From positions 32,001 through 96,000 of the forward strand of contig JBFLYH010000001.1 of the NCBI GenBank assembly GCA_040756875.1: DNA of 64,000 nt. Reading direction: 5' to 3'. A model generated the notes under the pieces. The model ran no database searches. It had not been told where the DNA came from and saw only the letters and a program-made list of their open reading frames with translations. Made by a program: the position numbers and the translations under genes. The stretch comes from a candidate division FCPU426 bacterium (GTDB lineage Bacteria > Oederibacteriota > JAAXVQ01 > JAUVAV01). This document shows positions 1-64,000 of this stretch, one piece after another; position 1 is the stretch's first letter, and each line of letters starts with the position of its first letter.

Positions 1-690
1 TGCGGACACGGAGTGGCGCACCGCCTCCTGGCCGAAGCCATCGAGGAGTCAGGCGCCCGCGAGCGCACGGTGGCCGTGGCGCCGGTGGGCTGCGCGGTCT
101 ACGGCTATGATTACTGGAATTTCGACACCACCGAAGCCGCGCACGGCCGCACGCCGGCCGTGGCCGCGGCCATCAAGCGCGTACTGCCGGACCGCCTGGT
201 GATCAGCTACCAGGGCGACGGCGACCTGGCTTCCATCGGGCTGGCTGAGATCATGCATGCGGCCAACCGGGGGGACCGGATCACGGTCATCTTCATCAAC
301 AACACCAACTACGGCATGACCGGCGGCCAGATGGCGCCCACCACGCTGGCCGGGCAGGTTACCACGACCACCCCCCTGGGGCGGGACAGCGCCACGACCG
401 GGCAGCCGCTGAAAGTGGCCGAACTCCTGGCGACCCTGCCCGGCGTCAAATACGCCGCGCGCGGGGCCCTGCACAAGCCCGGTTTGGTGCGCAAGGCCAA
501 ATCCCTGATCCAGAAAGCGCTGGCCGTGCAGGAAGCGGGCCTGGGTTTTTCGGTGGTCGAACTGGTGTCGCTGTGCCCCACCAACTGGGGCCTGACCACC
601 CTGCAGTCCGTGGAACTGGTGGAAAAACAGATCGTGCCGGTGTTTCCTCTGGGCGTTTTCAAGGACGAATCCGGCGCCAAGGCGGAATGA
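1..690 (+). CDS. 2-oxoacid:ferredoxin oxidoreductase beta (TPP-binding) subunit, 5'-truncated by the window edge
   Basis: Frame open from base 1 (CGHG...). Contains APVGC, AAHGR, the TPP motif YQGDGD...INNTNYGMTGGQMAPTT, and a C-terminal CPTNW. Confidence 0.92.
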   Translation, partial: CGHGVAHRLLAEAIEESGARERTVAVAPVGCAVYGYDYWNFDTTEAAHGRTPAVAAAIKRVLPDRLVISYQGDGDLASIGLAEIMHAANRGDRITVIFINNTNYGMTGGQMAPTTLAGQVTTTTPLGRDSATTGQPLKVAELLATLPGVKYAARGALHKPGLVRKAKSLIQKALAVQEAGLGFSVVELVSLCPTNWGLTTLQSVELVEKQIVPVFPLGVFKDESGAKAE

Positions 691-1241
691 GTATGCTGGA
701 ACAAATCATTATCGCGGGGTCCGGCGGCCAGGGGATCCAGTTCTGCGGACAACTGCTGGCCCGGGCCGCGGTCCGGCAGGGCCTGGAAGCCACCTACGTT
801 CCTTCGTACGGAGCCGAGCGCCGGGGCGGCCCCTCATTCTGCTCCGTGGTCGCGGCGGACCGTTCGATCTACGCCTCGCTGTTCAAGCATCCTGACATAT
901 TCCTGGCGCTGGACCAGCGGGCGCGCAACCAGTACGCTTCCAGCCTGCTGAACGCCGGCATCATGCTGGTGAACACGGATCTGGCCGGACAGCCCGCAAC
1001 CGGCGAACAGGCCCGGGTTATTGGCCTTTCGGCCTCGCGTCTGGCGGAAAAAATCAATTTCGAGCAGCCGCCCCTGAACCTGGTCATGCTCGGCGCCTAT
1101 CTGGGCCTGGACCGGGGCGTGAGCATTGAGGCGGTGCGGGCCGAATTGGAAGCCCGCTTTGCCGGCAAACCGGACGTGAAGCAACGCAACCTCCAAGCCC
1201 TTGACCTGGGCTGGGAAGAAGGCAGGAGCCAAAGCCGATGA
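687..1241 (+). CDS. 2-oxoacid:ferredoxin oxidoreductase gamma subunit
   Basis: IIIAGSGGQGI, PSYGAERRGG and NLVMLGA motifs; ATG at 687 overlaps the beta-subunit stop (ATGA). Confidence 0.9.
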   Translation: MSMLEQIIIAGSGGQGIQFCGQLLARAAVRQGLEATYVPSYGAERRGGPSFCSVVAADRSIYASLFKHPDIFLALDQRARNQYASSLLNAGIMLVNTDLAGQPATGEQARVIGLSASRLAEKINFEQPPLNLVMLGAYLGLDRGVSIEAVRAELEARFAGKPDVKQRNLQALDLGWEEGRSQSR

Positions 1242-1693
1242 TCAGGAAAGCCACGCTTCAGGACGTACCGGCGATCCACCGGTTGATCAACAGCCGGGCC
1301 AAACAGGGCCAAATGCTGGCGCGCTCCTTGTCCGAAATATACGAGAATATCCGCGACTATTTCGTGGCCATCGAGCGCAAAGCCGTGGTGGGCGTGGCCG
1401 GCCTGCACGTCAACTGGGCGGATTTGGCCGAGATCAAATCCGTGGCTGTCAATCCGGCTTATCAGGGAAAGGGAGTGGGCCAGGCTCTGGTCCAGGCCTG
1501 CCTGGAGGAAAGCCGGGTTATGGCCATTCCCAAGGTGTTCGTGCTGACTTACGTGCCGGGTTTTTTCCGGAAACAGGGGTTTAAAAAGATCAAACGCGAA
1601 GCCTTGCCGCACAAGATTTGGAGCGATTGCATCAAGTGCCCGCATTTCCCCAATTGCAACGAAGAGGCCATGATCATCGGCTTGCGCCGCTAG
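1238..1693 (+). CDS. argA: GNAT N-acetyltransferase, short ArgA-like (N-acetylglutamate synthase)
   Basis: MLARSLSEIYENIRDY, acetyl-CoA motif YQGKGVG, and C-terminal LPHKIWSDCIKC..FPNCNE typical of short ArgA-type GNATs. The gene symbol is tentative. Confidence 0.7.
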   Translation: MIRKATLQDVPAIHRLINSRAKQGQMLARSLSEIYENIRDYFVAIERKAVVGVAGLHVNWADLAEIKSVAVNPAYQGKGVGQALVQACLEESRVMAIPKVFVLTYVPGFFRKQGFKKIKREALPHKIWSDCIKCPHFPNCNEEAMIIGLRR

Positions 1694-1726
1694 CCCATCC
1701 GCCGCGTTCCGAGGAATCTGCCACCC

Positions 1727-2740
1727 ATGCCCGATGAAACGAATGCTGCTTTCACGCGGATAGCCGACCGGAGGGAAATCGGCCTTCAGCAGGTTGTCGA
1801 TACCCTTAAAATCGAAGATTGCCTGAAATCCCTGCAGGACGCGCATCAGTTGTCACCGCAGAAAACCGAGGAAATGAAGCTGATCGCCGGCGAGTTGGGC
1901 AAGAACGTCGTCAAGCACGGCGGCCAGGGCAAAATCATCATCACGCATTACGCCGCTGTCTTTCCCTGGGTGGAAATCATCACTGAAAACGTGGGCGCCC
2001 TGCCCGCGGACGCGATGAAAGACGGCGTTTCGACGCGGAACACCCTGGGCCTCGGCTTGGGCATGGTGTCACGGCTCTCCGACGCCTTTATCCGCGAGCA
2101 GGACGGGTATATTCTGCGCATGCGGGCGGTCAAGTACTGCCTGGATTTTCCCAACCGATCCGAAGTGGCGGTCCTCTCCTATCCCGTCATGATGCATGAA
2201 AACTGCAACGGCGACGCCTATTTTATCCACAAGGGGCGCGAGGACACGTTTTGCGTCATCGATGCCCTGGGCCACGGCGAGGAGGCGCACAAAAGCGCAG
2301 CCGCTGTTCTGGCGCACCTGAATTCCAACCCCGGGAAACCCGTTGATCACCTGGTGTACGGCGCGCACGAACTGTTAAAAGCGAAACACTTGCGCGGGGC
2401 GGCCATGGTGGTCGTACGGTTGGATTACGAGGCCCAAACGGTTCTGTTTGCGGGTTTGGGCGACGCGTTGGTGAAAATATTCCCTCCGAACGAAAGCGGC
2501 AGCCTAAGCCTGCTGCCGCAGGAGGGAATTGTCGGCGACGTCTGCCGGACGTTGGAAATTCAAAAGCAGGCGTTAGTGCCGGGCACGCTGATCGCCGTTT
2601 ATTCGGACGGCATTTCCAGCCGCCTGGCCATTCCCTGGGAACATCGCACCCAGCCTCCATTGCAATTGGTGAACGAACTGATGGCTAAATATGGCAAACT
2701 CCACGATGACCGGACTCTCTTGCTGGCTAAAATCCTCTAA
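1727..2740 (+). CDS. RsbT-like HATPase domain fused to a PP2C/SpoIIE phosphatase (RsbX-like)
   Basis: N-terminal ELGKNVVKHG...DGVSTRNTLGLGLG (GHKL fold). C-terminal NGD, IDALGHG, YSDGI and HDD PP2C metal motifs. Confidence 0.85.
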   Translation: MPDETNAAFTRIADRREIGLQQVVDTLKIEDCLKSLQDAHQLSPQKTEEMKLIAGELGKNVVKHGGQGKIIITHYAAVFPWVEIITENVGALPADAMKDGVSTRNTLGLGLGMVSRLSDAFIREQDGYILRMRAVKYCLDFPNRSEVAVLSYPVMMHENCNGDAYFIHKGREDTFCVIDALGHGEEAHKSAAAVLAHLNSNPGKPVDHLVYGAHELLKAKHLRGAAMVVVRLDYEAQTVLFAGLGDALVKIFPPNESGSLSLLPQEGIVGDVCRTLEIQKQALVPGTLIAVYSDGISSRLAIPWEHRTQPPLQLVNELMAKYGKLHDDRTLLLAKIL

Positions 2741-2894
2741 CCCTGTTTCAGTCTCGCTAAAAAAGCCTTGAATCTAAAGCAAACTAGTAAAATCACCGAA
2801 CCTAAAGTATAATGAAAACCACTCTTAATACGGCCTTTAGCAGGGGCTAACCCGCGGACAAGGCCGAAATCTTTTTATGGCCGCAGGAGGAACT

Positions 2895-3119
2895 ATGGCA
2901 ACTGTCCAAATGAACCTGACCAAGCTTCGCTGTCCACAGCCGATTTTGAAAATCACGGCCAAATCCATTGAAATGAAGCCGGGCGATGTTTTGGAAGCAA
3001 CCGCCGACTGCCCGACGTTTGAAAATGATGTCCGCACGTGGTGCGAAAAGGTCGGCAAGGCGCTTATTTTCCTGCAAAAGAACGCGGACGGCGTTTTTCA
3101 CTGCAAAATCCAGTTCTGA
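2895..3119 (+). CDS. tusA: TusA/SirA-family sulfur carrier protein
   Basis: 74 aa with LRCPQP (CPxP) and PGDVLE..ADCPTF..DVRTWC; AGGAGG RBS precedes the ATG at 2895. Confidence 0.88.
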   Translation: MATVQMNLTKLRCPQPILKITAKSIEMKPGDVLEATADCPTFENDVRTWCEKVGKALIFLQKNADGVFHCKIQF

Positions 3120-3206
3120 CCCCCTGGCGCACTCACGGCGCGGACCGCTTTAGGCGGCGCCCGGCGGGCGTGGATAAAAACGCACCGAAACCAAAGGAGA
3201 TAAACG

Positions 3207-3944
3207 ATGACCGCTCACCCGATTTCCCCGGAGCTGTTGAAAGAATTGGAAGCCCACTTCAATGCGCTGCAGAAACTGGAACGCGGTGACGCTCAAATCC
3301 AGGCCCGCGAAGATTCCTCCGTGGAGATTGTTTCGCGCATGGGCGGCATGATCAATCAGCTGGCGAACATGTCCCGGGAATCGATCAAGCTGTCCATGGA
3401 GATGTCCCTGGCCATCGCCCAATTTCTGGACGTGCTCAACCAAATGGCGGCCGGCAACCTGAAGGCCCGTGCGCCGATTGATTTTGAAACCGAGGTCCTG
3501 GCGGCCTTGGGCAAAGGCATCAACACGGCCATTGCCAAGGTCCAGGAACGGACTCTGCTTGAGGAGCTCTTGAAGGAATTGTCCACGCCGGTTCTCTATG
3601 CGTGGGAAGGCGTGATCGTTATGCCCCTGATCGGCACCCTGACCAGCGACCGCGCGCAGGAAGCCATGGAAAAGCTGCTGAAAAGCATCACCCAGCATCA
3701 TGCCCGCGTCGCCCTGATCGACATCACCGGCGTGCCGGTCATCGATTCCATGGTCGCCCAGCACCTGATCCGGACGATCAAGGCCGTCAAGATTCTGGGG
3801 AGCGATGCCATCATCACCGGAATTTCAGCCGAAGTGGCCTCCATTTTGGTGAAGATCGGCATTGAAGTGGAGCAATTCATGACCCGCAGCAGCCTGCATG
3901 AGGGGTTGAAGCAGGCGATTAAAATGGTCGGAGCGAGCCAATAA
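3207..3944 (+). CDS. rsbR: Stressosome RsbR-like protein (HAMP-like N-terminus plus STAS domain)
   Basis: STAS signature ELSTPVL..WEGVIVMPLIGTL...IDITGVPVIDS...LG..AIITGI; AAGGAG RBS. Confidence 0.9.
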   Translation: MTAHPISPELLKELEAHFNALQKLERGDAQIQAREDSSVEIVSRMGGMINQLANMSRESIKLSMEMSLAIAQFLDVLNQMAAGNLKARAPIDFETEVLAALGKGINTAIAKVQERTLLEELLKELSTPVLYAWEGVIVMPLIGTLTSDRAQEAMEKLLKSITQHHARVALIDITGVPVIDSMVAQHLIRTIKAVKILGSDAIITGISAEVASILVKIGIEVEQFMTRSSLHEGLKQAIKMVGASQ

Positions 3945-4301
3945 ATGAAGGTCCCGGTTCCCCTCATCAAAATCGGCCAAGTCGTGCTGGCGCCCATTGA
4001 GATCGAGCTGACGGACGAGATGGCCGAAGAACTCCACTTGGCGATACTCAAGAAAATCGAACTGACCCACGCCAGGGGATTGGTCATCGACGTCTCCCTC
4101 GTCGAAGTCATTGATTCCTACTTTGCCCGGATCCTGATCAACATCGGCCGGGCGGCGCATTGTTTGAATTGCATGACCGTGGTGGTCGGCATCACGCCGG
4201 AGGTGGCCTTCACCCTCACTCAGATGGGATTGACGTGGCGGGGCGTGCGCACTGCGCTGACGGTGGAGGAGGCTATTTCCATGGTTCAAGCCCATGGATG
4301 A
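3945..4301 (+). CDS. rsbS: Stressosome RsbS (stand-alone STAS domain)
   Basis: VPLIKIG...GLVIDVSLVEVIDSYFAR...VVVGITPEVAFTLTQMGL; starts immediately after the rsbR stop. Confidence 0.9.
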   Translation: MKVPVPLIKIGQVVLAPIEIELTDEMAEELHLAILKKIELTHARGLVIDVSLVEVIDSYFARILINIGRAAHCLNCMTVVVGITPEVAFTLTQMGLTWRGVRTALTVEEAISMVQAHG

Positions 4302-4713
4302 CAGCTTTGTCATGCACATCGCCAGTGAGCAGCATATTCTGGCGGTGCGCCATGCGATCCGCGAACTGGTGAACCAGCGGCTGCAGTTCAATTCCCTGGA
4401 GCGGATGCACGTCATCACCGCCGTATCGGAACTGGTCCGCAACATCTACAACTATGCCAAGGAAGGCGACGTCGAAGCCAAGATCGTCCTGTCGCCTGCG
4501 GGAAAAAAGGGGATCCGGATCAAATTTGCCGATCACGGCCCGGGCATTCTGGATATCGAGAAAGCCATGCAGCCAAAAAGCATCCGGGAATTCGGCAAGG
4601 GCATGGGCATCGGCCTGAGCGGCAGCAAAAAACTGGCGGATGAGTTTTCGATCGAATCCCAGCCCGGGCTGGGAACGACCATCATCTGGACCCGCTGGGA
4701 GCGGTACGGCTGA
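4294..4713 (+). CDS. rsbT: Stressosome Ser/Thr kinase RsbT
   Basis: TAVSELVRNIYNYA, DHGPGI, GMGIGLSGSKKLADEFSIESQPGLGT; overlaps the end of rsbS. Confidence 0.92.
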   Translation: MDDSFVMHIASEQHILAVRHAIRELVNQRLQFNSLERMHVITAVSELVRNIYNYAKEGDVEAKIVLSPAGKKGIRIKFADHGPGILDIEKAMQPKSIREFGKGMGIGLSGSKKLADEFSIESQPGLGTTIIWTRWERYG

Positions 4714-4768
4714 AGGGCGGGGAAGGGGTGGCGGGCCTGTCCCGACGACATTTCTCTGGGAGTCATGA

Positions 4769-6718
4769 ATGCCCGGTGATGCACTCAAGATGGGCTTGAT
4801 GCTCTGCAAATGCGGGAACACGATTTTTCAGGCCGTCGATTTCGACGCTGTCGTGGCCTGGGCCCGGAAACGCCACGATTTGCAATTCGTTCTTTTTCAT
4901 GACCTGCTTTGTTCCGCGGAAGGCCGAAGCTACACGCTGGAAGTCCTCCAACAGGAAAAACCCGACCGCTTGATCATCGCCGCCTGCTCGCCCAGGGCCC
5001 ACGAAGCCACCTTCCGGGCAGTGGCGGAAAAGGCCGGCTTGAATCTGGCCGCCATCCACATGGCCAACATCCGCGAGCACTGCGCCTGGGTGACCACGGA
5101 CAAAGCCGAGGCCACTCGCAAAGCCATCGCCCTGATCCGGGCGGCGGTCGAACGCGCCCGGCGGCACGAGCCCCTGCAGCGCCGGAGCGTGGAATGCAAC
5201 ACAGACCTGGTCGTAATCGGGGGCGGCATTGCCGGCATGGAAGCCGCCTTGCTGGCCTCCCAGGCCGGAAGGAAAGTGACCCTCGTCGAGCGGGACATCT
5301 CCCTGGGCGGCCGGCTGATGCAAACCGAGGAATTGGCCCCGAACATGGAATGCGCCCCCTGCCTGCTGTCGCCGCGGCTCTTTAAAATCAAGGATGATCC
5401 GAACATCACCATTCTGACCCATTCCGAGGTCACCGGAGTTCTGGGGTTTCACGGCAATTTCACGGTCAAAATCCGCAAGCGCGCCCGGTACGTGAACCAG
5501 AACTGCGTGGGTTGTGAAGCCTGCTTTCCGGTTTGCCCGGTGGAGGTGAAAAGCGGGTTCCACCTGGGCTTGGGCACCCGCAAGGCTGTTTATACGCTCT
5601 TCCCAGGCTCGGTTCCCGCCGCGGCGGCCATTGACAGGCAAGCCTGTCTGCATTTCAAGGACGGCTCGTGCCGGGCCTGCGCCGAAGCCTGTTCCTTCGG
5701 GGCCGTGGATTTTGAGGATAAAGACGAGGAAAGGGCGATATCCGCCGGCGCCGTAATTCTGGCCACGGGTTTTACGCCCTTCGATCCTTCGCCGCTCGCC
5801 CGCCTGGGCTATGGGAAGATACCGGAAGTTTACAGCCTGCCCGAATTCGAACGGATCTCAAATTCCAACGGCCCCTCTCAGGGCACGATCCGGCGCCGGG
5901 ACGGAAAAATCCCGGCTTCGGTGGCTGTGATCCACTGCGTTGGATCGCTGCAGGATACGGCCTTGCCCTACTGCTCGGGCATTTGCTGCCTGCTGGCCGC
6001 CAAGGTCGGGGAAGTCGTGCGCAAGCAGAACCCGAAGGCCAAGGTGTTCAATATCCACGACCGCCTGGTGTTTGCCGGCCAGGCGGCGCAGGAATTTTAC
6101 ACCGAGCAGGTCAAGGCCGGCACCCAATTCCTGGCGACCAGGGATTTGGCCAAGGTAACGCTGGTTCGGAAAAAAGGCGCCGTGGAAATACGAATGCCCG
6201 GCCAAAAACCCTTTGGCGTCGACATGGTGGTATTGGCCACTGGCGCCGGCCCGGCCGGTGATGCGGAAACCCTGGGGACATTGCTTCAGATCGAAAGCGG
6301 GCCCGCCGGTTTCTTCAAACCCGACAGTCACTTCCTGCATTCCATCGGCACCAGCCTGGACGGCATCTACCAGGCCGGCGGATGCGCAGGCCCGTGCCTG
6401 GCTGACCAAGCCGTGGTGCAGGCTCAGGCTGCGGCCGGAGAAGCTGTCAGCCAGTTGGTGCCTGGCAAAAAGATCGAGTTGGAGATTCAGACTTCGATCA
6501 TCGATCCCGATTTGTGCAAAGGCTGCCGGCTGTGCGAAGCGTTGTGCCCTTTTTCGGCCATCGCCTACCGCCCGGAACTCAGGGTGTGCGAAATCAACGA
6601 GGCCGTTTGCCGCGGTTGCGGCACTTGTGTGGCAGGCTGCCCCAACCTGGCCATCGGCGCCAGGCATTTTCAAGACGCGCAATTGCAGGCGGAATTGGAA
6701 GGGCTGCTCAATGACTGA
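4769..6718 (+). CDS. hdrA: Heterodisulfide reductase subunit A-like flavoprotein (HdrA)
   Basis: N-terminal CKCG..LCS..ACSP..NIREHC; FAD motif VIGGGIAG; inserted ferredoxin CVGCEACFPVCP / CRACAEAC; HCVGS..YCSGICC; C-terminal 2x[4Fe-4S] CKGCRLCEALCP and CRGCGTCVAGCP. Confidence 0.93.
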   Translation: MPGDALKMGLMLCKCGNTIFQAVDFDAVVAWARKRHDLQFVLFHDLLCSAEGRSYTLEVLQQEKPDRLIIAACSPRAHEATFRAVAEKAGLNLAAIHMANIREHCAWVTTDKAEATRKAIALIRAAVERARRHEPLQRRSVECNTDLVVIGGGIAGMEAALLASQAGRKVTLVERDISLGGRLMQTEELAPNMECAPCLLSPRLFKIKDDPNITILTHSEVTGVLGFHGNFTVKIRKRARYVNQNCVGCEACFPVCPVEVKSGFHLGLGTRKAVYTLFPGSVPAAAAIDRQACLHFKDGSCRACAEACSFGAVDFEDKDEERAISAGAVILATGFTPFDPSPLARLGYGKIPEVYSLPEFERISNSNGPSQGTIRRRDGKIPASVAVIHCVGSLQDTALPYCSGICCLLAAKVGEVVRKQNPKAKVFNIHDRLVFAGQAAQEFYTEQVKAGTQFLATRDLAKVTLVRKKGAVEIRMPGQKPFGVDMVVLATGAGPAGDAETLGTLLQIESGPAGFFKPDSHFLHSIGTSLDGIYQAGGCAGPCLADQAVVQAQAAAGEAVSQLVPGKKIELEIQTSIIDPDLCKGCRLCEALCPFSAIAYRPELRVCEINEAVCRGCGTCVAGCPNLAIGARHFQDAQLQAELEGLLND

Positions 6719-7145
6719 TTTCGAACCGCGAATTGTGGCTTTTGTCTGCAACTGGTGCGCCTATGGGGGCGCAGACCAGGCTGGCGGACAAAAACTCGCG
6801 TATCCCGCCAATGTCCAACTGGTGCGCGTGATGTGCAGCGGCCGGGTGTCTCCCCGGTTGGTCCTGGAAGCTTTTCGGATGGGAGCAGACGGGGTGATGG
6901 TGCTGGGCTGTCATCCTGGAGACTGCCATTACCGAAATGGGAACCTTAAAGCCGAGAAGCGCTTTAAAACCTTTAAAAAAGTGCTGGCCCAGCTGGGCAT
7001 TGAAGAAGCGCGCTGTCTGCGGGATTGGGTGGCGGCCTCGGAGGGGAAGAAGTTCCAGGAACTGGCTGTCGCCATGACGCGAACGATAAAGCGCCTGGGC
7101 CCCTTGCGCTTAACGGCGAAACCCGGTCCGGGAGGCGGGACATGA
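6711..7145 (+). CDS. mvhD: MvhD/FlpD-type [2Fe-2S] hydrogenase iron-sulfur subunit
   Basis: FEPRIVAFVCNWCAYGGAD, RVMCSGRV, GADGV..GCHPGDCHY..GN, WVAASEG; overlaps hdrA by 8 bp. Confidence 0.93.
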   Translation: MTDFEPRIVAFVCNWCAYGGADQAGGQKLAYPANVQLVRVMCSGRVSPRLVLEAFRMGADGVMVLGCHPGDCHYRNGNLKAEKRFKTFKKVLAQLGIEEARCLRDWVAASEGKKFQELAVAMTRTIKRLGPLRLTAKPGPGGGT

Positions 7146-9040
7146 AGAAAAAGGCCGCTCCCGGCATTATCCTAAAACAAAGCAGACCCGCCAAGCAATC
7201 CGCAGGCAGCGATTATTCCGCGGGTACAGGGCCGGAAGTGTCCTTGCTGCTCAATGGCGAGGAAATATCCGTGGCCCGCGATACGACGATATACGATGCG
7301 GCTGTACAAAACGGCGCGTGTTTCGCCCGCCCGGAGGACGTGGCCGAAACCTCTTGGATTCACAACGGCGATTGCTATCTGCTTAGCATTGCGGAAGTCA
7401 ACCAGGTTTTGATGCCGGTGGCGGCGATGAAAAAGAGGCCAGTGGCACAGGGCATGCGCATCAACACCGAATCCCCTAAAATAAAGGCCAGCCTGCGCGA
7501 CCGGGTCAAGCAATTGCATGAACGGCAGGAATGCGCCGTTGTCAGGCAAATCCAGGAATTGTGCGCAGCCGAGGCGGAATCCGCCGGATTTGTCTCGGCG
7601 CCGGAAAGGGAAAAGTGGGGTTTCGCAGACCGCCTGACCGGGCCGTCCATTTTGCATGAGCCGAACAAATGCCTGCGCTGCGAAGCGTGCGTCAACGCCT
7701 GCAAAGACCTCCAGGGAGTGGACGCCCTGCGCAAGGATCCTGCGTTGGGGATCGTGGTGGACGAAACCAAATGCGTGCGTTGCGGGCAGTGCATTCTGGC
7801 TTGCCCCATGGGCTCGCCGGAGAACCTGGCCGCCTATCTTGACCTGATGGGATGCCATATGTGCCCGTTTTCACGGCCCTTGGGCGCAATGAGGGAGCAG
7901 GACGATACGGCCAGGGTGTTGCAAGCGCTGAATGATCCGGATCAATACGTGGTCGTGCAATTTGCCCCCTCGGTCAGGGCCACCCTGGGCGAGGCCTTCG
8001 GCATCGCGCCGGGCGCTTTAGTCACCAACCAATTGTACGCCGCTTTGCGCCGGGCCGGTTTTGACCGGATCTGGGACACCAACTTCGCCGCTGACCTCAC
8101 GATCATGGAGGAAGGCTCCGAACTGATCGCGCGCCTTCAGCGGCAAGGGCCTCTGCCGCAACTGACCTCCTGCTCGCCGGGCTGGGTCAATTACATCGAA
8201 ACCTTCTATCCGGAGTTGCTGCCGCTGGTTTCCTCCGCCAAATCACCCCAGCAAATGTTCGGCGTGGCGGCAAAAACCTATGCCGCGGAAAAATTGCGCG
8301 TCGCTCCGGGGAAAATGACCGTGGTATCCATTATGCCGTGCACGGCTAAAAAATACGAAGCGGCCCGCAAAGAAATGAACGCAGCCTGGGAATACTGGCG
8401 CCGGAAGGGGCTGAACCAAGACCCCTTTCAGGACGTGGACGTTGTACTGACGACACGCGAGGCGGCCAAGCTTTTAAAAATACTGAACATCGATGTGTCA
8501 AAAATGCCAGAGGAAGGCCCTGATCCGCTTTTAGGCGCGTATTCCGGCGCAGCACCCATTTTCGGACGGACCGGAGGTGTCATGGAGGCTGCCTTGCGGA
8601 CGGCCTACGAGCTGCTGACCAATACCCCTCTGGGTGAGCTGGAGTTCTCAGAGCTGGGAACCGTGGAAGGCATAAAAAGGGGCCGGGTCCTGATCAACGG
8701 GTCGGAAATCAAAGTCGCTGTGGCCCACGGGCTGGCCAATGCCCGGCAGGTGCTGGAATCCATCAAGCAGAAGGGCGAATTTTCCCGCTACCATTTCATC
8801 GAGATCATGTGCTGCCCTGGCGGGTGCGTGGGAGGGGGAGGTCAGATTGTTTCCACCAACCTGCCCCGGATCGTCAAACGAACCCTTGGCATCAATCAGG
8901 ATGACCGCCAGCGTGAAATAAGAAAATCCCATCAAAACAAGGAAATCCAGGCGCTATACCGGGATTTCCTCGGACAGCCTTTAAGCCGGCTGGCGCATGA
9001 ACTGCTGCATACCAAGTATTCCGCCCGTCCACCCAAGTAA
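7142..9040 (+). CDS. hydA: Group A [FeFe]-hydrogenase catalytic subunit
   Basis: APSVR, FAADLTIMEE, L1 TSCSPGW, KSPQQM, L2 MPCTAKKYE, FGRTGGVMEAA, L3 EIMCCPGGCVGGGGQ, and the fused small-subunit tail SHQN..LY...AHELLHTKY. GGAGG RBS; ATGA overlap with mvhD. Confidence 0.93.
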   Translation: MKKKAAPGIILKQSRPAKQSAGSDYSAGTGPEVSLLLNGEEISVARDTTIYDAAVQNGACFARPEDVAETSWIHNGDCYLLSIAEVNQVLMPVAAMKKRPVAQGMRINTESPKIKASLRDRVKQLHERQECAVVRQIQELCAAEAESAGFVSAPEREKWGFADRLTGPSILHEPNKCLRCEACVNACKDLQGVDALRKDPALGIVVDETKCVRCGQCILACPMGSPENLAAYLDLMGCHMCPFSRPLGAMREQDDTARVLQALNDPDQYVVVQFAPSVRATLGEAFGIAPGALVTNQLYAALRRAGFDRIWDTNFAADLTIMEEGSELIARLQRQGPLPQLTSCSPGWVNYIETFYPELLPLVSSAKSPQQMFGVAAKTYAAEKLRVAPGKMTVVSIMPCTAKKYEAARKEMNAAWEYWRRKGLNQDPFQDVDVVLTTREAAKLLKILNIDVSKMPEEGPDPLLGAYSGAAPIFGRTGGVMEAALRTAYELLTNTPLGELEFSELGTVEGIKRGRVLINGSEIKVAVAHGLANARQVLESIKQKGEFSRYHFIEIMCCPGGCVGGGGQIVSTNLPRIVKRTLGINQDDRQREIRKSHQNKEIQALYRDFLGQPLSRLAHELLHTKYSARPPK

Positions 9041-9044
9041 GTGC

Positions 9045-9072
9045 TTGACTCGACCGGAAAAATCCGTATATT
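9045..9072 (+). promoter_or_regulatory. Putative sigma70 promoter of the tRNA pair
   Basis: TTGACT-16 nt-TATATT upstream of tRNA-Val. Confidence 0.5.
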
Positions 9073-9154
9073 AAATGGACTTTGATCAGCAGTGGCGGTG
9101 AATTTAACGATCATCCCTGCTTTTCAGAACGTTTTTTAAGTGCATGCAAGTCAT

Positions 9155-9231
9155 GGGCGGATAGCTCAGTTGGTTAGAGCGCCTGCCTTACAAGCAGGAG
9201 GTCACAGGTTCGAACCCTGTTTCGCCCACCA
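9155..9231 (+). tRNA. tRNA-Val(TAC)
   Basis: GGGCGGA acceptor stem, TAGCTCAGTTGGTTAGAGC D-arm, anticodon stem CCTGC-ctTACaa-GCAGG, GGTTCGAACC T-arm, encoded CCA. Confidence 0.97.
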
Positions 9232-9412
9232 GCGTTTCGCCCTGGCGGGCGAAACGCAGAGCAGGCGAGCAGTTGAACAGTTGAACAGGAGATTAAAGCG
9301 AGCCTGCGGTCACCTGCTCTGCTGTTCCACTGGTCGATTTTTCACATGATCGTTTTAATGAATTTAAGCAGTTGAACAGCTGGACAGGTGAGCTGATTCG
9401 CTGCGTTTATAT

Positions 9413-9490
9413 GGGGTCGTAGCTCAGCTGGTTTAGAGCGCCTGCCTGTCACGCAGGAGGCCGCGGGTTCGAGCCCCGTCGACCCCGCCA
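9413..9490 (+). tRNA. tRNA-Asp(GTC)
   Basis: GGGGTCG/CGACCCC acceptor stem, anticodon CCTGC-ctGTCac-GCAGG, GGTTCGAGCC T-arm, encoded CCA. Confidence 0.97.
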
Positions 9491-9536
9491 GTAAATAAAA
9501 AGCCCGGTCCAAAAGGACCGGGCTTTTTATTTACTG
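9489..9536 (+). terminator. Intrinsic (likely bidirectional) terminator after tRNA-Asp
   Basis: Perfect 22-bp inverted repeat CAGTAAATAAAAAGCCCGGTCC-aaaa-GGACCGGGCTTTTTATTTACTG. Confidence 0.9.
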
Positions 9537-9652
9537 ATAGGAGATTGATGGGAGATTCGAACTCAAGGGGGTCTGGGGGAGAAGCTCCCCCAGGCACTCG
9601 GGGTGACAGCGACGAGCTTGCGAGGAGCGCCAGAGGGGCAGAGCCCCTATGG

Positions 9653-9757
9653 AGAGCGCCGGGAGGCGCGAGGGTTCTAGGCCAAAGGCCGGAGCCCCGT
9701 CGACCCCGCCAGAAAATAAAACACCCAGCCCTTTCAGGCTGGGTACTTAATTTTCTG
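9653..9757 (+). repeat. Duplicated tRNA-Asp 3' end (att-like or tRNA-linked repeat) plus a second terminator
   Basis: GAGCCCCGTCGACCCCGCCAG at 9692-9712 is identical to 9471-9491. It is followed by the hairpin ACCCAGCC...GGCTGGGT with outer arms CAGAAAAT/ATTTTCTG. Confidence 0.85.
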
Positions 9758-9829
9758 CAGGTGTTCGGAAGACGAGGCGAGAACTCAGGGAGTATGGGAA
9801 AGATATCCCCCTGCTCGAAGCGTCGGCAT

Positions 9830-10198
9830 TTAATCCGGCGTTTCGACGCGCAGACGATGGACGTCCGGGTCCAGACCCATAAAATGGGTGCTGCCAAAAT
9901 ACATTTTCTGGGGCGGTATGATGATGCGAATCCCCTTTTGGACCCATGGTTGATGCAGCTCGTTTAACGCGGCCGTACCCGTGACCGTGAAGCTCAGCTC
10001 TGCCGAGGCGCTCATGGCAGGGGCAGGAGGTTGCAGCTTGTTGCGGTCATAGATGGAGAATTCGAAACCATGATCGAGCTTGAACATCGCATAGAAGGGG
10101 GACGCTAAAGTGGGTTTTTGATTGAATAAATCCGAATAGAACGCCGAGCTTTTGACGATATCGATGACATAAAATAACACTGCGTTTGGTTGGGGCAT
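9830..10198 (-). CDS. VOC/glyoxalase-superfamily protein (drug-binding type)
   Basis: LFYVIDIVKSSAFY...ELSF...PQKMYFG..F..LDPD.H.LRV VOC pattern; GGGGAGG RBS before the ATG at 10198. Confidence 0.8.
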   Translation of the reverse strand: MPQPNAVLFYVIDIVKSSAFYSDLFNQKPTLASPFYAMFKLDHGFEFSIYDRNKLQPPAPAMSASAELSFTVTGTAALNELHQPWVQKGIRIIIPPQKMYFGSTHFMGLDPDVHRLRVETPD

Positions 10199-10535
10199 AC
10201 CGACCTCCCCTATTATCAAATCGTTCGTTTTGCCGCTAAAAACATTTTCTGTCAGCAACGCGACCTAAGCATTGGACCCCTGAATAATTGGATCTGTGGA
10301 ATCGGAATGGAACCGTTGTATCCCTATTAATGGATGGAGTATACCCGCGGGCGCAGAGAAAAAACTAGCAATTTCAATGTTTTTATGGGATTTTGTTAAA
10401 CGCGGCCACTAAAGACTGCGGGCTGTCCAGGCACCTGTTCCATTTTTAACTAAAAGTGGCCGCTTTCATGATAACGGGTGGCCGTTTGGGCCCGGCGCAT
10501 GCAGGTGACGAGAAACCGAAGTCCCGAGGGGAAGC

Positions 10536-13500
10536 ATGAATTTATTTATACGGAAATGGTATTTAACCGGACTTACTATCCTGCTGTCCGGCGGATTGAT
10601 GATTGGGGGCGCTGCCGGGTTGGGATTCAAGGCACAAGGGCAGGACTGGCGGCAGGCTAAACGGTTGTTCGCGTGGCAGGCAAGCAAAGCATCGGTGAAA
10701 ACGAACATCGCCATAAACTCCCAGGCGGCTAAAGCAGGGGCAAATGAAAATTGGCTCAGCCAAGTTATAAGGCGGATCGAAACCCAGGAATATACGGCGT
10801 TGAAAAACGCGGAAGGCCAATGGCAGGCGCCGAATAGGAAACAGCGGTTGCGGACGGTTTTTGCGAGCGACGGCATTGAAGTGGCGCCGCAGTTCATTTC
10901 CCGGGGAACCGCCGGACAACTGTTGCCGGGCAAAGGACCTAAGACCGTTCAGGTTGCTCAGACACAAAGCGCTCAATGGACATGGCGATGGCAGACCCAG
11001 GCAATCGGGAGGACGGGCGCTATGCGCTCTGTGCCGGACATCGCGCCAAAAGCCGAAGGCAACCGGGTGGAGTATGCGCGTGAGGATTTCGTCGAATGGT
11101 ATGAGAACAAACCCGAAGGCGTGGAACAGGGATTTGTCATTCATCGGAAACCGGAAATCAATCGGGGCGCTCAACCGGACACCGATACAGTGGGCATCCA
11201 ATCCCAGCCCATCCTGGGCTTGATCCCCCGTTTATCCCCGGACCAACAGCGCATCGAATTTCTAGATCAACATCAGGCCAAAGTTCTGGAATACGGCAAA
11301 CTGCTGGTTCGGGATGCGCGCGGAAAGGTTCTGCGCTCCGAACTTCGGCTGGAAAACAACCGAATCATGCTGGCTTATGATGATCACGCTGCTGCCTATC
11401 CTGTGCATATTGATCCCTTGCTGACAACCCCGGCCTGGACTGCTGACGGGGACCAGAACGGCGCCTATTTCGCCTGGTCGGTGGCGAGCGCCGGGGATGT
11501 GAACAACGACGGGTATGGCGATGTGATCGTAGGTGCGTCCCATTACAGCAATGGCGAGACGTATGAAGGCCGCGCGTTTGTGTATCATGGGAGCGCCTCG
11601 GGACTGGCCGCAACCCCGGCGTGGACCACTGAGGGCAACCTGCTTGGTGCCTATTTCGGCCATTCGGTGGCGAGTGCGGGTGATGTCAATGGCGACGGAT
11701 ACAGTGATGTGGTTGTAGGCGCTTTTAATTATAATAACGGGGAAGTGGGCGAAGGCCGCGTGTTTGTTTATCACGGAAGCGCCTCGGGACTGGCCGCAAC
11801 TCCGGCCTGGACCGCCGAGAGCAACCAGGCCGGTGCGCATTTCGGCTATTCAGTAGCGAGTGCCGGGGATGTGAACGGCGATGGGTACGCGGATGTGATC
11901 GTGGGCGCCCGCTATTATACCAATGGCGAGTCGCGGGAAGGCCGCGCCTATGTGTATCATGGGAGCGCCTCGGGACTGGCCGCAACCCCGGCGTGGACCG
12001 GCGAGAGCAATCAAGTCGATGGGTATTTCGGCTATTCGGTGGCGAGCGCCGGAGATGTGAACGGCGACGGATACAGCGATGTGATTGTGGGCGCTTACAA
12101 CTGCTATAGCGGCGAGGCGGGGGAAGGCCGCGCATTTGTCTATCATGGGAGCGCTTCCGGCTTGGCCGCAACCCCGGCCTGGACTGCGGAGAGCAATCAG
12201 GTTAATGCTTGTTTTGGCTATTCCGTGGCGGGCGCGGGGGATGTGGATGGCGACGGATACAGCGATGTGATTGTGGGCGCCATCGCGTATGACAATGTAG
12301 AGGCGAATGAGGGCTGCGCGTTCGTGTATCACGGGAGCGCCTCGGGTCTGGGCGCAACCCCGGCGTGGACCGCCGAAAGCAATCAAAACAGTGCGGAGTT
12401 CGGCTATTCCGTGGCGGGCGCAGGTGATGTGAATGGCGACGGATACGCTGATGTGATCGTGGGCGCTTGTTTATATGACAACGGCGACATGGACGAAGGC
12501 CGCGCCTATGTGTATCTTGGCGGCGCTTCAGGTTTGGCTGCAACTCCAACTTGGACTGATGAGGGAAATCAATACAACGCCCGGTTCGGCTATTCGGCGT
12601 CAAGCGCCGGGGATGTGAACGGCGACGGGTACTCGGACGTGATGGTGGGCGCTTATTTATATGACAATGGCGTGCCTGATTTGGGCCGCGTATTTGTCTA
12701 TCACGGGGGCGCTTCAGGGCTCGCGGCTGCCCCGGCCTGGACAGCAGAGAGCGATCAGGCAAACGCCAACTTTGGCTGGATGGTGTCAAGCGCCGGGGAC
12801 GTGAACGGCGACGGTTACAATGACGTGATCGTAGGCGCGCGCGGATACGATGCCATGGGCAGAGTTTATGTTTATCATGGCAGCGCCAGCGGACCCTCCC
12901 TGGCACCGGACTGGACGGCCGCCGGGGATCAGGCAGGCGCTTATTTCGGCAATGCGGCGGCGGCGGCCGGGGATGTGAACGGCGACGGGTACGGTGATGT
13001 GATTATCAGCGCCCATTGGTACACCCACGGCGAGACCAATGAGGGCATGGTTTATGTGTATCACGGGAGCGCAACCGGACTCTCGGCCACGCCCGACTGG
13101 ACCGCGGAAGGCGACCAGGCGAGCGCTTATTTCGGCACCAGCCTGGCGGGCGCAGGGGATGTGAATGGCGACGGGTATGCCGACGTGATTATCGGAGCAC
13201 CCAACTATGACCATGGCGAAGCGGATGAAGGCCAGGTGTTTGTCTATTGCGGAAGCGCAAGCGGACTTGGCAGCACTCCGGCCTGGACTGCTGAAAGCGA
13301 CCAAGCCATTGCCCAGATGGGCTCGTGCGTGGCTTCGGCTGGAGACGTGAACGGTGATGGGTTCAGCGATGTAATTGCAGGCGCGCCTTTTTACAGCAAT
13401 GGCGAGTCGCGGGAAGGCCGCGCGTTTGTTTATCATGGGTACGCGGGTGGACTTTACGTCACCCCGGCTTGGACCACGGAGAGCAACCAGGTGAATGCCT

Positions 13501-15176
13501 ATTTGGGGGCCTGTGCCAGTGCCGGAGATGTGAACGGCGACGGGTACGGCGATGTGGTGGTGGGCGCTTATTTTTATGATAATGGCGAGGTGAACGAAGG
13601 CAGCGCCTACGTGTTTCACGGCAGCGCCTCGGGGCTGGGAAGCACCCCGGTTTGGACCGCGGAGAGCAATCAGGCGGATGCCCGTTTCGGCCAATCCGTA
13701 GCCAGCGCCGGTGACGTGAATGGCGATAGGTATGACGACGTGATGATAGGTGCACCGAATTTTAGCGACGGTGAGACGAATGAAGGCCGCGCGTTTATAT
13801 ATTATGGCGGCGCGACCGGGCTTGCGGGGGCATCGGCCTGGATGACCGGGGGCAACCAGGCGAATGCTCGTTTTGGTTGGGTGGCGACTGGCGCCGGAGA
13901 TGTCAATGGTGACGGCTACGGCGACACTATTGTGGGCGCGCCTTATTTTTCCAACAGTGAAAGCAATGAAGGCCGGGCGTTTGTGTATCTCGGCAATAGT
14001 GGTACAGCGCAAGCAGTCAGGCTTCGCCAGGCAAGCGCTGATGGATTACGGTTGATCGGACCCGCTGGAATGGCTTCGACAGATGCCGGCAACACATCCT
14101 TCCGGGTGCGTATTTTCAGCCGAGCGAGCCAGGGCCGGAGCAGGGCGAAGCTGCAACTGCAAACTGGGGAACCAGGACAGCCATTAATGTCCGGGACCTT
14201 GACCGCCCAGGCAGGATACACGGATCTGGGAGTGGCGGGTACGGATCTGGAATTCCCGTTAAGTGGCCTTGATTCTCTGCAGGCTTATCATTGGCAGGCC
14301 AGGCTGTTGTATGATCCTGCCCAAGCTTCCAATGGAAATCTGCACGGCCCGTGGCACAACCTGTCGTGGGGCGGATTATGCGGCAATTCGGACATGCGCA
14401 CCGGACCTGTTCCTGCGCCAACCGCCACACCGACCATCACTTGCACGGCGACCCAAACCTGGACTGTGACACCGACTGGGACGCAAACACCGACGGTGAC
14501 GATGACTCCGACCGGGACAGAAACCGGAACCGCGACACCGACATTGACGGCCACGCCGACCGTGACTTTGACTGCGACGCACACGTTGACGGCAACGGGA
14601 AGTGAAACCTCAACTGCGACACCAACGCCGACTGCCACGCCGACAGTCACATTGACCCGGACCGGAACAGAGACTTTAACCGCGACGCCAACCGCCAGCG
14701 CGACGTCCAGCATTACCCCGACGGGCACACTGTCGACCACACTAACGGTCACGCCGACAACAACCACGACGGCAAATGAAACACCCGTGCTTTCGAGAAC
14801 GCCGACTTCGACGGCAACAAACAGTCCGGTCATTGTTGCCACGCCCACAATTACCGCCGGCATGACGGGCACAAGTTCGCCTACCCTGACGGCAAGTCCG
14901 GTGCTGGCTGGCCCAGGCAATAAAAAAGTATTGGTTTATCCCAGTCCGGCCAGTGATAAGATGCGATTTGTAATGAATGTGGAGGAGGCCGGTCGGGTTA
15001 TGATAATGATTTACAATTTAAATGGCGAGAGGGTAGCTGCCCTAAACACTGATTTATACTCCGGCCGGGAAACCATCACATGGGACTGTTCCGGATTGGC
15101 GCCGGGCATTTACCTGGCGCGGTTGCTGCTGGAAGGAAAGGAAATCGGAAAAGCCAAAGTGGCGGTGGTGCGCTAA
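10536..15176 (+). CDS. Large secreted FG-GAP (integrin-alpha beta-propeller) repeat protein with Thr/Pro stalk and C-terminal sorting-like domain
   Basis: Signal-like N-terminus; 14 copies of FG.SVA.AGDVNGDGY.D.IVGA...GR..VY.G with ~62-aa period; (T-x)n tract; C-terminal VYPSPA...WDC..LAPGIY...KVAVVR. Confidence 0.9.
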   Translation: MNLFIRKWYLTGLTILLSGGLMIGGAAGLGFKAQGQDWRQAKRLFAWQASKASVKTNIAINSQAAKAGANENWLSQVIRRIETQEYTALKNAEGQWQAPNRKQRLRTVFASDGIEVAPQFISRGTAGQLLPGKGPKTVQVAQTQSAQWTWRWQTQAIGRTGAMRSVPDIAPKAEGNRVEYAREDFVEWYENKPEGVEQGFVIHRKPEINRGAQPDTDTVGIQSQPILGLIPRLSPDQQRIEFLDQHQAKVLEYGKLLVRDARGKVLRSELRLENNRIMLAYDDHAAAYPVHIDPLLTTPAWTADGDQNGAYFAWSVASAGDVNNDGYGDVIVGASHYSNGETYEGRAFVYHGSASGLAATPAWTTEGNLLGAYFGHSVASAGDVNGDGYSDVVVGAFNYNNGEVGEGRVFVYHGSASGLAATPAWTAESNQAGAHFGYSVASAGDVNGDGYADVIVGARYYTNGESREGRAYVYHGSASGLAATPAWTGESNQVDGYFGYSVASAGDVNGDGYSDVIVGAYNCYSGEAGEGRAFVYHGSASGLAATPAWTAESNQVNACFGYSVAGAGDVDGDGYSDVIVGAIAYDNVEANEGCAFVYHGSASGLGATPAWTAESNQNSAEFGYSVAGAGDVNGDGYADVIVGACLYDNGDMDEGRAYVYLGGASGLAATPTWTDEGNQYNARFGYSASSAGDVNGDGYSDVMVGAYLYDNGVPDLGRVFVYHGGASGLAAAPAWTAESDQANANFGWMVSSAGDVNGDGYNDVIVGARGYDAMGRVYVYHGSASGPSLAPDWTAAGDQAGAYFGNAAAAAGDVNGDGYGDVIISAHWYTHGETNEGMVYVYHGSATGLSATPDWTAEGDQASAYFGTSLAGAGDVNGDGYADVIIGAPNYDHGEADEGQVFVYCGSASGLGSTPAWTAESDQAIAQMGSCVASAGDVNGDGFSDVIAGAPFYSNGESREGRAFVYHGYAGGLYVTPAWTTESNQVNAYLGACASAGDVNGDGYGDVVVGAYFYDNGEVNEGSAYVFHGSASGLGSTPVWTAESNQADARFGQSVASAGDVNGDRYDDVMIGAPNFSDGETNEGRAFIYYGGATGLAGASAWMTGGNQANARFGWVATGAGDVNGDGYGDTIVGAPYFSNSESNEGRAFVYLGNSGTAQAVRLRQASADGLRLIGPAGMASTDAGNTSFRVRIFSRASQGRSRAKLQLQTGEPGQPLMSGTLTAQAGYTDLGVAGTDLEFPLSGLDSLQAYHWQARLLYDPAQASNGNLHGPWHNLSWGGLCGNSDMRTGPVPAPTATPTITCTATQTWTVTPTGTQTPTVTMTPTGTETGTATPTLTATPTVTLTATHTLTATGSETSTATPTPTATPTVTLTRTGTETLTATPTASATSSITPTGTLSTTLTVTPTTTTTANETPVLSRTPTSTATNSPVIVATPTITAGMTGTSSPTLTASPVLAGPGNKKVLVYPSPASDKMRFVMNVEEAGRVMIMIYNLNGERVAALNTDLYSGRETITWDCSGLAPGIYLARLLLEGKEIGKAKVAVVR
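11430..13995 (+). repeat. Intragenic tandem repeat array (~186-bp units) encoding FG-GAP blades
   Basis: Near-identical DNA units, e.g. GTGTATCATGGGAGCGCCTCGGGACTGGCCGCAACCCCGGCGTGGACC recurring near 11582 and 11954. Boundaries are approximate. Confidence 0.85.
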
Positions 15177-15202
15177 GCGTCCGCCAATTCCATCCGGTAC
15201 CA

Positions 15203-15277
15203 GGTTCGAAATTCGTTCGCTCGCCCCCGCCCGTAAATAATAAAACCACCCACTGAAGGTGGCTTTGTTTTTACTGG
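15203..15277 (+). repeat. Degenerate third copy of the tRNA-Asp 3' end plus terminator (possible attR)
   Basis: TCGCCCCCGCCCGTAAATAA (15221-15240) matches TCGACCCCGCCAGTAAATAA (9479-9498) at 18/20. It is preceded by GGTTCGA and followed by a CCACC...GGTGG hairpin and T-tract. Confidence 0.65.
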
Positions 15278-15523
15278 AGCATTTGAGATTAAAAAGTAGA
15301 AATTAGGCAATAAAATCTCAAGTGCGGTCTACTCTCGACTTTCTACTCTCCGAACTTTTATTTTAACGACAAGGATGCGCGATCCGCGATCGCCTTTCGA
15401 TATTCCTTTTTAATGCATTTACTTCATCATTCAAATCCAACATAATATCCCCGTGGTGGAAGTTGCCCCTGGATATCGAAAAGTAATTGATTAAACATCA
15501 GTTAAAAAGGAGACCTCGGAGCC

Positions 15524-16477
15524 ATGAAACAAGTCAATCTCGGATCGCAAGGCCTGCGGGTGCCGGCCATCGGCTTGGGTTGCATGGGAATGCCGGATTT
15601 TTACGGCTCTTCTTCGGAGGCGCAAAACATCCGCGTGCTCGAACGGGCGGCGGAAATGGGGTGCACGTTCTGGGATACCTCGGATATGTACGGCCCGTTT
15701 ACGAACGAAATACTATTGTCAAAAGCGCTCAAGGGGCGCCGCGGGCAAATCACCTTGGCAACCAAATTTGGCGTTTCCCGCGGCGAAGACGGCAGCTGGC
15801 AGGGTATCAAAGGAAATGCGGGTTATGTTAAGTCGTGTTGCGATGCCTCGCTGAAGCGGCTCGGGACAGATTACATCGATCTCTACTACCAGCATCGCGT
15901 GGACCCCGAAACACCGATCGAAGAAACGGTCGGCGCCATGGCAGAACTCGTGAAGGCGGGGAAAGTGCGCTACATCGGCCTGTCTGAGGCGGATCCGGAG
16001 ACCATTACCCGCGCCCACCAGGTTCATCCTATCACGGCGCTCCAGACCGAGTATTCCTTGTGGTCGCGGGACGTTGAAGCTGACATTCTGCCGACCATAA
16101 AACGGCTGGACATCGGATTTGTGGCTTACAGTCCCCTGGGCCGGGGATTTTTATCCGGGGCCATCCGTTCCCGAAGCGATCTGAAGCCCGGAGACTGGCG
16201 GTTGGAGAATCCGCGATTTACCGAGGAAGCCATCGCCAAGAACAGCCGGTTGGCCGATCTCGTTGCAGAAGTCGCGAATGAAATGAAAGCCACAGCAGCT
16301 CAAGTCGCATTGGCGTGGGTTCTGTCGCGCAATGTCCCCCTCGCCGCCATACCAGGGACGCGGAAAATTGAACGCCTGGAAGAAAACTGGGCGTCACAAG
16401 ATGTCACTCTGCAAAAGGAACACCTGGACCGTCTTGACTCCCTCATTAAGCAGGGTGTGGTGGGCGACCGGTATTGA
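15524..16477 (+). CDS. Aldo/keto reductase (AKR13-like)
   Basis: IGLGCMGM, DTSDMYG, LATKFG, SLKRLGTDYIDLYYQHRVD, IGLSE, VAYSPLGRG, IPGT; AGGAG RBS. Confidence 0.95.
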   Translation: MKQVNLGSQGLRVPAIGLGCMGMPDFYGSSSEAQNIRVLERAAEMGCTFWDTSDMYGPFTNEILLSKALKGRRGQITLATKFGVSRGEDGSWQGIKGNAGYVKSCCDASLKRLGTDYIDLYYQHRVDPETPIEETVGAMAELVKAGKVRYIGLSEADPETITRAHQVHPITALQTEYSLWSRDVEADILPTIKRLDIGFVAYSPLGRGFLSGAIRSRSDLKPGDWRLENPRFTEEAIAKNSRLADLVAEVANEMKATAAQVALAWVLSRNVPLAAIPGTRKIERLEENWASQDVTLQKEHLDRLDSLIKQGVVGDRY

Positions 16478-16711
16478 TCCTGACCTCACCCCGTCAACCG
16501 AAGTGGCCGGCAGGTCCGCGAGGACAGAGACGGGGAAGCAGGGAACGTTGATAAGTATATGAACGAAAAAGCACGTGCAATAAAAATATCTATTTATCAA
16601 TGGTCTCTTGTATTCGACGATACTATATATTTATATTGAAGAAAGTGTCTATTTACATCGTAAACAAGTAGAATACTGTTAAGCGCAATCTATGCCGGAG
16701 GAGACATTACC

Positions 16712-18679
16712 ATGCAAAGAAGCTTGTTCAGGGTTGTCTTTAAGTTTGTCCTTTGCGCGAGCTTATTGTATATCCCATCCGTGGGTTTGGCCGAAGAACC
16801 GGCAGCAACAGGTGAATTGGCTGCCCCGATAACTGAACTGATGCTTTTCGAAATGCCGTCCGTTGTCACGGCTTCCAAAAAAGCGGAGTCCATTGACAAG
16901 GCGCCGGGAGTCATTACGGTCATCACCGCCGAAGAAATAAAGAAATTCGGCGGCCTCACCTTGTACGACGTGCTGCAAAGGGCGCCCAGCATCCAACCTG
17001 TTGGCTCCCATTTGTTCCGGAACAACGCCATGATTGTCCGCGGGGACCTGGTGTCGCATTATGACAACCATATCCTGGTTCTCATCAACGGCAGGCCTTT
17101 CAGAGACGATATCGCCGGCGGGCAAAATGCGACGCTCTACGAGATCTTTCCCGTCGAGGTCATCGAACGCATTGAGATCATCCGCGGGCCCGGGTCGGTT
17201 CTTTACGGGACCAACGCCATGGACGGGGTCATCAATATTATCACCCGGCAGCCTGCGAAGGAACTCGAGGCGGACCTCACAGCCGGGGCCGGTTCTTACG
17301 GGGCCATGATCGGCAGGGGAACCATCGGATATAAAACCCAAGACTTCAACCTGCTTGCCACTGCCAACTATTTTAAAAATGACGGCTGGGATTTTCAGGC
17401 GAGCACGGTTTTGCCGAGAACCACCAACACCGAAGGGTCTATGAAATATTACAACCGCGATGCCAGCGGTTCATTGTTTCTTGGATATAAGAACTTCACC
17501 TTCAATGTCTATCATGCCGTTCTGAAGGACGGGAACTTGGGGATTAATCCCGCTTTTCAATATTCCGGCGGAGAAGGCCAAAGCTGGCTGGATTTAAGCC
17601 GCCTTTTTGCCGATGCCGGATACTCTCAACAAATCTTTGGCGAGTATACGGTCAACGCCAACGTCACTTTGAACCACGTCAGATTTGCAGCCCACACCAA
17701 GCAGGTACCGGCGGGCGAAGCAACCTCCGATCTTCTAGGGGAAATATCGGTTGGCGGCCCCATTATTGACAAAATCAACATGGTTGTCGGCGGGTTGTTA
17801 TCGAATAGCCAGAGGGCCTTTTCAGAAAATCCGCACTTCGCTGAATTCAATAAAAACAATCTATCCGGTTATGCGCAAGTCGATTACACTCCCTGGGACG
17901 AGTTCAAACTGATTGCCGGGGCCCAATATAACAAGCCCTCGAATGTCGACGGAGTCACGGTTCCCCGGCTGGGAGCCATCTATCAATGGACTGACAAACT
18001 GGGAACCAAGGTTTCCTACGCGGAAGCGTTCAGGGCGCCCTGGGCCATGGAAACCGCGATATCGTTCCCGGGGGTCATCATTGGAAATCCCGACTTGAAA
18101 CCCGAGATCTGCAAAACAGCCGATATTCATGTTTTTTATAATGAAAAAACGGTTCAATCGGCGGTGACCTTTTTCAGGACTCGATACGAGAACCTGATTG
18201 CGCGCATCATGAGTCCTTCGATACCCAGCACCAGCACGTATGACAATGTAAGCTCCATGGATATTTCAGGCGTTGAGTTTGAAACCAAGATCCCTTTGAC
18301 GCCGGATATTTTGATTGAAGGTTCTGCGTGTTATCAGGAGGAACAAAGCGACCTGCTTCTTACGCCTAATACTATGGTGAAAGTTGGGGTGAGTTATAGC
18401 ACCCCTTTTGGATTAAGCCTGGCTGTTTTTGATAATCATTTTGGGGACCCCAAGAAAAATGCCGGTCAAGCTCTTAATCCCGAGGCCAAGGCCATCGATT
18501 TAATCAGCCTCAATATAACCTACAACCCTCCTATGCTGAAGTCAGCGAAGCTGAATCTTTTCATTCAAAATGTATTGAATCAGGCTTACTTTTTTCCGGA
18601 ATTTGATAAAAATTGGGTCAACACGCTGCCTCTGGAGCCGGGCAGGGCCATTTTTGGCACAATCTCGTATGAGTTTTAA
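16712..18679 (+). CDS. TonB-dependent outer-membrane receptor
   Basis: Signal peptide; plug motifs VVTASKK, LVLINGRP, IERIEIIRGPGSVLYGTNA..GVINIIT; GNPDLKPE; C-terminal Phe. Confidence 0.92.
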   Translation: MQRSLFRVVFKFVLCASLLYIPSVGLAEEPAATGELAAPITELMLFEMPSVVTASKKAESIDKAPGVITVITAEEIKKFGGLTLYDVLQRAPSIQPVGSHLFRNNAMIVRGDLVSHYDNHILVLINGRPFRDDIAGGQNATLYEIFPVEVIERIEIIRGPGSVLYGTNAMDGVINIITRQPAKELEADLTAGAGSYGAMIGRGTIGYKTQDFNLLATANYFKNDGWDFQASTVLPRTTNTEGSMKYYNRDASGSLFLGYKNFTFNVYHAVLKDGNLGINPAFQYSGGEGQSWLDLSRLFADAGYSQQIFGEYTVNANVTLNHVRFAAHTKQVPAGEATSDLLGEISVGGPIIDKINMVVGGLLSNSQRAFSENPHFAEFNKNNLSGYAQVDYTPWDEFKLIAGAQYNKPSNVDGVTVPRLGAIYQWTDKLGTKVSYAEAFRAPWAMETAISFPGVIIGNPDLKPEICKTADIHVFYNEKTVQSAVTFFRTRYENLIARIMSPSIPSTSTYDNVSSMDISGVEFETKIPLTPDILIEGSACYQEEQSDLLLTPNTMVKVGVSYSTPFGLSLAVFDNHFGDPKKNAGQALNPEAKAIDLISLNITYNPPMLKSAKLNLFIQNVLNQAYFFPEFDKNWVNTLPLEPGRAIFGTISYEF

Positions 18680-18827
18680 TATGCAAATGCAACCAGGGAA
18701 GTCATGATAAACAAATAGTGACGAAAACCTTCGGGAGGAACAGGGGGCGATGATAAAGCTATTAGCAGAAGCACTGGGGTGTTAGTCCTTTGTAGTTGTT
18801 TTTTAAGGTTTCCTATTACATTCCGTC

Positions 18828-19448
18828 TCAATCCAAGTTTCGAACTTTATCTAAAATGGGCCGCTTGCGAGGGCCAGTACTCGAACGCGAAGGGTAACCC
18901 ATGGGGATGACGGCCATGAACTCACCCCGGGGTTCTTCGAGCCACGCCAAGACATCCTCTTTGATCAGATAGAGTATCCCAAGCCAAACCGAGGCCAACC
19001 CCAAAGAAGTCGCGGCGATGAGCAGATTCTCGACCGCGGCGGCCGAGCTTTGAATCTCCATAATGCGGAAAAAATCGCGCGCACATTCCAGGTCGGCCGG
19101 AAAAAAACGGGCGCCCTGATCGACCAGTTCGCCGGTGTTTATCACTGCAATTGAAATGGGAGCGCAGGCGATCGTCCGCGAGGCCATGCGCAGCAACGCT
19201 GAAACTTCACGCGGAAAACCGGATGACTTGCGGTTGATCAGTTCCGCCAATTCTGCTTTTTTGCGGCCGCGAATAATGATAAATCGCCAGGACTGCTGGT
19301 TGTGGGCTGAAGGCGCATTGTTTGCAGCTTCTAGCAGCGCCATCAGTTCTGCTTCCGGCACCGCTTGCCCGGTAAACCGGCGGATGCTATGCCTGGCTTT
19401 AATGGTTTCTAAAACGTATTTGGACGAAATGGGGTCGTGTGCCAACAT
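18828..19448 (-). CDS. Nitroreductase-family flavoprotein
   Basis: RHSIRRF, APSAHNQQSWRFIII, AVENLLIAATSLGLASVW, IPMGYP. Confidence 0.92.
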   Translation of the reverse strand: MLAHDPISSKYVLETIKARHSIRRFTGQAVPEAELMALLEAANNAPSAHNQQSWRFIIIRGRKKAELAELINRKSSGFPREVSALLRMASRTIACAPISIAVINTGELVDQGARFFPADLECARDFFRIMEIQSSAAAVENLLIAATSLGLASVWLGILYLIKEDVLAWLEEPRGEFMAVIPMGYPSRSSTGPRKRPILDKVRNLD

Positions 19449-19474
19449 GGTTGTAAGCCTCCATGGACTGGACT

Positions 19475-20920
19475 TTATCGAAAAATGGACGAAGTAAGCA
19501 GTCCGTATCGGATGTAATTTATTAAGGTGCGGGGGCTTCCCAACGCGGAAAGCATTTTGCGAACAACATAGCCGGGCCGGGTATAAAATGACCGCAGAGT
19601 ATCACGCCGGAAGTCCCGGAGCACCTGACTGGAAAGGAACCGTGTGCCGCGGGTCGGGGTGCTGAAATAATCCTTTCCCAACGCGGTAAGGTCAAGCAGT
19701 CCCTCCGTTTTGACCATCTGATAGAGTGGCGTCCCATAAAAAGGCATGGCAATGTGCAACTCGATAAAGTCAGGAGCCAGTTGAAACAGGTGAGTCCGCG
19801 TGGCGTCAAGATGACCCTGGTTTTCCCAAGGCAGCCCGATCATGAAGAAACCGAAAGTTTGCAACCCCGCTTGTCTGCTCAGACGGGCGGCCCGGTGATT
19901 GTCTTCGAGGGTGGTGGACTTTTTGATTTTGTCCAATGTCTCTTGGCTCCCGGATTCGAAGCCGAAAGCCACCAGCCAACACCCGGCCGCCTTCATCTGC
20001 TGCAAAACCGGCAAAGACAAGGGTTTGACCCGGGAATTAGCCACCCAATGGATGTTGCCCCCCAGGGGCGAGGATGAAATCCTGCCGCATAATTCCTGGA
20101 CCCACGCCGGATCAAAAGTAAAGGTGTCAGCTTTGAAAAAGAAATTGCGCAGCCCGTATTTTTGATGGCACTCCATGAGTTCGGCGAGGACATTTTGCGG
20201 TGACCGGTAGCGGAGCCGCTTACCGGAGATAAGGGGCGTCAGGCAATATATGCACGAAGCGGGACACCCTCGCGCGATGGTAATGGTAGCGAGGGGTTCC
20301 TCGGTATCCGGACGAGTATATAAGCGGTTATTCATACGGGCCCGGTCGGGAAAAGGACAGGAATCCAGGTCCGTTTCCCATGAGGAAAAAGAGGTCCGGT
20401 GCCATTTCCCCTTTTTCCGATACAAGATGCCAGCGATCGATGCCAGAGGCGGTTGCTGCCGGAAATGTGCATTAACGAGCCGGTCCACGATAAAATCGCT
20501 TTCGCCCCCTATCAAGTAATCGGCAGAGGAAAGATCCAGTTGCGAAAGGAATTGGTCTTCCGGATCGAAAAAGATCGCTCCTTTGAGCATCACCATCAGG
20601 TGGGATGATTCCGCCTTCAGTTGGGCCACCAGTTGAAGATCCTGAAAAACCGTGGCATTTGTCGTGCTGATAAAAAGCGCGTCGGGTCGATAAGCCCTGA
20701 AATCCGTTAAAAGATCATGCCATACTTTTCTTTCAGTTTGATAATCACGCAGGAAAACCTGGTAGCCGGCGTTCACCAGTCGGGAAGAGGCATAGCCTAG
20801 ATCATTGCATGCGCGTACGGTCGTGGCTGATGATTTCCCGACATTCGCCTGACAGCGATCCTCGCCACGTTGGTAGAGGTTGCCCGGCGGATAAATCAGC
20901 ATGATTTTTATCATGGCCAT
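19475..20920 (-). CDS. B12-binding-domain radical SAM enzyme
   Basis: RGCPASCIYC (CxxxCxxC), N-terminal cobalamin-binding-like domain, GFESGSQ, FMIGLPWE, PFYGTPLY. Start codon uncertain (20914-20932). Confidence 0.88.
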   Translation of the reverse strand: MAMIKIMLIYPPGNLYQRGEDRCQANVGKSSATTVRACNDLGYASSRLVNAGYQVFLRDYQTERKVWHDLLTDFRAYRPDALFISTTNATVFQDLQLVAQLKAESSHLMVMLKGAIFFDPEDQFLSQLDLSSADYLIGGESDFIVDRLVNAHFRQQPPLASIAGILYRKKGKWHRTSFSSWETDLDSCPFPDRARMNNRLYTRPDTEEPLATITIARGCPASCIYCLTPLISGKRLRYRSPQNVLAELMECHQKYGLRNFFFKADTFTFDPAWVQELCGRISSSPLGGNIHWVANSRVKPLSLPVLQQMKAAGCWLVAFGFESGSQETLDKIKKSTTLEDNHRAARLSRQAGLQTFGFFMIGLPWENQGHLDATRTHLFQLAPDFIELHIAMPFYGTPLYQMVKTEGLLDLTALGKDYFSTPTRGTRFLSSQVLRDFRRDTLRSFYTRPGYVVRKMLSALGSPRTLINYIRYGLLTSSIFR

Positions 20921-20977
20921 GTTAGCGAACAAGGTCCATTCCGGCCCGCGGCTTCGAAAAAACCGTGGGCACTAGTG

Positions 20978-21002
20978 TTCAATAAGTTCAGAAAAAACTG
21001 AA
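20978..21002. promoter_or_regulatory. Putative GbsR-family operator upstream of the radical SAM gene
   Basis: Palindrome TTCAG-AAAAAA-CTGAA (20987-21002) with an overlapping degenerate copy at 20978-20993. Confidence 0.6.
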
Positions 21003-21048
21003 ACAAACATTCACCAATAATCGAATAGTGGGCTTCATGATTTCTTTC

Positions 21049-21552
21049 TTATTTCGGGGTGAAGTTCTTAAGAAAATCCAGCATTTTACGGCTTTTGACG
21101 GTGTCGCTCAAGAGGCGGTTCATGATGCTGTTGGCCGTGGAAAGGATTTCTTCCATCTGTTCCAGGCGGGCCTGGATTTTTTTATCCTTTTCCAAATCCG
21201 CTTCTGCCAATAGATAACGGAGGGAATGCAACGCCGGGTCAAACTCTCTCTTTTTCCTTTCCACCACGATACGGAAAAACATGTTCCAAACATCCGGTTC
21301 AATCACATAAAAATCGCGGCGGTCTCCTGGTTGGTTGATGCGACGAATCAGTCCCCAGTTGCGCAGTTCCTTGAGACACATGCTGGCATTGCCGCGGCTG
21401 ATATGCAACCGGTTCGCCACTTGGTCCAGGTCAATGGGGGAGCTTTGCGCCAGAAGGAAAGCGTGAACCCGGGCCATGGAGCGGTTGATGCCCCATAACA
21501 CTCCCATGGCGCCCCAGGCTTCTATGAATTGGTTTATGTTGTTAATGTCCAT
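21049..21552 (-). CDS. GbsR/MarR-family transcriptional regulator
   Basis: FIEAWGAMGVLWGINRSMARVHAFL...ISRGNASMCLKELRNWGL...GDRRDFY. Confidence 0.9.
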   Translation of the reverse strand: MDINNINQFIEAWGAMGVLWGINRSMARVHAFLLAQSSPIDLDQVANRLHISRGNASMCLKELRNWGLIRRINQPGDRRDFYVIEPDVWNMFFRIVVERKKREFDPALHSLRYLLAEADLEKDKKIQARLEQMEEILSTANSIMNRLLSDTVKSRKMLDFLKNFTPK

Positions 21553-21560
21553 AAGTAATA

Positions 21561-21613
21561 TTTAGAACATTCAGAATTAATTGAATATTAGTACCAATTA
21601 ATCATATTGTCAA
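21561..21613 (-). promoter_or_regulatory. Sigma70 promoter of the GbsR-family gene with adjacent operator
   Basis: Minus strand TTGACA (21613-21608)-17 nt-TAATAT (21590-21585), followed directly by TTCAG-AATTAA-TTGAA (21570-21585). Confidence 0.7.
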
Positions 21614-21730
21614 GCAGCATTTTGTTTATACCTGTGTCAGTTCTGTCGTTAATGATCATAGTGGACAACCTATTGATAAAAATGGCATGATGATGTTTGC
21701 CTTGCAATTCCAATAAAATCGGGAGGGTCC

Positions 21731-23743
21731 ATGCGTAAACAAGCAGCTGGGGGATTGCTTTGTCTCATGCTGATGTTGAGTGCGGGAGCGGCTTTCGGGG
21801 ACGAGGTGATAGCCGAAGGAAACGGCGCCGGGATCACCGAGTTGTACCTGTTTACGGAGATCCCGAAAGTGAGCGTGGCTTCAAAGCGCCTGGAATCAGT
21901 GGAACAGGCCGCAGGCGTGGTCACGGTCATCACCGAAAAGGAAATCGCCCAGTTTGGCGGCAACAACCTGCTCGACCTGATCGAACGGATTGCAGGCGTA
22001 TACACTTTGGGTTCCTACATGTTTCCCAACAACAAAGTCTCCATCCGGGGCGACTTTCTGACCCATACGGATGACTCGGTTTTGATCCTGCTGAACGGCC
22101 GGCCCTTGCGCGAATCCATATCCGGCGGCTGGAACTACCCCGTATACGGGGCGTTTCCCCTGGAGGCCATTTCCAGCATCGAGGTCATCCGCGGACCCGG
22201 TTCGGTGCTATACGGATCCAATGCCTTCGTGGGGGTCATCAATATCATTACGAAAAGCGGTGACGAGGACTTCTCCGGAAAGGTAACTGCGGGCGGCGGT
22301 TCCTTCGGAACCAAGCTCGGATCGCTCAGCGCCGGCGGCAAGACGGGGGATTTGAAGGTCTACGGCGCGTTTAAATACTTCAACCGCGAAGGGTGGACGT
22401 ATAAAGCCGTGGATGAATACGGCCGGTCTGATGAGGCCAACCGGCAGGAAATCTATCAGGGGGCGTTTGTCAATCTGCAATACCAGGATTTCACCCTGAA
22501 CTGTTTCCAGACCAAATCCCGGCAATGGCACATCGGCTCTTCGCCGGACTGGAGGCAATCAGGCACGCTGGACCCCGAACGGTTTTTCGCGGACTTGGGT
22601 TATAAACTAAATTTTGATGAAGCCTGGTATGCCACCGTCAATGTGACGTTCAATTACCTCAACAGCGTGTTCAACCCGGACCCCCAGCCCCTGTCAAAGG
22701 CCAGCGATATTTTAGGCGAGGTCACGCTTTTTGGAACGATCAGCAAGGAACTGGATTTCATCGCCGGGGCAGTGGTGGATGACCGTTTTTGTTCGGAAAA
22801 TGGGGACCTGATCGATATGCCCGGCAGGCCTTGGGATGGCCTGAGGACCAATTACATCGATCCGTTTGATCAGAAAAATTATACCGCCTACCTGGAAGCG
22901 ACTTACCGACCGTTGGATATTTTGAAACTGATTGCCGGTCTCCAGTACAATTATCCCTATAATGGCAATGCGGACGTCGTTCCGCGAGCTGGGGCGGTCA
23001 TCAATTTTATGAATGATTTTGGGGCGAAAATACTCTACGGGCAGGCTTTCCGGTCTCCTTGGCCCATCGAGACCAACATTCATCACTATGTTCTGGGCGG
23101 CAACTCCGAATTGAAATCGGAAAAAATCGACACCTCCAGCGCCCAGTTGTTTTATAAAACCGCCCAGTTGTCTTTCGCGTTGACCGGGTTTTACAGCTAT
23201 TACACGGATTTCATTACTCGCAAAGCGACCGGCCTGACCCAGCCTCAATTCACCTATATCAACAAAGGCAGCATGGTCTCCAAAGGCGCGGAATTGGAAA
23301 GTCAGGCGCAGATTCTTTCCAACCTCACGGTGTCCGGCTCCTATTCCTATCAAACCAACACCAATTCTGACGGCCAAGTGAACGTGACTGAAATTCCCAA
23401 TCACATGATTAAAGTGGGGCTGGCTTACAATCCGCTGGAAGGGATAAATCTGGGGCTGTTCAATTCCTATATTGGACAGGCCAATCCGGTGAAAAATATA
23501 AATCCCGCGGTCAGGGAAGTGAATCCCGATGCCGAGCCCTACAACTGGATGACGGCCAAAGTGGCGTTTGATCTGTCCAAATTATTGGATTTTTGGAAGG
23601 AACATCCGGTGGGCATCGAATTCTACGGCGAGAATTTGCTGGATGAATCGGTTTATTACCCGGAAAACGGCCGGCGCCGGATCAATACCTTGCCCGGCCG
23701 CTCGGGCCGGGCGATCTACGCGGATGTGACCGTGCAATATTGA
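21731..23743 (+). CDS. TonB-dependent outer-membrane receptor (paralogue of 16712..18679)
   Basis: Signal peptide; VSVASKR, LILLNGRP, IEVIRGPGSVLYGSNAF.GVINIIT; C-terminal NTLPGRSGRAIY..V..QY. Confidence 0.92.
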   Translation: MRKQAAGGLLCLMLMLSAGAAFGDEVIAEGNGAGITELYLFTEIPKVSVASKRLESVEQAAGVVTVITEKEIAQFGGNNLLDLIERIAGVYTLGSYMFPNNKVSIRGDFLTHTDDSVLILLNGRPLRESISGGWNYPVYGAFPLEAISSIEVIRGPGSVLYGSNAFVGVINIITKSGDEDFSGKVTAGGGSFGTKLGSLSAGGKTGDLKVYGAFKYFNREGWTYKAVDEYGRSDEANRQEIYQGAFVNLQYQDFTLNCFQTKSRQWHIGSSPDWRQSGTLDPERFFADLGYKLNFDEAWYATVNVTFNYLNSVFNPDPQPLSKASDILGEVTLFGTISKELDFIAGAVVDDRFCSENGDLIDMPGRPWDGLRTNYIDPFDQKNYTAYLEATYRPLDILKLIAGLQYNYPYNGNADVVPRAGAVINFMNDFGAKILYGQAFRSPWPIETNIHHYVLGGNSELKSEKIDTSSAQLFYKTAQLSFALTGFYSYYTDFITRKATGLTQPQFTYINKGSMVSKGAELESQAQILSNLTVSGSYSYQTNTNSDGQVNVTEIPNHMIKVGLAYNPLEGINLGLFNSYIGQANPVKNINPAVREVNPDAEPYNWMTAKVAFDLSKLLDFWKEHPVGIEFYGENLLDESVYYPENGRRRINTLPGRSGRAIYADVTVQY

Positions 23744-23825
23744 CAAGGTATTTAAAAGCCAAATAACCAAGCGTGTCTTTCTGTTCGCTCTTCATTTCCC
23801 GTGGAGGCTTTTGCACGCTCCTGTC

Positions 23826-23885
23826 AATCCCTCCGCAGGACCTTTGGCCAGGGAGAGGATTTGCGGGATTGAATTGCGGAGGGAG
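23826..23885. repeat. Decayed copy of the IS200/IS605-like element at 42709-42810
   Basis: Shares AATCCCTCCGCA, GGAGAGG(A)TTTGCGGGATT and TTGCG..GAGGGAG with 42709-42780; 10-bp inverted repeat TCCCTCCGCA/TGCGGAGGGA. Confidence 0.65.
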
Positions 23886-23972
23886 TCCGCTGGGATAGAA
23901 CGGCCATGGTATACCCCTGCCTGCAAGCTGAAATGACAGGAAAACACTCTGACCCCTATTGTCGCGAGGAAC

Positions 23973-24632
23973 ATGAATCCGTTTCTATTGGTGTCCCAGT
24001 TACTCCCGCTGATCGTTTTTATTGTCGTTGATTCCCTGGTCAAAGACGTCCGTGTATCCATTCTGGCCGCCGTGCTTTTTGCCGCAGGCCAGTTGGTCTA
24101 TACCTACCTGAAGGTCCAGCAATTCGACTGGTTTGTCGTGCTCGATGTCGGCCTGATCGTCGCGCTGGGCGCGGTCTCGATCATTTTCAAGAACGACCTG
24201 TTCTTTAAGATCAAACCTGCGATCATCGAAGGCGTGACGATTATCTTCATGCTGGCCCTGATTCTGGCCAAGGATGGGTTTCTCGCGGGATACTTCGGGC
24301 GCATGCTGCCCGGGGGCATGGCGTTGAGGCCGGAGGCGATCGGCCTGATGAAAACCATGCTGGGCTGGATGTGCGTTTATGTCCTCCTTCACATCGGCGC
24401 CGTGCTCTATACGGCGTTCTATTCAAGCCGCAAGGTCTGGGCGTTGGTTTCAGGGCCTGGTTTTTATTTGATCTTTATTCCCATCATGGCCATCGTAGTG
24501 GCAAGAGCGATCAAAGCGAGGGCAAGAACCGGATCCAAACAAACGCCCAGCCAACCGACTCCCGGTGAAAAACAGGCTGTTGGTGACAAGGACTTGTTGC
24601 TTTCGGCAAACAGAACTGCGGGCAAAAATTAA
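23973..24632 (+). CDS. YciB/IspZ (intracellular septation protein A)-like membrane protein
   Basis: LLPLIVFI, multiple TM helices, and NDLFFKIKPAII resembling the YciB FIKWKPT motif. Confidence 0.7.
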   Translation: MNPFLLVSQLLPLIVFIVVDSLVKDVRVSILAAVLFAAGQLVYTYLKVQQFDWFVVLDVGLIVALGAVSIIFKNDLFFKIKPAIIEGVTIIFMLALILAKDGFLAGYFGRMLPGGMALRPEAIGLMKTMLGWMCVYVLLHIGAVLYTAFYSSRKVWALVSGPGFYLIFIPIMAIVVARAIKARARTGSKQTPSQPTPGEKQAVGDKDLLLSANRTAGKN

Positions 24633-24693
24633 TCCCCCTCTGCACCTGAGCGAGCTTCATTCGGGAGAGCGGGGGGATTTGATGAAGCCGACC

Positions 24694-26967
24694 TCAACGC
24701 ATGATGGCGACCTTTAAAACCTCGTAAACCTCATTATCCAGTGTAATGACAACCAGATACAGGCCGCTGGCCACGTCGCCGCAATTCCAGACGATTGTTT
24801 GACCGGCTCCGGCGGGCAGCGACTGCCGGAGCAACGCCACTTTTTCCCCGCCGAAATTGAGAATGGAAATCTGAACGGCTGACGGCTGACTCAGATGCAA
24901 CAGGAAGCTCATGCGATCTTTGGCTGGATTGGGATAAGCCAGGACGCGTTTGTGGTTAAGGGCGACCTGTTCCAACCCGCCCCCGGTTGCAGTTACGGTC
25001 AGCGTGACAGTGGCTGTCGGCGTAGCCGAGAGCGCCGGGGGATATCCGATTGGAGTGGGAGTGAAAGTCGGCGTATCCGGGGCGATCGGCGTCATGGTCG
25101 GCGTGGGCGTATCAGTCTGCGTAGCGTTCAGCGTGGGCGAGGCGGTAGATGAGGCCGTGCCGGTGGCTGTAACTGTGGCCGTGGCTGTGCGCGTAGCCGT
25201 GGCGGTGGCCGTAACCGTTGCGGTCCCTGAAGGCGTAGCGGTCCGGGTGTCAGCCTGAGTGGCCGTGAGCGTAGCGGTGGCCGTGGCGGTAACCGTCGCG
25301 GTCCCTGAAGGCGTGGCGGTCCGGGTGTCGGCCTGAGTAACCGTGGCCGTGAAGCTTGGCGTCACCGTGGGCGTGGAGGTGACGGTTCGTGTGGCGGTGA
25401 AGCTCGACGTGGCCGTGAAGGTCGGGGTGATGGTACACGTGGTGCTGGGTGTGACCGTCGCGGTGGAAGTGAACGTCGCCGTGGGCGGAGTGAGCGTGGT
25501 CGCGGAAATCGTGTTGGAATAATAACTTTCATGCATTCCGTTGTAGGCCCGAATGCGGTAGAAATAAGTGGTGCCCGGGGACAGTCCGGTCACGGGATAG
25601 GAGACCACGTTGCCCACATCTTGGTTGGCATAACCTGGGACCAAATCCGTGCATTCCGCGTTCGTGGCCACTTCCAGCAGATAGCCGGCGGCGCCGGTCG
25701 CGGCGTTCCAGTTGGCCGTGTAACCAGACAATCCCACTCCGGTGGCTGCCGTGGCCGTCGGCAAGGAACCGTTGTATTCGCAGGCGCCTTTGTCCGCGGT
25801 ACCTGAGCGCAGATATCCCCGGCTGTCCACGAAAGGCGCGCTGTTGCCACTGGCCGGATCGATGACCTGGCTGCCGAGGTTGGGAAGGTGCGTGGAGACA
25901 TAACCGCCGTTGGTACTCAGGGCCGCCAGGTTGGCGTTTTGCTTGGCTGCTTCCGTGCCCACGATGTCTCCCGTGGTCCAGGTGTAGGTTTGCGAGCCGG
26001 TCGAACCGATCAAGTTGTAGCCGGAGGAGCTAAAGGAGACCGAGTCCCCACCGTAGAGGCCGGCGGTATCCAGAAAAATGTCCGTGTCGCCCATGCCATT
26101 TGAGGGCAGATTGCCGGCGATGACCGTATTGCGCAGGTTCACGCTGCCGGCGTCCGCAAAGAGCCCGGCTTCATATTGGGCGGATACGTTGGACGTAACC
26201 GTGCAGTTGATCAGGCTCAAGCTGCCAGTGGAATTGTGGACAATGGCCGAATCGGCGTACGAGTTATTGCCGCTGATCGTACAGTTGCTCAGGGTGGCGG
26301 TTTTTCCGGAAGTGCCCCAATTGCAGAGCGCCGACCCGAAGTAGGCGGTATTGTTGTAGAGGACGCAATAGGCCAAGGTGAGGTTGCCGGCGGTGTAAAC
26401 CGCCCCGCCTTCGCATCCGGCTGTCATGGGGACCGAGTTCATGTAAACAGAGGAGCGAAGCAGCGTCAGCGAGGCGCCGGAAGGAACGTAAAAACCAGCT
26501 CCGTGGTTGCTGCCGCCAATGAGAGTATTGTTGACCAGGCAGCACTCGTCCATGGTGACCACGGCCGTGCCGCTCAGGCGGACCCCGGCGCCGTTTTCGC
26601 CGCTGCCGCTGACCCGGCCGTTGGCCAATGTCAGCCGGGAAATGGAAACCGTGCCTGAAGTAATATCGAAAACACGCCCGACATTGTTGCCCGAGACGAT
26701 CAAGTAAGCGGCGCCTGGGCCACGGATGGATAGGTTTTTATTCACTGTCAAGGCGGAGGCTAAAGTAATCGTAGCCGGATAAGTCAGGGAGAAAACGATG
26801 CTGTCGCCGGGCGAGGCGTCGGTAATAGCCTGACGCAAGGTGTTGGCCCCGCTGTCCGCCGTGCTGGTGACGGTAATAAATGCGGCCTTGGCCTCCGTAT
26901 AAAAAACCGCGAAAATAAAAAGTGAAAATGCCAGTGTACGTATAATGGATGCGGCACTTCGTTTCAT
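24694..26967 (-). CDS. Secreted right-handed beta-helix protein with FN3 domain, Thr-rich stalk and C-terminal sorting-like domain
   Basis: Signal peptide ending AKA; VTSTADSG..TLRQAI; GA-G / N.TISGN helix repeats; DSRG..R..TADKGACE; FN3 GLSPGTTYFYRIRAYN; C-terminal LAYPNPA...WNC..VASGLY...KVAIMR. Confidence 0.85.
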   Translation of the reverse strand: MKRSAASIIRTLAFSLFIFAVFYTEAKAAFITVTSTADSGANTLRQAITDASPGDSIVFSLTYPATITLASALTVNKNLSIRGPGAAYLIVSGNNVGRVFDITSGTVSISRLTLANGRVSGSGENGAGVRLSGTAVVTMDECCLVNNTLIGGSNHGAGFYVPSGASLTLLRSSVYMNSVPMTAGCEGGAVYTAGNLTLAYCVLYNNTAYFGSALCNWGTSGKTATLSNCTISGNNSYADSAIVHNSTGSLSLINCTVTSNVSAQYEAGLFADAGSVNLRNTVIAGNLPSNGMGDTDIFLDTAGLYGGDSVSFSSSGYNLIGSTGSQTYTWTTGDIVGTEAAKQNANLAALSTNGGYVSTHLPNLGSQVIDPASGNSAPFVDSRGYLRSGTADKGACEYNGSLPTATAATGVGLSGYTANWNAATGAAGYLLEVATNAECTDLVPGYANQDVGNVVSYPVTGLSPGTTYFYRIRAYNGMHESYYSNTISATTLTPPTATFTSTATVTPSTTCTITPTFTATSSFTATRTVTSTPTVTPSFTATVTQADTRTATPSGTATVTATATATLTATQADTRTATPSGTATVTATATATRTATATVTATGTASSTASPTLNATQTDTPTPTMTPIAPDTPTFTPTPIGYPPALSATPTATVTLTVTATGGGLEQVALNHKRVLAYPNPAKDRMSFLLHLSQPSAVQISILNFGGEKVALLRQSLPAGAGQTIVWNCGDVASGLYLVVITLDNEVYEVLKVAIMR
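25183..25338 (-). repeat. 78-bp tandem duplication in the Thr-rich stalk
   Basis: TQADTRTATPSGTATVTATATAT occurs twice; GTAACCG at 25211 and 25289. Confidence 0.85.
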
Positions 26968-27179
26968 GAGAAGGCCTCTTTTCTTTTTTAAAAACTTGCA
27001 TTTTATTCAAGCGCTGTTTCAAGACTACATGGCGTCTCAACGCGAATATTCATTGCCTATCTACTATTTTCGTCATTACGGGGTATGAATTTATAGGGAA
27101 GTGCAACAAATATGAAGGTGGATCTATTATGAGATCCGCAAAGAAAGCTTGTTGATTTATTTAGAATCTGTGATATATA

Positions 27180-27210
27180 TTAGTAAATAACTAAATTAGT
27201 AAATAAGTAA
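27180..27210 (+). promoter_or_regulatory. Tandem operator-like sites before 27223
   Basis: TTAGTAAATAACTAA (palindromic TTAGT-N5-ACTAA) and TTAGTAAATAAGTAA, 16-bp period, just upstream of a CAGGAG RBS. Confidence 0.55.
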
Positions 27211-27222
27211 ACAGGAGAAAAA

Positions 27223-27702
27223 ATGAATATTCCGACCACATTAAAACACAAGCCGGTCATTGTCTGTGAAAACTATGAAAATATCGACGGAAGATACGCT
27301 TATCGAACGGATACGAAAGGCCTTTCCTTGGGCCTGGCGCAATGGAATGACCGGGGTAAAGTGGAAATATCAGCCAAAGTCTGGCGGTATACGGGCGAGA
27401 AATGGTCGCGCCAATCCGAAGAACTGCCATTGCATCGTGTCTTGGATTTGGCCATCCTGGTTTGCAGGACGCGCCAGTATTTCAACCAAGCCTACCGCTA
27501 CGAAAAGTTGTACGATTCGGCAAAAACCGTTATTGACCGGGTGGGGCTGCAAGGGGATGCCATGACCGTCGCGATTTGCACTGCCAATGACAAGATCGAT
27601 GAGGATATCAAATTGTTCCAGCAGGCGCTCAGTCAGGACGACGAATTAATCAGCGAACGGTTGCACACGCTGGCGAGAATTTTAAAAGAATTGGAGATTT
27701 GA
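27223..27702 (+). CDS. Conserved hypothetical protein (DUF6530-like)
   Basis: IPTTLKHKPV...GLSLGLAQWNDRG...SAKVWRYTGEKWSRQSEELPLHRVLDL; strong RBS. The family name is from memory. Confidence 0.7.
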   Translation: MNIPTTLKHKPVIVCENYENIDGRYAYRTDTKGLSLGLAQWNDRGKVEISAKVWRYTGEKWSRQSEELPLHRVLDLAILVCRTRQYFNQAYRYEKLYDSAKTVIDRVGLQGDAMTVAICTANDKIDEDIKLFQQALSQDDELISERLHTLARILKELEI

Positions 27703-27767
27703 CTTCACCAAGTCTGTTTTTACAGATACACTGAATGTGAAACCTCGCTCTCTTTCAAGGAAACCAA

Positions 27768-28604
27768 ATGAGCAAATTATTTAAAAATTATCCCTTGCCG
27801 GCTTTTTTTCTTCTGGCGTTTTTCTTTTCTTGGGCGTCATGGTCGCTGCTGATCGCCACCACGCCGCCGGGGAAGATGATGGAAACCGGCCCCAGCCCCG
27901 CTTTTCTGGCCATCGCCCTGTTGGGCGGAATGGGGCCCAGCCTGGCCGGAATGGCCATGGCCGGCCTCCTGGAAGGGAAAGCCGGCCTCCGCGGCCTGTT
28001 ATCCGGATTAACCAGACCGCAGGGCGGCTTGCGCTGGTACTTGGTGTCCCTTTTTACCGTTCCGCTTTTGAGCCTGGCGGTCCTGGGGTTGTTTTATTTG
28101 CTTCATCATTCGCTGCCTTTGGGCGACCTGCGCAGTCGGTTGGGCTTGGGGTTGACGTGGCCGTTGTTTTCCAGCTTGGGAGAAGAATTAGGCTGGCGAG
28201 GCTTTGCTTTGCCCAGGCTGCAGCAGCGTTTCAAGCCGGCAGGCTCTGCACTCGCCATCGGTTTGCTGTGGGGCGTGTGGCACTTGCCGGCAGACTACCT
28301 GGGGATCGGCAATCAGGGGTTATTGTTTATTTTGAATTTCGTCATTCTGGGACCGGTGATGCTTACGGGTTTTTCAGTATTGATGACCTGGGTGTACAAC
28401 CGGACCAAGGGAGATTTGTTGGCCATGGTTCTTTTTCATTACAGCATTACCTTCAGCGCCATTGTGCTGACTGTGCCCGGCCTGGCGGGAACCGAGGGCG
28501 TGCAATTCAATCTTCTCTCCGCGGCCGCGGTCTGGGTGGCGGCCGGGTGGGCTTTAGTCCGCATGGCCAAGGCAAGCCAAGACCGGAAAGAGGCAGGAAC
28601 ATGA
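27768..28604 (+). CDS. CPBP/Abi-family (CAAX) intramembrane glutamic protease
   Basis: GEELGWRGFALPRLQ, WGVWHLP, WVYNRTKG...VLFH. Confidence 0.92.
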   Translation: MSKLFKNYPLPAFFLLAFFFSWASWSLLIATTPPGKMMETGPSPAFLAIALLGGMGPSLAGMAMAGLLEGKAGLRGLLSGLTRPQGGLRWYLVSLFTVPLLSLAVLGLFYLLHHSLPLGDLRSRLGLGLTWPLFSSLGEELGWRGFALPRLQQRFKPAGSALAIGLLWGVWHLPADYLGIGNQGLLFILNFVILGPVMLTGFSVLMTWVYNRTKGDLLAMVLFHYSITFSAIVLTVPGLAGTEGVQFNLLSAAAVWVAAGWALVRMAKASQDRKEAGT

Positions 28605-29446
28605 GCAAACCAGACTATGTGCACGGTTATTCGGAGCTGGAGGCCGAGAGGTTGTTTGACCAGGCCAATACGCTCGCCGAATTATTGCATCACGACACCC
28701 GCTTTCCGGCCGGGCACACCGTGCTGGAGGCAGGGTGCGGGGTGGGCGCTCAAACGGCCATCGTGGCCGGAAAGAATACCGGGGTGAAGTTCGTCTCCGT
28801 GGACGTTTCCGAACCGTCCCTGGAAACCAACCGTAAGCAATTGGCTGCTAAAGGGATAAACAATGTCGATTTGCGGCAGGCGGATATTTTCAACCTGCCG
28901 TTTCCCGAGCGAAGTTTCGACCATGTGTTTGTGTGTTTTGTCCTGGAACATCTGGCTGAACCTGTGAAGGCCCTGGAAAAACTGAAGCGGGTGCTCAAAC
29001 CCGGCGGCAGCATTACTGTGATCGAAGGCGACCACGGCTCGAGTCTGTTTTCGCCGTTCAGTAATAAAGCCTGGGCAACCGTCCAATGCCTGATCGACGT
29101 GCAAAAGCGGTTGGGCGGGGATTCGCTGATCGGAAGAACGCTTTTTCCGCTCCTGCGCCGCGCGGGATTCGAAAAAGTCGCGGTCTCGCCACGCTTTGTT
29201 TATGCCGATGACAGCCGGCCGGAATGGGTGGAGGGTTTTACCCGCCGGACTTACATTGCCATGGTCAAGGGAGTCAGAGAACAGGCGCTGGAAATGAACC
29301 TGATCAGCGAAACGGACTGGGATGAAGGAATCAGGGATTTGGAGCGAACAGCCGGACCGGACGGGGTTTTTTGCTACACCTTTTTTAAAGCCACGGCCCA
29401 CCAGGCCGGGGTGTTGTCCCCGGAGAAGGAAGAGACGCATGCCTGA
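28601..29446 (+). CDS. Class I SAM-dependent methyltransferase
   Basis: VLEAGCGVG, SFDHVFVCFVLEHL, RVLKPGG; ATGA overlap with the upstream gene. Confidence 0.92.
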   Translation: MSKPDYVHGYSELEAERLFDQANTLAELLHHDTRFPAGHTVLEAGCGVGAQTAIVAGKNTGVKFVSVDVSEPSLETNRKQLAAKGINNVDLRQADIFNLPFPERSFDHVFVCFVLEHLAEPVKALEKLKRVLKPGGSITVIEGDHGSSLFSPFSNKAWATVQCLIDVQKRLGGDSLIGRTLFPLLRRAGFEKVAVSPRFVYADDSRPEWVEGFTRRTYIAMVKGVREQALEMNLISETDWDEGIRDLERTAGPDGVFCYTFFKATAHQAGVLSPEKEETHA

Positions 29447-30536
29447 CTTTCAGGCGCCGACAGCCCTTGGGTGGAGCCCTTTTTTTGAAAAGCAAATTGC
29501 CCCGGAGGAACGGCATTTACTGGCTGCCCGCGTTGCGGCCGTGCACAAGCATCGTTTTGCGCTGGTGGGCGAGTCAGGCGCGCTTTCGGCCGTGGTGGCG
29601 GGAAAAACCCTGCACATGGCCGCGGCCGAAGCTGATTTGCCGGTGGTCGGTGATTGGGTGCTGGCCAAACCGCCGGTCGGCGGCACCACGGTCATCGTGC
29701 GGCGCCTCGAACGCCGCTCTGAGTTGTCGCGCCGCCGTCCGCTTGACCGCAATGCCAGCACGGCTTCTTCCGAACGCCAGGTCATGGCCAGCAATCTGGA
29801 TTTTGTTTTCATTGTCATGAGCCTGAACCAGGATCTGAATCCGGCGCGCCTGGAGCGGGCGCTGACCGTGGTCTGGAACAGCGGCGCCGTGCCGGTCGTG
29901 CTGTTGAGCAAAGCGGACATTTGCCCGGAGGCGGATTTCAAGGCCGGGGAAATCCAAGCCGTTGCCATGGGAGCCGACGTCCATTTTTTCAGCGGCCTGC
30001 AGGGTCAGGGGCTGGAACGCATCACAGCCTATTTCAAAACCGGCACGACCGCCTGCCTGATCGGGTCGTCCGGCGTCGGAAAGACCACCTTGATCAACGC
30101 GTTGTGCGGGACCCGGCAAAAAACCCTGGCGATCCGGGAAGACGACAGCAAAGGCCGTCACGCCACCACCGGCCGCGCCTTGTTTTTCCTGCCGGGGGGC
30201 GGGATGATCATCGACACGCCGGGCTTGCGCGAAATCGGCTTGATGGATGACGCCGATTTACGGGCTTCGTTCGCGGATATCGCCGGATGGGCGGGAAACT
30301 GCAAATACTCCGACTGCACCCATCAGGTCGAACCGGGGTGCGCGGTGCTGGCGGCCGTGGCCGACGGCCGGATCAAGCGCGAACGGTATGACAGCTACCT
30401 GAAACTGTGCCGGGAATTGGCCTTTCAGGCGGGCAGGCAATCCGTGGCCGGCCGCCTGGAGGCCAAAAAGAAGCAGAAACAGCTGGGGAAGGTGATCAAG
30501 CAATACCAGCAAGAAAACTTCAAACGCAGAGATTAA
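29439..30536 (+). CDS. rsgA: Ribosome small subunit-dependent GTPase A family (RsgA)
   Basis: Circularly permuted GTPase motifs SKAD, GSSGVGKTT, GRHATT, DTPG; Zn motif CKYSDCTH..EPGC. Confidence 0.93.
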   Translation: MPDFQAPTALGWSPFFEKQIAPEERHLLAARVAAVHKHRFALVGESGALSAVVAGKTLHMAAAEADLPVVGDWVLAKPPVGGTTVIVRRLERRSELSRRRPLDRNASTASSERQVMASNLDFVFIVMSLNQDLNPARLERALTVVWNSGAVPVVLLSKADICPEADFKAGEIQAVAMGADVHFFSGLQGQGLERITAYFKTGTTACLIGSSGVGKTTLINALCGTRQKTLAIREDDSKGRHATTGRALFFLPGGGMIIDTPGLREIGLMDDADLRASFADIAGWAGNCKYSDCTHQVEPGCAVLAAVADGRIKRERYDSYLKLCRELAFQAGRQSVAGRLEAKKKQKQLGKVIKQYQQENFKRRD

Positions 30537-30607
30537 TTCCGGGCAGCCGCCGGGCGAAATTGCGTTTATCCATTCAACCTCTGATGTCTCCTTGAAACAT
30601 CCTGGTC

Positions 30608-30648
30608 TTGACAAACACTTGAGGAACCATATAATGCATATATATGCA
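30608..30648 (+). promoter_or_regulatory. Consensus sigma70 promoter with overlapping palindromic operator
   Basis: TTGACA (30608)-16 nt-TATAAT (30630), then the perfect palindrome TGCATATATATGCA (30635-30648). Confidence 0.8.
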
Positions 30649-30665
30649 AAAAGGCGGCATGGCCT

Positions 30666-30971
30666 ATGAGACCTAAGAAAACCCGCTGGATTACCTGCGA
30701 GCCGGGCGAACGTTGTTTCAGGCCCCATTGCAAATCCCTGGATGAATTGCAGGGCGTGATTTTGACTTTGGACGAATTTGAAGCGCTGAGGTTGACCCAT
30801 TTGACGGGTTATGACCAGACCCGGATTGCCAAAGAGATGAAGCTTCACCAGTCAACCATTTCACGAATACTGGATTCTGCGCACCGGAAAGTGACGGACG
30901 CGCTGGTGAACATCAAGGCCATCAGGATCGAAACCGGATGCTGCCAGATCAAGGGAAAGAAACGACAATGA
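30666..30971 (+). CDS. DUF134-family putative DNA-binding regulator
   Basis: MRPKKTR....P....F.P...LTLDEFEALRL...Q...A..M..HQSTISRIL.SAHRKVTDALV..KAI.I. Confidence 0.85.
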   Translation: MRPKKTRWITCEPGERCFRPHCKSLDELQGVILTLDEFEALRLTHLTGYDQTRIAKEMKLHQSTISRILDSAHRKVTDALVNIKAIRIETGCCQIKGKKRQ

Positions 30972-32146
30972 AAATGTGGAAAAACATTTTATGGATGACG
31001 GGGATATTTCTTGGCGTCTATTTTCTGCCGCTGGATAGCGTGCGGTTCAATGCCGCCCTTTACGAGGCTTTGGCGCTGACCAAATGGTATGCGCGCGAAC
31101 ATGTGCTTTTGTGCCTGGTTCCGGCTTTTTTTATCGCCGGTGCCATCACCGTGTTCGTCAGCCAAGCGTCGGTGCTGAAGTATTTTGGGGCCAAGGCCAA
31201 CAAAATGCTGTCATACGGCGTCGCTTCGGTTTCCGGAACCATTCTGGCGGTGTGTTCCTGCACCGTGCTGCCTATTTTCACGGGTATTTACAAGCGCGGC
31301 GCGGGCTTGGGCCCGGCCATCGCGTTTCTTTATTCCGGCCCGGCCATCAATGTTTTGGCAATCATATTGACCGCCAGGATATTGGGGTGGGAACTGGGTT
31401 TGGCCAGGGTGATAGGCGCGGTGGCCTTCAGCGTGGTCATTGGATTGTTGATGCATTTTATTTTCCTTAAGGAAGAGCGCGAACGCCACGCCGGAGAAGG
31501 TTTCGCGCTGCCCCAGGAGGAACAGGCGGGCAGGTCCCTGTTCCGGACGGCCCTTCATTTTGCCTCCATGATCGCAGTGCTCATTTTTGCCAACTGGGCC
31601 AAGCCGCAAACAGGGGATCAGGGGTTGTGGGTGGTCATCTACAACCTTAAATGGTGGCTGACCGCGATTTCCCTGGCCAGTCTGATCGTCATGACGGCCT
31701 TTTGGTTCAAAAGGGGCGAAGTGAAGGCCTGGGGAAGTTCGGCCTGGGATTTTGCGTTGCAGATTCTGCCTTTGCTTCTGGGCGGGGTATTGGTCTCCGG
31801 CTTCCTTTTGGGGCGCGCGGGGCATGAAGGCATTATTCCGTCCCAATGGATCACGCACCTGGTGGGCGGTAATTCATTCTTTGCCAATTTCTTTGCGTCT
31901 GTGGTTGCTGCGTTCATGTACTTTGCCACACTGACCGAGGTGCCGATTTTGCAAGGGCTTATCGGCGCGGGTATGGGAAAGGGCCCGGCTTTGGCGCTGC
32001 TGCTGGCCGGCCCGGCGTTAAGTTTGCCGAGCATGCTCGTGATCCGGAGTGTGATCGGGTCCAAAAAGACAGCGGTTTATGTCTCGCTGGTTGTTATCAT
32101 GGCGACGTTTTGCGGCATGCTCTTTGGCGCGATCGCAGGCCATTGA
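30968..32146 (+). CDS. ArsP/DUF318-family permease
   Basis: HVLLCLVPAFFIAG, LAVCSCTVLP, FLYSGPAIN, YFATLTEVP, GPALSLP. Confidence 0.88.
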   Translation: MKMWKNILWMTGIFLGVYFLPLDSVRFNAALYEALALTKWYAREHVLLCLVPAFFIAGAITVFVSQASVLKYFGAKANKMLSYGVASVSGTILAVCSCTVLPIFTGIYKRGAGLGPAIAFLYSGPAINVLAIILTARILGWELGLARVIGAVAFSVVIGLLMHFIFLKEERERHAGEGFALPQEEQAGRSLFRTALHFASMIAVLIFANWAKPQTGDQGLWVVIYNLKWWLTAISLASLIVMTAFWFKRGEVKAWGSSAWDFALQILPLLLGGVLVSGFLLGRAGHEGIIPSQWITHLVGGNSFFANFFASVVAAFMYFATLTEVPILQGLIGAGMGKGPALALLLAGPALSLPSMLVIRSVIGSKKTAVYVSLVVIMATFCGMLFGAIAGH

Positions 32147-32174
32147 AGGACAATTCTTTGGAAGGGATCGAACC

Positions 32175-32414
32175 ATGAAAATCGAGATTCTGGGTACCGG
32201 GTGCCCGAAATGCAAGAAGCTGACCGAGCTGGCAACCGAAGCGGTGAAGGAGCTGGGGATCGCCGCGGAGATCAGCAAGGTCGAGAAGATCAATGACATT
32301 ATGAATTACGGCGTCATGGTGACCCCGGCGCTCGTGGTGGATGGCAAGGTGCGGGTGGCCGGGCGCATGCCTTCGAAAGAGGAGATCAGGCAATGGATTG
32401 GAAAGAAATCGTAA
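32175..32414 (+). CDS. Small redox-active disulfide protein (MTH895/ArsE-like thioredoxin fold)
   Basis: MKIEILGTGCPKC...YGVMVTPALVVDG...GRMPS. Confidence 0.9.
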   Translation: MKIEILGTGCPKCKKLTELATEAVKELGIAAEISKVEKINDIMNYGVMVTPALVVDGKVRVAGRMPSKEEIRQWIGKKS

Positions 32415-32428
32415 AGGAGAGATGAACC

Positions 32429-32836
32429 ATGGGTGAATGCTGTGGCGGAAGCACAAGACTCATTTATGCCTGTTCCGGGGCTGCGGATGTGGGCGCTATC
32501 AGCGACCAAGTCGCCAGAAGGTTGAGCAAGGAAGGTTTTGGCGGCATGACCTGCCTAGCGGCTATTGGGGCCAATTTAAGCGGATTTGTGGAGTCAGCCA
32601 AGTCGGCGGAGAACATCGTGATCGACGGCTGCAATGTGGCTTGCGGGCGGAAAAACCTGGAGCGCATTGGGGTGAGTGGCAAGGTTTTTATATTGACGGA
32701 TATGGGGCTGGTTAAAGGGAAAACGCCGGTTGAGGATGCGGTGATTTCGGAGATGGCGGCCAAGGTCAAGCAAGGCATCGGCAAAACGGCGCCAAGTGCC
32801 GGAGCAACCTGCGCCTGCAATGGCAACTGCGGATAA
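32429..32836 (+). CDS. DGC-domain putative zinc-binding protein
   Basis: IYACSGAADVG, MTCLA, IDGCNVAC; Cys-rich termini. Confidence 0.88.
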   Translation: MGECCGGSTRLIYACSGAADVGAISDQVARRLSKEGFGGMTCLAAIGANLSGFVESAKSAENIVIDGCNVACGRKNLERIGVSGKVFILTDMGLVKGKTPVEDAVISEMAAKVKQGIGKTAPSAGATCACNGNCG

Positions 32837-32844
32837 GGAGAGTC

Positions 32845-33366
32845 ATGAGGATGATAAACAAGAAAAGCAGAGGTTGTCTGTCCATTCTCGCCATGCTGGC
32901 CACGACGCAGACAGGATGCGGACAAACTATCGCCCAAGAGCAGCAAACGCCCCCCGGAGAGCGTGGGGTTGTTGAGGCGGCGTTGCCTTCTGAACCAGCG
33001 GATGCATCAAATGTGACGCAGGCGGATGACGGAACCGCGCCCATCATGAAGCCGGCGCCTGTTCTGGCAAAGGAACCTCAGGTCGCGAAAGTGACATTTG
33101 TCGAGCTGGGTTCTGTGCGGTGCATTCCCTGTAAAATGATGCAACCCATCATGGCGGAGATCGAGAAGGAATACGGCGCTCGGGTGAAAGTGGTGTTCTA
33201 TGATATCTGGACCGAGGCGGGCAGGCCATACGCCATGCAATACCAAATCCGGGCTATTCCGACCCAGATCTTTCTTGATCAGGACGGCAAGGAGTTTCAC
33301 CGGCATACCGGCTTTTATCCGAAAGAAGAGATTGATAAAGTGCTGAAAAACCAGGGAATGAAGTAA
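32845..33366 (+). CDS. Exported thioredoxin-family protein
   Basis: ELGSVRCIPCKMM (CxxC), IRAIPTQIF; signal-like N-terminus. Confidence 0.88.
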   Translation: MRMINKKSRGCLSILAMLATTQTGCGQTIAQEQQTPPGERGVVEAALPSEPADASNVTQADDGTAPIMKPAPVLAKEPQVAKVTFVELGSVRCIPCKMMQPIMAEIEKEYGARVKVVFYDIWTEAGRPYAMQYQIRAIPTQIFLDQDGKEFHRHTGFYPKEEIDKVLKNQGMK

Positions 33367-34064
33367 TGCTGGTTCAATTATTTTCTTGGCTGAATAATAC
33401 CTTGAACGGAGCACCCTTGATTGCTTTGTCCGGCGCTTTGATCTGGGGGATTTTAAGTATCCTCCTAAGTCCTTGCCATCTGGCCAGTATTCCTTTAATC
33501 ATCGGCTTTATTGATGAACAAGGACGAATTTCCACGAAGCGAGCCTTCCTGCTTTCGCTTCTGTTTTCAACGGGTAATCTGCTTACCATTGCCTTGATAG
33601 GCGTGATTACCAGTTTGCTGGGGCGTATTGCCGGAGATGTCGGTCCGTGGGGCAATTATCTGGTGTCCGGTGTTTTTATTGTTGTGGGTTTGCATTTGCT
33701 GGGAATTATTCCACTGCCTTTCGTGAACCAAACCGGGCAGCCGAATTTCGGGAAAAAAGGTTTGGCTGCCGCCTTTTTACTGGGACTTATTTTTGGAATG
33801 GCGTTAGGTCCCTGCACGTTTGCCTTTATGACTCCTGTACTAGGCGCGGCTTTCAGTTTGGGCGCGTCCAACCTGCCCATGGCCACGGGGTTGGTTTTGA
33901 CATATGCGGCGGGACATGTGGTGGTCATTATTCTAGCCGGAACCTTCACTGAAGTGGTGCAGCATTATCTGGACTGGAATGAGAAATCCAAAGGCGCGTT
34001 TATTTTGAAAAAAGCCTGCGGCGCGCTCGTGCTGGCGGGCGGGATTTATATCGCGTTGAAATAA
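33366..34064 (+). CDS. ccdA: CcdA/DsbD-type transmembrane electron transporter
   Basis: LSPCHLASIP and LGPCTFAF Cys pair in a 6-TM protein. Confidence 0.85.
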   Translation: MLVQLFSWLNNTLNGAPLIALSGALIWGILSILLSPCHLASIPLIIGFIDEQGRISTKRAFLLSLLFSTGNLLTIALIGVITSLLGRIAGDVGPWGNYLVSGVFIVVGLHLLGIIPLPFVNQTGQPNFGKKGLAAAFLLGLIFGMALGPCTFAFMTPVLGAAFSLGASNLPMATGLVLTYAAGHVVVIILAGTFTEVVQHYLDWNEKSKGAFILKKACGALVLAGGIYIALK

Positions 34065-34179
34065 CTCACATACTACTAACCAAAGCCTAACCGTGGATTT
34101 GATGAAAAAAGATACACTGTGTTCCAGATCCGGCGTTTGGCAGGCAAGCTGAGCCACCTAGGCGGAAAGAGGCTATACA

Positions 34180-34614
34180 ATGGGACGAGATAAAATCCGG
34201 GTTTTGTTTGTATGCATTCACAACAGCGCGCGCAGCCAGATGGCCGAGGCATTTTTAAACCATCTGGCTGGCGAACGCTTCGAGGCTTTGAGCGCGGGGC
34301 TGGAACCGGGTACATTGAACCCGCTGGTGGTGGAAGCCATGCGGGAAGTTGGCATTGATATTTCCCGCAATCAGACCAAGAGTGTTTTTGATTTTTATAA
34401 AAAAGGGGAATTGTTCAGATATGTCTTTACCGTATGCGACGAAGCCAGTGGGGAACGCTGCCCGATATTCCCCGGAATTTCAGAAAGAATCCATTGGGGG
34501 TTTCCCGACCCCTCGGCTTTGACCGGAACGCACGAGGAAAAAATGCGTGAAATCCGCAAGATTCGCGATGCCATCAAGGCAAAGATCGGCGAATTCGTTG
34601 GTTCGAATAGTTGA
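34180..34614 (+). CDS. arsC: Arsenate reductase, LMW-PTP/thioredoxin type
   Basis: [23 protein letters not shown]...CP, HWGFPDP. Confidence 0.9.
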
Positions 34615-34627
34615 GGGGGCGCGCACT

Positions 34628-35701
34628 ATGCCCGGTGCCAGCCCCGGCAAGCTGTCTTTCTTGGACCGCTATTTAACCTTGTGGATTTTTATTGCCATGG
34701 GGGCGGGGGTGACGTTGGGGTACTGTTATCCGGCTATAGCTGGTTTTTGGAACCGCTTCCAATCCGGCAGCACCAATCTCCCGATCGCCCTGGGTCTTCT
34801 TCTCATGATGTACCCGCCTTTGGCCAAAGTCCGCTATGAAGAGATGGGCATGATCTTCAGGAATAAAAAGCTGCTGACCCTGTCTTTGCTGATGAATTGG
34901 GTCATCGGGCCGCTGCTCATGTTTGCGCTGGCCGTCCTGTTTCTGCGCGAGTATCCCGGATATATGATCGGCGTCATCCTGGTCGGCCTGGCGCGCTGCA
35001 TTGCCATGGTGATTGTTTGGAACGAGCTGGCCGAGGGCGACCGCGAACTGGCGGCCGGCCTAGTGGCATTCAATGCGGTTTTTCAAGTGCTGTTTTATGC
35101 CGTGTATATCTATTTGTTCATCACCTTGGGTTTGAATTGGCTCGGTCTGGCTGAAAATGCAAACATCCACGTCTCCATGCTGGATTCAGCCAAGACGGTT
35201 TTAATCTATCTGGGCATCCCATTTCTGGCTGGTTTGTCGACCCGCTGGCTGGCATTGAAAATCAAGGGCAGGGAATGGTATGAAAAGCAATTCCTTCCCA
35301 AGATCAGTCCGCTGACGCTGGCCGCGCTGCTGTTCACGATTGTGGTTATGTTTTCTTTAAAGGGCGAATACATCATCAAGTTGCCGCTGGATGTTTTGCG
35401 CATAGCCCTGCCGCTTTCCATCTATTTCGTGGTCATGTGGTTCGCGGCTTATTTCCTGTCGCGCTGGCTGCGCGGGTCGCATGCCCAGACCGTGGCTGTG
35501 TCGTTTACCGCCGGCAGCAATGATTTCGAGCTGGCCATCGCCGTGGCGGTCGCCATATTTGGCATCAACTCCGGCCAAGCGTTTGCGACGGTGATAGGCC
35601 CACTGATCGAAGTGCCGGTTCTGGTGTTGCTGGTCGGCGTTGCGTCCCGGCTTAAACCCAAAAGGCACACAGTGCCGGATAAGAAAGGCACATCCGTCTG
35701 A
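34628..35701 (+). CDS. acr3: Acr3-family arsenite efflux transporter
   Basis: [56 protein letters not shown]. Confidence 0.95.
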
Positions 35702-35809
35702 ACCCAAAGACGGCTTTTTGTTCATTTGCCCGGTTTACCCCCTGCCCAAATGCTGGTATGATGACCCCCGAACATGCAATCATCTTTGTAAGGCGGCGAT
35801 ATCCCTGAC

Positions 35810-36622
35810 ATGATTGATATAATTAAAAGTTTCTCGCCCTTACAGCAGGCATTGGTTGCAGGATTATTCACTTGGGGTGTCACAGCCCTTGGCGCCTCGC
35901 TGGTGTTCACCACGCGCACGGTGAACCAGCGCCTGCTGGACGGCATGCTGGGATTCGCCGGAGGCGTGATGATCGCAGCCAGCTTCTGGTCCCTGCTGTC
36001 GCCGGCCATTGCCATGTCGGCAAACGGGCCGTTGCCGGCCTGGGTTCCGGCCGCCGTGGGCTTCGTGCTGGGCGCGGCTTTTTTACGCTTGGTCGATATT
36101 GTTTTGCCCCACCTGCACATCGGCTTTCCCACGGAAGAAGCGGAAGGCCTTCCGACGCATTGGCGACGGAGCACGCTCCTGGTTCTGGCCATCACCTTGC
36201 ACAATATCCCCGAAGGCCTGGCCATCGGCGTGGCGTTCGGCGCGGTGGCCGCCGGTTTCCCCGAAGCCACCCTGGCCGGCGCCGTCGCGCTGGCCATAGG
36301 GATCGGCATCCAGAATTTTCCCGAAGGGTTTGCCGTGTCCGTGCCGCTCCGGCGCGAAGGAATGTCCAGATGGAAAAGTTTCTGGTACGGCCAGCTGTCT
36401 GCGGTGGTCGAGCCCCTGGCTGCGCTGGCCGGGGCGGCCCTGGTCGTGGCCGCCAAGCCATTATTGCCGTATGCCCTGGCATTTGCCGCAGGCGCCATGA
36501 TCTTCGTGGTGGTCGAGGAAGTGATTCCCGAATCCCAGCGCAACCAGCACAACGAAATCGCCACCGGCGGCGCGATACTCGGATTCTTGGTCATGATGGT
36601 TCTGGATGTGGCTTTGGGGTGA
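35810..36622 (+). CDS. ZIP-family (ZupT/GufA) metal transporter
   Basis: [28 protein letters not shown]. Confidence 0.93.
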
Positions 36623-36655
36623 CTGCGTTTATTTTCAACGATAGGGAGGCATGAA

Positions 36656-37123
36656 ATGAAGACGCTGGTCGTGTACGATTCCTTTTTCGGAAATACCGAG
36701 CAGATCGCCCGGGCCGTCGGCCGGGGGTTGGGCGTGCCGGCTTCCGGCGTACTGCGTCCCAAGGATGCCGGGCCCGAACAAATGGCCGGGCTGGAATTGT
36801 TGATCGTGGGCTCGCCCACCCGGGGCTTCAGGCCCACGGAGGCAGTCGCCAAATGGATAGGAAATTTGCCTGGGAATTCGCTGCAAAACGTGCGGGTGGC
36901 GGGGTTCGACACCCGGATCGCCCTGGAAGACATCAAAGCCTCGGCTTTGCGTTTGCTCGTGAAAATCGGAGGCTACGCGGCCAAACATATTGTTTCGGCC
37001 TTGAAGAAAAAAGGCGGAAAGGTTATTGCCGAACCGGAAGGTTTTTTTGTGGCGGATGAAAAAGGCCCGCTTAAGGCCGGCGAAACGGAACGCGCCGCCG
37101 AATGGGCCAAGCAACTGAGGTGA
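36656..37123 (+). CDS. Flavodoxin-family protein
   Basis: VYDSFFGNTEQIA FMN loop, VGSPT, FDTR. Confidence 0.9.
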   Translation: MKTLVVYDSFFGNTEQIARAVGRGLGVPASGVLRPKDAGPEQMAGLELLIVGSPTRGFRPTEAVAKWIGNLPGNSLQNVRVAGFDTRIALEDIKASALRLLVKIGGYAAKHIVSALKKKGGKVIAEPEGFFVADEKGPLKAGETERAAEWAKQLR

Positions 37124-37129
37124 TCTGAG

Positions 37130-37759
37130 ATGGCCGCGCCCTCCCCGTCAACCCTCCGGCCGCTGCTGCCGCTCATCGCCTTTAGCGCCGCTTATTTTCT
37201 GGCCGGGTTGGTCCTGATCCTGGTCCGGCAGGATTACGAATTCCTGGTATACATCGGCGTCATGGGCGCGGTAGCCGCGCTGATCGTGCATGTCCATCGC
37301 CGGGTCAATTTATCCCTGACCAGCTTATGGGGGATGAGCGTCTGGGGTCTGTTGCATCTGGCCGGAGGGTTGGTGGCGGTTCCGGCGGATTGGCCGGTCG
37401 AAGGTTCAAGAGTGTTATATTCCTGGTGGCTGATCCCTCAAGCGTTGAAATTCGACAATATCGTGCATACCTACGGGTTTGGAATCACAACCTGGATTTG
37501 CTGGCAGGGGATGGCCGCCTCCTTGCGCAGCCAAGGCCTGGCGCCCCGTCCGACGCTCGGCCGCCTGACCCTGGCCGCCGCGGCCGGGCAGGGGTTTGGC
37601 GCACTTAACGAGGTGCTGGAATTCGCCGTCACCCTGATCGTTCCCAACACGAACGTGGGCGGGTATGTGAACACCGGCTGGGATTTGGTGTGCAACCTGC
37701 TGGGGTCGCTGACCGCCGTGCTGATGATTGCCTGGCTTACCCCTCGTCCACGTGGATGA
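37130..37759 (+). CDS. DUF2238-like membrane protein
   Basis: Multi-TM; LHLAGG, FDNIVHTYG, GALNEVLEF, GGYVNTGWDL. Confidence 0.65.
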   Translation: MAAPSPSTLRPLLPLIAFSAAYFLAGLVLILVRQDYEFLVYIGVMGAVAALIVHVHRRVNLSLTSLWGMSVWGLLHLAGGLVAVPADWPVEGSRVLYSWWLIPQALKFDNIVHTYGFGITTWICWQGMAASLRSQGLAPRPTLGRLTLAAAAGQGFGALNEVLEFAVTLIVPNTNVGGYVNTGWDLVCNLLGSLTAVLMIAWLTPRPRG

Positions 37760-38225
37760 GGGCGGCGATCAGCGTGGCATTGTCCGCCGTGGTCTTGCGC
37801 AGGCGCCCGGCCAGGGACCGGGCGATCTCCCGGACGACGTAGAACCCGATTTTGGGATTGTCGGCGCACAACCTTTCGAAGTCGCGCTTGCGGAGCACGA
37901 AACATTCCACCCGCGTCAGGGCGCAGACCGATGCGGAACGCAGGTCGTCGTCCATTAACGCCACCTCGCCGAAAAAAGCATTCATGTCATCCGTCAAGTT
38001 GGCCACCACGAACGGATCCTTGGCGAGGGTCTTTTTTTCCACCCGCACGGAACCCCGGTTCAGGATATACATGGCGTCGCCGCGCTCGCCTTCGCGAATG
38101 ATGCAATGGCCGGGCGGGAAAGCCTGAGTGCGGATTAAAGCGGCGACCTTAGCTAGCGCTCCCGGGTCGTCCTTCAGCTGCTTGAAGAGGGTGATCTGAC
38201 GGAGACGGTCGACGACGGTGCTCAT
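37737..38225 (-). CDS. Stand-alone cyclic-nucleotide-binding domain protein
   Basis: IIREGERGDAMYILNRGSVRV...FFGEVAL....RSASV.A; no HTH follows. Confidence 0.9.
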   Translation of the reverse strand: MSTVVDRLRQITLFKQLKDDPGALAKVAALIRTQAFPPGHCIIREGERGDAMYILNRGSVRVEKKTLAKDPFVVANLTDDMNAFFGEVALMDDDLRSASVCALTRVECFVLRKRDFERLCADNPKIGFYVVREIARSLAGRLRKTTADNATLIAALIHVDEG

Positions 38226-39469
38226 AGCGGCCTCTTGAGGACCAGCACGGCCAGCGCGTTGGCGGGCACGGGGTAATTTTCCTCGGGATTGAGGTTGGGC
38301 TGGTTGTGCTCCAGTTCCCGGGCATTATGGAGGTTTTTCACCAGTTGGCCGACATCCGCGGTTTTTTGCGCCTGGCGGACGGCTTCCTGTTTGCGTTCGT
38401 GGAAACTGCCGGCGTTTTCGACCAGCCCGATCAGGATCGCACGGGAGTGGCGGCGGAAGTGTTCGCGCAGCTCGGAAAAAGGCTTACCGAGGAACCCGGG
38501 CGGGATGGATTCGGTGACGATGAAGGCCGGCGTATGCGCGCTCAGCAGATCGTTGACCACCTTGGCCATGCCGACCTGGGAAAAAGCGTTCGCGATCAGC
38601 ACTTTGCTGTATTCGTTGGTATAGATGATGTCTTCCACATGGGCTGAACGCAGATAGCTCTCGAACTGCACATCCAACAATTCGGCGCAGATGCGCACGT
38701 CCCGGGAAAGGGTGCGGATGGTCATGGCCGCCATGACGGTTTTGGAGTCCATCTCCGTGGACGAGGCGTTGGGGGCGCTTTCGTCGGCCAGCAGGAACAC
38801 CTGGGCCGCGGCCGCCACGTTGGCCTTGCGCAGCATGGCCTCGTTGTAGTGTTCGCCGCGCAGGATCGTCACCTTCTGGAAGGCGGGATACTGCTGGTGG
38901 AACACCTCGATGATTTCGGGTTCGACATTGGCGATGACGATGATTTTCCGCAGGTCAAGACGGGGATTGTTGTACACGATCTCGTCGAGCAGCTTGTTCA
39001 TGGCCTGCTTCCAGCCGCCCAGGATAAAGTGGTTGCGATATTTGGAGAGATCCATGACTCCCCTCCGTTCCATTAATTTTTTAGTGGTCAAGGCCGACGC
39101 CAGGTTGGCGGTGAACATCGAAACCGTGGCAATGCTCAGAAACAACACCAGAATGACCAGCAGGCGGCCGGCCGTCGTTCCCGGCGCTATGTCGCCGTAA
39201 CCGCACGTGGATATGGTGACAATGGACCAGTAAAGGGCCGTGACCAGCCGCTCCCAGGATGCCGCAGTCTGGGCCGGCGGATGCACTGCGGCCACGCGCT
39301 CGTATTCCAGGGAAAGAAAGAGCAGTCCGGCGACCAAAACGAAGGCGGCCAGGAAAAGAAAATACCTGAAAACCTTTTCCCGGCGGAAAAGGAAAAACAA
39401 TGTGCGGTATTCGCCGAGCAGACTCTCGACTGCGGCGAAGAGGTTTTCCCACCATGAAAAGCGATGCAT
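38222..39469 (-). CDS. 2-TM potassium channel with RCK (TrkA-N) domain
   Basis: YWSIVTISTCGYGDIAP pore region; NHFILGGW; G.......LRKANV; ICAELLD. Its stop overlaps the start of the cNMP gene. Confidence 0.9.
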   Translation of the reverse strand: MHRFSWWENLFAAVESLLGEYRTLFFLFRREKVFRYFLFLAAFVLVAGLLFLSLEYERVAAVHPPAQTAASWERLVTALYWSIVTISTCGYGDIAPGTTAGRLLVILVLFLSIATVSMFTANLASALTTKKLMERRGVMDLSKYRNHFILGGWKQAMNKLLDEIVYNNPRLDLRKIIVIANVEPEIIEVFHQQYPAFQKVTILRGEHYNEAMLRKANVAAAAQVFLLADESAPNASSTEMDSKTVMAAMTIRTLSRDVRICAELLDVQFESYLRSAHVEDIIYTNEYSKVLIANAFSQVGMAKVVNDLLSAHTPAFIVTESIPPGFLGKPFSELREHFRRHSRAILIGLVENAGSFHERKQEAVRQAQKTADVGQLVKNLHNARELEHNQPNLNPEENYPVPANALAVLVLKRPL

Positions 39470-39570
39470 GCCCGACTCCAAATCCTAATGTTAAGCAAAA
39501 GCGGCTGTGCGGCGTCGCTGGCCATCACGCGGCTTCGGTAGTTCGGAAGCCGCTCATACCCGGGGGTCGT

Positions 39571-40578
39571 TCACAAATGGGATTTGGCGCGCTGATCCAG
39601 TTCGCGGTAGGGAAAGAGAGCCTGGTAATCCACTAAACTGGCCAAAGCCCGGGACTGCACCCGGATGCCGTCCTCTTCCAGGATGGCAATGGGGTTCAGG
39701 CCGCCGATGACCACGGCGCCGGCCCGCCCTTCGCTCACCGGAATGTCCAGCAGCGGCTGGCCGGGCCAGCCGATGGTCATAAACCCGCCCAGCCCCACTT
39801 GGTTCAGCCGTTCGGCGATTTCCACCACCCGGGTGCGGCTGTCCGCCGGAATTTCCCTGAAGCCGGCCCCGATGCGGCCGTTGCCCGTACCCGTGGCGCC
39901 GATATAATCCGTCATGCCCGTGCGGATGAAGATCTCCAGAGGATCGATGGTGGTGCCTTCGTAATTGATGAGTTCCACGAAGCGCCGGGGCTGGCGGTCC
40001 TGGATTTCCAGCAGCCCGCCATAGCGGGATTTGGTGGGTATGCCGTGGCTGAGCAAAACGCCGTTCAAGGTGACCGAGCACACCGTACCCACGCCCAGGC
40101 AATCGTCAGGCACGGTCAACTCCCCTACACGGGCGCCGGGTTGGAACAAGGTCAGCAACTGTCCCATGGCATAACCGGCGGAGAAGACCTTTTTAATGAG
40201 GGGCACCGAACGTTTGACTTTTTCCAGCGGCAGCATGCTGACATTGGTGATGACCGAGCCGCTCTTTTTGTCCAGATCGAACGTCATGTTATAGGCGAGT
40301 TGATCGATCTTGGCGGCCATGAACCCCACTTTTTCGTAGGTCTTGACCGCGGACAGTTCCTTGCTGCCCCGCGGGGTGATTTTGCGCCCCCGCTTGCCGT
40401 AGTTTTTAGTCAAACCTTCCCGGTCAAGTTCCAGCAGGTACAGGCGGACCGTGCGCCCGCTGACGTCATGACCCTGATCCTGCAACTGCCGGGTCAATTT
40501 GCTGCTGCTCAGGCATTCGCCGGTTTCCTGCAAGAGCTTCAAAATCGCCAAACGTTTCTTTTCGGTTTTATCGCGCAT
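39571..40578 (-). CDS. nrpR: NrpR-family nitrogen regulator (wHTH plus NRD/DUF128 domain)
   Basis: ILKLL...RTVRLYL.ELD..GLT...GR.IT..G wHTH; GSVITN, GTVCSVTLNG.LL..GIP, YEGTTIDPLEIF, GGLNPIA. Confidence 0.85.
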   Translation of the reverse strand: MRDKTEKKRLAILKLLQETGECLSSSKLTRQLQDQGHDVSGRTVRLYLLELDREGLTKNYGKRGRKITPRGSKELSAVKTYEKVGFMAAKIDQLAYNMTFDLDKKSGSVITNVSMLPLEKVKRSVPLIKKVFSAGYAMGQLLTLFQPGARVGELTVPDDCLGVGTVCSVTLNGVLLSHGIPTKSRYGGLLEIQDRQPRRFVELINYEGTTIDPLEIFIRTGMTDYIGATGTGNGRIGAGFREIPADSRTRVVEIAERLNQVGLGGFMTIGWPGQPLLDIPVSEGRAGAVVIGGLNPIAILEEDGIRVQSRALASLVDYQALFPYRELDQRAKSHL

Positions 40579-40620
40579 GGTAGAAATGATAGGGGGCAAA
40601 CTACCAATTGTCAAACATAA

Positions 40621-40640
40621 TATTGGCAAAATTGCCAATA
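40621..40640. promoter_or_regulatory. Palindromic operator near the nrpR start
   Basis: TATTGGCAA-aa-TTGCCAATA, a perfect 9-bp inverted repeat. Confidence 0.6.
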
Positions 40641-40837
40641 ATACCGACAACATTGAAACCGTTCCGGAAGATGAAAGGGTTTGATTCCAGCGTTTTCGCA
40701 ACCGTGAGGTTGAAGCACGGGAAAAAAAACGATTCGCTAAATTCCACATATTTACGCCGATTCGGCAAAATTACCAACCTGGCGCTGCCCAGGGCCGCCG
40801 CACGCGCGCGCCCCTGAATAAAAAACCAGCTGGGTCG

Positions 40838-40881
40838 TTGACAAACGGGAACTGTTTTGGAAGAATGGGCAACGTTTTGCC
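40838..40881 (+). promoter_or_regulatory. Sigma70 promoter of the glutamate synthase-family gene with operator near +1
   Basis: TTGACA (40838)-17 nt-AAGAAT (40861, preceded by TGn), then GGCA-ACGTTT-TGCC (40868-40881). Confidence 0.65.
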
Positions 40882-40963
40882 AATTCCGCCGATCCGACCG
40901 GCATGCCGGGCGGGCGGAAGGCGGCGCTTCGGCGCCTATCTGTTTTATTCCAAGGGGGTCCGT

Positions 40964-42652
40964 ATGATTCAATGGCCGAAAAACAATGACGCGTTGGGCA
41001 CCATCAACCGGGGCAATCCCTGCGAGTCGGGGTTGTGCACCTTGTGCGAATCCGGCTGCAAGGGCAAGTGCGAAACCTGGCTGTCATCCATTAAAGGGCG
41101 CAAATTGCTGTATCCGCGCGACTTTGGCTCCATTACCGCGGGCAGCAGCAACACCACGCACCTGGGCGTGAATTACAACGCCCTGCGCATCAATGGATAC
41201 AATTATGGCGCCACGGGGCTGCCCAAGGGCCTGTCCAATTCAGAAGACGAATGCATTTTTCCCAATGTGAGCCTGGCGACGGAATTCGGGACCGCGGTCA
41301 AAACCAAATGCCGCGTGCCGATCATGACCGGCGCCCTGGGCTCGACCTTCATCGCGGCCAAATACTGGGAGTCGTTCGCTGTCGGCGCGGCCCTGGTCGG
41401 TTATCCGATCGTGGTCGGCGAAAACGTAGTGGGCATCGACCGCCAGGCGGAGATCAAGAACGGCAAAATCAGCAAAGCACCGGAACTTGACCGCCGGATC
41501 GAAACCTTCCTCCGCTATCATGACGGTTTTGGGGCGATCATCGTGCAGATGAACGTCGAAGACACCCGCAACGGCGTGGCGGAGTACGTCATTGGGAAAT
41601 ACGGCGACAAAGCCATCATTGAGCTCAAGTGGGGGCAGGGCGCCAAGGACATCGGCGGCGAAATCCAGGTGACGAGCCTGGATTATGCCTTGTTCCTGAA
41701 GAACCGCGGCTATGTCGTGGATCCGGATCCGACCAAGCCCGAAGTGCAGGAGGCTTTCAAGAACAAGTCCATCAAGTCCTTCGCCCGCCACAGCCGCCTG
41801 GGCTATACCAAACTCTCATCGGCCGAACAGGTGGAGAAGTCGTTCCATGAAGCCGTGGCGTACCTGCGCAAGATCGGCTACAAGCGCATCTCGCTCAAAA
41901 CCGGCTCTTACGGCATGGAAGCCCTGGCCATGTCGATCAAGTTCGCCAGCGACACCAAGCTCGACCTCCTGACCATCGACGGGTCGGGCGGCGGCACAGG
42001 CATGAGCCCGTGGAACATGATGGAAACCTGGGGCGTGCCCTCGCTCTACTTGCACGCCAAAGCCGTGGAATACGCGGATATCCTGGCCAAGAAGGGCACC
42101 CGGGTCGTGGACATGGCGTTCGCCGGCGGACTGGCCCGCGAGGACCATATTTTTAAAGCCCTGGCCCTGGGGTCGCCTTATGTGAAGCTGATCTGCATGG
42201 GCCGCGCGCTCATGATCCCCGCGTTCCTCGGCGCCAATGTGCAGGGTGTGCTGCAACCCGATAAGCGCCAGGCGCTCAACGGCAACTGGACCGAACTTCC
42301 GCCCAATGTCACGCAGAACGGCGGCACGACCGTCGAGGAAATTTTCGCCGGGTATTTCGATGTGCAGAAGAAAGTCGGCAAGAATGAAATGAAAAACATC
42401 CCCATGGGCGCCATTGCGGCCTGGACCATGGCTGACAAGCTGGCTGCTGGCCTGCAACAATTGATGGCCGGCGCCAGGCGGTTCAGCCTGCCTGCGATCA
42501 GCCGCCACGACATTTTCTCGATGAATCGGGAAGTGGAGGCCATAACCTGCATTCCCTTCATCAATGATATGGACGATGATTGCGCCAAAGCCATCTTGGC
42601 CGGCAAAGGCGCGAAAAAGAGCGCGAAAAAAGCCACTAAGAAAGGTAAATAA
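40964..42652 (+). CDS. Stand-alone FMN-binding glutamate synthase-family protein
   Basis: N-terminal CESGLCTLC..GC.GKCE; IELKWGQGAK..GGE, LTIDGSGGGTG, FAGGL..EDHIFKALALG...MGR. Confidence 0.9.
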   Translation: MIQWPKNNDALGTINRGNPCESGLCTLCESGCKGKCETWLSSIKGRKLLYPRDFGSITAGSSNTTHLGVNYNALRINGYNYGATGLPKGLSNSEDECIFPNVSLATEFGTAVKTKCRVPIMTGALGSTFIAAKYWESFAVGAALVGYPIVVGENVVGIDRQAEIKNGKISKAPELDRRIETFLRYHDGFGAIIVQMNVEDTRNGVAEYVIGKYGDKAIIELKWGQGAKDIGGEIQVTSLDYALFLKNRGYVVDPDPTKPEVQEAFKNKSIKSFARHSRLGYTKLSSAEQVEKSFHEAVAYLRKIGYKRISLKTGSYGMEALAMSIKFASDTKLDLLTIDGSGGGTGMSPWNMMETWGVPSLYLHAKAVEYADILAKKGTRVVDMAFAGGLAREDHIFKALALGSPYVKLICMGRALMIPAFLGANVQGVLQPDKRQALNGNWTELPPNVTQNGGTTVEEIFAGYFDVQKKVGKNEMKNIPMGAIAAWTMADKLAAGLQQLMAGARRFSLPAISRHDIFSMNREVEAITCIPFINDMDDDCAKAILAGKGAKKSAKKATKKGK

Positions 42653-42667
42653 CCTGTAGCAGGTTTG

Positions 42668-42708
42668 AAGAGGCGGCGGGCATTTAACGCCCGCCGCCTT
42701 TTTGTTTT
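42668..42708 (+). terminator. Intrinsic terminator
   Basis: AGGCGGCGGGC-atttaac-GCCCGCCGCCT followed by TTTTGTTTT. Confidence 0.9.
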
Positions 42709-42810
42709 AATCCCTCCGCAAGAATCCCCGGGCTTTAGCCCGGGGAGAGGTTTGCGGGATTTGTTTGCGTAGGGAGGGAGCCCCGGACTTTAGTCCGGGG
42801 GTCGCTCCAC
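42709..42810. mobile_element. Non-autonomous IS200/IS605-type element (two subterminal hairpins, no ORF)
   Basis: Hairpins TCCCCGGGCT-tt-AGCCCGGGGA (42725-42746) and CCCCGGACT-tt-AGTCCGGGG (42781-42800) resemble IS200/IS605 end hairpins with CTTTAG loops; a related copy lies at 23826. Confidence 0.6.
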
Positions 42811-42820
42811 TCGACCGGGA

Positions 42821-42853
42821 CAAATGATAATTAATAATGATTTTTATCATTTG
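42821..42853. promoter_or_regulatory. AT-rich palindromic operator (Fur-box-like) upstream of the kinase gene
   Basis: CAAATGATAA-N13-TTATCATTTG, a perfect 10-bp inverted repeat; TATAAT at 42870. Confidence 0.45.
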
Positions 42854-43100
42854 CTGGCCAATAAAGGGTTATAATGTGCCGTATTTGCAGCCGGATGAAT
42901 ACCGCCTGCCTCTTCTTGCTGCACTAGCCACCTCGTTTTCGTTTTTCACGCATGCTTGAGGAAGCGGAAAAACTCCCCACGTTCGGTGTGCAAATAACAC
43001 CTTAATCCTCGGTGATTAGCACCGTGGATAATAGTATTGGGCAGTCAAGGCGTGTTGCCGTTATCCAGGGCAATGGCAGTCCGCTTGAGGGAGTTATTGC

Positions 43101-46100
43101 ATGCAGGAAATCCTCCTTTCCCAGCTGCTGGACCGCATTTTTATCCAAAATCTGATCGACGCCTGCTACCGCACCACCGGCATGCCCCTACAGGTGTTGG
43201 ATGCCCGCGATGGTTCGGTTTTTGCCAGCGCCGGCATGCCGACTTCGGATCGCAACGGGTCCGGCCGCCATTTAATGGCCGCGGAATTGCGCCCGCAGGT
43301 TGCCGCACTGGAGTCAATCCGTTACGAATGCCGCCAGGGAATATGGGAAGCGGAACTGCCCCTGATGGTTCGGGACCGCCTGCTGGCCGTGGTTCATTCC
43401 GGCGGGTTTGTCATGAAAGATTCCGCCTTTCTCGACACCCCGGACGCATTCTCCGGCCCGCCGAACCAGCTTCCGCTGTTTGATTCCCAGACGGCGGACG
43501 CCGCGCTGGAATGCCACCGCACCGTGGCGAGGTTGCTCGTCCGGATGGCCGAAAACGACCGGCCGCCAACCGCGCCCGCCCAGACGAAAGCCGCCGAATC
43601 CGCCCGTCCAGACCAGGAATCGCTGCTTCACCTCCGCTACTTCGAAAACATGGACCACATCAACCGGATCATCCAGCAAACGAGCGATCCGGAACAAATG
43701 ATGCGCGACCTGCTCGATGCCGTACTGGCGATTTTCAACTGCGACCGGGCGTTTCTCGTTTATCCTTGCGAACCGACCGCCACCACCTGGACTTCGCCGA
43801 TGGAACGCACGCGGCCTGAGTATCCCGGCGTGCTGCAGCTGGGACTTGAAGTTCCGATGGATCCGGAAGTATTGCGCGTTTACCGGACCGTGAGAGCGAC
43901 ACCCGACCCGGTGACATTCGGCCCCGGGTCCGAACTCCCCTTGCCGCAGGGCACCACCGAACAATTCCATATTCTATCCATGATGAGCATGGCCGTTTAC
44001 CCCAAGAACGATCAGCCGTACATGTTCGGGATACACCAGTGCTCTTATGCTCGGGTGTGGAACGAAGAGGAAAAACGCCTCATGCGGGGGATCGGCGAGC
44101 GGTTGGGCGATTCATTGACCAGCATGCAAGCGTATCGCCATTTGCAGGAAAGCGAGCAACGCTACCGGGAAATATTCGAGAACATCACCAACGCCGTCGT
44201 GCTTTATGAAGCCTCCCCGGAGGGCCGGTTTAAAATACTGGATGTCAATCCCACCGGTGAGCGCATTCTGGGATTGCGCCGGACCGTCTTAGTCGGGAAG
44301 TACCTGGACGAAATGGAGGGCGAGGTCTTCCGATCCCAGTTTGAGAAAAACCGCCTCTGTCTAAAAGGCAAAGCGCCGATCAGCTACGACCGCCAAATCG
44401 ATACGGCCACGGGCCAGTGGCATATTTATACGACGCTGTTGCCCATGGCCGATGCGGCGGGCGTGATCCGGCGGATCATGGAAATCAACCGCGACATTAC
44501 CGAACAAACGCGCGCCGAAAAATCCCTGCGCCGCCTGAACCGGGAACTCCATGCCATCAGCAATTGCATCCAGGTCCTCATGCGGGCCGAAGACGAGGAC
44601 ATCCTGCTCAATGATATCTGCCGCATTATTTGCGAGGAAGCGGGATACCGCCTGGCCTGGGTGGGATATGCCGAGCCTGACGCCGGCAAAACCATCCGTC
44701 CCAAAGCCTGGGCCGGGTTTGAAGACGGTTATCTGGCTACGGTCCGCCCCAATTGGTCCGAGGACAGCGAACGCGGACGCGGCCCTTCGGGAATTGCGGT
44801 GCGCTCCGGCGAAAAGTGCTTCATCCAGGACATAACCACCGATGCGCGGATGGCCCCCTGGAAAGAAAACGCCGTGAAACGCGGTTACCATTCCATCATT
44901 GCCTTGCCGTTGAAAGACGAAACCAACGCCCCTTTCGGCGTGCTGGTGATTTACTCCGGTGAAACCGACGCTTTCACGGGGGACGAGGTCCGGCTGCTGG
45001 AGGAGCTGGCCGCTGACCTGGCTTTCGGCATCTGCAGCTTGCGCGCCCGCGAACGGCTCAAGCACGCGGAACGCGAGCAACTGGCGCATCTTCGGTACTT
45101 TGAATGCATGGATCAAATCAATCATGCCATCCGCCAAGCCAGCGACGTTGAAAAAATGGTGGGCGAGGTCCTCGATATGCTGTTGGCGAATTTTGATTGC
45201 GACCGGGCTTTTTTAATCTATCCCTGCGATCCGGAGGCTGATTCCTGGAGCGTGCCCATCGAACGCACCCGCCCCGAGTACCCGGGAGCCAACGCCTTGC
45301 AGGCCGTGGTGCCCATGACCGCGGAAACGCAAACCCTGTTGAGGATCGTGCGTTCGGAGGACGGGCCCGTGGCTTTCGGCCAGGACTCGCTGCATCCTTT
45401 GCCGCCGATAACTTCCAAACGGTTCAATATCCAGTCCCTGGTCGCCATGGCCGTGTACCCCAAGCAGGACAAACCTTATATGTTCGGCCTGCACCAGTGT
45501 TCTTATCCCCGTGTGTGGTCCGAAGAGGAGAAGTGGCTCCTGCGCGGGATCGGAGAGCGTTTGGGCGACGCGTTGACCAGTTTGCAGGCCCACCACCAAC
45601 TGCAGGAGAGCGAACGCCGCTACCGGGAAATATTCGAAAACACCACCAATGCAGTCATGCTCTACGAAGTCACTCCGGAAGGGCGCTTGCGTGTCTTGGA
45701 TATCAATCCTGCTTTTCAGCAAATAACGGGATACAAAAGCGAAGACTTGGATGGAAGATATATGGACGAATTCGGCTGCGACACACATTACCGGGAGTTT
45801 CTGGAAAAAAACCGGGTGTGTCTGGAAAGCAAAACCCCTGTCAGTTATCAACACCAGCTGAAAACGCCGACCGGGGAATGGCATTTCCAGACCACCCTGG
45901 TCCCGGTCAGCAATGCTGCCGGTTCGATTTACCGCATCGTAAACATCAGCCGTAATATCACTGAACAAATCCTGGCTGAAGCGGCTCTGAGGGATTCGGA
46001 GCAGCGGCTGTCCGAAATTTTTAATTTCCTGCCGGACGCCACCTTCGCCATTGACCGCCAAGGCCGCGTCATCGCGTGGAACAAAGCCATCGAGGAGATG

Positions 46101-47513
46101 ACAGGCGTCAAGGCCGAGCAAATGCTCGGCAAAAGCAATCACGAGTATGCGCTGCCTTTTTACGGCGCTCGCCGACCGATCCTGATCGATCTGGTCCTGT
46201 TGCCGGATGAAATCGTCGAGAAGAACTACACGTTCGTTAAAAGGGAAGGCGGCGCGCTGGTGGCTGAGGCGGATGTGCCCATCAACGGCAAAGAAGCCCG
46301 TCACCTGTGGGGCAAAGCCGTGCCGCTCTATGACATCCACGGCCAGCTGACAGGCGCGGTGGAAGCCATCCGCGACATCACGGAAAAAAAACGGTGGGAA
46401 GAAGTCATCCTGAATTCAAAAATCTTTTTGGACAGCCTGGTGGAGCAAAGCCCGTATTCGATGTGGATCGCGGATGACCAGGGCACCATGCTGCGCATGA
46501 ATCCGGCCTGCCGCGAATTGCTGCAGATCAAAGACGATGAAACGGTGGGCAAGTACAACCTGCTGAGAGACAACATCGTCGAACAGCAGGGCTTGATGCC
46601 GCTCGTGCGGAGCGTCTTCGAACAGGGCGAAAGCATACGCTTTGAACTCACCTACGACAGCGCCCAACTCAAGCACATCTCGCTGGCAAAAACCGTGCAG
46701 GTGGTTCTGGAAGTCACGATATTCCCCATAAGAAACAGTTCGGGAAAAACCACCAACATCGTCGTCCAGCATATCGATATCAGTGCACGCAAACGAGCCG
46801 AAGCGGAAAGGGAAGCGCTCATCAAGGACCTGGAAACCAAGAACGCCGAACTGGAGCGGTTTACCTACACCGTTTCCCACGATCTGAAGAATCCCTTGAT
46901 CTCAATCAAGGGGTTTTCCTCGCTGCTGGAAAAATTGGCCAAGGACACCCGCCGCGCTGAGATCGAGGATTACGCGGGGCGCATTTCCCGGGCCGCGGAT
47001 CAGATGCGCAAACTACTCAACGATTTGCTGGAATTGTCCCGCGCCGGGCATGCCATGAATGTTTTGGAGGAGTTTTCCCTGGATGAGATGGCGAAGAGCC
47101 TGGTGGAAGCCTTGCATAACCGTTTTCAGGATCAGAATGTGGAAGTGGTTTTTGCCACGCCACTGCCGGTCGTCAAAGGGGATCCGCTCCGGCTGCGCGA
47201 GGTGCTGGAAAACCTGCTCGATAATGCCCTGGCTTATATGGGCGATCAACCAAAACCGAAAATCGAGCTCGGAATGTGCTATAATGATGACCGGCAAGTG
47301 ATATACGTGCAAGACAACGGCATGGGTGTGGAACCTAAGTACCATCAAAAAATATTCGGGCTGTTCGAACGCCTGGATGCCGATAACCCTAAAGGCACGG
47401 GGGTGGGACTGGCGATCGTCAAGAGGATCGTGGAACTGCATGGGGGGCGGGTATGGGTTGAATCCGAAGGCGTCGGTCGCGGCAGCAGGTTTTGCTTCAC
47501 CCTGCCGCATTAG
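43101..47513 (+). CDS. Large cytoplasmic sensor histidine kinase (PocR-like, GAF and PAS domains)
   Basis: N-terminal YECRQGIWE..LPL (PocR-like); repeated GAF and PAS modules; H-box FTYTVSHDLKNPL; NLLDNA, DNGMG, IFGLFERL, GTGVGL. Confidence 0.92.
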   Translation: MQEILLSQLLDRIFIQNLIDACYRTTGMPLQVLDARDGSVFASAGMPTSDRNGSGRHLMAAELRPQVAALESIRYECRQGIWEAELPLMVRDRLLAVVHSGGFVMKDSAFLDTPDAFSGPPNQLPLFDSQTADAALECHRTVARLLVRMAENDRPPTAPAQTKAAESARPDQESLLHLRYFENMDHINRIIQQTSDPEQMMRDLLDAVLAIFNCDRAFLVYPCEPTATTWTSPMERTRPEYPGVLQLGLEVPMDPEVLRVYRTVRATPDPVTFGPGSELPLPQGTTEQFHILSMMSMAVYPKNDQPYMFGIHQCSYARVWNEEEKRLMRGIGERLGDSLTSMQAYRHLQESEQRYREIFENITNAVVLYEASPEGRFKILDVNPTGERILGLRRTVLVGKYLDEMEGEVFRSQFEKNRLCLKGKAPISYDRQIDTATGQWHIYTTLLPMADAAGVIRRIMEINRDITEQTRAEKSLRRLNRELHAISNCIQVLMRAEDEDILLNDICRIICEEAGYRLAWVGYAEPDAGKTIRPKAWAGFEDGYLATVRPNWSEDSERGRGPSGIAVRSGEKCFIQDITTDARMAPWKENAVKRGYHSIIALPLKDETNAPFGVLVIYSGETDAFTGDEVRLLEELAADLAFGICSLRARERLKHAEREQLAHLRYFECMDQINHAIRQASDVEKMVGEVLDMLLANFDCDRAFLIYPCDPEADSWSVPIERTRPEYPGANALQAVVPMTAETQTLLRIVRSEDGPVAFGQDSLHPLPPITSKRFNIQSLVAMAVYPKQDKPYMFGLHQCSYPRVWSEEEKWLLRGIGERLGDALTSLQAHHQLQESERRYREIFENTTNAVMLYEVTPEGRLRVLDINPAFQQITGYKSEDLDGRYMDEFGCDTHYREFLEKNRVCLESKTPVSYQHQLKTPTGEWHFQTTLVPVSNAAGSIYRIVNISRNITEQILAEAALRDSEQRLSEIFNFLPDATFAIDRQGRVIAWNKAIEEMTGVKAEQMLGKSNHEYALPFYGARRPILIDLVLLPDEIVEKNYTFVKREGGALVAEADVPINGKEARHLWGKAVPLYDIHGQLTGAVEAIRDITEKKRWEEVILNSKIFLDSLVEQSPYSMWIADDQGTMLRMNPACRELLQIKDDETVGKYNLLRDNIVEQQGLMPLVRSVFEQGESIRFELTYDSAQLKHISLAKTVQVVLEVTIFPIRNSSGKTTNIVVQHIDISARKRAEAEREALIKDLETKNAELERFTYTVSHDLKNPLISIKGFSSLLEKLAKDTRRAEIEDYAGRISRAADQMRKLLNDLLELSRAGHAMNVLEEFSLDEMAKSLVEALHNRFQDQNVEVVFATPLPVVKGDPLRLREVLENLLDNALAYMGDQPKPKIELGMCYNDDRQVIYVQDNGMGVEPKYHQKIFGLFERLDADNPKGTGVGLAIVKRIVELHGGRVWVESEGVGRGSRFCFTLPH

Positions 47514-47536
47514 ACTGCCGTAAGGAGGGTGCGATC

Positions 47537-47983
47537 ATGGTAGATAGAGAACCTGTTTTGATCCTTCATGTCGAGGACAATCCCGATCACGCCAAGCTGG
47601 TTCAAATCTGCTTTTTAGACCATCCGGTACCCAACACCATCAAGCATGTCAGCGACGGCGAGGCGGCCCTGGATTACCTGTTCCGGCGGGGGCCCTTTGC
47701 CAACCCGGAGGCCAGCCCTATCCCAAAGGTCATTCTCCTGGATTTGCGACTGCCGAGAATGGACGGTCTGGAAGTTCTTAAAATAGTCAAGGAAAACGAA
47801 CGGCTGCGTGGCATCCCCGTGGTCGTGCTCACCACCTCGGAATCCGATTCGGACATCCGCCAGGCGTATCAACTTCATACCAACAGTTATCTGGTTAAAC
47901 CGGTGGATTACGAATCGTTCTCGAAAATGATGAACGACATGGGCAGTTATTGGTTCGAACGCAACCGGGCGCCGCGTTTATAA
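47537..47983 (+). CDS. Single-domain response regulator (Rcp1-like)
   Basis: ILHVEDNPD, LLDLRLPRMDG, VVVLTTS, NSYLVKPV; AAGGAGG RBS. Confidence 0.93.
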   Translation: MVDREPVLILHVEDNPDHAKLVQICFLDHPVPNTIKHVSDGEAALDYLFRRGPFANPEASPIPKVILLDLRLPRMDGLEVLKIVKENERLRGIPVVVLTTSESDSDIRQAYQLHTNSYLVKPVDYESFSKMMNDMGSYWFERNRAPRL

Positions 47984-48075
47984 TTCTCCTCGGGGTTTCT
48001 TCGGGCCGGACGCCGCTTTCGGCAATAAATCCTGCCAACACGGGAAACGGGCTTGCATTCCAGCGGAGGGGATGA

Positions 48076-48089
48076 TACACTTTGGTGTA
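48076..48089. promoter_or_regulatory. Putative TetR operator
   Basis: Palindrome TACAC-TTTG-GTGTA upstream of the TetR gene. Confidence 0.45.
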
Positions 48090-48122
48090 AACTGACGGTA
48101 TACTTAATTACAGGTGCATGCA

Positions 48123-48767
48123 ATGGGAACCCGCGAACGCAAACAACTGGAGAAAAGGCTCCGTCAAGAAGACATTCTGCGCGCCGCGGAGAAACTGTTT
48201 TTTGACCGTGGCATCAAACTCACGACCATGGACGATGTGGCCAAGGCCGCGGAATACAGCAAACGCACGGTTTATTGCTATTTTAAAAGCAAGGAACAGA
48301 TGGTTCACGCCCTCGTTTTGCGCGCCCTTAAGATCCTCAATGAGCGGATACGAGCGGTCATGACGGTTCCGCCCGCCACAGCCCTCGACACCATCCTGGA
48401 GCTGTGCAAAGCCTTTGTGGATTACGCGTCGTGCTATCCGGATTATTTCAGAATGCTGTCTTTTTACGAACAATGGGAACTGGACCCCAAGGAGCGGGAT
48501 GAATATAAGGAGGCCTGCCTGGTGGAAGGCCGGCGGATATTCGAACTGATGGTAGACGTTTTGCGCCGGGGGCAGCGGGACGGGAGTATCCGCCGGCAGG
48601 CGGACACTGCCGGCACGGCTTTGGTGCTTTATGCCCATGTCATGGGAGTGGCCAACCTGCTGATCAACCGCAAAAAGTATTCCGCGGCCGTACAGCCTAG
48701 AACCGCCCGCGAAGTCACTTCCACCATGACTGATTTCGTGGTGAGGGCTTTGCGTGGAAAAGCCTAG
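48123..48767 (+). CDS. TetR/AcrR-family regulator
   Basis: ILRAAEKLF...TTMDDVAKAAEYSKRTVYCYFKSKE HTH. Confidence 0.93.
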   Translation: MGTRERKQLEKRLRQEDILRAAEKLFFDRGIKLTTMDDVAKAAEYSKRTVYCYFKSKEQMVHALVLRALKILNERIRAVMTVPPATALDTILELCKAFVDYASCYPDYFRMLSFYEQWELDPKERDEYKEACLVEGRRIFELMVDVLRRGQRDGSIRRQADTAGTALVLYAHVMGVANLLINRKKYSAAVQPRTAREVTSTMTDFVVRALRGKA

Positions 48768-48780
48768 AAGGGAGCGGGTC

Positions 48781-51084
48781 ATGCTGGAACGTTTTTCGAG
48801 GTTCGTCATCCGTCACGCCAAACTCATGGTGGCCCTGTCCCTGCTTGCCACGCTGGGCTTCGGTTATCAGCTGCGCTACCTGAAAATCAATTCGGATGTC
48901 CTGACATCCCTGCCCCAGGACGATCCCGTGATCAAGACCTTCAACCAGGTGGGGGAAACCTACGGCGGCAACGCCCTGGCCATCGTGGCCGTGGAAGCGG
49001 ACGACATCTTCACGCCAGGCACCCTGGCCTCGATCCGCGACCTCACCAACCGCTTCCGGGCCATCCCCGGCGTGATTTCAGTCGCCAGCCTGACGCATGT
49101 GATCGACATTCACGACACGGACGGACAGATCGAAATCTCCCAACTCATTGATGAAAACGATTTCCCCCGGACGCCCGCGGCCTGCCAGGCCTTGAAAACC
49201 CGCGCCTTGTCCAAAACCCTGCTGCGCGGCCGGCTGGTTTCGGAGGACGGGCGCCTGACCCTGATCGTCTGCCGCCTGCTTAAAGACAAGGAAAAGGTCA
49301 GCAGCCGGATCAGGGCCGAAGCGCTCCGGGCCCGGGTCCCGGAAAAGCTTTATTTCACAGGCATGCCTTTCCAGTCCAACGAGATCTACCGGTTCATTGT
49401 CAGCGATTTGATGGTGCTGATCCCCATCATCGCGGTCGTTATGAGCCTGGCGCTCTTCCTGAGTTTCCGCACTCTGCACGGGATCTGGCTGCCCCTGCTG
49501 GCGGTGGGCATTTCCACGCTCTGGACCCTGGGGATGATGAGCCTGTTGCGCGTTCCGCTCTCCATTTTTTCGAACATTATTCCCGTGGTGCTCATGGCCG
49601 TGGGCAGCGCCTACAGCATTCACGTGATCAGCCATTACCACGAATCCGGCGCCAGCCTGGATCCGGAGGAACGGGCGGTCGGCAACCTGAAGGATGTCGG
49701 GGTGCCGGTGATCCTGGCCGCCGTGACCACAATGATCGGTTTCGCCTCCTTCATCTTTGGTTCCTATCTGACCATGATCAAAGAGTTCGGCGCGTTCGTG
49801 GCCCTAGGCATCGGCTTCGCCCTGTTCAACTCCCTGACCCTGGTTCCGGCCCTGCTGTATTTGATCCACCCCCAGGCCCGCCGGCCCCATCCCTCCGCGG
49901 ACGGGCGGCTGCCGGGGCCAGGGCGCCTGAGCCGCTTCTGGGCGGGTTTGGTCGTCAGGCACCGCGCCGGCCTGCTGGCCGCGTTCGGGCTGATCGCCGT
50001 CGTCTGCAGCCTGTTCATTCCGCGCATCGACCGCCGGGTGGATTTCCTGGATTACTTCAAACCCGGTTCCGAAATCCGGAAAGCGGAGAACATCATCGGG
50101 CGGTATTTCGGGGGCTCGGTGCCCACCCAGGTCATCGTGCGGGGGGACATCCAGGATCCGGACGTGCTGGCCGCCATGGCGAAGATGCAGGAGGAATTGA
50201 AACGCCAACCCGAACTGCGCAATCCGCAGTCCATCGTGGACTACCTGGTCGAGATGAACGCGGTCATGGGCGAAGGCCGCCGGCTGCCGGACACCCGCGA
50301 AAAGGTCGCCAATCTGTGGTTCCTGCTCGAGGGCGAGGAGGTCATGTCCCAACTGGTCAATCCCGACGCCTCGGAAGCCATCATTCAGGCCGTGCAAAAA
50401 AGCGCCTTCAGCCGGCAGAACAGCCAGATGGTGGAGCAGATTCAGGCCGCCTGCCGGGCGCTGGGGAGCGATAAAGTCTCGTTTGAATTGACCAGCCAGC
50501 CGGTAATTTTCAAAAAATTGGACGACAGCCTGATGCGCAGCCAACGGTCCAGCATGAGCCTGGCTTTGGGATTCATCGTACTGTGCCTGGTGCTGATGCT
50601 GCGTTCCCTGAAAAACGGCCTGCTCAGTGCCCTGCCCATCGCTTTTTCGCTGCTGGTGATGTTCGGGTTCATGGGTGCGGTCCGCATCCCCCTGGACGTG
50701 GCCACGGTGCTTCTGGCGAGCATTACCATCGGCATCGGCGTGGATTATTCGATCCATTTCGCCAACCGGCTGCAGCGGGAACAGGGGCTGGGTTATACCC
50801 CGGACCCGGAGCAGCTGCTGGCCCGCGCCCTCAGCGGTACGGGCAAGGCGATCTGGATCAACGTGGTCACCGTGGCCGCGGGTTTTCTGGTCCTGGTGTT
50901 TTCCAATTTGGTCCCGATCCAGCGGTTCGGCATCCTGGTGGCCCTGACCATGCTCAGTTCCGGACTGGGCGCGATCGCCATCATACCGGTCCTGCTGCTG
51001 CCCGGCCAAAAGCGCCCGCTGGCGCCGCAACCGGCGCAGGCCCCAAAGACCGCCGCTCCGGCGGAAATCAAAGGAGGGAAGTGA
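48781..51084 (+). CDS. MMPL/RND-superfamily transporter
   Basis: Two repeated halves with TM bundles; VGSAYSIH and IGIGVDYSIHF motifs. Confidence 0.92.
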   Translation: MLERFSRFVIRHAKLMVALSLLATLGFGYQLRYLKINSDVLTSLPQDDPVIKTFNQVGETYGGNALAIVAVEADDIFTPGTLASIRDLTNRFRAIPGVISVASLTHVIDIHDTDGQIEISQLIDENDFPRTPAACQALKTRALSKTLLRGRLVSEDGRLTLIVCRLLKDKEKVSSRIRAEALRARVPEKLYFTGMPFQSNEIYRFIVSDLMVLIPIIAVVMSLALFLSFRTLHGIWLPLLAVGISTLWTLGMMSLLRVPLSIFSNIIPVVLMAVGSAYSIHVISHYHESGASLDPEERAVGNLKDVGVPVILAAVTTMIGFASFIFGSYLTMIKEFGAFVALGIGFALFNSLTLVPALLYLIHPQARRPHPSADGRLPGPGRLSRFWAGLVVRHRAGLLAAFGLIAVVCSLFIPRIDRRVDFLDYFKPGSEIRKAENIIGRYFGGSVPTQVIVRGDIQDPDVLAAMAKMQEELKRQPELRNPQSIVDYLVEMNAVMGEGRRLPDTREKVANLWFLLEGEEVMSQLVNPDASEAIIQAVQKSAFSRQNSQMVEQIQAACRALGSDKVSFELTSQPVIFKKLDDSLMRSQRSSMSLALGFIVLCLVLMLRSLKNGLLSALPIAFSLLVMFGFMGAVRIPLDVATVLLASITIGIGVDYSIHFANRLQREQGLGYTPDPEQLLARALSGTGKAIWINVVTVAAGFLVLVFSNLVPIQRFGILVALTMLSSGLGAIAIIPVLLLPGQKRPLAPQPAQAPKTAAPAEIKGGK

Positions 51085-51085
51085 C

Positions 51086-51838
51086 ATGCATAGCGTTCGA
51101 TTGGGTTTGATAGGACTGGCCTGCCTGCTCCTGGCCGCGCCGCTGGCCCTGGCCGCGGAGGAAACCCTGACTGGCGGCCAGATCCTGTCCAAGGTGGATG
51201 ACGTGTTCATGGCGCCCAAGGACAAGACCGTCACCACGACCATGGTGCTCAGGGACAAACAGGGGAACGAAAAAACGCGCACCTTGCGGCTGGAAGAAAA
51301 AGGGCAGGACAAGCGTTTGACCAAGTTCCTGACCCCCAAGGATCAGAAGGGCATCGCTTTTCTCTCCCTGCCCGGCGAGCGCATGTACCTGTATTTGCCG
51401 GCCTTCAAGAAAACCCGGCGCATCGCCTCGCACGTCAAGAACCAGCGGTTCGCGGGCACGGATTTTTCCTACGAGGACATGGAGCCCAAGCGGTATTCGG
51501 AAAAATGGAACGCCCAACGGCTGCCGGACGAGGGTGACGCTTACGTGCTTGAGCTGGCGCTCAAGCCGGGGCAGACTTCGGAATACAGCCGGATCAAAAT
51601 GTGGGTCGGACAGGACAACTTTTACACCCGCCGCAGCGAGTATTACGACCAGTCCCAACAGCTGTACAAAGTCATGACCTTGAGCGACATCCGCCAGCAG
51701 GGCGGCTACTGGGAGGCCTTCGAAAAAACCATGCAGGACGTGCGCACCCAGCACGAATCGCGAATGAAGACCGACGAAATCAAATTCGACACCGGGATTC
51801 CGGACAGCCATTTTACCGAGCAATACCTGACTCAATAG
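51086..51838 (+). CDS. Outer-membrane lipoprotein-sorting (LolA-like) protein
   Basis: Signal peptide; F..PKD.KG.AFL...YLYLPA.KK.RRI...FAGTDFSYEDM. Confidence 0.88.
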   Translation: MHSVRLGLIGLACLLLAAPLALAAEETLTGGQILSKVDDVFMAPKDKTVTTTMVLRDKQGNEKTRTLRLEEKGQDKRLTKFLTPKDQKGIAFLSLPGERMYLYLPAFKKTRRIASHVKNQRFAGTDFSYEDMEPKRYSEKWNAQRLPDEGDAYVLELALKPGQTSEYSRIKMWVGQDNFYTRRSEYYDQSQQLYKVMTLSDIRQQGGYWEAFEKTMQDVRTQHESRMKTDEIKFDTGIPDSHFTEQYLTQ

Positions 51839-51845
51839 GAGGCGC

Positions 51846-53219
51846 ATGATGCGGTTGAATCGGTACGCCCTGGCCCTGTTTTGCCTGGCGTTGGGAATGG
51901 CTCAGGCTGCGCCCGGCCGGGCCCTGGACTGGAGCGGCTATCTGCAGGCCGAGAACCGGCTGGCCATGACCAGCCCCTATGCCTCGGCCTGGCATGAATA
52001 CCGCCTGGATCTGCGGGCTGAAGACAATTCCTCCGAACACACGAGGTTTTTCGGCGAACTGTGGGTCCGTTCCCTCGGGTACCCCACCGCCGGATCCGCC
52101 GCAGACCTTTCCGTGAGATCCGCGGTAGCCCCCCAGGACGTGGACTTGCGCGAGGCGTATCTGGACGTGCGCGGCCTGCTGACGGACGGATTGCGGTTGA
52201 AGCTCGGGCGCCAGCGGATCGCCTGGGGCCGGGGAGACAAGATCAATCCCACGGATAATATCAACCCGAACGACCTGGAGGACCTGTGGGATTACGGCCG
52301 TCATCTGGGTTCGGACGCGCTGGTTCTTTCCTATGCCATGGGCGAGACCACGCTCACCGCGGTTTGGGTGCCTTTTTTCACCCCGGCCGTGCTGCCCGCT
52401 GGCGCTTGGCGGCAGGCGCTCATGCCTGATCAGGCCCTGCCGGAAGCGCTGGCGCAAACACCGGTTACGGACCGGGTGCTGCTGCCTCCGGCTGATTTGT
52501 CTTCCGGGTCTTCGGCCGCGGTCAAGCTGAGCGGCAACCTGGCAGGCTACGATCTTTCCCTGAGTTATCTGTACGGCCGCGACGACCTGCCCCTGGTCAA
52601 GACCGTGCACATTGCCTCCGGCCTGACCGGCTTCACGGGCGTAACCGCGGATTTGGTCTATCCGCGGCGGCACATCATCGGCCTGGACGCGGCCGGCGCC
52701 ATCGGAGACGTGGGCTGCTGGGCCGAGGCGGCGGTCATTTTTCCGGAAGCCGTGATGCTGGCTTTTGATCCGGACCCGGCCACCCGCATGCTGATGGCTG
52801 CCTATTCGTTTTCTTTTCCCGAACAAGCCGCGCTTGAAGCCAAACCGTATGTCCGCTACTTGCTGGGCGCGGACTACACTTTCCCGGGCGGGGTTTACGT
52901 CAATGTCCAGTACCTGCACGGTTTTGTCCACGAGCGGAGCGGGGGGGCGCTGGGCAACTTTGTTTTCATGAACCTGGACTGGGACGCGGTTCCGGACGTG
53001 CTTAAGCTCACGCCCGTGGGCGGAGGCCTGGAGATCCGGGACGTGGAGAGGTTTTGGGACCACTACAGCTTCGTCGCCATGCCGCAGGCGGAGTACAAAC
53101 CCTTCGACAATGTGAGCCTGCTCCTGGGCGCACGCTGGATCTGGGGCGCACCGGGGACCATCTTCGGCCAGGCCGCGGACCTGGATGAAGTGTTTTTAAA
53201 GGCCAAATACAGTTTCTGA
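51846..53219 (+). CDS. Putative outer-membrane beta-barrel (DUF1302-like)
   Basis: Signal peptide; LREAYLD...LGRQRIAWG..D.INPTD.INP; C-terminal KAKYSF. Confidence 0.75.
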   Translation: MMRLNRYALALFCLALGMAQAAPGRALDWSGYLQAENRLAMTSPYASAWHEYRLDLRAEDNSSEHTRFFGELWVRSLGYPTAGSAADLSVRSAVAPQDVDLREAYLDVRGLLTDGLRLKLGRQRIAWGRGDKINPTDNINPNDLEDLWDYGRHLGSDALVLSYAMGETTLTAVWVPFFTPAVLPAGAWRQALMPDQALPEALAQTPVTDRVLLPPADLSSGSSAAVKLSGNLAGYDLSLSYLYGRDDLPLVKTVHIASGLTGFTGVTADLVYPRRHIIGLDAAGAIGDVGCWAEAAVIFPEAVMLAFDPDPATRMLMAAYSFSFPEQAALEAKPYVRYLLGADYTFPGGVYVNVQYLHGFVHERSGGALGNFVFMNLDWDAVPDVLKLTPVGGGLEIRDVERFWDHYSFVAMPQAEYKPFDNVSLLLGARWIWGAPGTIFGQAADLDEVFLKAKYSF

Positions 53220-53299
53220 GCACTCCGGTTCTTTTCGCGCACCGAACCATCCTGTCCGGCGTTATAATATCCCGACGTATTTCCCGCCCGTGGGGCGGC

Positions 53300-53953
53300 A
53301 TGGAAAAAAGAGGGAGGGATCTTTTCGTGACCCGCTTGCCGGTGTTCCTCGTTTTTGTTTTGGCTCTAAGCGTCGCCGGATTCGCGGCCCAACAGGAAAA
53401 ATTCGGCGGCCTGGGTCTTGCCGTGGCCCAACTCTATACGCCGGAGACTCCGGATCATCAGGGCCCGATCGTGGTCCTGAATGTATTGCCCGGTACGCCG
53501 GCCAAAGCCGCCGGCATCGAACCGGGCGACGTCATCACCCACGTGGACGGCGATCCGGTCGAAGGCAAGGAGTTCCGCACCATTGTATTGAACATGTTGC
53601 GCGGGGAAGTGGGCAGCTCAGCCCGACTGACCGTGAAGCGGGGCAGCGAAGGGGAGAAAGGCCAAGGCAGGTCCGTGGAGGTGAAGCGCGTGGAGATCAA
53701 AGGGTCAACCGGCGCCGCGCCGGGCGGCAGCATGCATCATTACCAGATCAACGGCAAACCGGTGTCGTACAAGGAATATCAGGAGTTCCTGCAGACCCTG
53801 ACCGGCCAGGAACACTGGAGCTGCGCCGAAACCAATGACGGCGGCATCACCAGCTGGGAAGCCAAGGATGCCAAAGGCCGGCGCTACGAAGTCCGCGCGG
53901 TCTCCGGCGGGGACAATACCAGCACGATCACGCTGCTGGACCTAGGCGAGTAG
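53300..53953 (+). CDS. Secreted PDZ-domain protein with unknown C-terminal domain
   Basis: Signal peptide; FGGLGL...V.PGTPAKAAGIEPGDVITHVDG...LRGEVGS...LTVKR. Confidence 0.8.
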   Translation: MEKRGRDLFVTRLPVFLVFVLALSVAGFAAQQEKFGGLGLAVAQLYTPETPDHQGPIVVLNVLPGTPAKAAGIEPGDVITHVDGDPVEGKEFRTIVLNMLRGEVGSSARLTVKRGSEGEKGQGRSVEVKRVEIKGSTGAAPGGSMHHYQINGKPVSYKEYQEFLQTLTGQEHWSCAETNDGGITSWEAKDAKGRRYEVRAVSGGDNTSTITLLDLGE

Positions 53954-53970
53954 GGGAGCGCCGCGCGCTC

Positions 53971-54876
53971 CTATTTCACCACGCTGACCTTGAGCGTGGC
54001 CTGCAGGTTGCCCTCGAACAAGACCCGGGCGAAGTAAAGGCCGGGCGCCGCATCCGCACAATCCCACCTCAACAGCAGGCCGCGTCCGGCTGGAAGCGAT
54101 TCTTCCAGGCGCGCCACCCGTTCCCCTGAAGCATTGTAGATCGCGATGGTTACGCGCGCCGGCCGTTCCAGGTGCAGCGCAAAGCGCATTTCGCGGGCCG
54201 CGGGGTTGGGATAGGCTAAAACGATTCTGCCGCCCAGGTCCAGGTCCTGCAGCGGATTCGCGGTTGTGGCGGTCGGGGTGGCCGTGTCCGCGGGCGTGGG
54301 CGAGCGGGTCGGCGTGGGGCTGGCGGTGAAGGTGGGGGAGACGGTGGCCGAGGCGGTGGCCGTACCAGTGACCGTGCCTGTGGGCGAATGGGTGGCTGTC
54401 AGCGTGGCCGTGGCGGTCGCGGTGGCCGTGGGCGTGGACGTGGCAGTCAGGGTGATGGTGGCGGTCACGGTCTGCGTGTCCGCCGGCGTGCCCGTGGACG
54501 TGGGAGAGGCCGAGAGGGTGGGCGTCGCGGTCAAGGTGGGCGAGGCGGTGAAGGTTTCGCTTTCAGTCGGCGTCGGGGAAAGCGTCGGCGTGATGGACGG
54601 CGTCGGGGTCGGCGTTGACGTGGGATTGAGCAGGGCGGCGTGCAGGAAGCCCGCATACACGATATAGTTGGCCGAAGCGGCCGTGTCGATTCCGACCTGG
54701 CCGATGGCGGAGAGCGCGGTATAATTCGCCGAATTCGCGGTGTTGCCCCCGGAATCCTGGACATCGTCCACGCCGATATAATTGCCCGAGGCAAAGCCGC
54801 TGTGCGCCCAGGCTGCCGACAGGCCGAGAGGCGCAGCCAGCAGCAAACCGATCGCCGTTTTCAGGATGCGGTTCAT
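53971..54876 (-). CDS. Secreted protein with short N-terminal domain, Thr/Pro stalk and C-terminal sorting-like domain
   Basis: Signal peptide MNRILK...AWA; SANY repeats; (T-x)n tract; LAYPNPA...WDC..AAPGLY...KVSVVK. Confidence 0.85.
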   Translation of the reverse strand: MNRILKTAIGLLLAAPLGLSAAWAHSGFASGNYIGVDDVQDSGGNTANSANYTALSAIGQVGIDTAASANYIVYAGFLHAALLNPTSTPTPTPSITPTLSPTPTESETFTASPTLTATPTLSASPTSTGTPADTQTVTATITLTATSTPTATATATATLTATHSPTGTVTGTATASATVSPTFTASPTPTRSPTPADTATPTATTANPLQDLDLGGRIVLAYPNPAAREMRFALHLERPARVTIAIYNASGERVARLEESLPAGRGLLLRWDCADAAPGLYFARVLFEGNLQATLKVSVVK

Positions 54877-54898
54877 GGCCAGTCCCCGGGTCATCGAA

Positions 54899-56152
54899 CT
54901 AAAAAGCCGCCATTTGGGCGCCCGAACTGTCCTGATTGCAGATTCCGTCGGGTGTAAACGGGTTGACCGGCAACGCGCCGGTGGCCAAATTGATGATATC
55001 CCTGCTGGCCGCGCCGCCGTAGAACGCGTTGTAACTGATCCGGCCCGTGCCGCCATTGGTCAGCCCAACGGCGTAGGAACCGGTCGGAGTTCCGGTGGTG
55101 ATGTACAGGATGGTGTTTTCCAGAATGCACAATTGCGCAGCCGCGTTGCTGTTGTCGGTGATGCCCGCGCAGCCCGAATTCGAGGCGTTGGTCATGTCGA
55201 TGACGCAATTTTCCACCCGCACATCCGTGGACTGCTGCACCAGCACCGCCCAGCCCGGCGTGAAGCCGATGCACAGGAGGGAGGAGTCCACCACTTCGCA
55301 GTGCTGGGCGCCGGTCAGCCGCAAAGCCAGGGTGCAACTGCTGGCCTCGAGCTTGCACTCCCGGAGCGTGCAGTAAGCCCCGCTTTGCACGTCCACCGCC
55401 GGGTTGGCGCTGTCGCACTGGATCAGCAAGGATTCCAGGGCCGTGCCCTGTTTGGGCGAACCGGATGAACTCATCTCGATGGAATTGACGGCCAGCTTCG
55501 TGGCGTTCCAGCCTTGGCCGCGTATGGTCACCCAGGACGGCAAGGTCACTCGGCCGTTGAAGGAGGGATAATTCGTGCCGGGTTCGGTGTATTGCCCGGC
55601 TTGCACCTCGATCACCCAGGGCGTGGTGACGGAAGGGGCGGGCGATAGCGCGCCCTGGCTGGAAAAGGCGCCCGCGCCCATGAGCAAGTCGATGGCTCCG
55701 CTCACCGTGCAGGTGTCCCCGCCGTCCGCGGCCACGGTCAACACCTGTTGATACACCACTTTCCTGGAGGCCATGGCGTACGCCGCGTTGCTCAACAAGT
55801 GCCGGGGCGACATCTCGGCCGCCTCGCCCTGCACGCGCAGGGTCAGGTAATACGCCCGGCGGAAGGGCAGGCCGATTTTATTGGAAGTGCCGAGCACCAC
55901 ATTGAAGATGCCGTTGGTCACGGTGACATTGGATTGCAATTCGCTCCACAGCGCCATGCCGCCGCTGGCCGTATCATATATATAGAAGGTGATATTGCGG
56001 GTCCCGTTGATCGGCACCCCGCTGCTGTTGGTCAAATACCCCTGGTAATTCATCCTCTCGGGGATTTGCGTCAGGGCCGATGCGGAGTGAGCCAGCAGGG
56101 CGGCCAGGAAAACCGCCAGGGACGCGACACGCGGATAACGGGTTGCTTTCAT
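54899..56152 (-). CDS. Secreted protein with YQG-type N-terminal domain and beta-helix-like C-terminus
   Basis: Signal peptide; MNYQGYLTNSSGVP..G...ITFYIYD...LWSE...V..GIFNVVLG...YL...V.G...PR..L..AAYA; pectin-lyase-like VAADGGD...EVQAGQY.E; GAGGGG RBS. Confidence 0.75.
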   Translation of the reverse strand: MKATRYPRVASLAVFLAALLAHSASALTQIPERMNYQGYLTNSSGVPINGTRNITFYIYDTASGGMALWSELQSNVTVTNGIFNVVLGTSNKIGLPFRRAYYLTLRVQGEAAEMSPRHLLSNAAYAMASRKVVYQQVLTVAADGGDTCTVSGAIDLLMGAGAFSSQGALSPAPSVTTPWVIEVQAGQYTEPGTNYPSFNGRVTLPSWVTIRGQGWNATKLAVNSIEMSSSGSPKQGTALESLLIQCDSANPAVDVQSGAYCTLRECKLEASSCTLALRLTGAQHCEVVDSSLLCIGFTPGWAVLVQQSTDVRVENCVIDMTNASNSGCAGITDNSNAAAQLCILENTILYITTGTPTGSYAVGLTNGGTGRISYNAFYGGAASRDIINLATGALPVNPFTPDGICNQDSSGAQMAAF

Positions 56153-56265
56153 TTCCCCTCCTTGATCCGAAACGAAGTGCCTGCCACCGCCTCATTATAG
56201 TCCCCCAAGCCGGAGATACAAGCCCAATCCACCCGGCGGGAAGGCGAAATCATGAAAATATCGAA

Positions 56266-56293
56266 TTGACGGAAAACCGAAATAGGCTATGAT
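56266..56293 (+). promoter_or_regulatory. Putative sigma70 promoter of the MFS gene
   Basis: TTGACG-16 nt-TATGAT, ending 8 nt before the ATG at 56302. Confidence 0.55.
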
Positions 56294-56301
56294 TCAACAT
56301 T

Positions 56302-57567
56302 ATGCAGAAACCGGACATGAAACTTCTGGCGAGGAAGCGCTTCCTGCACGTCATCCTGCCGCTGTTCATCGGTTCGGTCATCGCCTATCTGGACCGGGTG
56401 AACATCGCCTACGCGGCGCTGACCATGAACCAGGCCCTGGGATTTTCAGCCGCGGTGTTCGGCATGGGGGCCGGCATTTTCTTCGCGGGGTACGTGCTGT
56501 TCGAAATTCCCGGCGCGCTGATCGCGGAACGCTGGAGCCCGCGGGTGTGGCTGGGGCGCATTCTGGTCACCTGGGGGATCGTCTCGGCCCTCATGGCCTT
56601 TATCCGCACGGACTGGCAGTTCTATCTGGTGCGGTTTCTCCTGGGCGCGGCCGAGGCGAGCTTCTATCCCGTGGCTTATGCCAGCGTGATCCCGCGCTGG
56701 TACACGCCCGAGGAACGGCCGGCGGCCATCGCCCTGATGCTGACCTCGCTCCAGATTTCGGCCATCATCGGCTCGCCGCTGGCAGGCTGGCTGCTCGGCC
56801 TGAATGTCATGGGACTCCAAGGGTGGCAGATCCTTTTCCTGACCGAGGCGGTGCCGGCCTGCCTGTTCGGGATCATTCTGTGGTTCTGGATCACCGACTG
56901 GCCGCAGCAAGCCCGCTGGCTGTCCGAACCCGAGCGGCAATACCTGGCGGACTCCTTCGCCCGGGAAACCGCGGCGAAAAACCAGGCGCGGCATTATACG
57001 GTCTGGGAGGCCCTGAGCAACGGCGAAGTGCTCAAATTGTGCGGGATCTATTTCCTGTGGATCACCGGGTTCTGGGGCTACAATTACTGGCTGCCCACAG
57101 TGCTGAAGGAAGCCTCGGGCTGGTCCGCCCTCGCCATTGGCTGGATCATCGTCATTCCCATGAGCCTGGCGCTTTTGGGCATGCTTTTCGTGGGCTACTC
57201 TTCCTCGCGCACGGGCGAGAAGCGCTGGCACGGCGCCTTGCCCATGTTCCTGGCCGCCCTGGCGTTTTTGGCGGGCACCTGGCTGCAGGTTCCATGGCTG
57301 GGTTTTGTCGCGGTGTGCCTGGCCGGCGTCGGCGTGTACAGCGCCTTTGGAGTGTGGTGGTCCTATCCCACGACTTTCCTGACCGGCGCCGCGGCTGCGG
57401 GCGCCGTGGGACTGATCAATTCCAGCGGCAACGTGGGCGGCTACGTGGGTCCCTATCTGACCGGCCTGGTCAAAACCCTGACCGGCTCCTTTCAATGGGC
57501 GTATGTGTTCCTGGCCGTGTCCCTGGCCCTGGCCGGGCTGCTCATGCTCACCTTGAAAAAACGCTGA
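56302..57567 (+). CDS. MFS transporter, anion:cation symporter (tartrate/carboxylate type)
   Basis: YLDRVNIAYA, GIFFAGYVLFEIPG, RFLLGAAEA, GWQILFLTE, GLINSSGNVGG. Confidence 0.92.
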   Translation: MQKPDMKLLARKRFLHVILPLFIGSVIAYLDRVNIAYAALTMNQALGFSAAVFGMGAGIFFAGYVLFEIPGALIAERWSPRVWLGRILVTWGIVSALMAFIRTDWQFYLVRFLLGAAEASFYPVAYASVIPRWYTPEERPAAIALMLTSLQISAIIGSPLAGWLLGLNVMGLQGWQILFLTEAVPACLFGIILWFWITDWPQQARWLSEPERQYLADSFARETAAKNQARHYTVWEALSNGEVLKLCGIYFLWITGFWGYNYWLPTVLKEASGWSALAIGWIIVIPMSLALLGMLFVGYSSSRTGEKRWHGALPMFLAALAFLAGTWLQVPWLGFVAVCLAGVGVYSAFGVWWSYPTTFLTGAAAAGAVGLINSSGNVGGYVGPYLTGLVKTLTGSFQWAYVFLAVSLALAGLLMLTLKKR

Positions 57568-57577
57568 CCCCGCACCC

Positions 57578-58474
57578 TTAAAAATACCATCGCCCTGCGA
57601 CCGAAAAGAGGTCGTTTTCGCCGGCGCTTGAAAAATACCGCTTCCAATCCAGGCGGAGTTTGAGCGGCGAAAAGAGCCGCGCGGAAAGGCCCAGGCCAAA
57701 ATCACCCACCCGCTCGTCGGGATAAACCTGTTTTTGCTCGCCGTAGCCGGCTTCCAGGCTGAGCGCAAGCGGAAGCGGAAGCGAGAGCGTCACGCCGGCC
57801 TGCCAGTTGTTCCACAGCAAGCCGGACATCAGGGAGGACAGGGCCGAAACGCCTGCGTCCGTTAGGCCGGGATCAGCGGCCAAAGCGGTCTGGACCGGGT
57901 CGTCGGAATAGAAATAACAGGTGCCCGAGAGGCCGGCGCTCAGCCACTCCGGTATCAGCGCATAGTCGACAAACAGCGTGGGCGCCGCCTGGGTCAGCCG
58001 CACGGATTGCGCGGAGGTCGCGGTGCCGCCGGTTTCCGAAGCCGTTGCTTCCAGTTCGGCCCGGTAAAACATCAGCGAGCCGTCGAATCCCAGGGTGAGG
58101 ATTTCTCCGGGGTCCGGGGACGGCCCCAGCCAGGTGTAAAACAGGCTGATTCCCGGCCCCAGGGAGGCGGTGCGGTCGCTGTCCTGGGAATAGGTGAAAC
58201 TTCCGCTGACCAGTAAGGTTTCGGCCGCAAAATGGGCGAGCTCCAGGTACCAAATATCGTACCAGCCGGCTGTTTCGGGCTGGAGAAACTGTGATTTACT
58301 GTACGACAGATAGCCGTTCCAGTTGCCCTCCCGATCCAGGTCGGCGCTGGCGCTGGCTTTGTATCCCCGGTAGTCCTGGCCCCAGGTGAATTTGGTCTCG
58401 GCGGAGTTGCCGGCCATGGCCCGGGAGGCCAAGGCCATGAGCAGCATGAGCAAAGAAAGGGTTCTGGCAGGCAA
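57578..58474 (-). CDS. Hypothetical outer-membrane beta-barrel protein
   Basis: TTG start at 58474 after a GGAGGGA RBS; signal peptide ending AMA; alternating aromatic beta-strands; C-terminal GRWYF. Confidence 0.65.
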   Translation of the reverse strand: MPARTLSLLMLLMALASRAMAGNSAETKFTWGQDYRGYKASASADLDREGNWNGYLSYSKSQFLQPETAGWYDIWYLELAHFAAETLLVSGSFTYSQDSDRTASLGPGISLFYTWLGPSPDPGEILTLGFDGSLMFYRAELEATASETGGTATSAQSVRLTQAAPTLFVDYALIPEWLSAGLSGTCYFYSDDPVQTALAADPGLTDAGVSALSSLMSGLLWNNWQAGVTLSLPLPLALSLEAGYGEQKQVYPDERVGDFGLGLSARLFSPLKLRLDWKRYFSSAGENDLFSVAGRWYF

Positions 58475-58540
58475 AGCGTTGTCCCTCCGGTGTCGGAGGG
58501 AGCGGAGGGAATGCCCGGCCTCCGCTCCCTCCAAGTGGGT

Positions 58541-59071
58541 CTATTTTCTGCCTTTGGAGTTTTCCCCGGCTCCATCGCCGCCGGTTTTCTGCTGGATTTT
58601 TTCCTGGAGCTGCGTGCTGATTCTTTCGCGGGTCCTTTCGCGGGTCATGGTCTTGGCGCCGTCCTTTTGCTCCTGCGTTTGTTCCTTGAGGGCGGTCTTT
58701 TCCCTTATCCGGTCCCGGGTTTGGAGTTGGTTTTGGGTGCCGGACGAATCATCCTCGCCCTCGCCGTCATCCTGGCCGTCCTGGATGCGGGCGCGTTCGC
58801 GGACCTGGTTCTGGACTTGGGCAGCGTCCCCGGTTTCGTTCTGTTCCTGATTTTTCAATTGGGTGCGGGTTTGTTCCTGGGTGCGGGTGCGCACCTGATT
58901 TTGGGTTTGGCCTTGGGCTTGGGTGCGTTCCTGGATTTGATCCTGGGTCTGGTTCTTCATTTTGACCTGCGCGCCCGGGTCCTCGGTTTCCAGGGCCAAA
59001 GCGGGCATGGCCAGCGCCAAACCCAGAGCGCAGCCGAGCGCCATCACCATGGTTGAAATCTTCGTCTGCAT
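58541..59071 (-). CDS. Secreted Gln/Arg/Thr-rich low-complexity protein
   Basis: GAGGTG RBS; signal peptide ending ALA; QNQTQDQIQERTQ / QTRDRIR / TRERTRER alternating pattern. Confidence 0.75.
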   Translation of the reverse strand: MQTKISTMVMALGCALGLALAMPALALETEDPGAQVKMKNQTQDQIQERTQAQGQTQNQVRTRTQEQTRTQLKNQEQNETGDAAQVQNQVRERARIQDGQDDGEGEDDSSGTQNQLQTRDRIREKTALKEQTQEQKDGAKTMTRERTRERISTQLQEKIQQKTGGDGAGENSKGRK

Positions 59072-59367
59072 GATATCACCTCGCAAATGAGAATTGGCAA
59101 AGATGAACTGAAACGTGCGAAAACCGCGACCCCTCCTTTCCTGAGAAATTACCACATTCGCTCCTGCGGACTCGATAGAAATAACACCGCTGGCAGCTGC
59201 AGGTTGCAGAAAAAATGGCGGTAATGGTTCTTGATTAACGCCTGCATTGGGCCATGACCGCTCTCTCCGCATGTCCTGGGAAGGGTTCTTTCTTCAAAAT
59301 TGCCTGCATTTATTAGATCCTCACATTTCCGGGGCATGTATAATAGGAACACCCTTGGGGTCTCATC

Positions 59368-59784
59368 ATGACCAAGAACCGTACCCGAGCCAAACGTAAA
59401 AATGGTGAACCTCCCCCGGCCGTGGCCAAACAGGGCTGGCGGTTCCACCACCTGGGCATACCTTATCGCCGGCCCCGGCCGGGAGAACGGCACATCCCGC
59501 ATCTGAAAATTTTCGTTTCCGGATTTGAAACGAGCCCTTTTGGCGTCGAATGGATTCGGTTTGAGACCAGGTGCCCGCTGCCTGCGCTGATCCGCAAAGT
59601 GCCGCATCTGGCCTTTGTCGTGGATGACCTGAAAAAAGCGTTGCAGGGGAAGCGCGTCGTGGTCCCGCCGAACTCGCCTTCCGACGGGCTCCGGGTGGCC
59701 ATGATCGTGCATGACGGTGCGCCCGTCGAACTGATGGAATTCACCAAGGCGCCCTCGCGGCGCAGACCCAAACGGAAACTCTGA
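59368..59784 (+). CDS. VOC-superfamily-like protein
   Basis: FHHLGIP, VEWIRF, PHLAFVVDDL, GAPVELMEF. Confidence 0.75.
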   Translation: MTKNRTRAKRKNGEPPPAVAKQGWRFHHLGIPYRRPRPGERHIPHLKIFVSGFETSPFGVEWIRFETRCPLPALIRKVPHLAFVVDDLKKALQGKRVVVPPNSPSDGLRVAMIVHDGAPVELMEFTKAPSRRRPKRKL

Positions 59785-59799
59785 TTTCGGGGGACGACT

Positions 59800-60330
59800 A
59801 TGAAAAAGGAAGAACAGTGTTTTGACCGTTATCCGGCCGGGATCGTCGCCGTTTCGGCGGCGCAAGCGCTTCTGATTTACCTGGCCGGCGCAGGGATCAT
59901 GGCCCGCGCCGGGCTGGCGGCGGCAGGAATATATATTGCTTTTTGCCTGTGGTGCGAATACCGGGTTTTAAGCGGGAGTTGTGTCCACTGCGCGTATTAC
60001 GGCAAACCCTGCGCCTTTGGGCGGGGCCTGCTTAGCTCGTGGCTATTCAAACAGGGCGATCCGGCCCGATTCAATGCGCGCCAGATCACCTGGGCAGCCA
60101 TGGTTCCGGATCTGCTGATTTCGCTGGCTCCATTGGCCGTGGGGGTCTTTTTTCTGGTTACGGCCTTTTCCTGGCTCCTGCTGGGTTTGGTGGCCGCGCT
60201 CGTCATTCTGGCTTTTCCGGTCACGGGCCTGATCCGCAGCCAATGGGCCTGCGCCCACTGTAAACAGCGACTGCTCGGTTGCCCGGCGGAAAAACTGTTC
60301 GCCGGGCCGGCCAAGCCGGATGCCTGCTAA
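59800..60330 (+). CDS. Small 4-TM membrane protein with two Cys clusters
   Basis: CVHCAYYGKPC and CAHCKQRLLGC each follow a pair of TM helices. Confidence 0.7.
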   Translation: MKKEEQCFDRYPAGIVAVSAAQALLIYLAGAGIMARAGLAAAGIYIAFCLWCEYRVLSGSCVHCAYYGKPCAFGRGLLSSWLFKQGDPARFNARQITWAAMVPDLLISLAPLAVGVFFLVTAFSWLLLGLVAALVILAFPVTGLIRSQWACAHCKQRLLGCPAEKLFAGPAKPDAC

Positions 60331-60339
60331 AGCGTGAGC

Positions 60340-60867
60340 ATGCCCATAAGCCTGGTTGACATTCAGCCCCCAGACGAAACCCTGCTGGTGGAAATGCTGT
60401 TTCTCGCCCTGCACGTTCCGCCGGGATATCCGCCTTTCAGCCGGGAAATCCTCCGCGAACCGGAGATCGCCCGCTATGCCGCGAAGTGGGGCAGGCCGGG
60501 TGACGAAGGGGTGTTCGCGCGGGAAGGGGATAAAACGCTCGGTGCGGCCTGGATGCGGCTGTGGCCGGAGCCTGCCCAAGCCGGTTACGGATTCATCGCG
60601 CCGGACATTCCCGAACTGAGCATGGCCGTTTTGCCCGAACGCCGCCATCAGGGCATCGGCACTGCCTTGCTCGGCGAAATGATCGCCCGGGCCGGGCTGC
60701 GCCACCCGGCCCTGAGCCTGAGTGTCTCGTCAACCAACCCGGCCGTGCATTTATACCAGCGCTTTGGATTTCAGATTACCGCGAAGACCCCCGACCCGCA
60801 CGGTTTTTCCTACACGATGATCAAAAGGTTTCGTCAGGCGGTTGAGGGAGATGCGAGGGGAAGATAA
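60340..60867 (+). CDS. GNAT N-acetyltransferase
   Basis: GAAWMRL, PELSMAVLPERRHQGIG, LSV...NPAVHLYQRFGF. Confidence 0.9.
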   Translation: MPISLVDIQPPDETLLVEMLFLALHVPPGYPPFSREILREPEIARYAAKWGRPGDEGVFAREGDKTLGAAWMRLWPEPAQAGYGFIAPDIPELSMAVLPERRHQGIGTALLGEMIARAGLRHPALSLSVSSTNPAVHLYQRFGFQITAKTPDPHGFSYTMIKRFRQAVEGDARGR

Positions 60868-61970
60868 AAAGCGAAGCACACGCCGTGCTCCTGCGGCGGC
60901 ACGGGCGAAACCACCTTGAAATATCCCCGGTGCGCCTCCACGGCCAGTTTGCAGAAGGTCAAGCCCAATCCGGTCCCTGAAAACTGGGCGTCTTTTTCCC
61001 TGACCCGGCTGAACATGTCGAAGACCTTCTGCTGGTGGGCCTTGGGGATGGGTTCGCCCCAGTTCGTGACGCTGACGCAGGCCTCCTGGTTTTGGAGTTC
61101 GGCCGCAACGCCGATCTCCGTGTCCGTGGGCGCGTATTTGATGGCGTTGTTCAGGAGGTTGTTGACCACGCGTTCGATGATTTCCGGGTCCAGCTCCAGC
61201 GTGAGCGGGGCCTGGGGCACGTGCACGGCGATTTTCAGGGTCTTGCCGGAAATGGTTTTTTCCATCATGCGCGCGCAATCGGCGATCAGCTGGGAGAGGT
61301 CGGTCGGCCGGGTTTTCAGGGCGAATTCCCGGCTTTGCATGCGGCTGATCATCAGCAACTGCTCGATCATGCCCAGCAGCTTGGTCCCGTGGCGGTCCGC
61401 GCCCAGCAGCATTTCGTGGAGATTGTCCGGCAGGTTGAACTGGTTTTTCCTGAACAACTTCAGCGTTCCCAGGACGGCGGTCAGCGGGTTTTTCATGTCG
61501 TGCACGATCATGTGGGTCAGCGCTTCCTTGGCCTCGTCGAGCGACTTGAGCTGCTCGGTCTGGTCGTTCAATTTTTGGTTGTTCAGGACCAGGCGGGCGT
61601 TCACCATTTCCAGGGCCTGGGTGCGGTCCTTCACTTTCTGCTCCAGGTTTTGGTTCATGAGGATCAGTTCGAGGTTTTTCAGCACGGTTTCCTCGATCAC
61701 TTCGTCGTTTTTCTTTTCGTACGCGGCCAGCTGCAGCTTGAGCTGGTTGATCCGGGCGACGTATTTCTCGACGATATCCTGGAAGGCCCGGCCGGAATCA
61801 ATGTCCCGGATGGCTGAACTGCCCAGGCCGGCCGGCGGATCGGCTTCCTTTTTTTCCGCGGCCGGGGCGCTGGCGGACAAGTCCAGCGAGGTGCAGAGCA
61901 GCTTCTCCAGGCTCGGTTCTTCGGCCGGGTTTCGCAGTTCGGGTACTGGCGCGGAAAAGGGATCGGGCAT
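60834..61970 (-). CDS. Cytoplasmic histidine kinase with coiled-coil N-terminus
   Basis: H-box MIVHDMKNPL, NLLNNAIKY, FDMF, GTGLGLTFCK; no TM or recognisable sensor domain. Confidence 0.9.
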   Translation of the reverse strand: MPDPFSAPVPELRNPAEEPSLEKLLCTSLDLSASAPAAEKKEADPPAGLGSSAIRDIDSGRAFQDIVEKYVARINQLKLQLAAYEKKNDEVIEETVLKNLELILMNQNLEQKVKDRTQALEMVNARLVLNNQKLNDQTEQLKSLDEAKEALTHMIVHDMKNPLTAVLGTLKLFRKNQFNLPDNLHEMLLGADRHGTKLLGMIEQLLMISRMQSREFALKTRPTDLSQLIADCARMMEKTISGKTLKIAVHVPQAPLTLELDPEIIERVVNNLLNNAIKYAPTDTEIGVAAELQNQEACVSVTNWGEPIPKAHQQKVFDMFSRVREKDAQFSGTGLGLTFCKLAVEAHRGYFKVVSPVPPQEHGVCFAFYLPLASPSTA

Positions 61971-62149
61971 GGCCGTCTCCTGGAACCATCGTGTGCTTCA
62001 AGCCGTCGCTGCTAGTCTCGACACGGCCCGGGCGGGACTTAACCGCATACGCGCCGGTATCGTGCCGCTGTTCATCATTAGTCACTCGGGATTCACAAGC
62101 TCCGCCGGCGGGGTCTAAATACCATACGGCGTGAAAGGCGGTGAGGGGC

Positions 62150-63019
62150 ATGACAGCCATCCGGGAAGTGGACGAAATCTTTCAAAGCCAGACCACCCGC
62201 GAAGGGGCGGGCGTGCGGCTCAAACGCGGCTTCGGTTTTCACCAGCTGCCTCGCTTTGATCCCTTTCTCATGCTGGACGATTTCCGCTCGGACCGTCGCG
62301 CGGACTATCAGGCCGGGTTTCCCTGGCACCCGCACCGGGGCATGGAAACCATCACCTACGTGCTGGACGGCCAGGTGAACCACGAAGACAGCCTGGGCAA
62401 TACCGGCAGCATTGCGGCCGGGGATGTGCAGTGGATGACCGCCGGCAGCGGCATATTGCACCAGGAAATGCCCCGGGGAACGGACGCGGGACGCCTGCAG
62501 GGGTTTCAGTTGTGGTTGAATTTGCCGGCCAGGTACAAAATGATGGATCCCCGCTATCAGAATATTTCGCGGGATTCGATCCCGACCGTGGAACTGCACA
62601 ACCAGGCCCGGGCGCGGGTTATTGCCGGACAACTGGGCGCGGTGAGGGGGCCCGTGGAGGACGACACCTCGGACCCGGAATATTTGGACGTGCAGGTGCC
62701 GGCAGCTGCGACGTTCGAGTATCCGGTCACACGGGGGCGCACGGCCTTTGCCTACGTTCTCGGCGGCACGGCGGCCTTTGCCGGCCGGCCTGGATTCGTG
62801 GGAGACGGGAACGTGGTCCTGTTCAAGGATGGAGACCTCGTCCGGTTGCGCAGCGGGGACCAGGGAGCGCATCTGCTGCTGGTTTCCGGCAAGCCGCTGG
62901 GCGAACCCATCTCCTGGTACGGACCCATGGTCATGAACACGCACGAAGAGATCGAAACAGCCCTGGATGAGCTGGACAAGGGCACGTTCATCAAGCAGCG
63001 CGGCCGCGCCGCCCGTTAG
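62150..63019 (+). CDS. Pirin-family protein
   Basis: DPFLMLDDF, GFPWHPHRGMETITY, HEDSLG, QWMTAGSGILHQEMP, FQLWLNLP, YGPMVMN. Confidence 0.95.
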   Translation: MTAIREVDEIFQSQTTREGAGVRLKRGFGFHQLPRFDPFLMLDDFRSDRRADYQAGFPWHPHRGMETITYVLDGQVNHEDSLGNTGSIAAGDVQWMTAGSGILHQEMPRGTDAGRLQGFQLWLNLPARYKMMDPRYQNISRDSIPTVELHNQARARVIAGQLGAVRGPVEDDTSDPEYLDVQVPAAATFEYPVTRGRTAFAYVLGGTAAFAGRPGFVGDGNVVLFKDGDLVRLRSGDQGAHLLLVSGKPLGEPISWYGPMVMNTHEEIETALDELDKGTFIKQRGRAAR

Positions 63020-63058
63020 GCGGGGAGCCAAGGGGAGTGCGCCCGGGGAGGACCGGAG

Positions 63059-63844
63059 TTAAAAGAGTTTTTTCATCCAGTCCGACATGGCTTTGGCCGC
63101 CAGTTCCCAATGGTCTTCCAACATGACGTTGTGGGCCGTGCCAGGCACCATGAACAAATCCGATCCATACGCCCGGGCCGTGGCCTGCATTTGGGAGGGT
63201 TTGAAGAGCCTGTCCTGTTCAGCGCCGATGACGAGCGAAGGCACCGGCAGTTTGGCGAACTTGGCGGGCGTGACCCACAGCAGTTCCAGAAAGATAAGAA
63301 ACGATTCCGGGACGGTCCGCTGGAAATAATTCCGGATTTTTTCCGGGGCGAGGCCGGGGCTGTAGAACGCTTCGTGGACCAGGGCCGGGGTGCTGACAAT
63401 CGGATAAAGGTCCTGGGAAGCGAGGCACTGGAACGATTTGACGGGATGGCGGCGGAAAAGCCGGAAGACCATCCGCGCGATGCCCCAAACCGGGATCGGC
63501 GTGATGAGAACGGCGGCCCGGGCCGGATGGTTTTTCAGGTAGCGCCGGACGATGTCGCCGCCCATGGAATGGCCGATCAAAATGGGCGGGGCGGGCAGGC
63601 TGGCCGCGATCCGGGCCAGGTCGTCCACGTAATCCGCCATGCTGGTCCAGGCCAGCTTGTCCCGGCCCTCGCTGCGGCCGTGCCCGCGCAGGCTGAACGC
63701 ATGGACCGCGTACCCGCGCCCGTAAAAAAACGGAAGCATATAATCCTGCCAGCAGTCCATCGCATGCCAGCTTCCGTGCACGAACAGCAGCGGCGGCTTT
63801 CGTTCCGAACCGGCCGGAATGAGGGAAAGGGCGTCCAGTTTCAC
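63059..63844 (-). CDS. Alpha/beta-fold hydrolase
   Basis: FVHGSWH, LRGHGRS, nucleophile GHSMGG, catalytic Asp/His region EQD...AHNVML; GTG start. Confidence 0.92.
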   Translation of the reverse strand: MKLDALSLIPAGSERKPPLLFVHGSWHAMDCWQDYMLPFFYGRGYAVHAFSLRGHGRSEGRDKLAWTSMADYVDDLARIAASLPAPPILIGHSMGGDIVRRYLKNHPARAAVLITPIPVWGIARMVFRLFRRHPVKSFQCLASQDLYPIVSTPALVHEAFYSPGLAPEKIRNYFQRTVPESFLIFLELLWVTPAKFAKLPVPSLVIGAEQDRLFKPSQMQATARAYGSDLFMVPGTAHNVMLEDHWELAAKAMSDWMKKLF

Positions 63845-64000
63845 AATCGCTCCAGGGAGAAGGATTCGCGGGTATCATATCATCAAGTCCGGGCCAGGAC
63901 AATGCCGGCGGAGAACAACGGATGCACGGGCGGCTGGAAGGGTGTATAATAGCGGTCATTGAGCGCCGGAAGGGCGTTCACTACTCGCGATCAAGGGAGA

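Follow-up and report, generated by a model that had tools for sequence, protein, structure and literature searches.

An eight-gene island beside tRNA-Val

The window analysed here comprises 64,000 nucleotides (C1:32001-96000) of contig JBFLYH010000001.1 from assembly GCA_040756875.1, a candidate division FCPU426 bacterium. It contains a 7.5 kb island of eight same-strand genes (1673..9154) located between a GNAT gene and the promoter of a tRNA-Val gene. The first gene (1727..2740, + strand, as for all features below) encodes an RsbW-like kinase (HATPase_c_2) fused to a SpoIIE/PP2C phosphatase, with Pfam scores of 30.9 and 28.2 bits. It is followed by tusA (2877..3119), which encodes a TusA-family sulfur carrier of a three-cysteine subtype. 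Three signalling genes then separate tusA from hdrA. They encode an RsbR-like protein with a C-terminal STAS domain (3207..3944; Pfam STAS 48.4 bits), an RsbS-like single STAS protein (3945..4301; 36 bits) and an RsbT-like serine kinase (4294..4713; HATPase_c_2 and HATPase_c). The domains and gene order would fit a putative RsbRST stressosome module, and neither RsbV nor a sigma factor was detected by Pfam in the island. The last three genes are hdrA (4769..6718), mvhD (6711..7145) and hydA (7142..9040), coding respectively for a 649-residue FAD flavoprotein with all [4Fe-4S] cysteine sets, a [2Fe-2S] adaptor subunit and a 632-residue group A [FeFe] hydrogenase. The start codon of mvhD (ATG 6711) overlaps the end of hdrA by 8 bp, and that of hydA (ATG 7142), preceded by GGAGG, overlaps mvhD by 4 bp (ATGA); the three genes are translationally coupled. 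Intergenic gaps within the island do not exceed 136 bp.

The island is missing from the same-genus genome G032, the block being present or absent as a whole. Window positions 1-1672 align with G032:C3:355348-353677 at 82%, and about 80 bp beyond this segment in G032 comes the next match, to the tRNA-Val of the window (9155-9236). This places the breakpoints at window 1672 and 9155, with the tRNA-Val gene (9155..9231) as the right border. Direct repeats of at least 8 bp are absent from the island ends. The island adjoins genes for 2-oxoacid:ferredoxin oxidoreductase, as identified by Pfam.

Genome-wide family searches, together with Pfam scans of selected ORFs of the window (11 + 37; unselected ORFs, including that of the 10536-15176 protein, lie outside these scans), revealed no hdrBC, mvhAG or hydBC in the window, in agreement with the preliminary description. 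The matches to CCG (one), Complex1_51K (two) and NiFeSe_Hases (one) all lie elsewhere in the genome. Both Complex1_51K genes adjoin the genome's other two HydAs rather than that of the island, and two HydABC-type hydrogenases are encoded. A search for the [FeFe] maturases, which had been proposed as a check, recovered HydE (311.9 bits), HydF (538 bits) and HydG (505.2 bits), all above their curated cut-offs.

The HdrA, MvhD and HydA proteins

HdrA matches Pyr_redox_2 and several Fer4 families in Pfam. Residues 7-649 align with residues 13-655 of the solved methanogen HdrA 8rvu (E 2.1e-133), and the match to 5odc is likewise full-length (E 1.9e-126), so that the alignment takes in the N-terminal, thioredoxin-reductase-like, inserted and C-terminal ferredoxin domains of the solved proteins. 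The LPEFER segment occupies residues 357-362 and CCLLAAK residues 406-412, with E359, E361, R362 and K412 identical in 8rvu. Wagner and colleagues reportedly described in 2017 which HdrA residues contact the FAD. The protein scores below the curated NCBIfam cut-offs for both HdrA2 (552.9 against 1100) and HdrA (452.5 against 1400). The HdrA2 model, which represents an HdrA of Methanosarcina carrying MvhD as a fused domain, covers the HdrA (1-640) and MvhD (647-774) of the window in split form, with scores of 552.9 and 162.2 that both stay under the cut-off of 1100. The Methanosarcina protein works with F420H2 and HdrB2C2, whereas the donor in the window is a hydrogenase.

MvhD, encoded beside the hydrogenase and HdrA, matches FlpD with 170.4 bits (cut-off 22.3) and falls under the NCBIfam cut-off for VhuD (118.3 against 215). 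Its residues C13, C16, C42, C67 and C72 are invariant in an alignment of 41 sequences.

HydA matches Fe_hyd_lg_C (295.2 bits) and Fe_hyd_SSU (72.8 bits), and passes the NCBIfam model TIGR02512 for group A [FeFe] hydrogenases (452.7 against 405.95). The ORFs and Pfam matches, taken with this score and the 8rvu alignment, bear out the gene content and overlaps first read from the DNA. The protein consists of a cysteine-poor N-terminal domain, two [4Fe-4S] motifs, a CxxC insert (C238, C241) and the H-cluster domain. The sequence contains TSCSPGW, MPCTAKKYE and EIMCCPGGCVGGGGQ, which we take to be the H-cluster-type motifs of group A. The best solved matches are 7q4v_A (E 1.7e-117) and 8a6t_A (E 1.7e-116), both from bifurcating HydABC enzymes. 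In contrast to these, HydA has degenerate sites for the N-terminal [2Fe-2S] and His-ligated clusters, and its CxxC insert is extra; assignment to the HydABC type (group A3) was rejected, as neither a NuoF-like HydB nor a NuoE-like HydC is encoded beside hydA. Sensory [FeFe] hydrogenases (group C, HydS) are characterized by a C-terminal PAS domain and an altered proton-path cysteine. This assignment was also rejected, since Pfam detects no PAS domain in HydA, C-terminal or otherwise, and TSCSPGW is shared with the catalytic HydA1 chain 7q4v_A as well as with ordinary group A outgroups.

In the HydA tree the protein falls within a 48-row clade (support 100) distinct from nine ordinary group A sequences; the CxxC insert is found in every one of the 48 and in none of the 9. 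It groups with P0002 (97) and with the HydA of L105 (93), a tusA-hdrA-mvhD-hydA locus of the kind, with like neighbours, for which the preliminary description had called. Of the 41 loci of this clade that were examined, 12 tie HydA to HdrA and/or MvhD, and these show no fewer than four gene orders. MvhD and HydA are fused in single ORFs at L024, L125, L127, L129 and L135 (L125 and L135 being read from abutting matches), and also in P0075, P0081 and P0105 among the 120 matches listed. At L127 the fusion directly follows hdrA-hdrC-hdrB-mvhD-mvhG-mvhA, and the fold of P0075 is predicted as one body (pLDDT 89.6, pTM 0.92). This separate [FeFe] clade, which includes the HydA of the window, is widespread, and its members repeatedly adjoin HdrA(BC) or have MvhD as a fusion partner.

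The remaining 29 loci are on pieces with neither HdrA nor MvhD, and some of these pieces are long (L115, L118, L120, L123, L126), which indicates that this type of HydA also works elsewhere or with partners encoded at a distance. Many members stand alone or next to hydGEF only (L122, L123, L126), as would be expected if the adjacency at the island were fortuitous and HydA a free-standing ferredoxin hydrogenase. The overlapping stop and start codons, the recurrence of the linkage, the natural fusions and the presence of MvhD elsewhere in all four genomes checked that have a solitary clade HydA make this explanation exceedingly improbable. Group A HydA and the HdrA flavin would instead exchange electrons through the [2Fe-2S] cluster of MvhD, a wiring from HydA to MvhD to HdrA that we regard as very probable.

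Related modules with [NiFe] hydrogenase

An hdrA-mvhD-mvhG-mvhA-tusA cluster that lacks hdrBC is present in five kin genomes (G019 and G022-G025, loci L243-L247) and at six of seven Spirochaetota loci (L284-L289). The kin HdrA and MvhD proteins are 52-58% and 65-76% identical, respectively, to those of the window. Like the island, these clusters combine an HdrA of the same clade, MvhD and a three-cysteine TusA in the absence of HdrBC; they differ in having [NiFe] MvhGA with HycI/Hyp genes where the window has [FeFe] HydA and the RsbRST/PP2C set. Literature searches returned no paper on this cluster type. In the HdrA tree the 14 TusA-linked proteins are all united in a single clade (SH-aLRT 100), and the HdrA of the window is placed inside the [NiFe]-linked group of the kin (SH-aLRT 100). 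This position shows that HydA took over the place of MvhAG in a pre-existing HdrA-MvhD module. The kin clusters and the MvhD::HydA fusions uphold the proposal that an [FeFe] enzyme, not a [NiFe] one, is connected to HdrA-MvhD, whereas the idea that HdrA replaces HydBC is reversed by the tree. Nor does a three-subunit complex describe the conserved unit: with tusA it counts four genes, which here lie within the island of eight.

The absence of hdrBC from the window extends to all five kin loci, and one genome-wide CCG (HdrB-type) match, a weak one (32.9 bits), was found about 300 kb from the window. It belongs to a weak HdrC/HdrB-like pair (C1:337816-339182), the only such pair in the genome, a point on which the preliminary description needs amending. 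HdrA-MvhD-HydA might borrow this pair and so act as an ordinary HdrABC that receives its electrons from an [FeFe] enzyme, and CCG genes do occur at 10 of the 12 [FeFe] loci with Hdr linkage elsewhere, which makes the form without HdrBC a minority among the [FeFe] versions. However, the pair has its own HdrA-like gene and MvhD in a complete DsrE2-TusA-MvhD-HdrL-like-HdrA-HdrC-HdrB cluster. Furthermore, G019, a kin with this type of HdrA and a 100% complete genome, encodes no CCG protein genome-wide, and a long branch (0.74) parts the TusA-linked HdrA clade from HdrBC-linked HdrAs. Borrowing is accordingly judged quite improbable.

The neighbouring signalling genes raise a different question. 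Known sensory [FeFe] hydrogenases are tied to PP2C phosphatases, kinases or MCPs, and the module is flanked by MCP/Che genes at four of the five kin loci, at L105 and at L286. An H2 or redox sensor could therefore be envisaged, in which the hydrogenase sets the redox state of HdrA/TusA and this state is passed to RsbRST/PP2C here and to chemotaxis proteins in the relatives; the tight, co-oriented packing of the eight genes and their presence or absence as a block would agree with this. On the other hand, the four kin with MCP/Che genes are related and do not count as independent cases, Che genes accompany just one of the seven Spirochaetota loci, and no RsbRST homologue occurs at any other locus examined (clade HydA, kin and Spirochaetota). 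With the lack of a PAS domain in HydA and a TSCSPGW motif that a catalytic chain shares, these points leave a sensory function improbable.

Proposed electron flow and a possible role of TusA

On balance we favour a reading in which hdrA-mvhD-hydA encodes a soluble complex, the [FeFe] version of a conserved HdrA-MvhD-hydrogenase module that is TusA-linked, lacks HdrBC and ordinarily has [NiFe] MvhAG as its hydrogenase. H2 would be split at the H-cluster of HydA, and the electrons would pass through the iron-sulfur clusters of HydA to MvhD and on to the clusters and FAD of HdrA. From the flavin, one branch would lead through the ferredoxin-like domains of HdrA to ferredoxin, and the second to a thiol-based acceptor, a persulfide or disulfide, on the three-cysteine TusA.

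TusA scores 54.5 bits in Pfam (cut-off 28.6) and 31.7 against the NCBIfam TusA equivalog, below the cut-off of 78. It contains C19 in CPQP (the CPxP cysteine), C45 in ADC and C56 in WC; alignment identifies C45 and C56 as marks of the three-cysteine subtype. The gene accompanies hdrA-mvhD with either type of hydrogenase, being adjacent at all five kin loci, six of the seven Spirochaetota loci and L105. This recurrence lends weight to the earlier nomination of TusA as a partner. The CPxP cysteine is missing from the TusA of kin G023, and tusA lies between mvhA and hypA in two kin genomes, where a role in maturation is possible. The alignment of TusA-linked HdrAs contains no clade-specific cysteine suited to a thiol substrate. 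A direct redox partnership of TusA with the complex is put forward tentatively, and we lean somewhat against it.

Whether the flavin would truly bifurcate is nearly an even matter, though slightly on the doubtful side. The same complex might operate as a reversible ferredoxin:H+ oxidoreductase, or as an H2:TusA-sulfur reductase similar to flavoprotein persulfide reductases, with the HdrA flavin giving two electrons to a single acceptor. The high-potential branch provided by HdrBC is missing both here and in the kin, 2-oxoacid:ferredoxin oxidoreductase genes adjoin the island, and the host already has its two HydABC-type hydrogenases for confurcation. Nevertheless, 26 cysteine columns are kept in 14 of 14 TusA-linked HdrAs, and the retention of every cluster cysteine together with the aligned FAD-adjacent residues would be costly for a mere electron wire. 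Function without bifurcation is thus considered unlikely, roughly a one-in-several prospect.

Among known systems, the bifurcating H2:heterodisulfide/ferredoxin complex MvhAGD-HdrABC of methanogens (5odc, 8rvu) shares with the window a full-length HdrA, its cysteine sets, the aligned Glu, Arg and Lys residues and MvhD as adaptor between hydrogenase and HdrA. The window differs in having [FeFe] HydA in place of [NiFe] MvhAG, no HdrB or HdrC, a linked tusA and a bacterial host. Recruitment of an [FeFe] catalytic subunit to components of a [NiFe] hydrogenase system of group 3 has a parallel in the archaeal hybrid hydrogenases of groups F and G. In these enzymes HydA, fused to the small subunit of a [NiFe] hydrogenase, operates together with HydBCD, and the text contains no mention of 'MvhD' (Greening et al., 2024; PMC11216029). 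Our literature searches, whose coverage stopped short of key reviews, found no description of hdrA-mvhD-[FeFe] hydA without hdrBC.

More speculatively, MvhD may be a universal plug that connects either [NiFe] or [FeFe] hydrogenases to HdrA, and the HdrBC-less, TusA-linked family, found in at least two bacterial phyla, may constitute an unrecognised H2-driven system with TusA as its high-potential partner in persulfide or disulfide form, the redox state of which might also be read by the chemotaxis and partner-switching neighbours. As for the part played by HdrA in the numerous bacteria without HdrBC, TusA is a candidate answer. Practical material for expression, assays and cryo-EM is available in the compact unit of four genes and in the natural fusions of MvhD to HydA, and the coupling of fast [FeFe] catalysts to ferredoxin reduction is of biotechnological interest. 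If the proposed wiring is correct, the bifurcating HdrA flavin core would not be bound to [NiFe] hydrogenases, and an unrelated [FeFe] enzyme would be able to dock onto it through the small adaptor MvhD.

Composition of the hdrA-mvhD-hydA unit and its genomic setting

The genes hdrA (4769–6718, 649 aa), mvhD (6711–7145, 144 aa) and hydA (7142–9040, 632 aa) lie on the forward strand, and all three assignments are confirmed by Pfam. Their ORFs overlap as the preliminary description had claimed, hdrA and mvhD by 8 bp and mvhD and hydA by ATGA. The HdrA protein aligns end to end with the solved methanogen HdrA (8rvu, E 2.1e-133; 5odc, E 1.9e-126) and retains all of its cluster cysteines. Residues E359, E361, R362 and K412 are also kept, in agreement with the PEFER and CCLLAAK segments described earlier. 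MvhD contains five cysteines that are invariant across 41 relatives. The proposed group A [FeFe] identity of HydA is upheld by the NCBI curated group A model (452.7 versus a cut-off of 405.95), and among solved structures it is closest to HydA1 from HydABC complexes (7q4v_A, E 1.7e-117; 8a6t_A, E 1.7e-116), with CpI next. A serine replaces the second cysteine in its TSCSPGW motif. As 7q4v_A, a HydABC-type HydA encoded in the same genome as the window and three further outgroups of nine share this motif, it is uninformative on sensing or inactivity.

Positions 1–1672 and the region rightwards from tRNA-Val (9155) are contiguous in G032, a genome of the same genus, at 82–95% identity. The intervening 1673–9154 is therefore an eight-gene block present in the source genome (G000) and absent from G032. 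Neither direct repeats nor an integrase were found at its ends. Besides the three enzyme genes and tusA (2877–3119, Pfam), it encodes an RsbW-like kinase fused to PP2C, together with RsbR-, RsbS- and RsbT-like proteins, all co-oriented with gaps of at most 136 bp. Just past the tRNA genes, 10536–15176 encodes a 1546-aa protein with many repeats that include the motif GDVNGDGY and a Thr/Pro-rich tail, which has a weak DNA match elsewhere in G032. Signalling genes are plentiful across the whole window and include a 1470-aa GAF/multi-PAS histidine kinase (43101–47980) that is followed by a receiver protein.

The source genome (3.22 Mb, 7 contigs), in which the window spans C1:32001-96000, is 100% complete. 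Pfam scans of selected ORFs (11 + 37) gave no hdrBC, mvhAG or hydBC in the window, as had been stated, and HydE, HydF and HydG are present in the genome, all exceeding curated cut-offs. Genome-wide, the lack of hdrBC held for the window and not beyond it, as one HdrC-like/HdrB-like pair occurs in a second Hdr cluster (G000:C1:331952-339182, equal to L101:7953-15183). This cluster, another pairing of TusA with MvhD/Hdr, has the order DsrE2-TusA-MvhD-HdrL-like flavoprotein-HdrA-like-HdrC-like-HdrB-like, with a GltD/HdrA-like (the HdrL-like) flavoprotein of 922 aa and an HdrA-like protein of 578 aa. It holds the single, weak match of the genome to the HdrB-type CCG domain (32.9 bits) and one of the two copies of the MvhD domain FlpD, the other being the window mvhD. 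Two more [FeFe] hydrogenases adjoin NuoF/NuoE-like genes and are of the HydABC type, and the sole [NiFe] large subunit is part of an Mbh/Ech-like membrane complex; all three, like HydE, HydF, HydG and the second Hdr cluster, are encoded outside the window.

The TusA-linked module and its hydrogenase

Among the 99 genomes of the phylum searched, G000 included, no other contains a HydA of the window type. The best foreign match within the phylum reaches 45–52% identity (E 1.1e-141); the best in G032, itself 100% complete, is only 43%, and MvhD has no match there at E ≤1e-20. Orthologues of MvhD (65–76% identity) are found in five related genomes (G019 and G022–G025), where the order is hdrA-mvhD-mvhG-mvhA-tusA and HdrA is 52–58% identical to that of the window. 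HdrB/C gave no match across 10–16-kb stretches at these loci; genome-wide, CCG is absent from G019 (100% complete), G024 and G025, with one distant match each in G022 and G023. Of 401 Spirochaetota genomes sampled, 11 contain a close MvhD, and six of the seven loci taken show the same [NiFe] cluster with an adjoining tusA, the seventh stopping in mvhA at a contig edge. All 14 HdrAs with TusA linkage group together (SH-aLRT 100, branch length 0.74), apart from the HdrBC-linked HdrAs, and a search for cysteines specific to this TusA-linked clade found none. The window HdrA is nested in the [NiFe]-linked group of the related genomes (SH-aLRT 100). The simplest reading of these gene orders and of the HdrA and HydA trees is that an MvhD-compatible [FeFe] hydrogenase took the place of mvhGA in an HdrBC-less, TusA-linked module.

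Three TusA cysteines are largely conserved: C19 (CPxP) in 12 of 13 linked TusAs and 13 of 14 rows overall, C45 (ADC) in 12 of 13, and C56 (WC) in all 13. The other TusA of G000 has neither C45 nor C56, and the cluster-linked TusA of G023 (L245:11331-11546) is without C19 and C45. The tusA gene keeps company with hdrA-mvhD despite changes in gene order and hydrogenase type, which speaks for a function alongside HdrA/MvhD and against one in [NiFe] maturation, although in G022 and G023 it is flanked by mvhA and hypA.

Short membrane-anchored MCPs or CheB/CheR/CheX/CheD adjoin the HdrA-MvhD-hydrogenase-TusA module in several genomes. They flank the [NiFe] version in four of the five loci of the related genomes (L243:4236-5762, L244:5054-6163, L246:239-4779 and L247:5592-6779) and in one of the seven Spirochaetota loci (L286:7510-9844), and the [FeFe] version in one locus, L105 (44–1799). 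The module might thus be a sensor that feeds signalling proteins; since the loci of the related genomes are not independent cases, we keep this as a minority view.

The HydA clade and its gene neighbourhoods

Relatives of HydA at 50–60% identity are widespread, with source names including Planctomycetes, Omnitrophica, Thermodesulfatator, Zixibacteria and Bathyarchaeota. A first genome scan kept 80 loci, of which five (≥53% identity) were clade members, a low yield attributable to its query of general H-cluster peptides; the remaining 75 (37–47%) were set aside, except for seven used as outgroups. A clade-specific 120-residue alignment was therefore built for a metagenome scan, in which 80 loci were kept, 36 at ≥46% identity used and 44 dropped. 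The clade is a single branch (SH-aLRT 100), within which the window HydA is sister to the protein match P0002 (97) and the L105 hydA (93). Most cysteines are gone from its N-terminal ferredoxin-like domain, and TSCSP occurs in 28 and TSCCP in 5 of 33 aligned members. All 48 clade rows, and none of nine group A outgroups, have a CxxC insert (C238, C241; window 7853–7864) downstream of the 2x[4Fe-4S] motifs. With C131, plus C78 in proteins that possess the N-domain, this insert could form a putative site for an extra cluster or metal.

HdrA and/or MvhD are encoded on the same piece as the clade hydA in 12 of 41 loci, a count that includes the near-copies L105/L106 and L111/L112. Sister sequences with hdrA and mvhD as neighbours, like the window hydA, were indeed found, as tusA-hdrA-mvhD-hydA is present in L105 and L106. 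Other orders are hydA-[hdrA::mvhD]-hdrC-hdrB (L111, L112), CCG-hydA-hdrA (L124) and hdrA-hdrC-hdrB-[mvhD::hydA] (L129, and L130 and L131, whose contigs stop within hydA), the double colon denoting a single-ORF fusion. L024, L125 and L135 (a 3.8-kb piece truncated on either side) have glcD-CCG-gcvH-CCG-hdrA-[mvhD::hydA]-lplA; at L024:2553-14574 a GntR gene precedes the GlcD-like oxidase, both CCG proteins are CCG/Fer4, and two radical SAM genes follow LplA. We take this cluster to resemble lipoate-binding-protein Hdr systems; alternatively, it could relate to H-cluster maturation via the H-protein. In the metagenomic locus L127 (2456–17174) a canonical hdrA-hdrC-hdrB-mvhD-mvhG-mvhA operon is immediately followed by [mvhD::hydA], then by hycI and a full rnf cluster, so that two alternative hydrogenase modules apparently serve one Hdr.

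At least three further MvhD::HydA fusions are among the 120 protein matches listed, and one, P0075, is predicted to fold as a single body (pLDDT 89.6, pTM 0.92). No HdrA-MvhD-HydA triple fusion was found, FlpD occurring in 0 of 119 long matches (1107–3160 aa). Hdr genes were not found on the same piece in 29 of the 41 loci, some pieces being too short to tell; some long ones carry only hydG-hydE-hydF or unrelated genes. FlpD is encoded elsewhere in all four genomes checked that have a solitary clade HydA. At L108 (3309–3875) a divergent YeeE/YedE-type sulfur transport gene adjoins such a solitary HydA.

Novelty and proposed electron transfer

The [FeFe]-MvhD-HdrA arrangement is probably, though not certainly, new to the literature, as no description of it or of its tusA linkage was found in the passages covered. 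In these, a review from 2018 on multimeric [FeFe] hydrogenases brings up Hdr solely in connection with [NiFe] (PMC6288185), and the hydrogenases in a list of 12 bifurcating enzymes are only HydABC and [NiFe] Mvh-Hdr (PMC6085437). The archaeal ‘hybrid’ hydrogenases, as described in the portion of text covered, differ in being HyhS::HydA fusions with HydBCD as their working partners (PMC11216029).

A route in which electrons would pass from HydA via MvhD to the FAD of HdrA is well supported by gene context. Ferredoxin is a plausible electron partner of HdrA, because the protein retains ferredoxin-like domains. As the second partner, TusA is the best candidate at hand and may take part through TusA-bound sulfur or a TusA disulfide.
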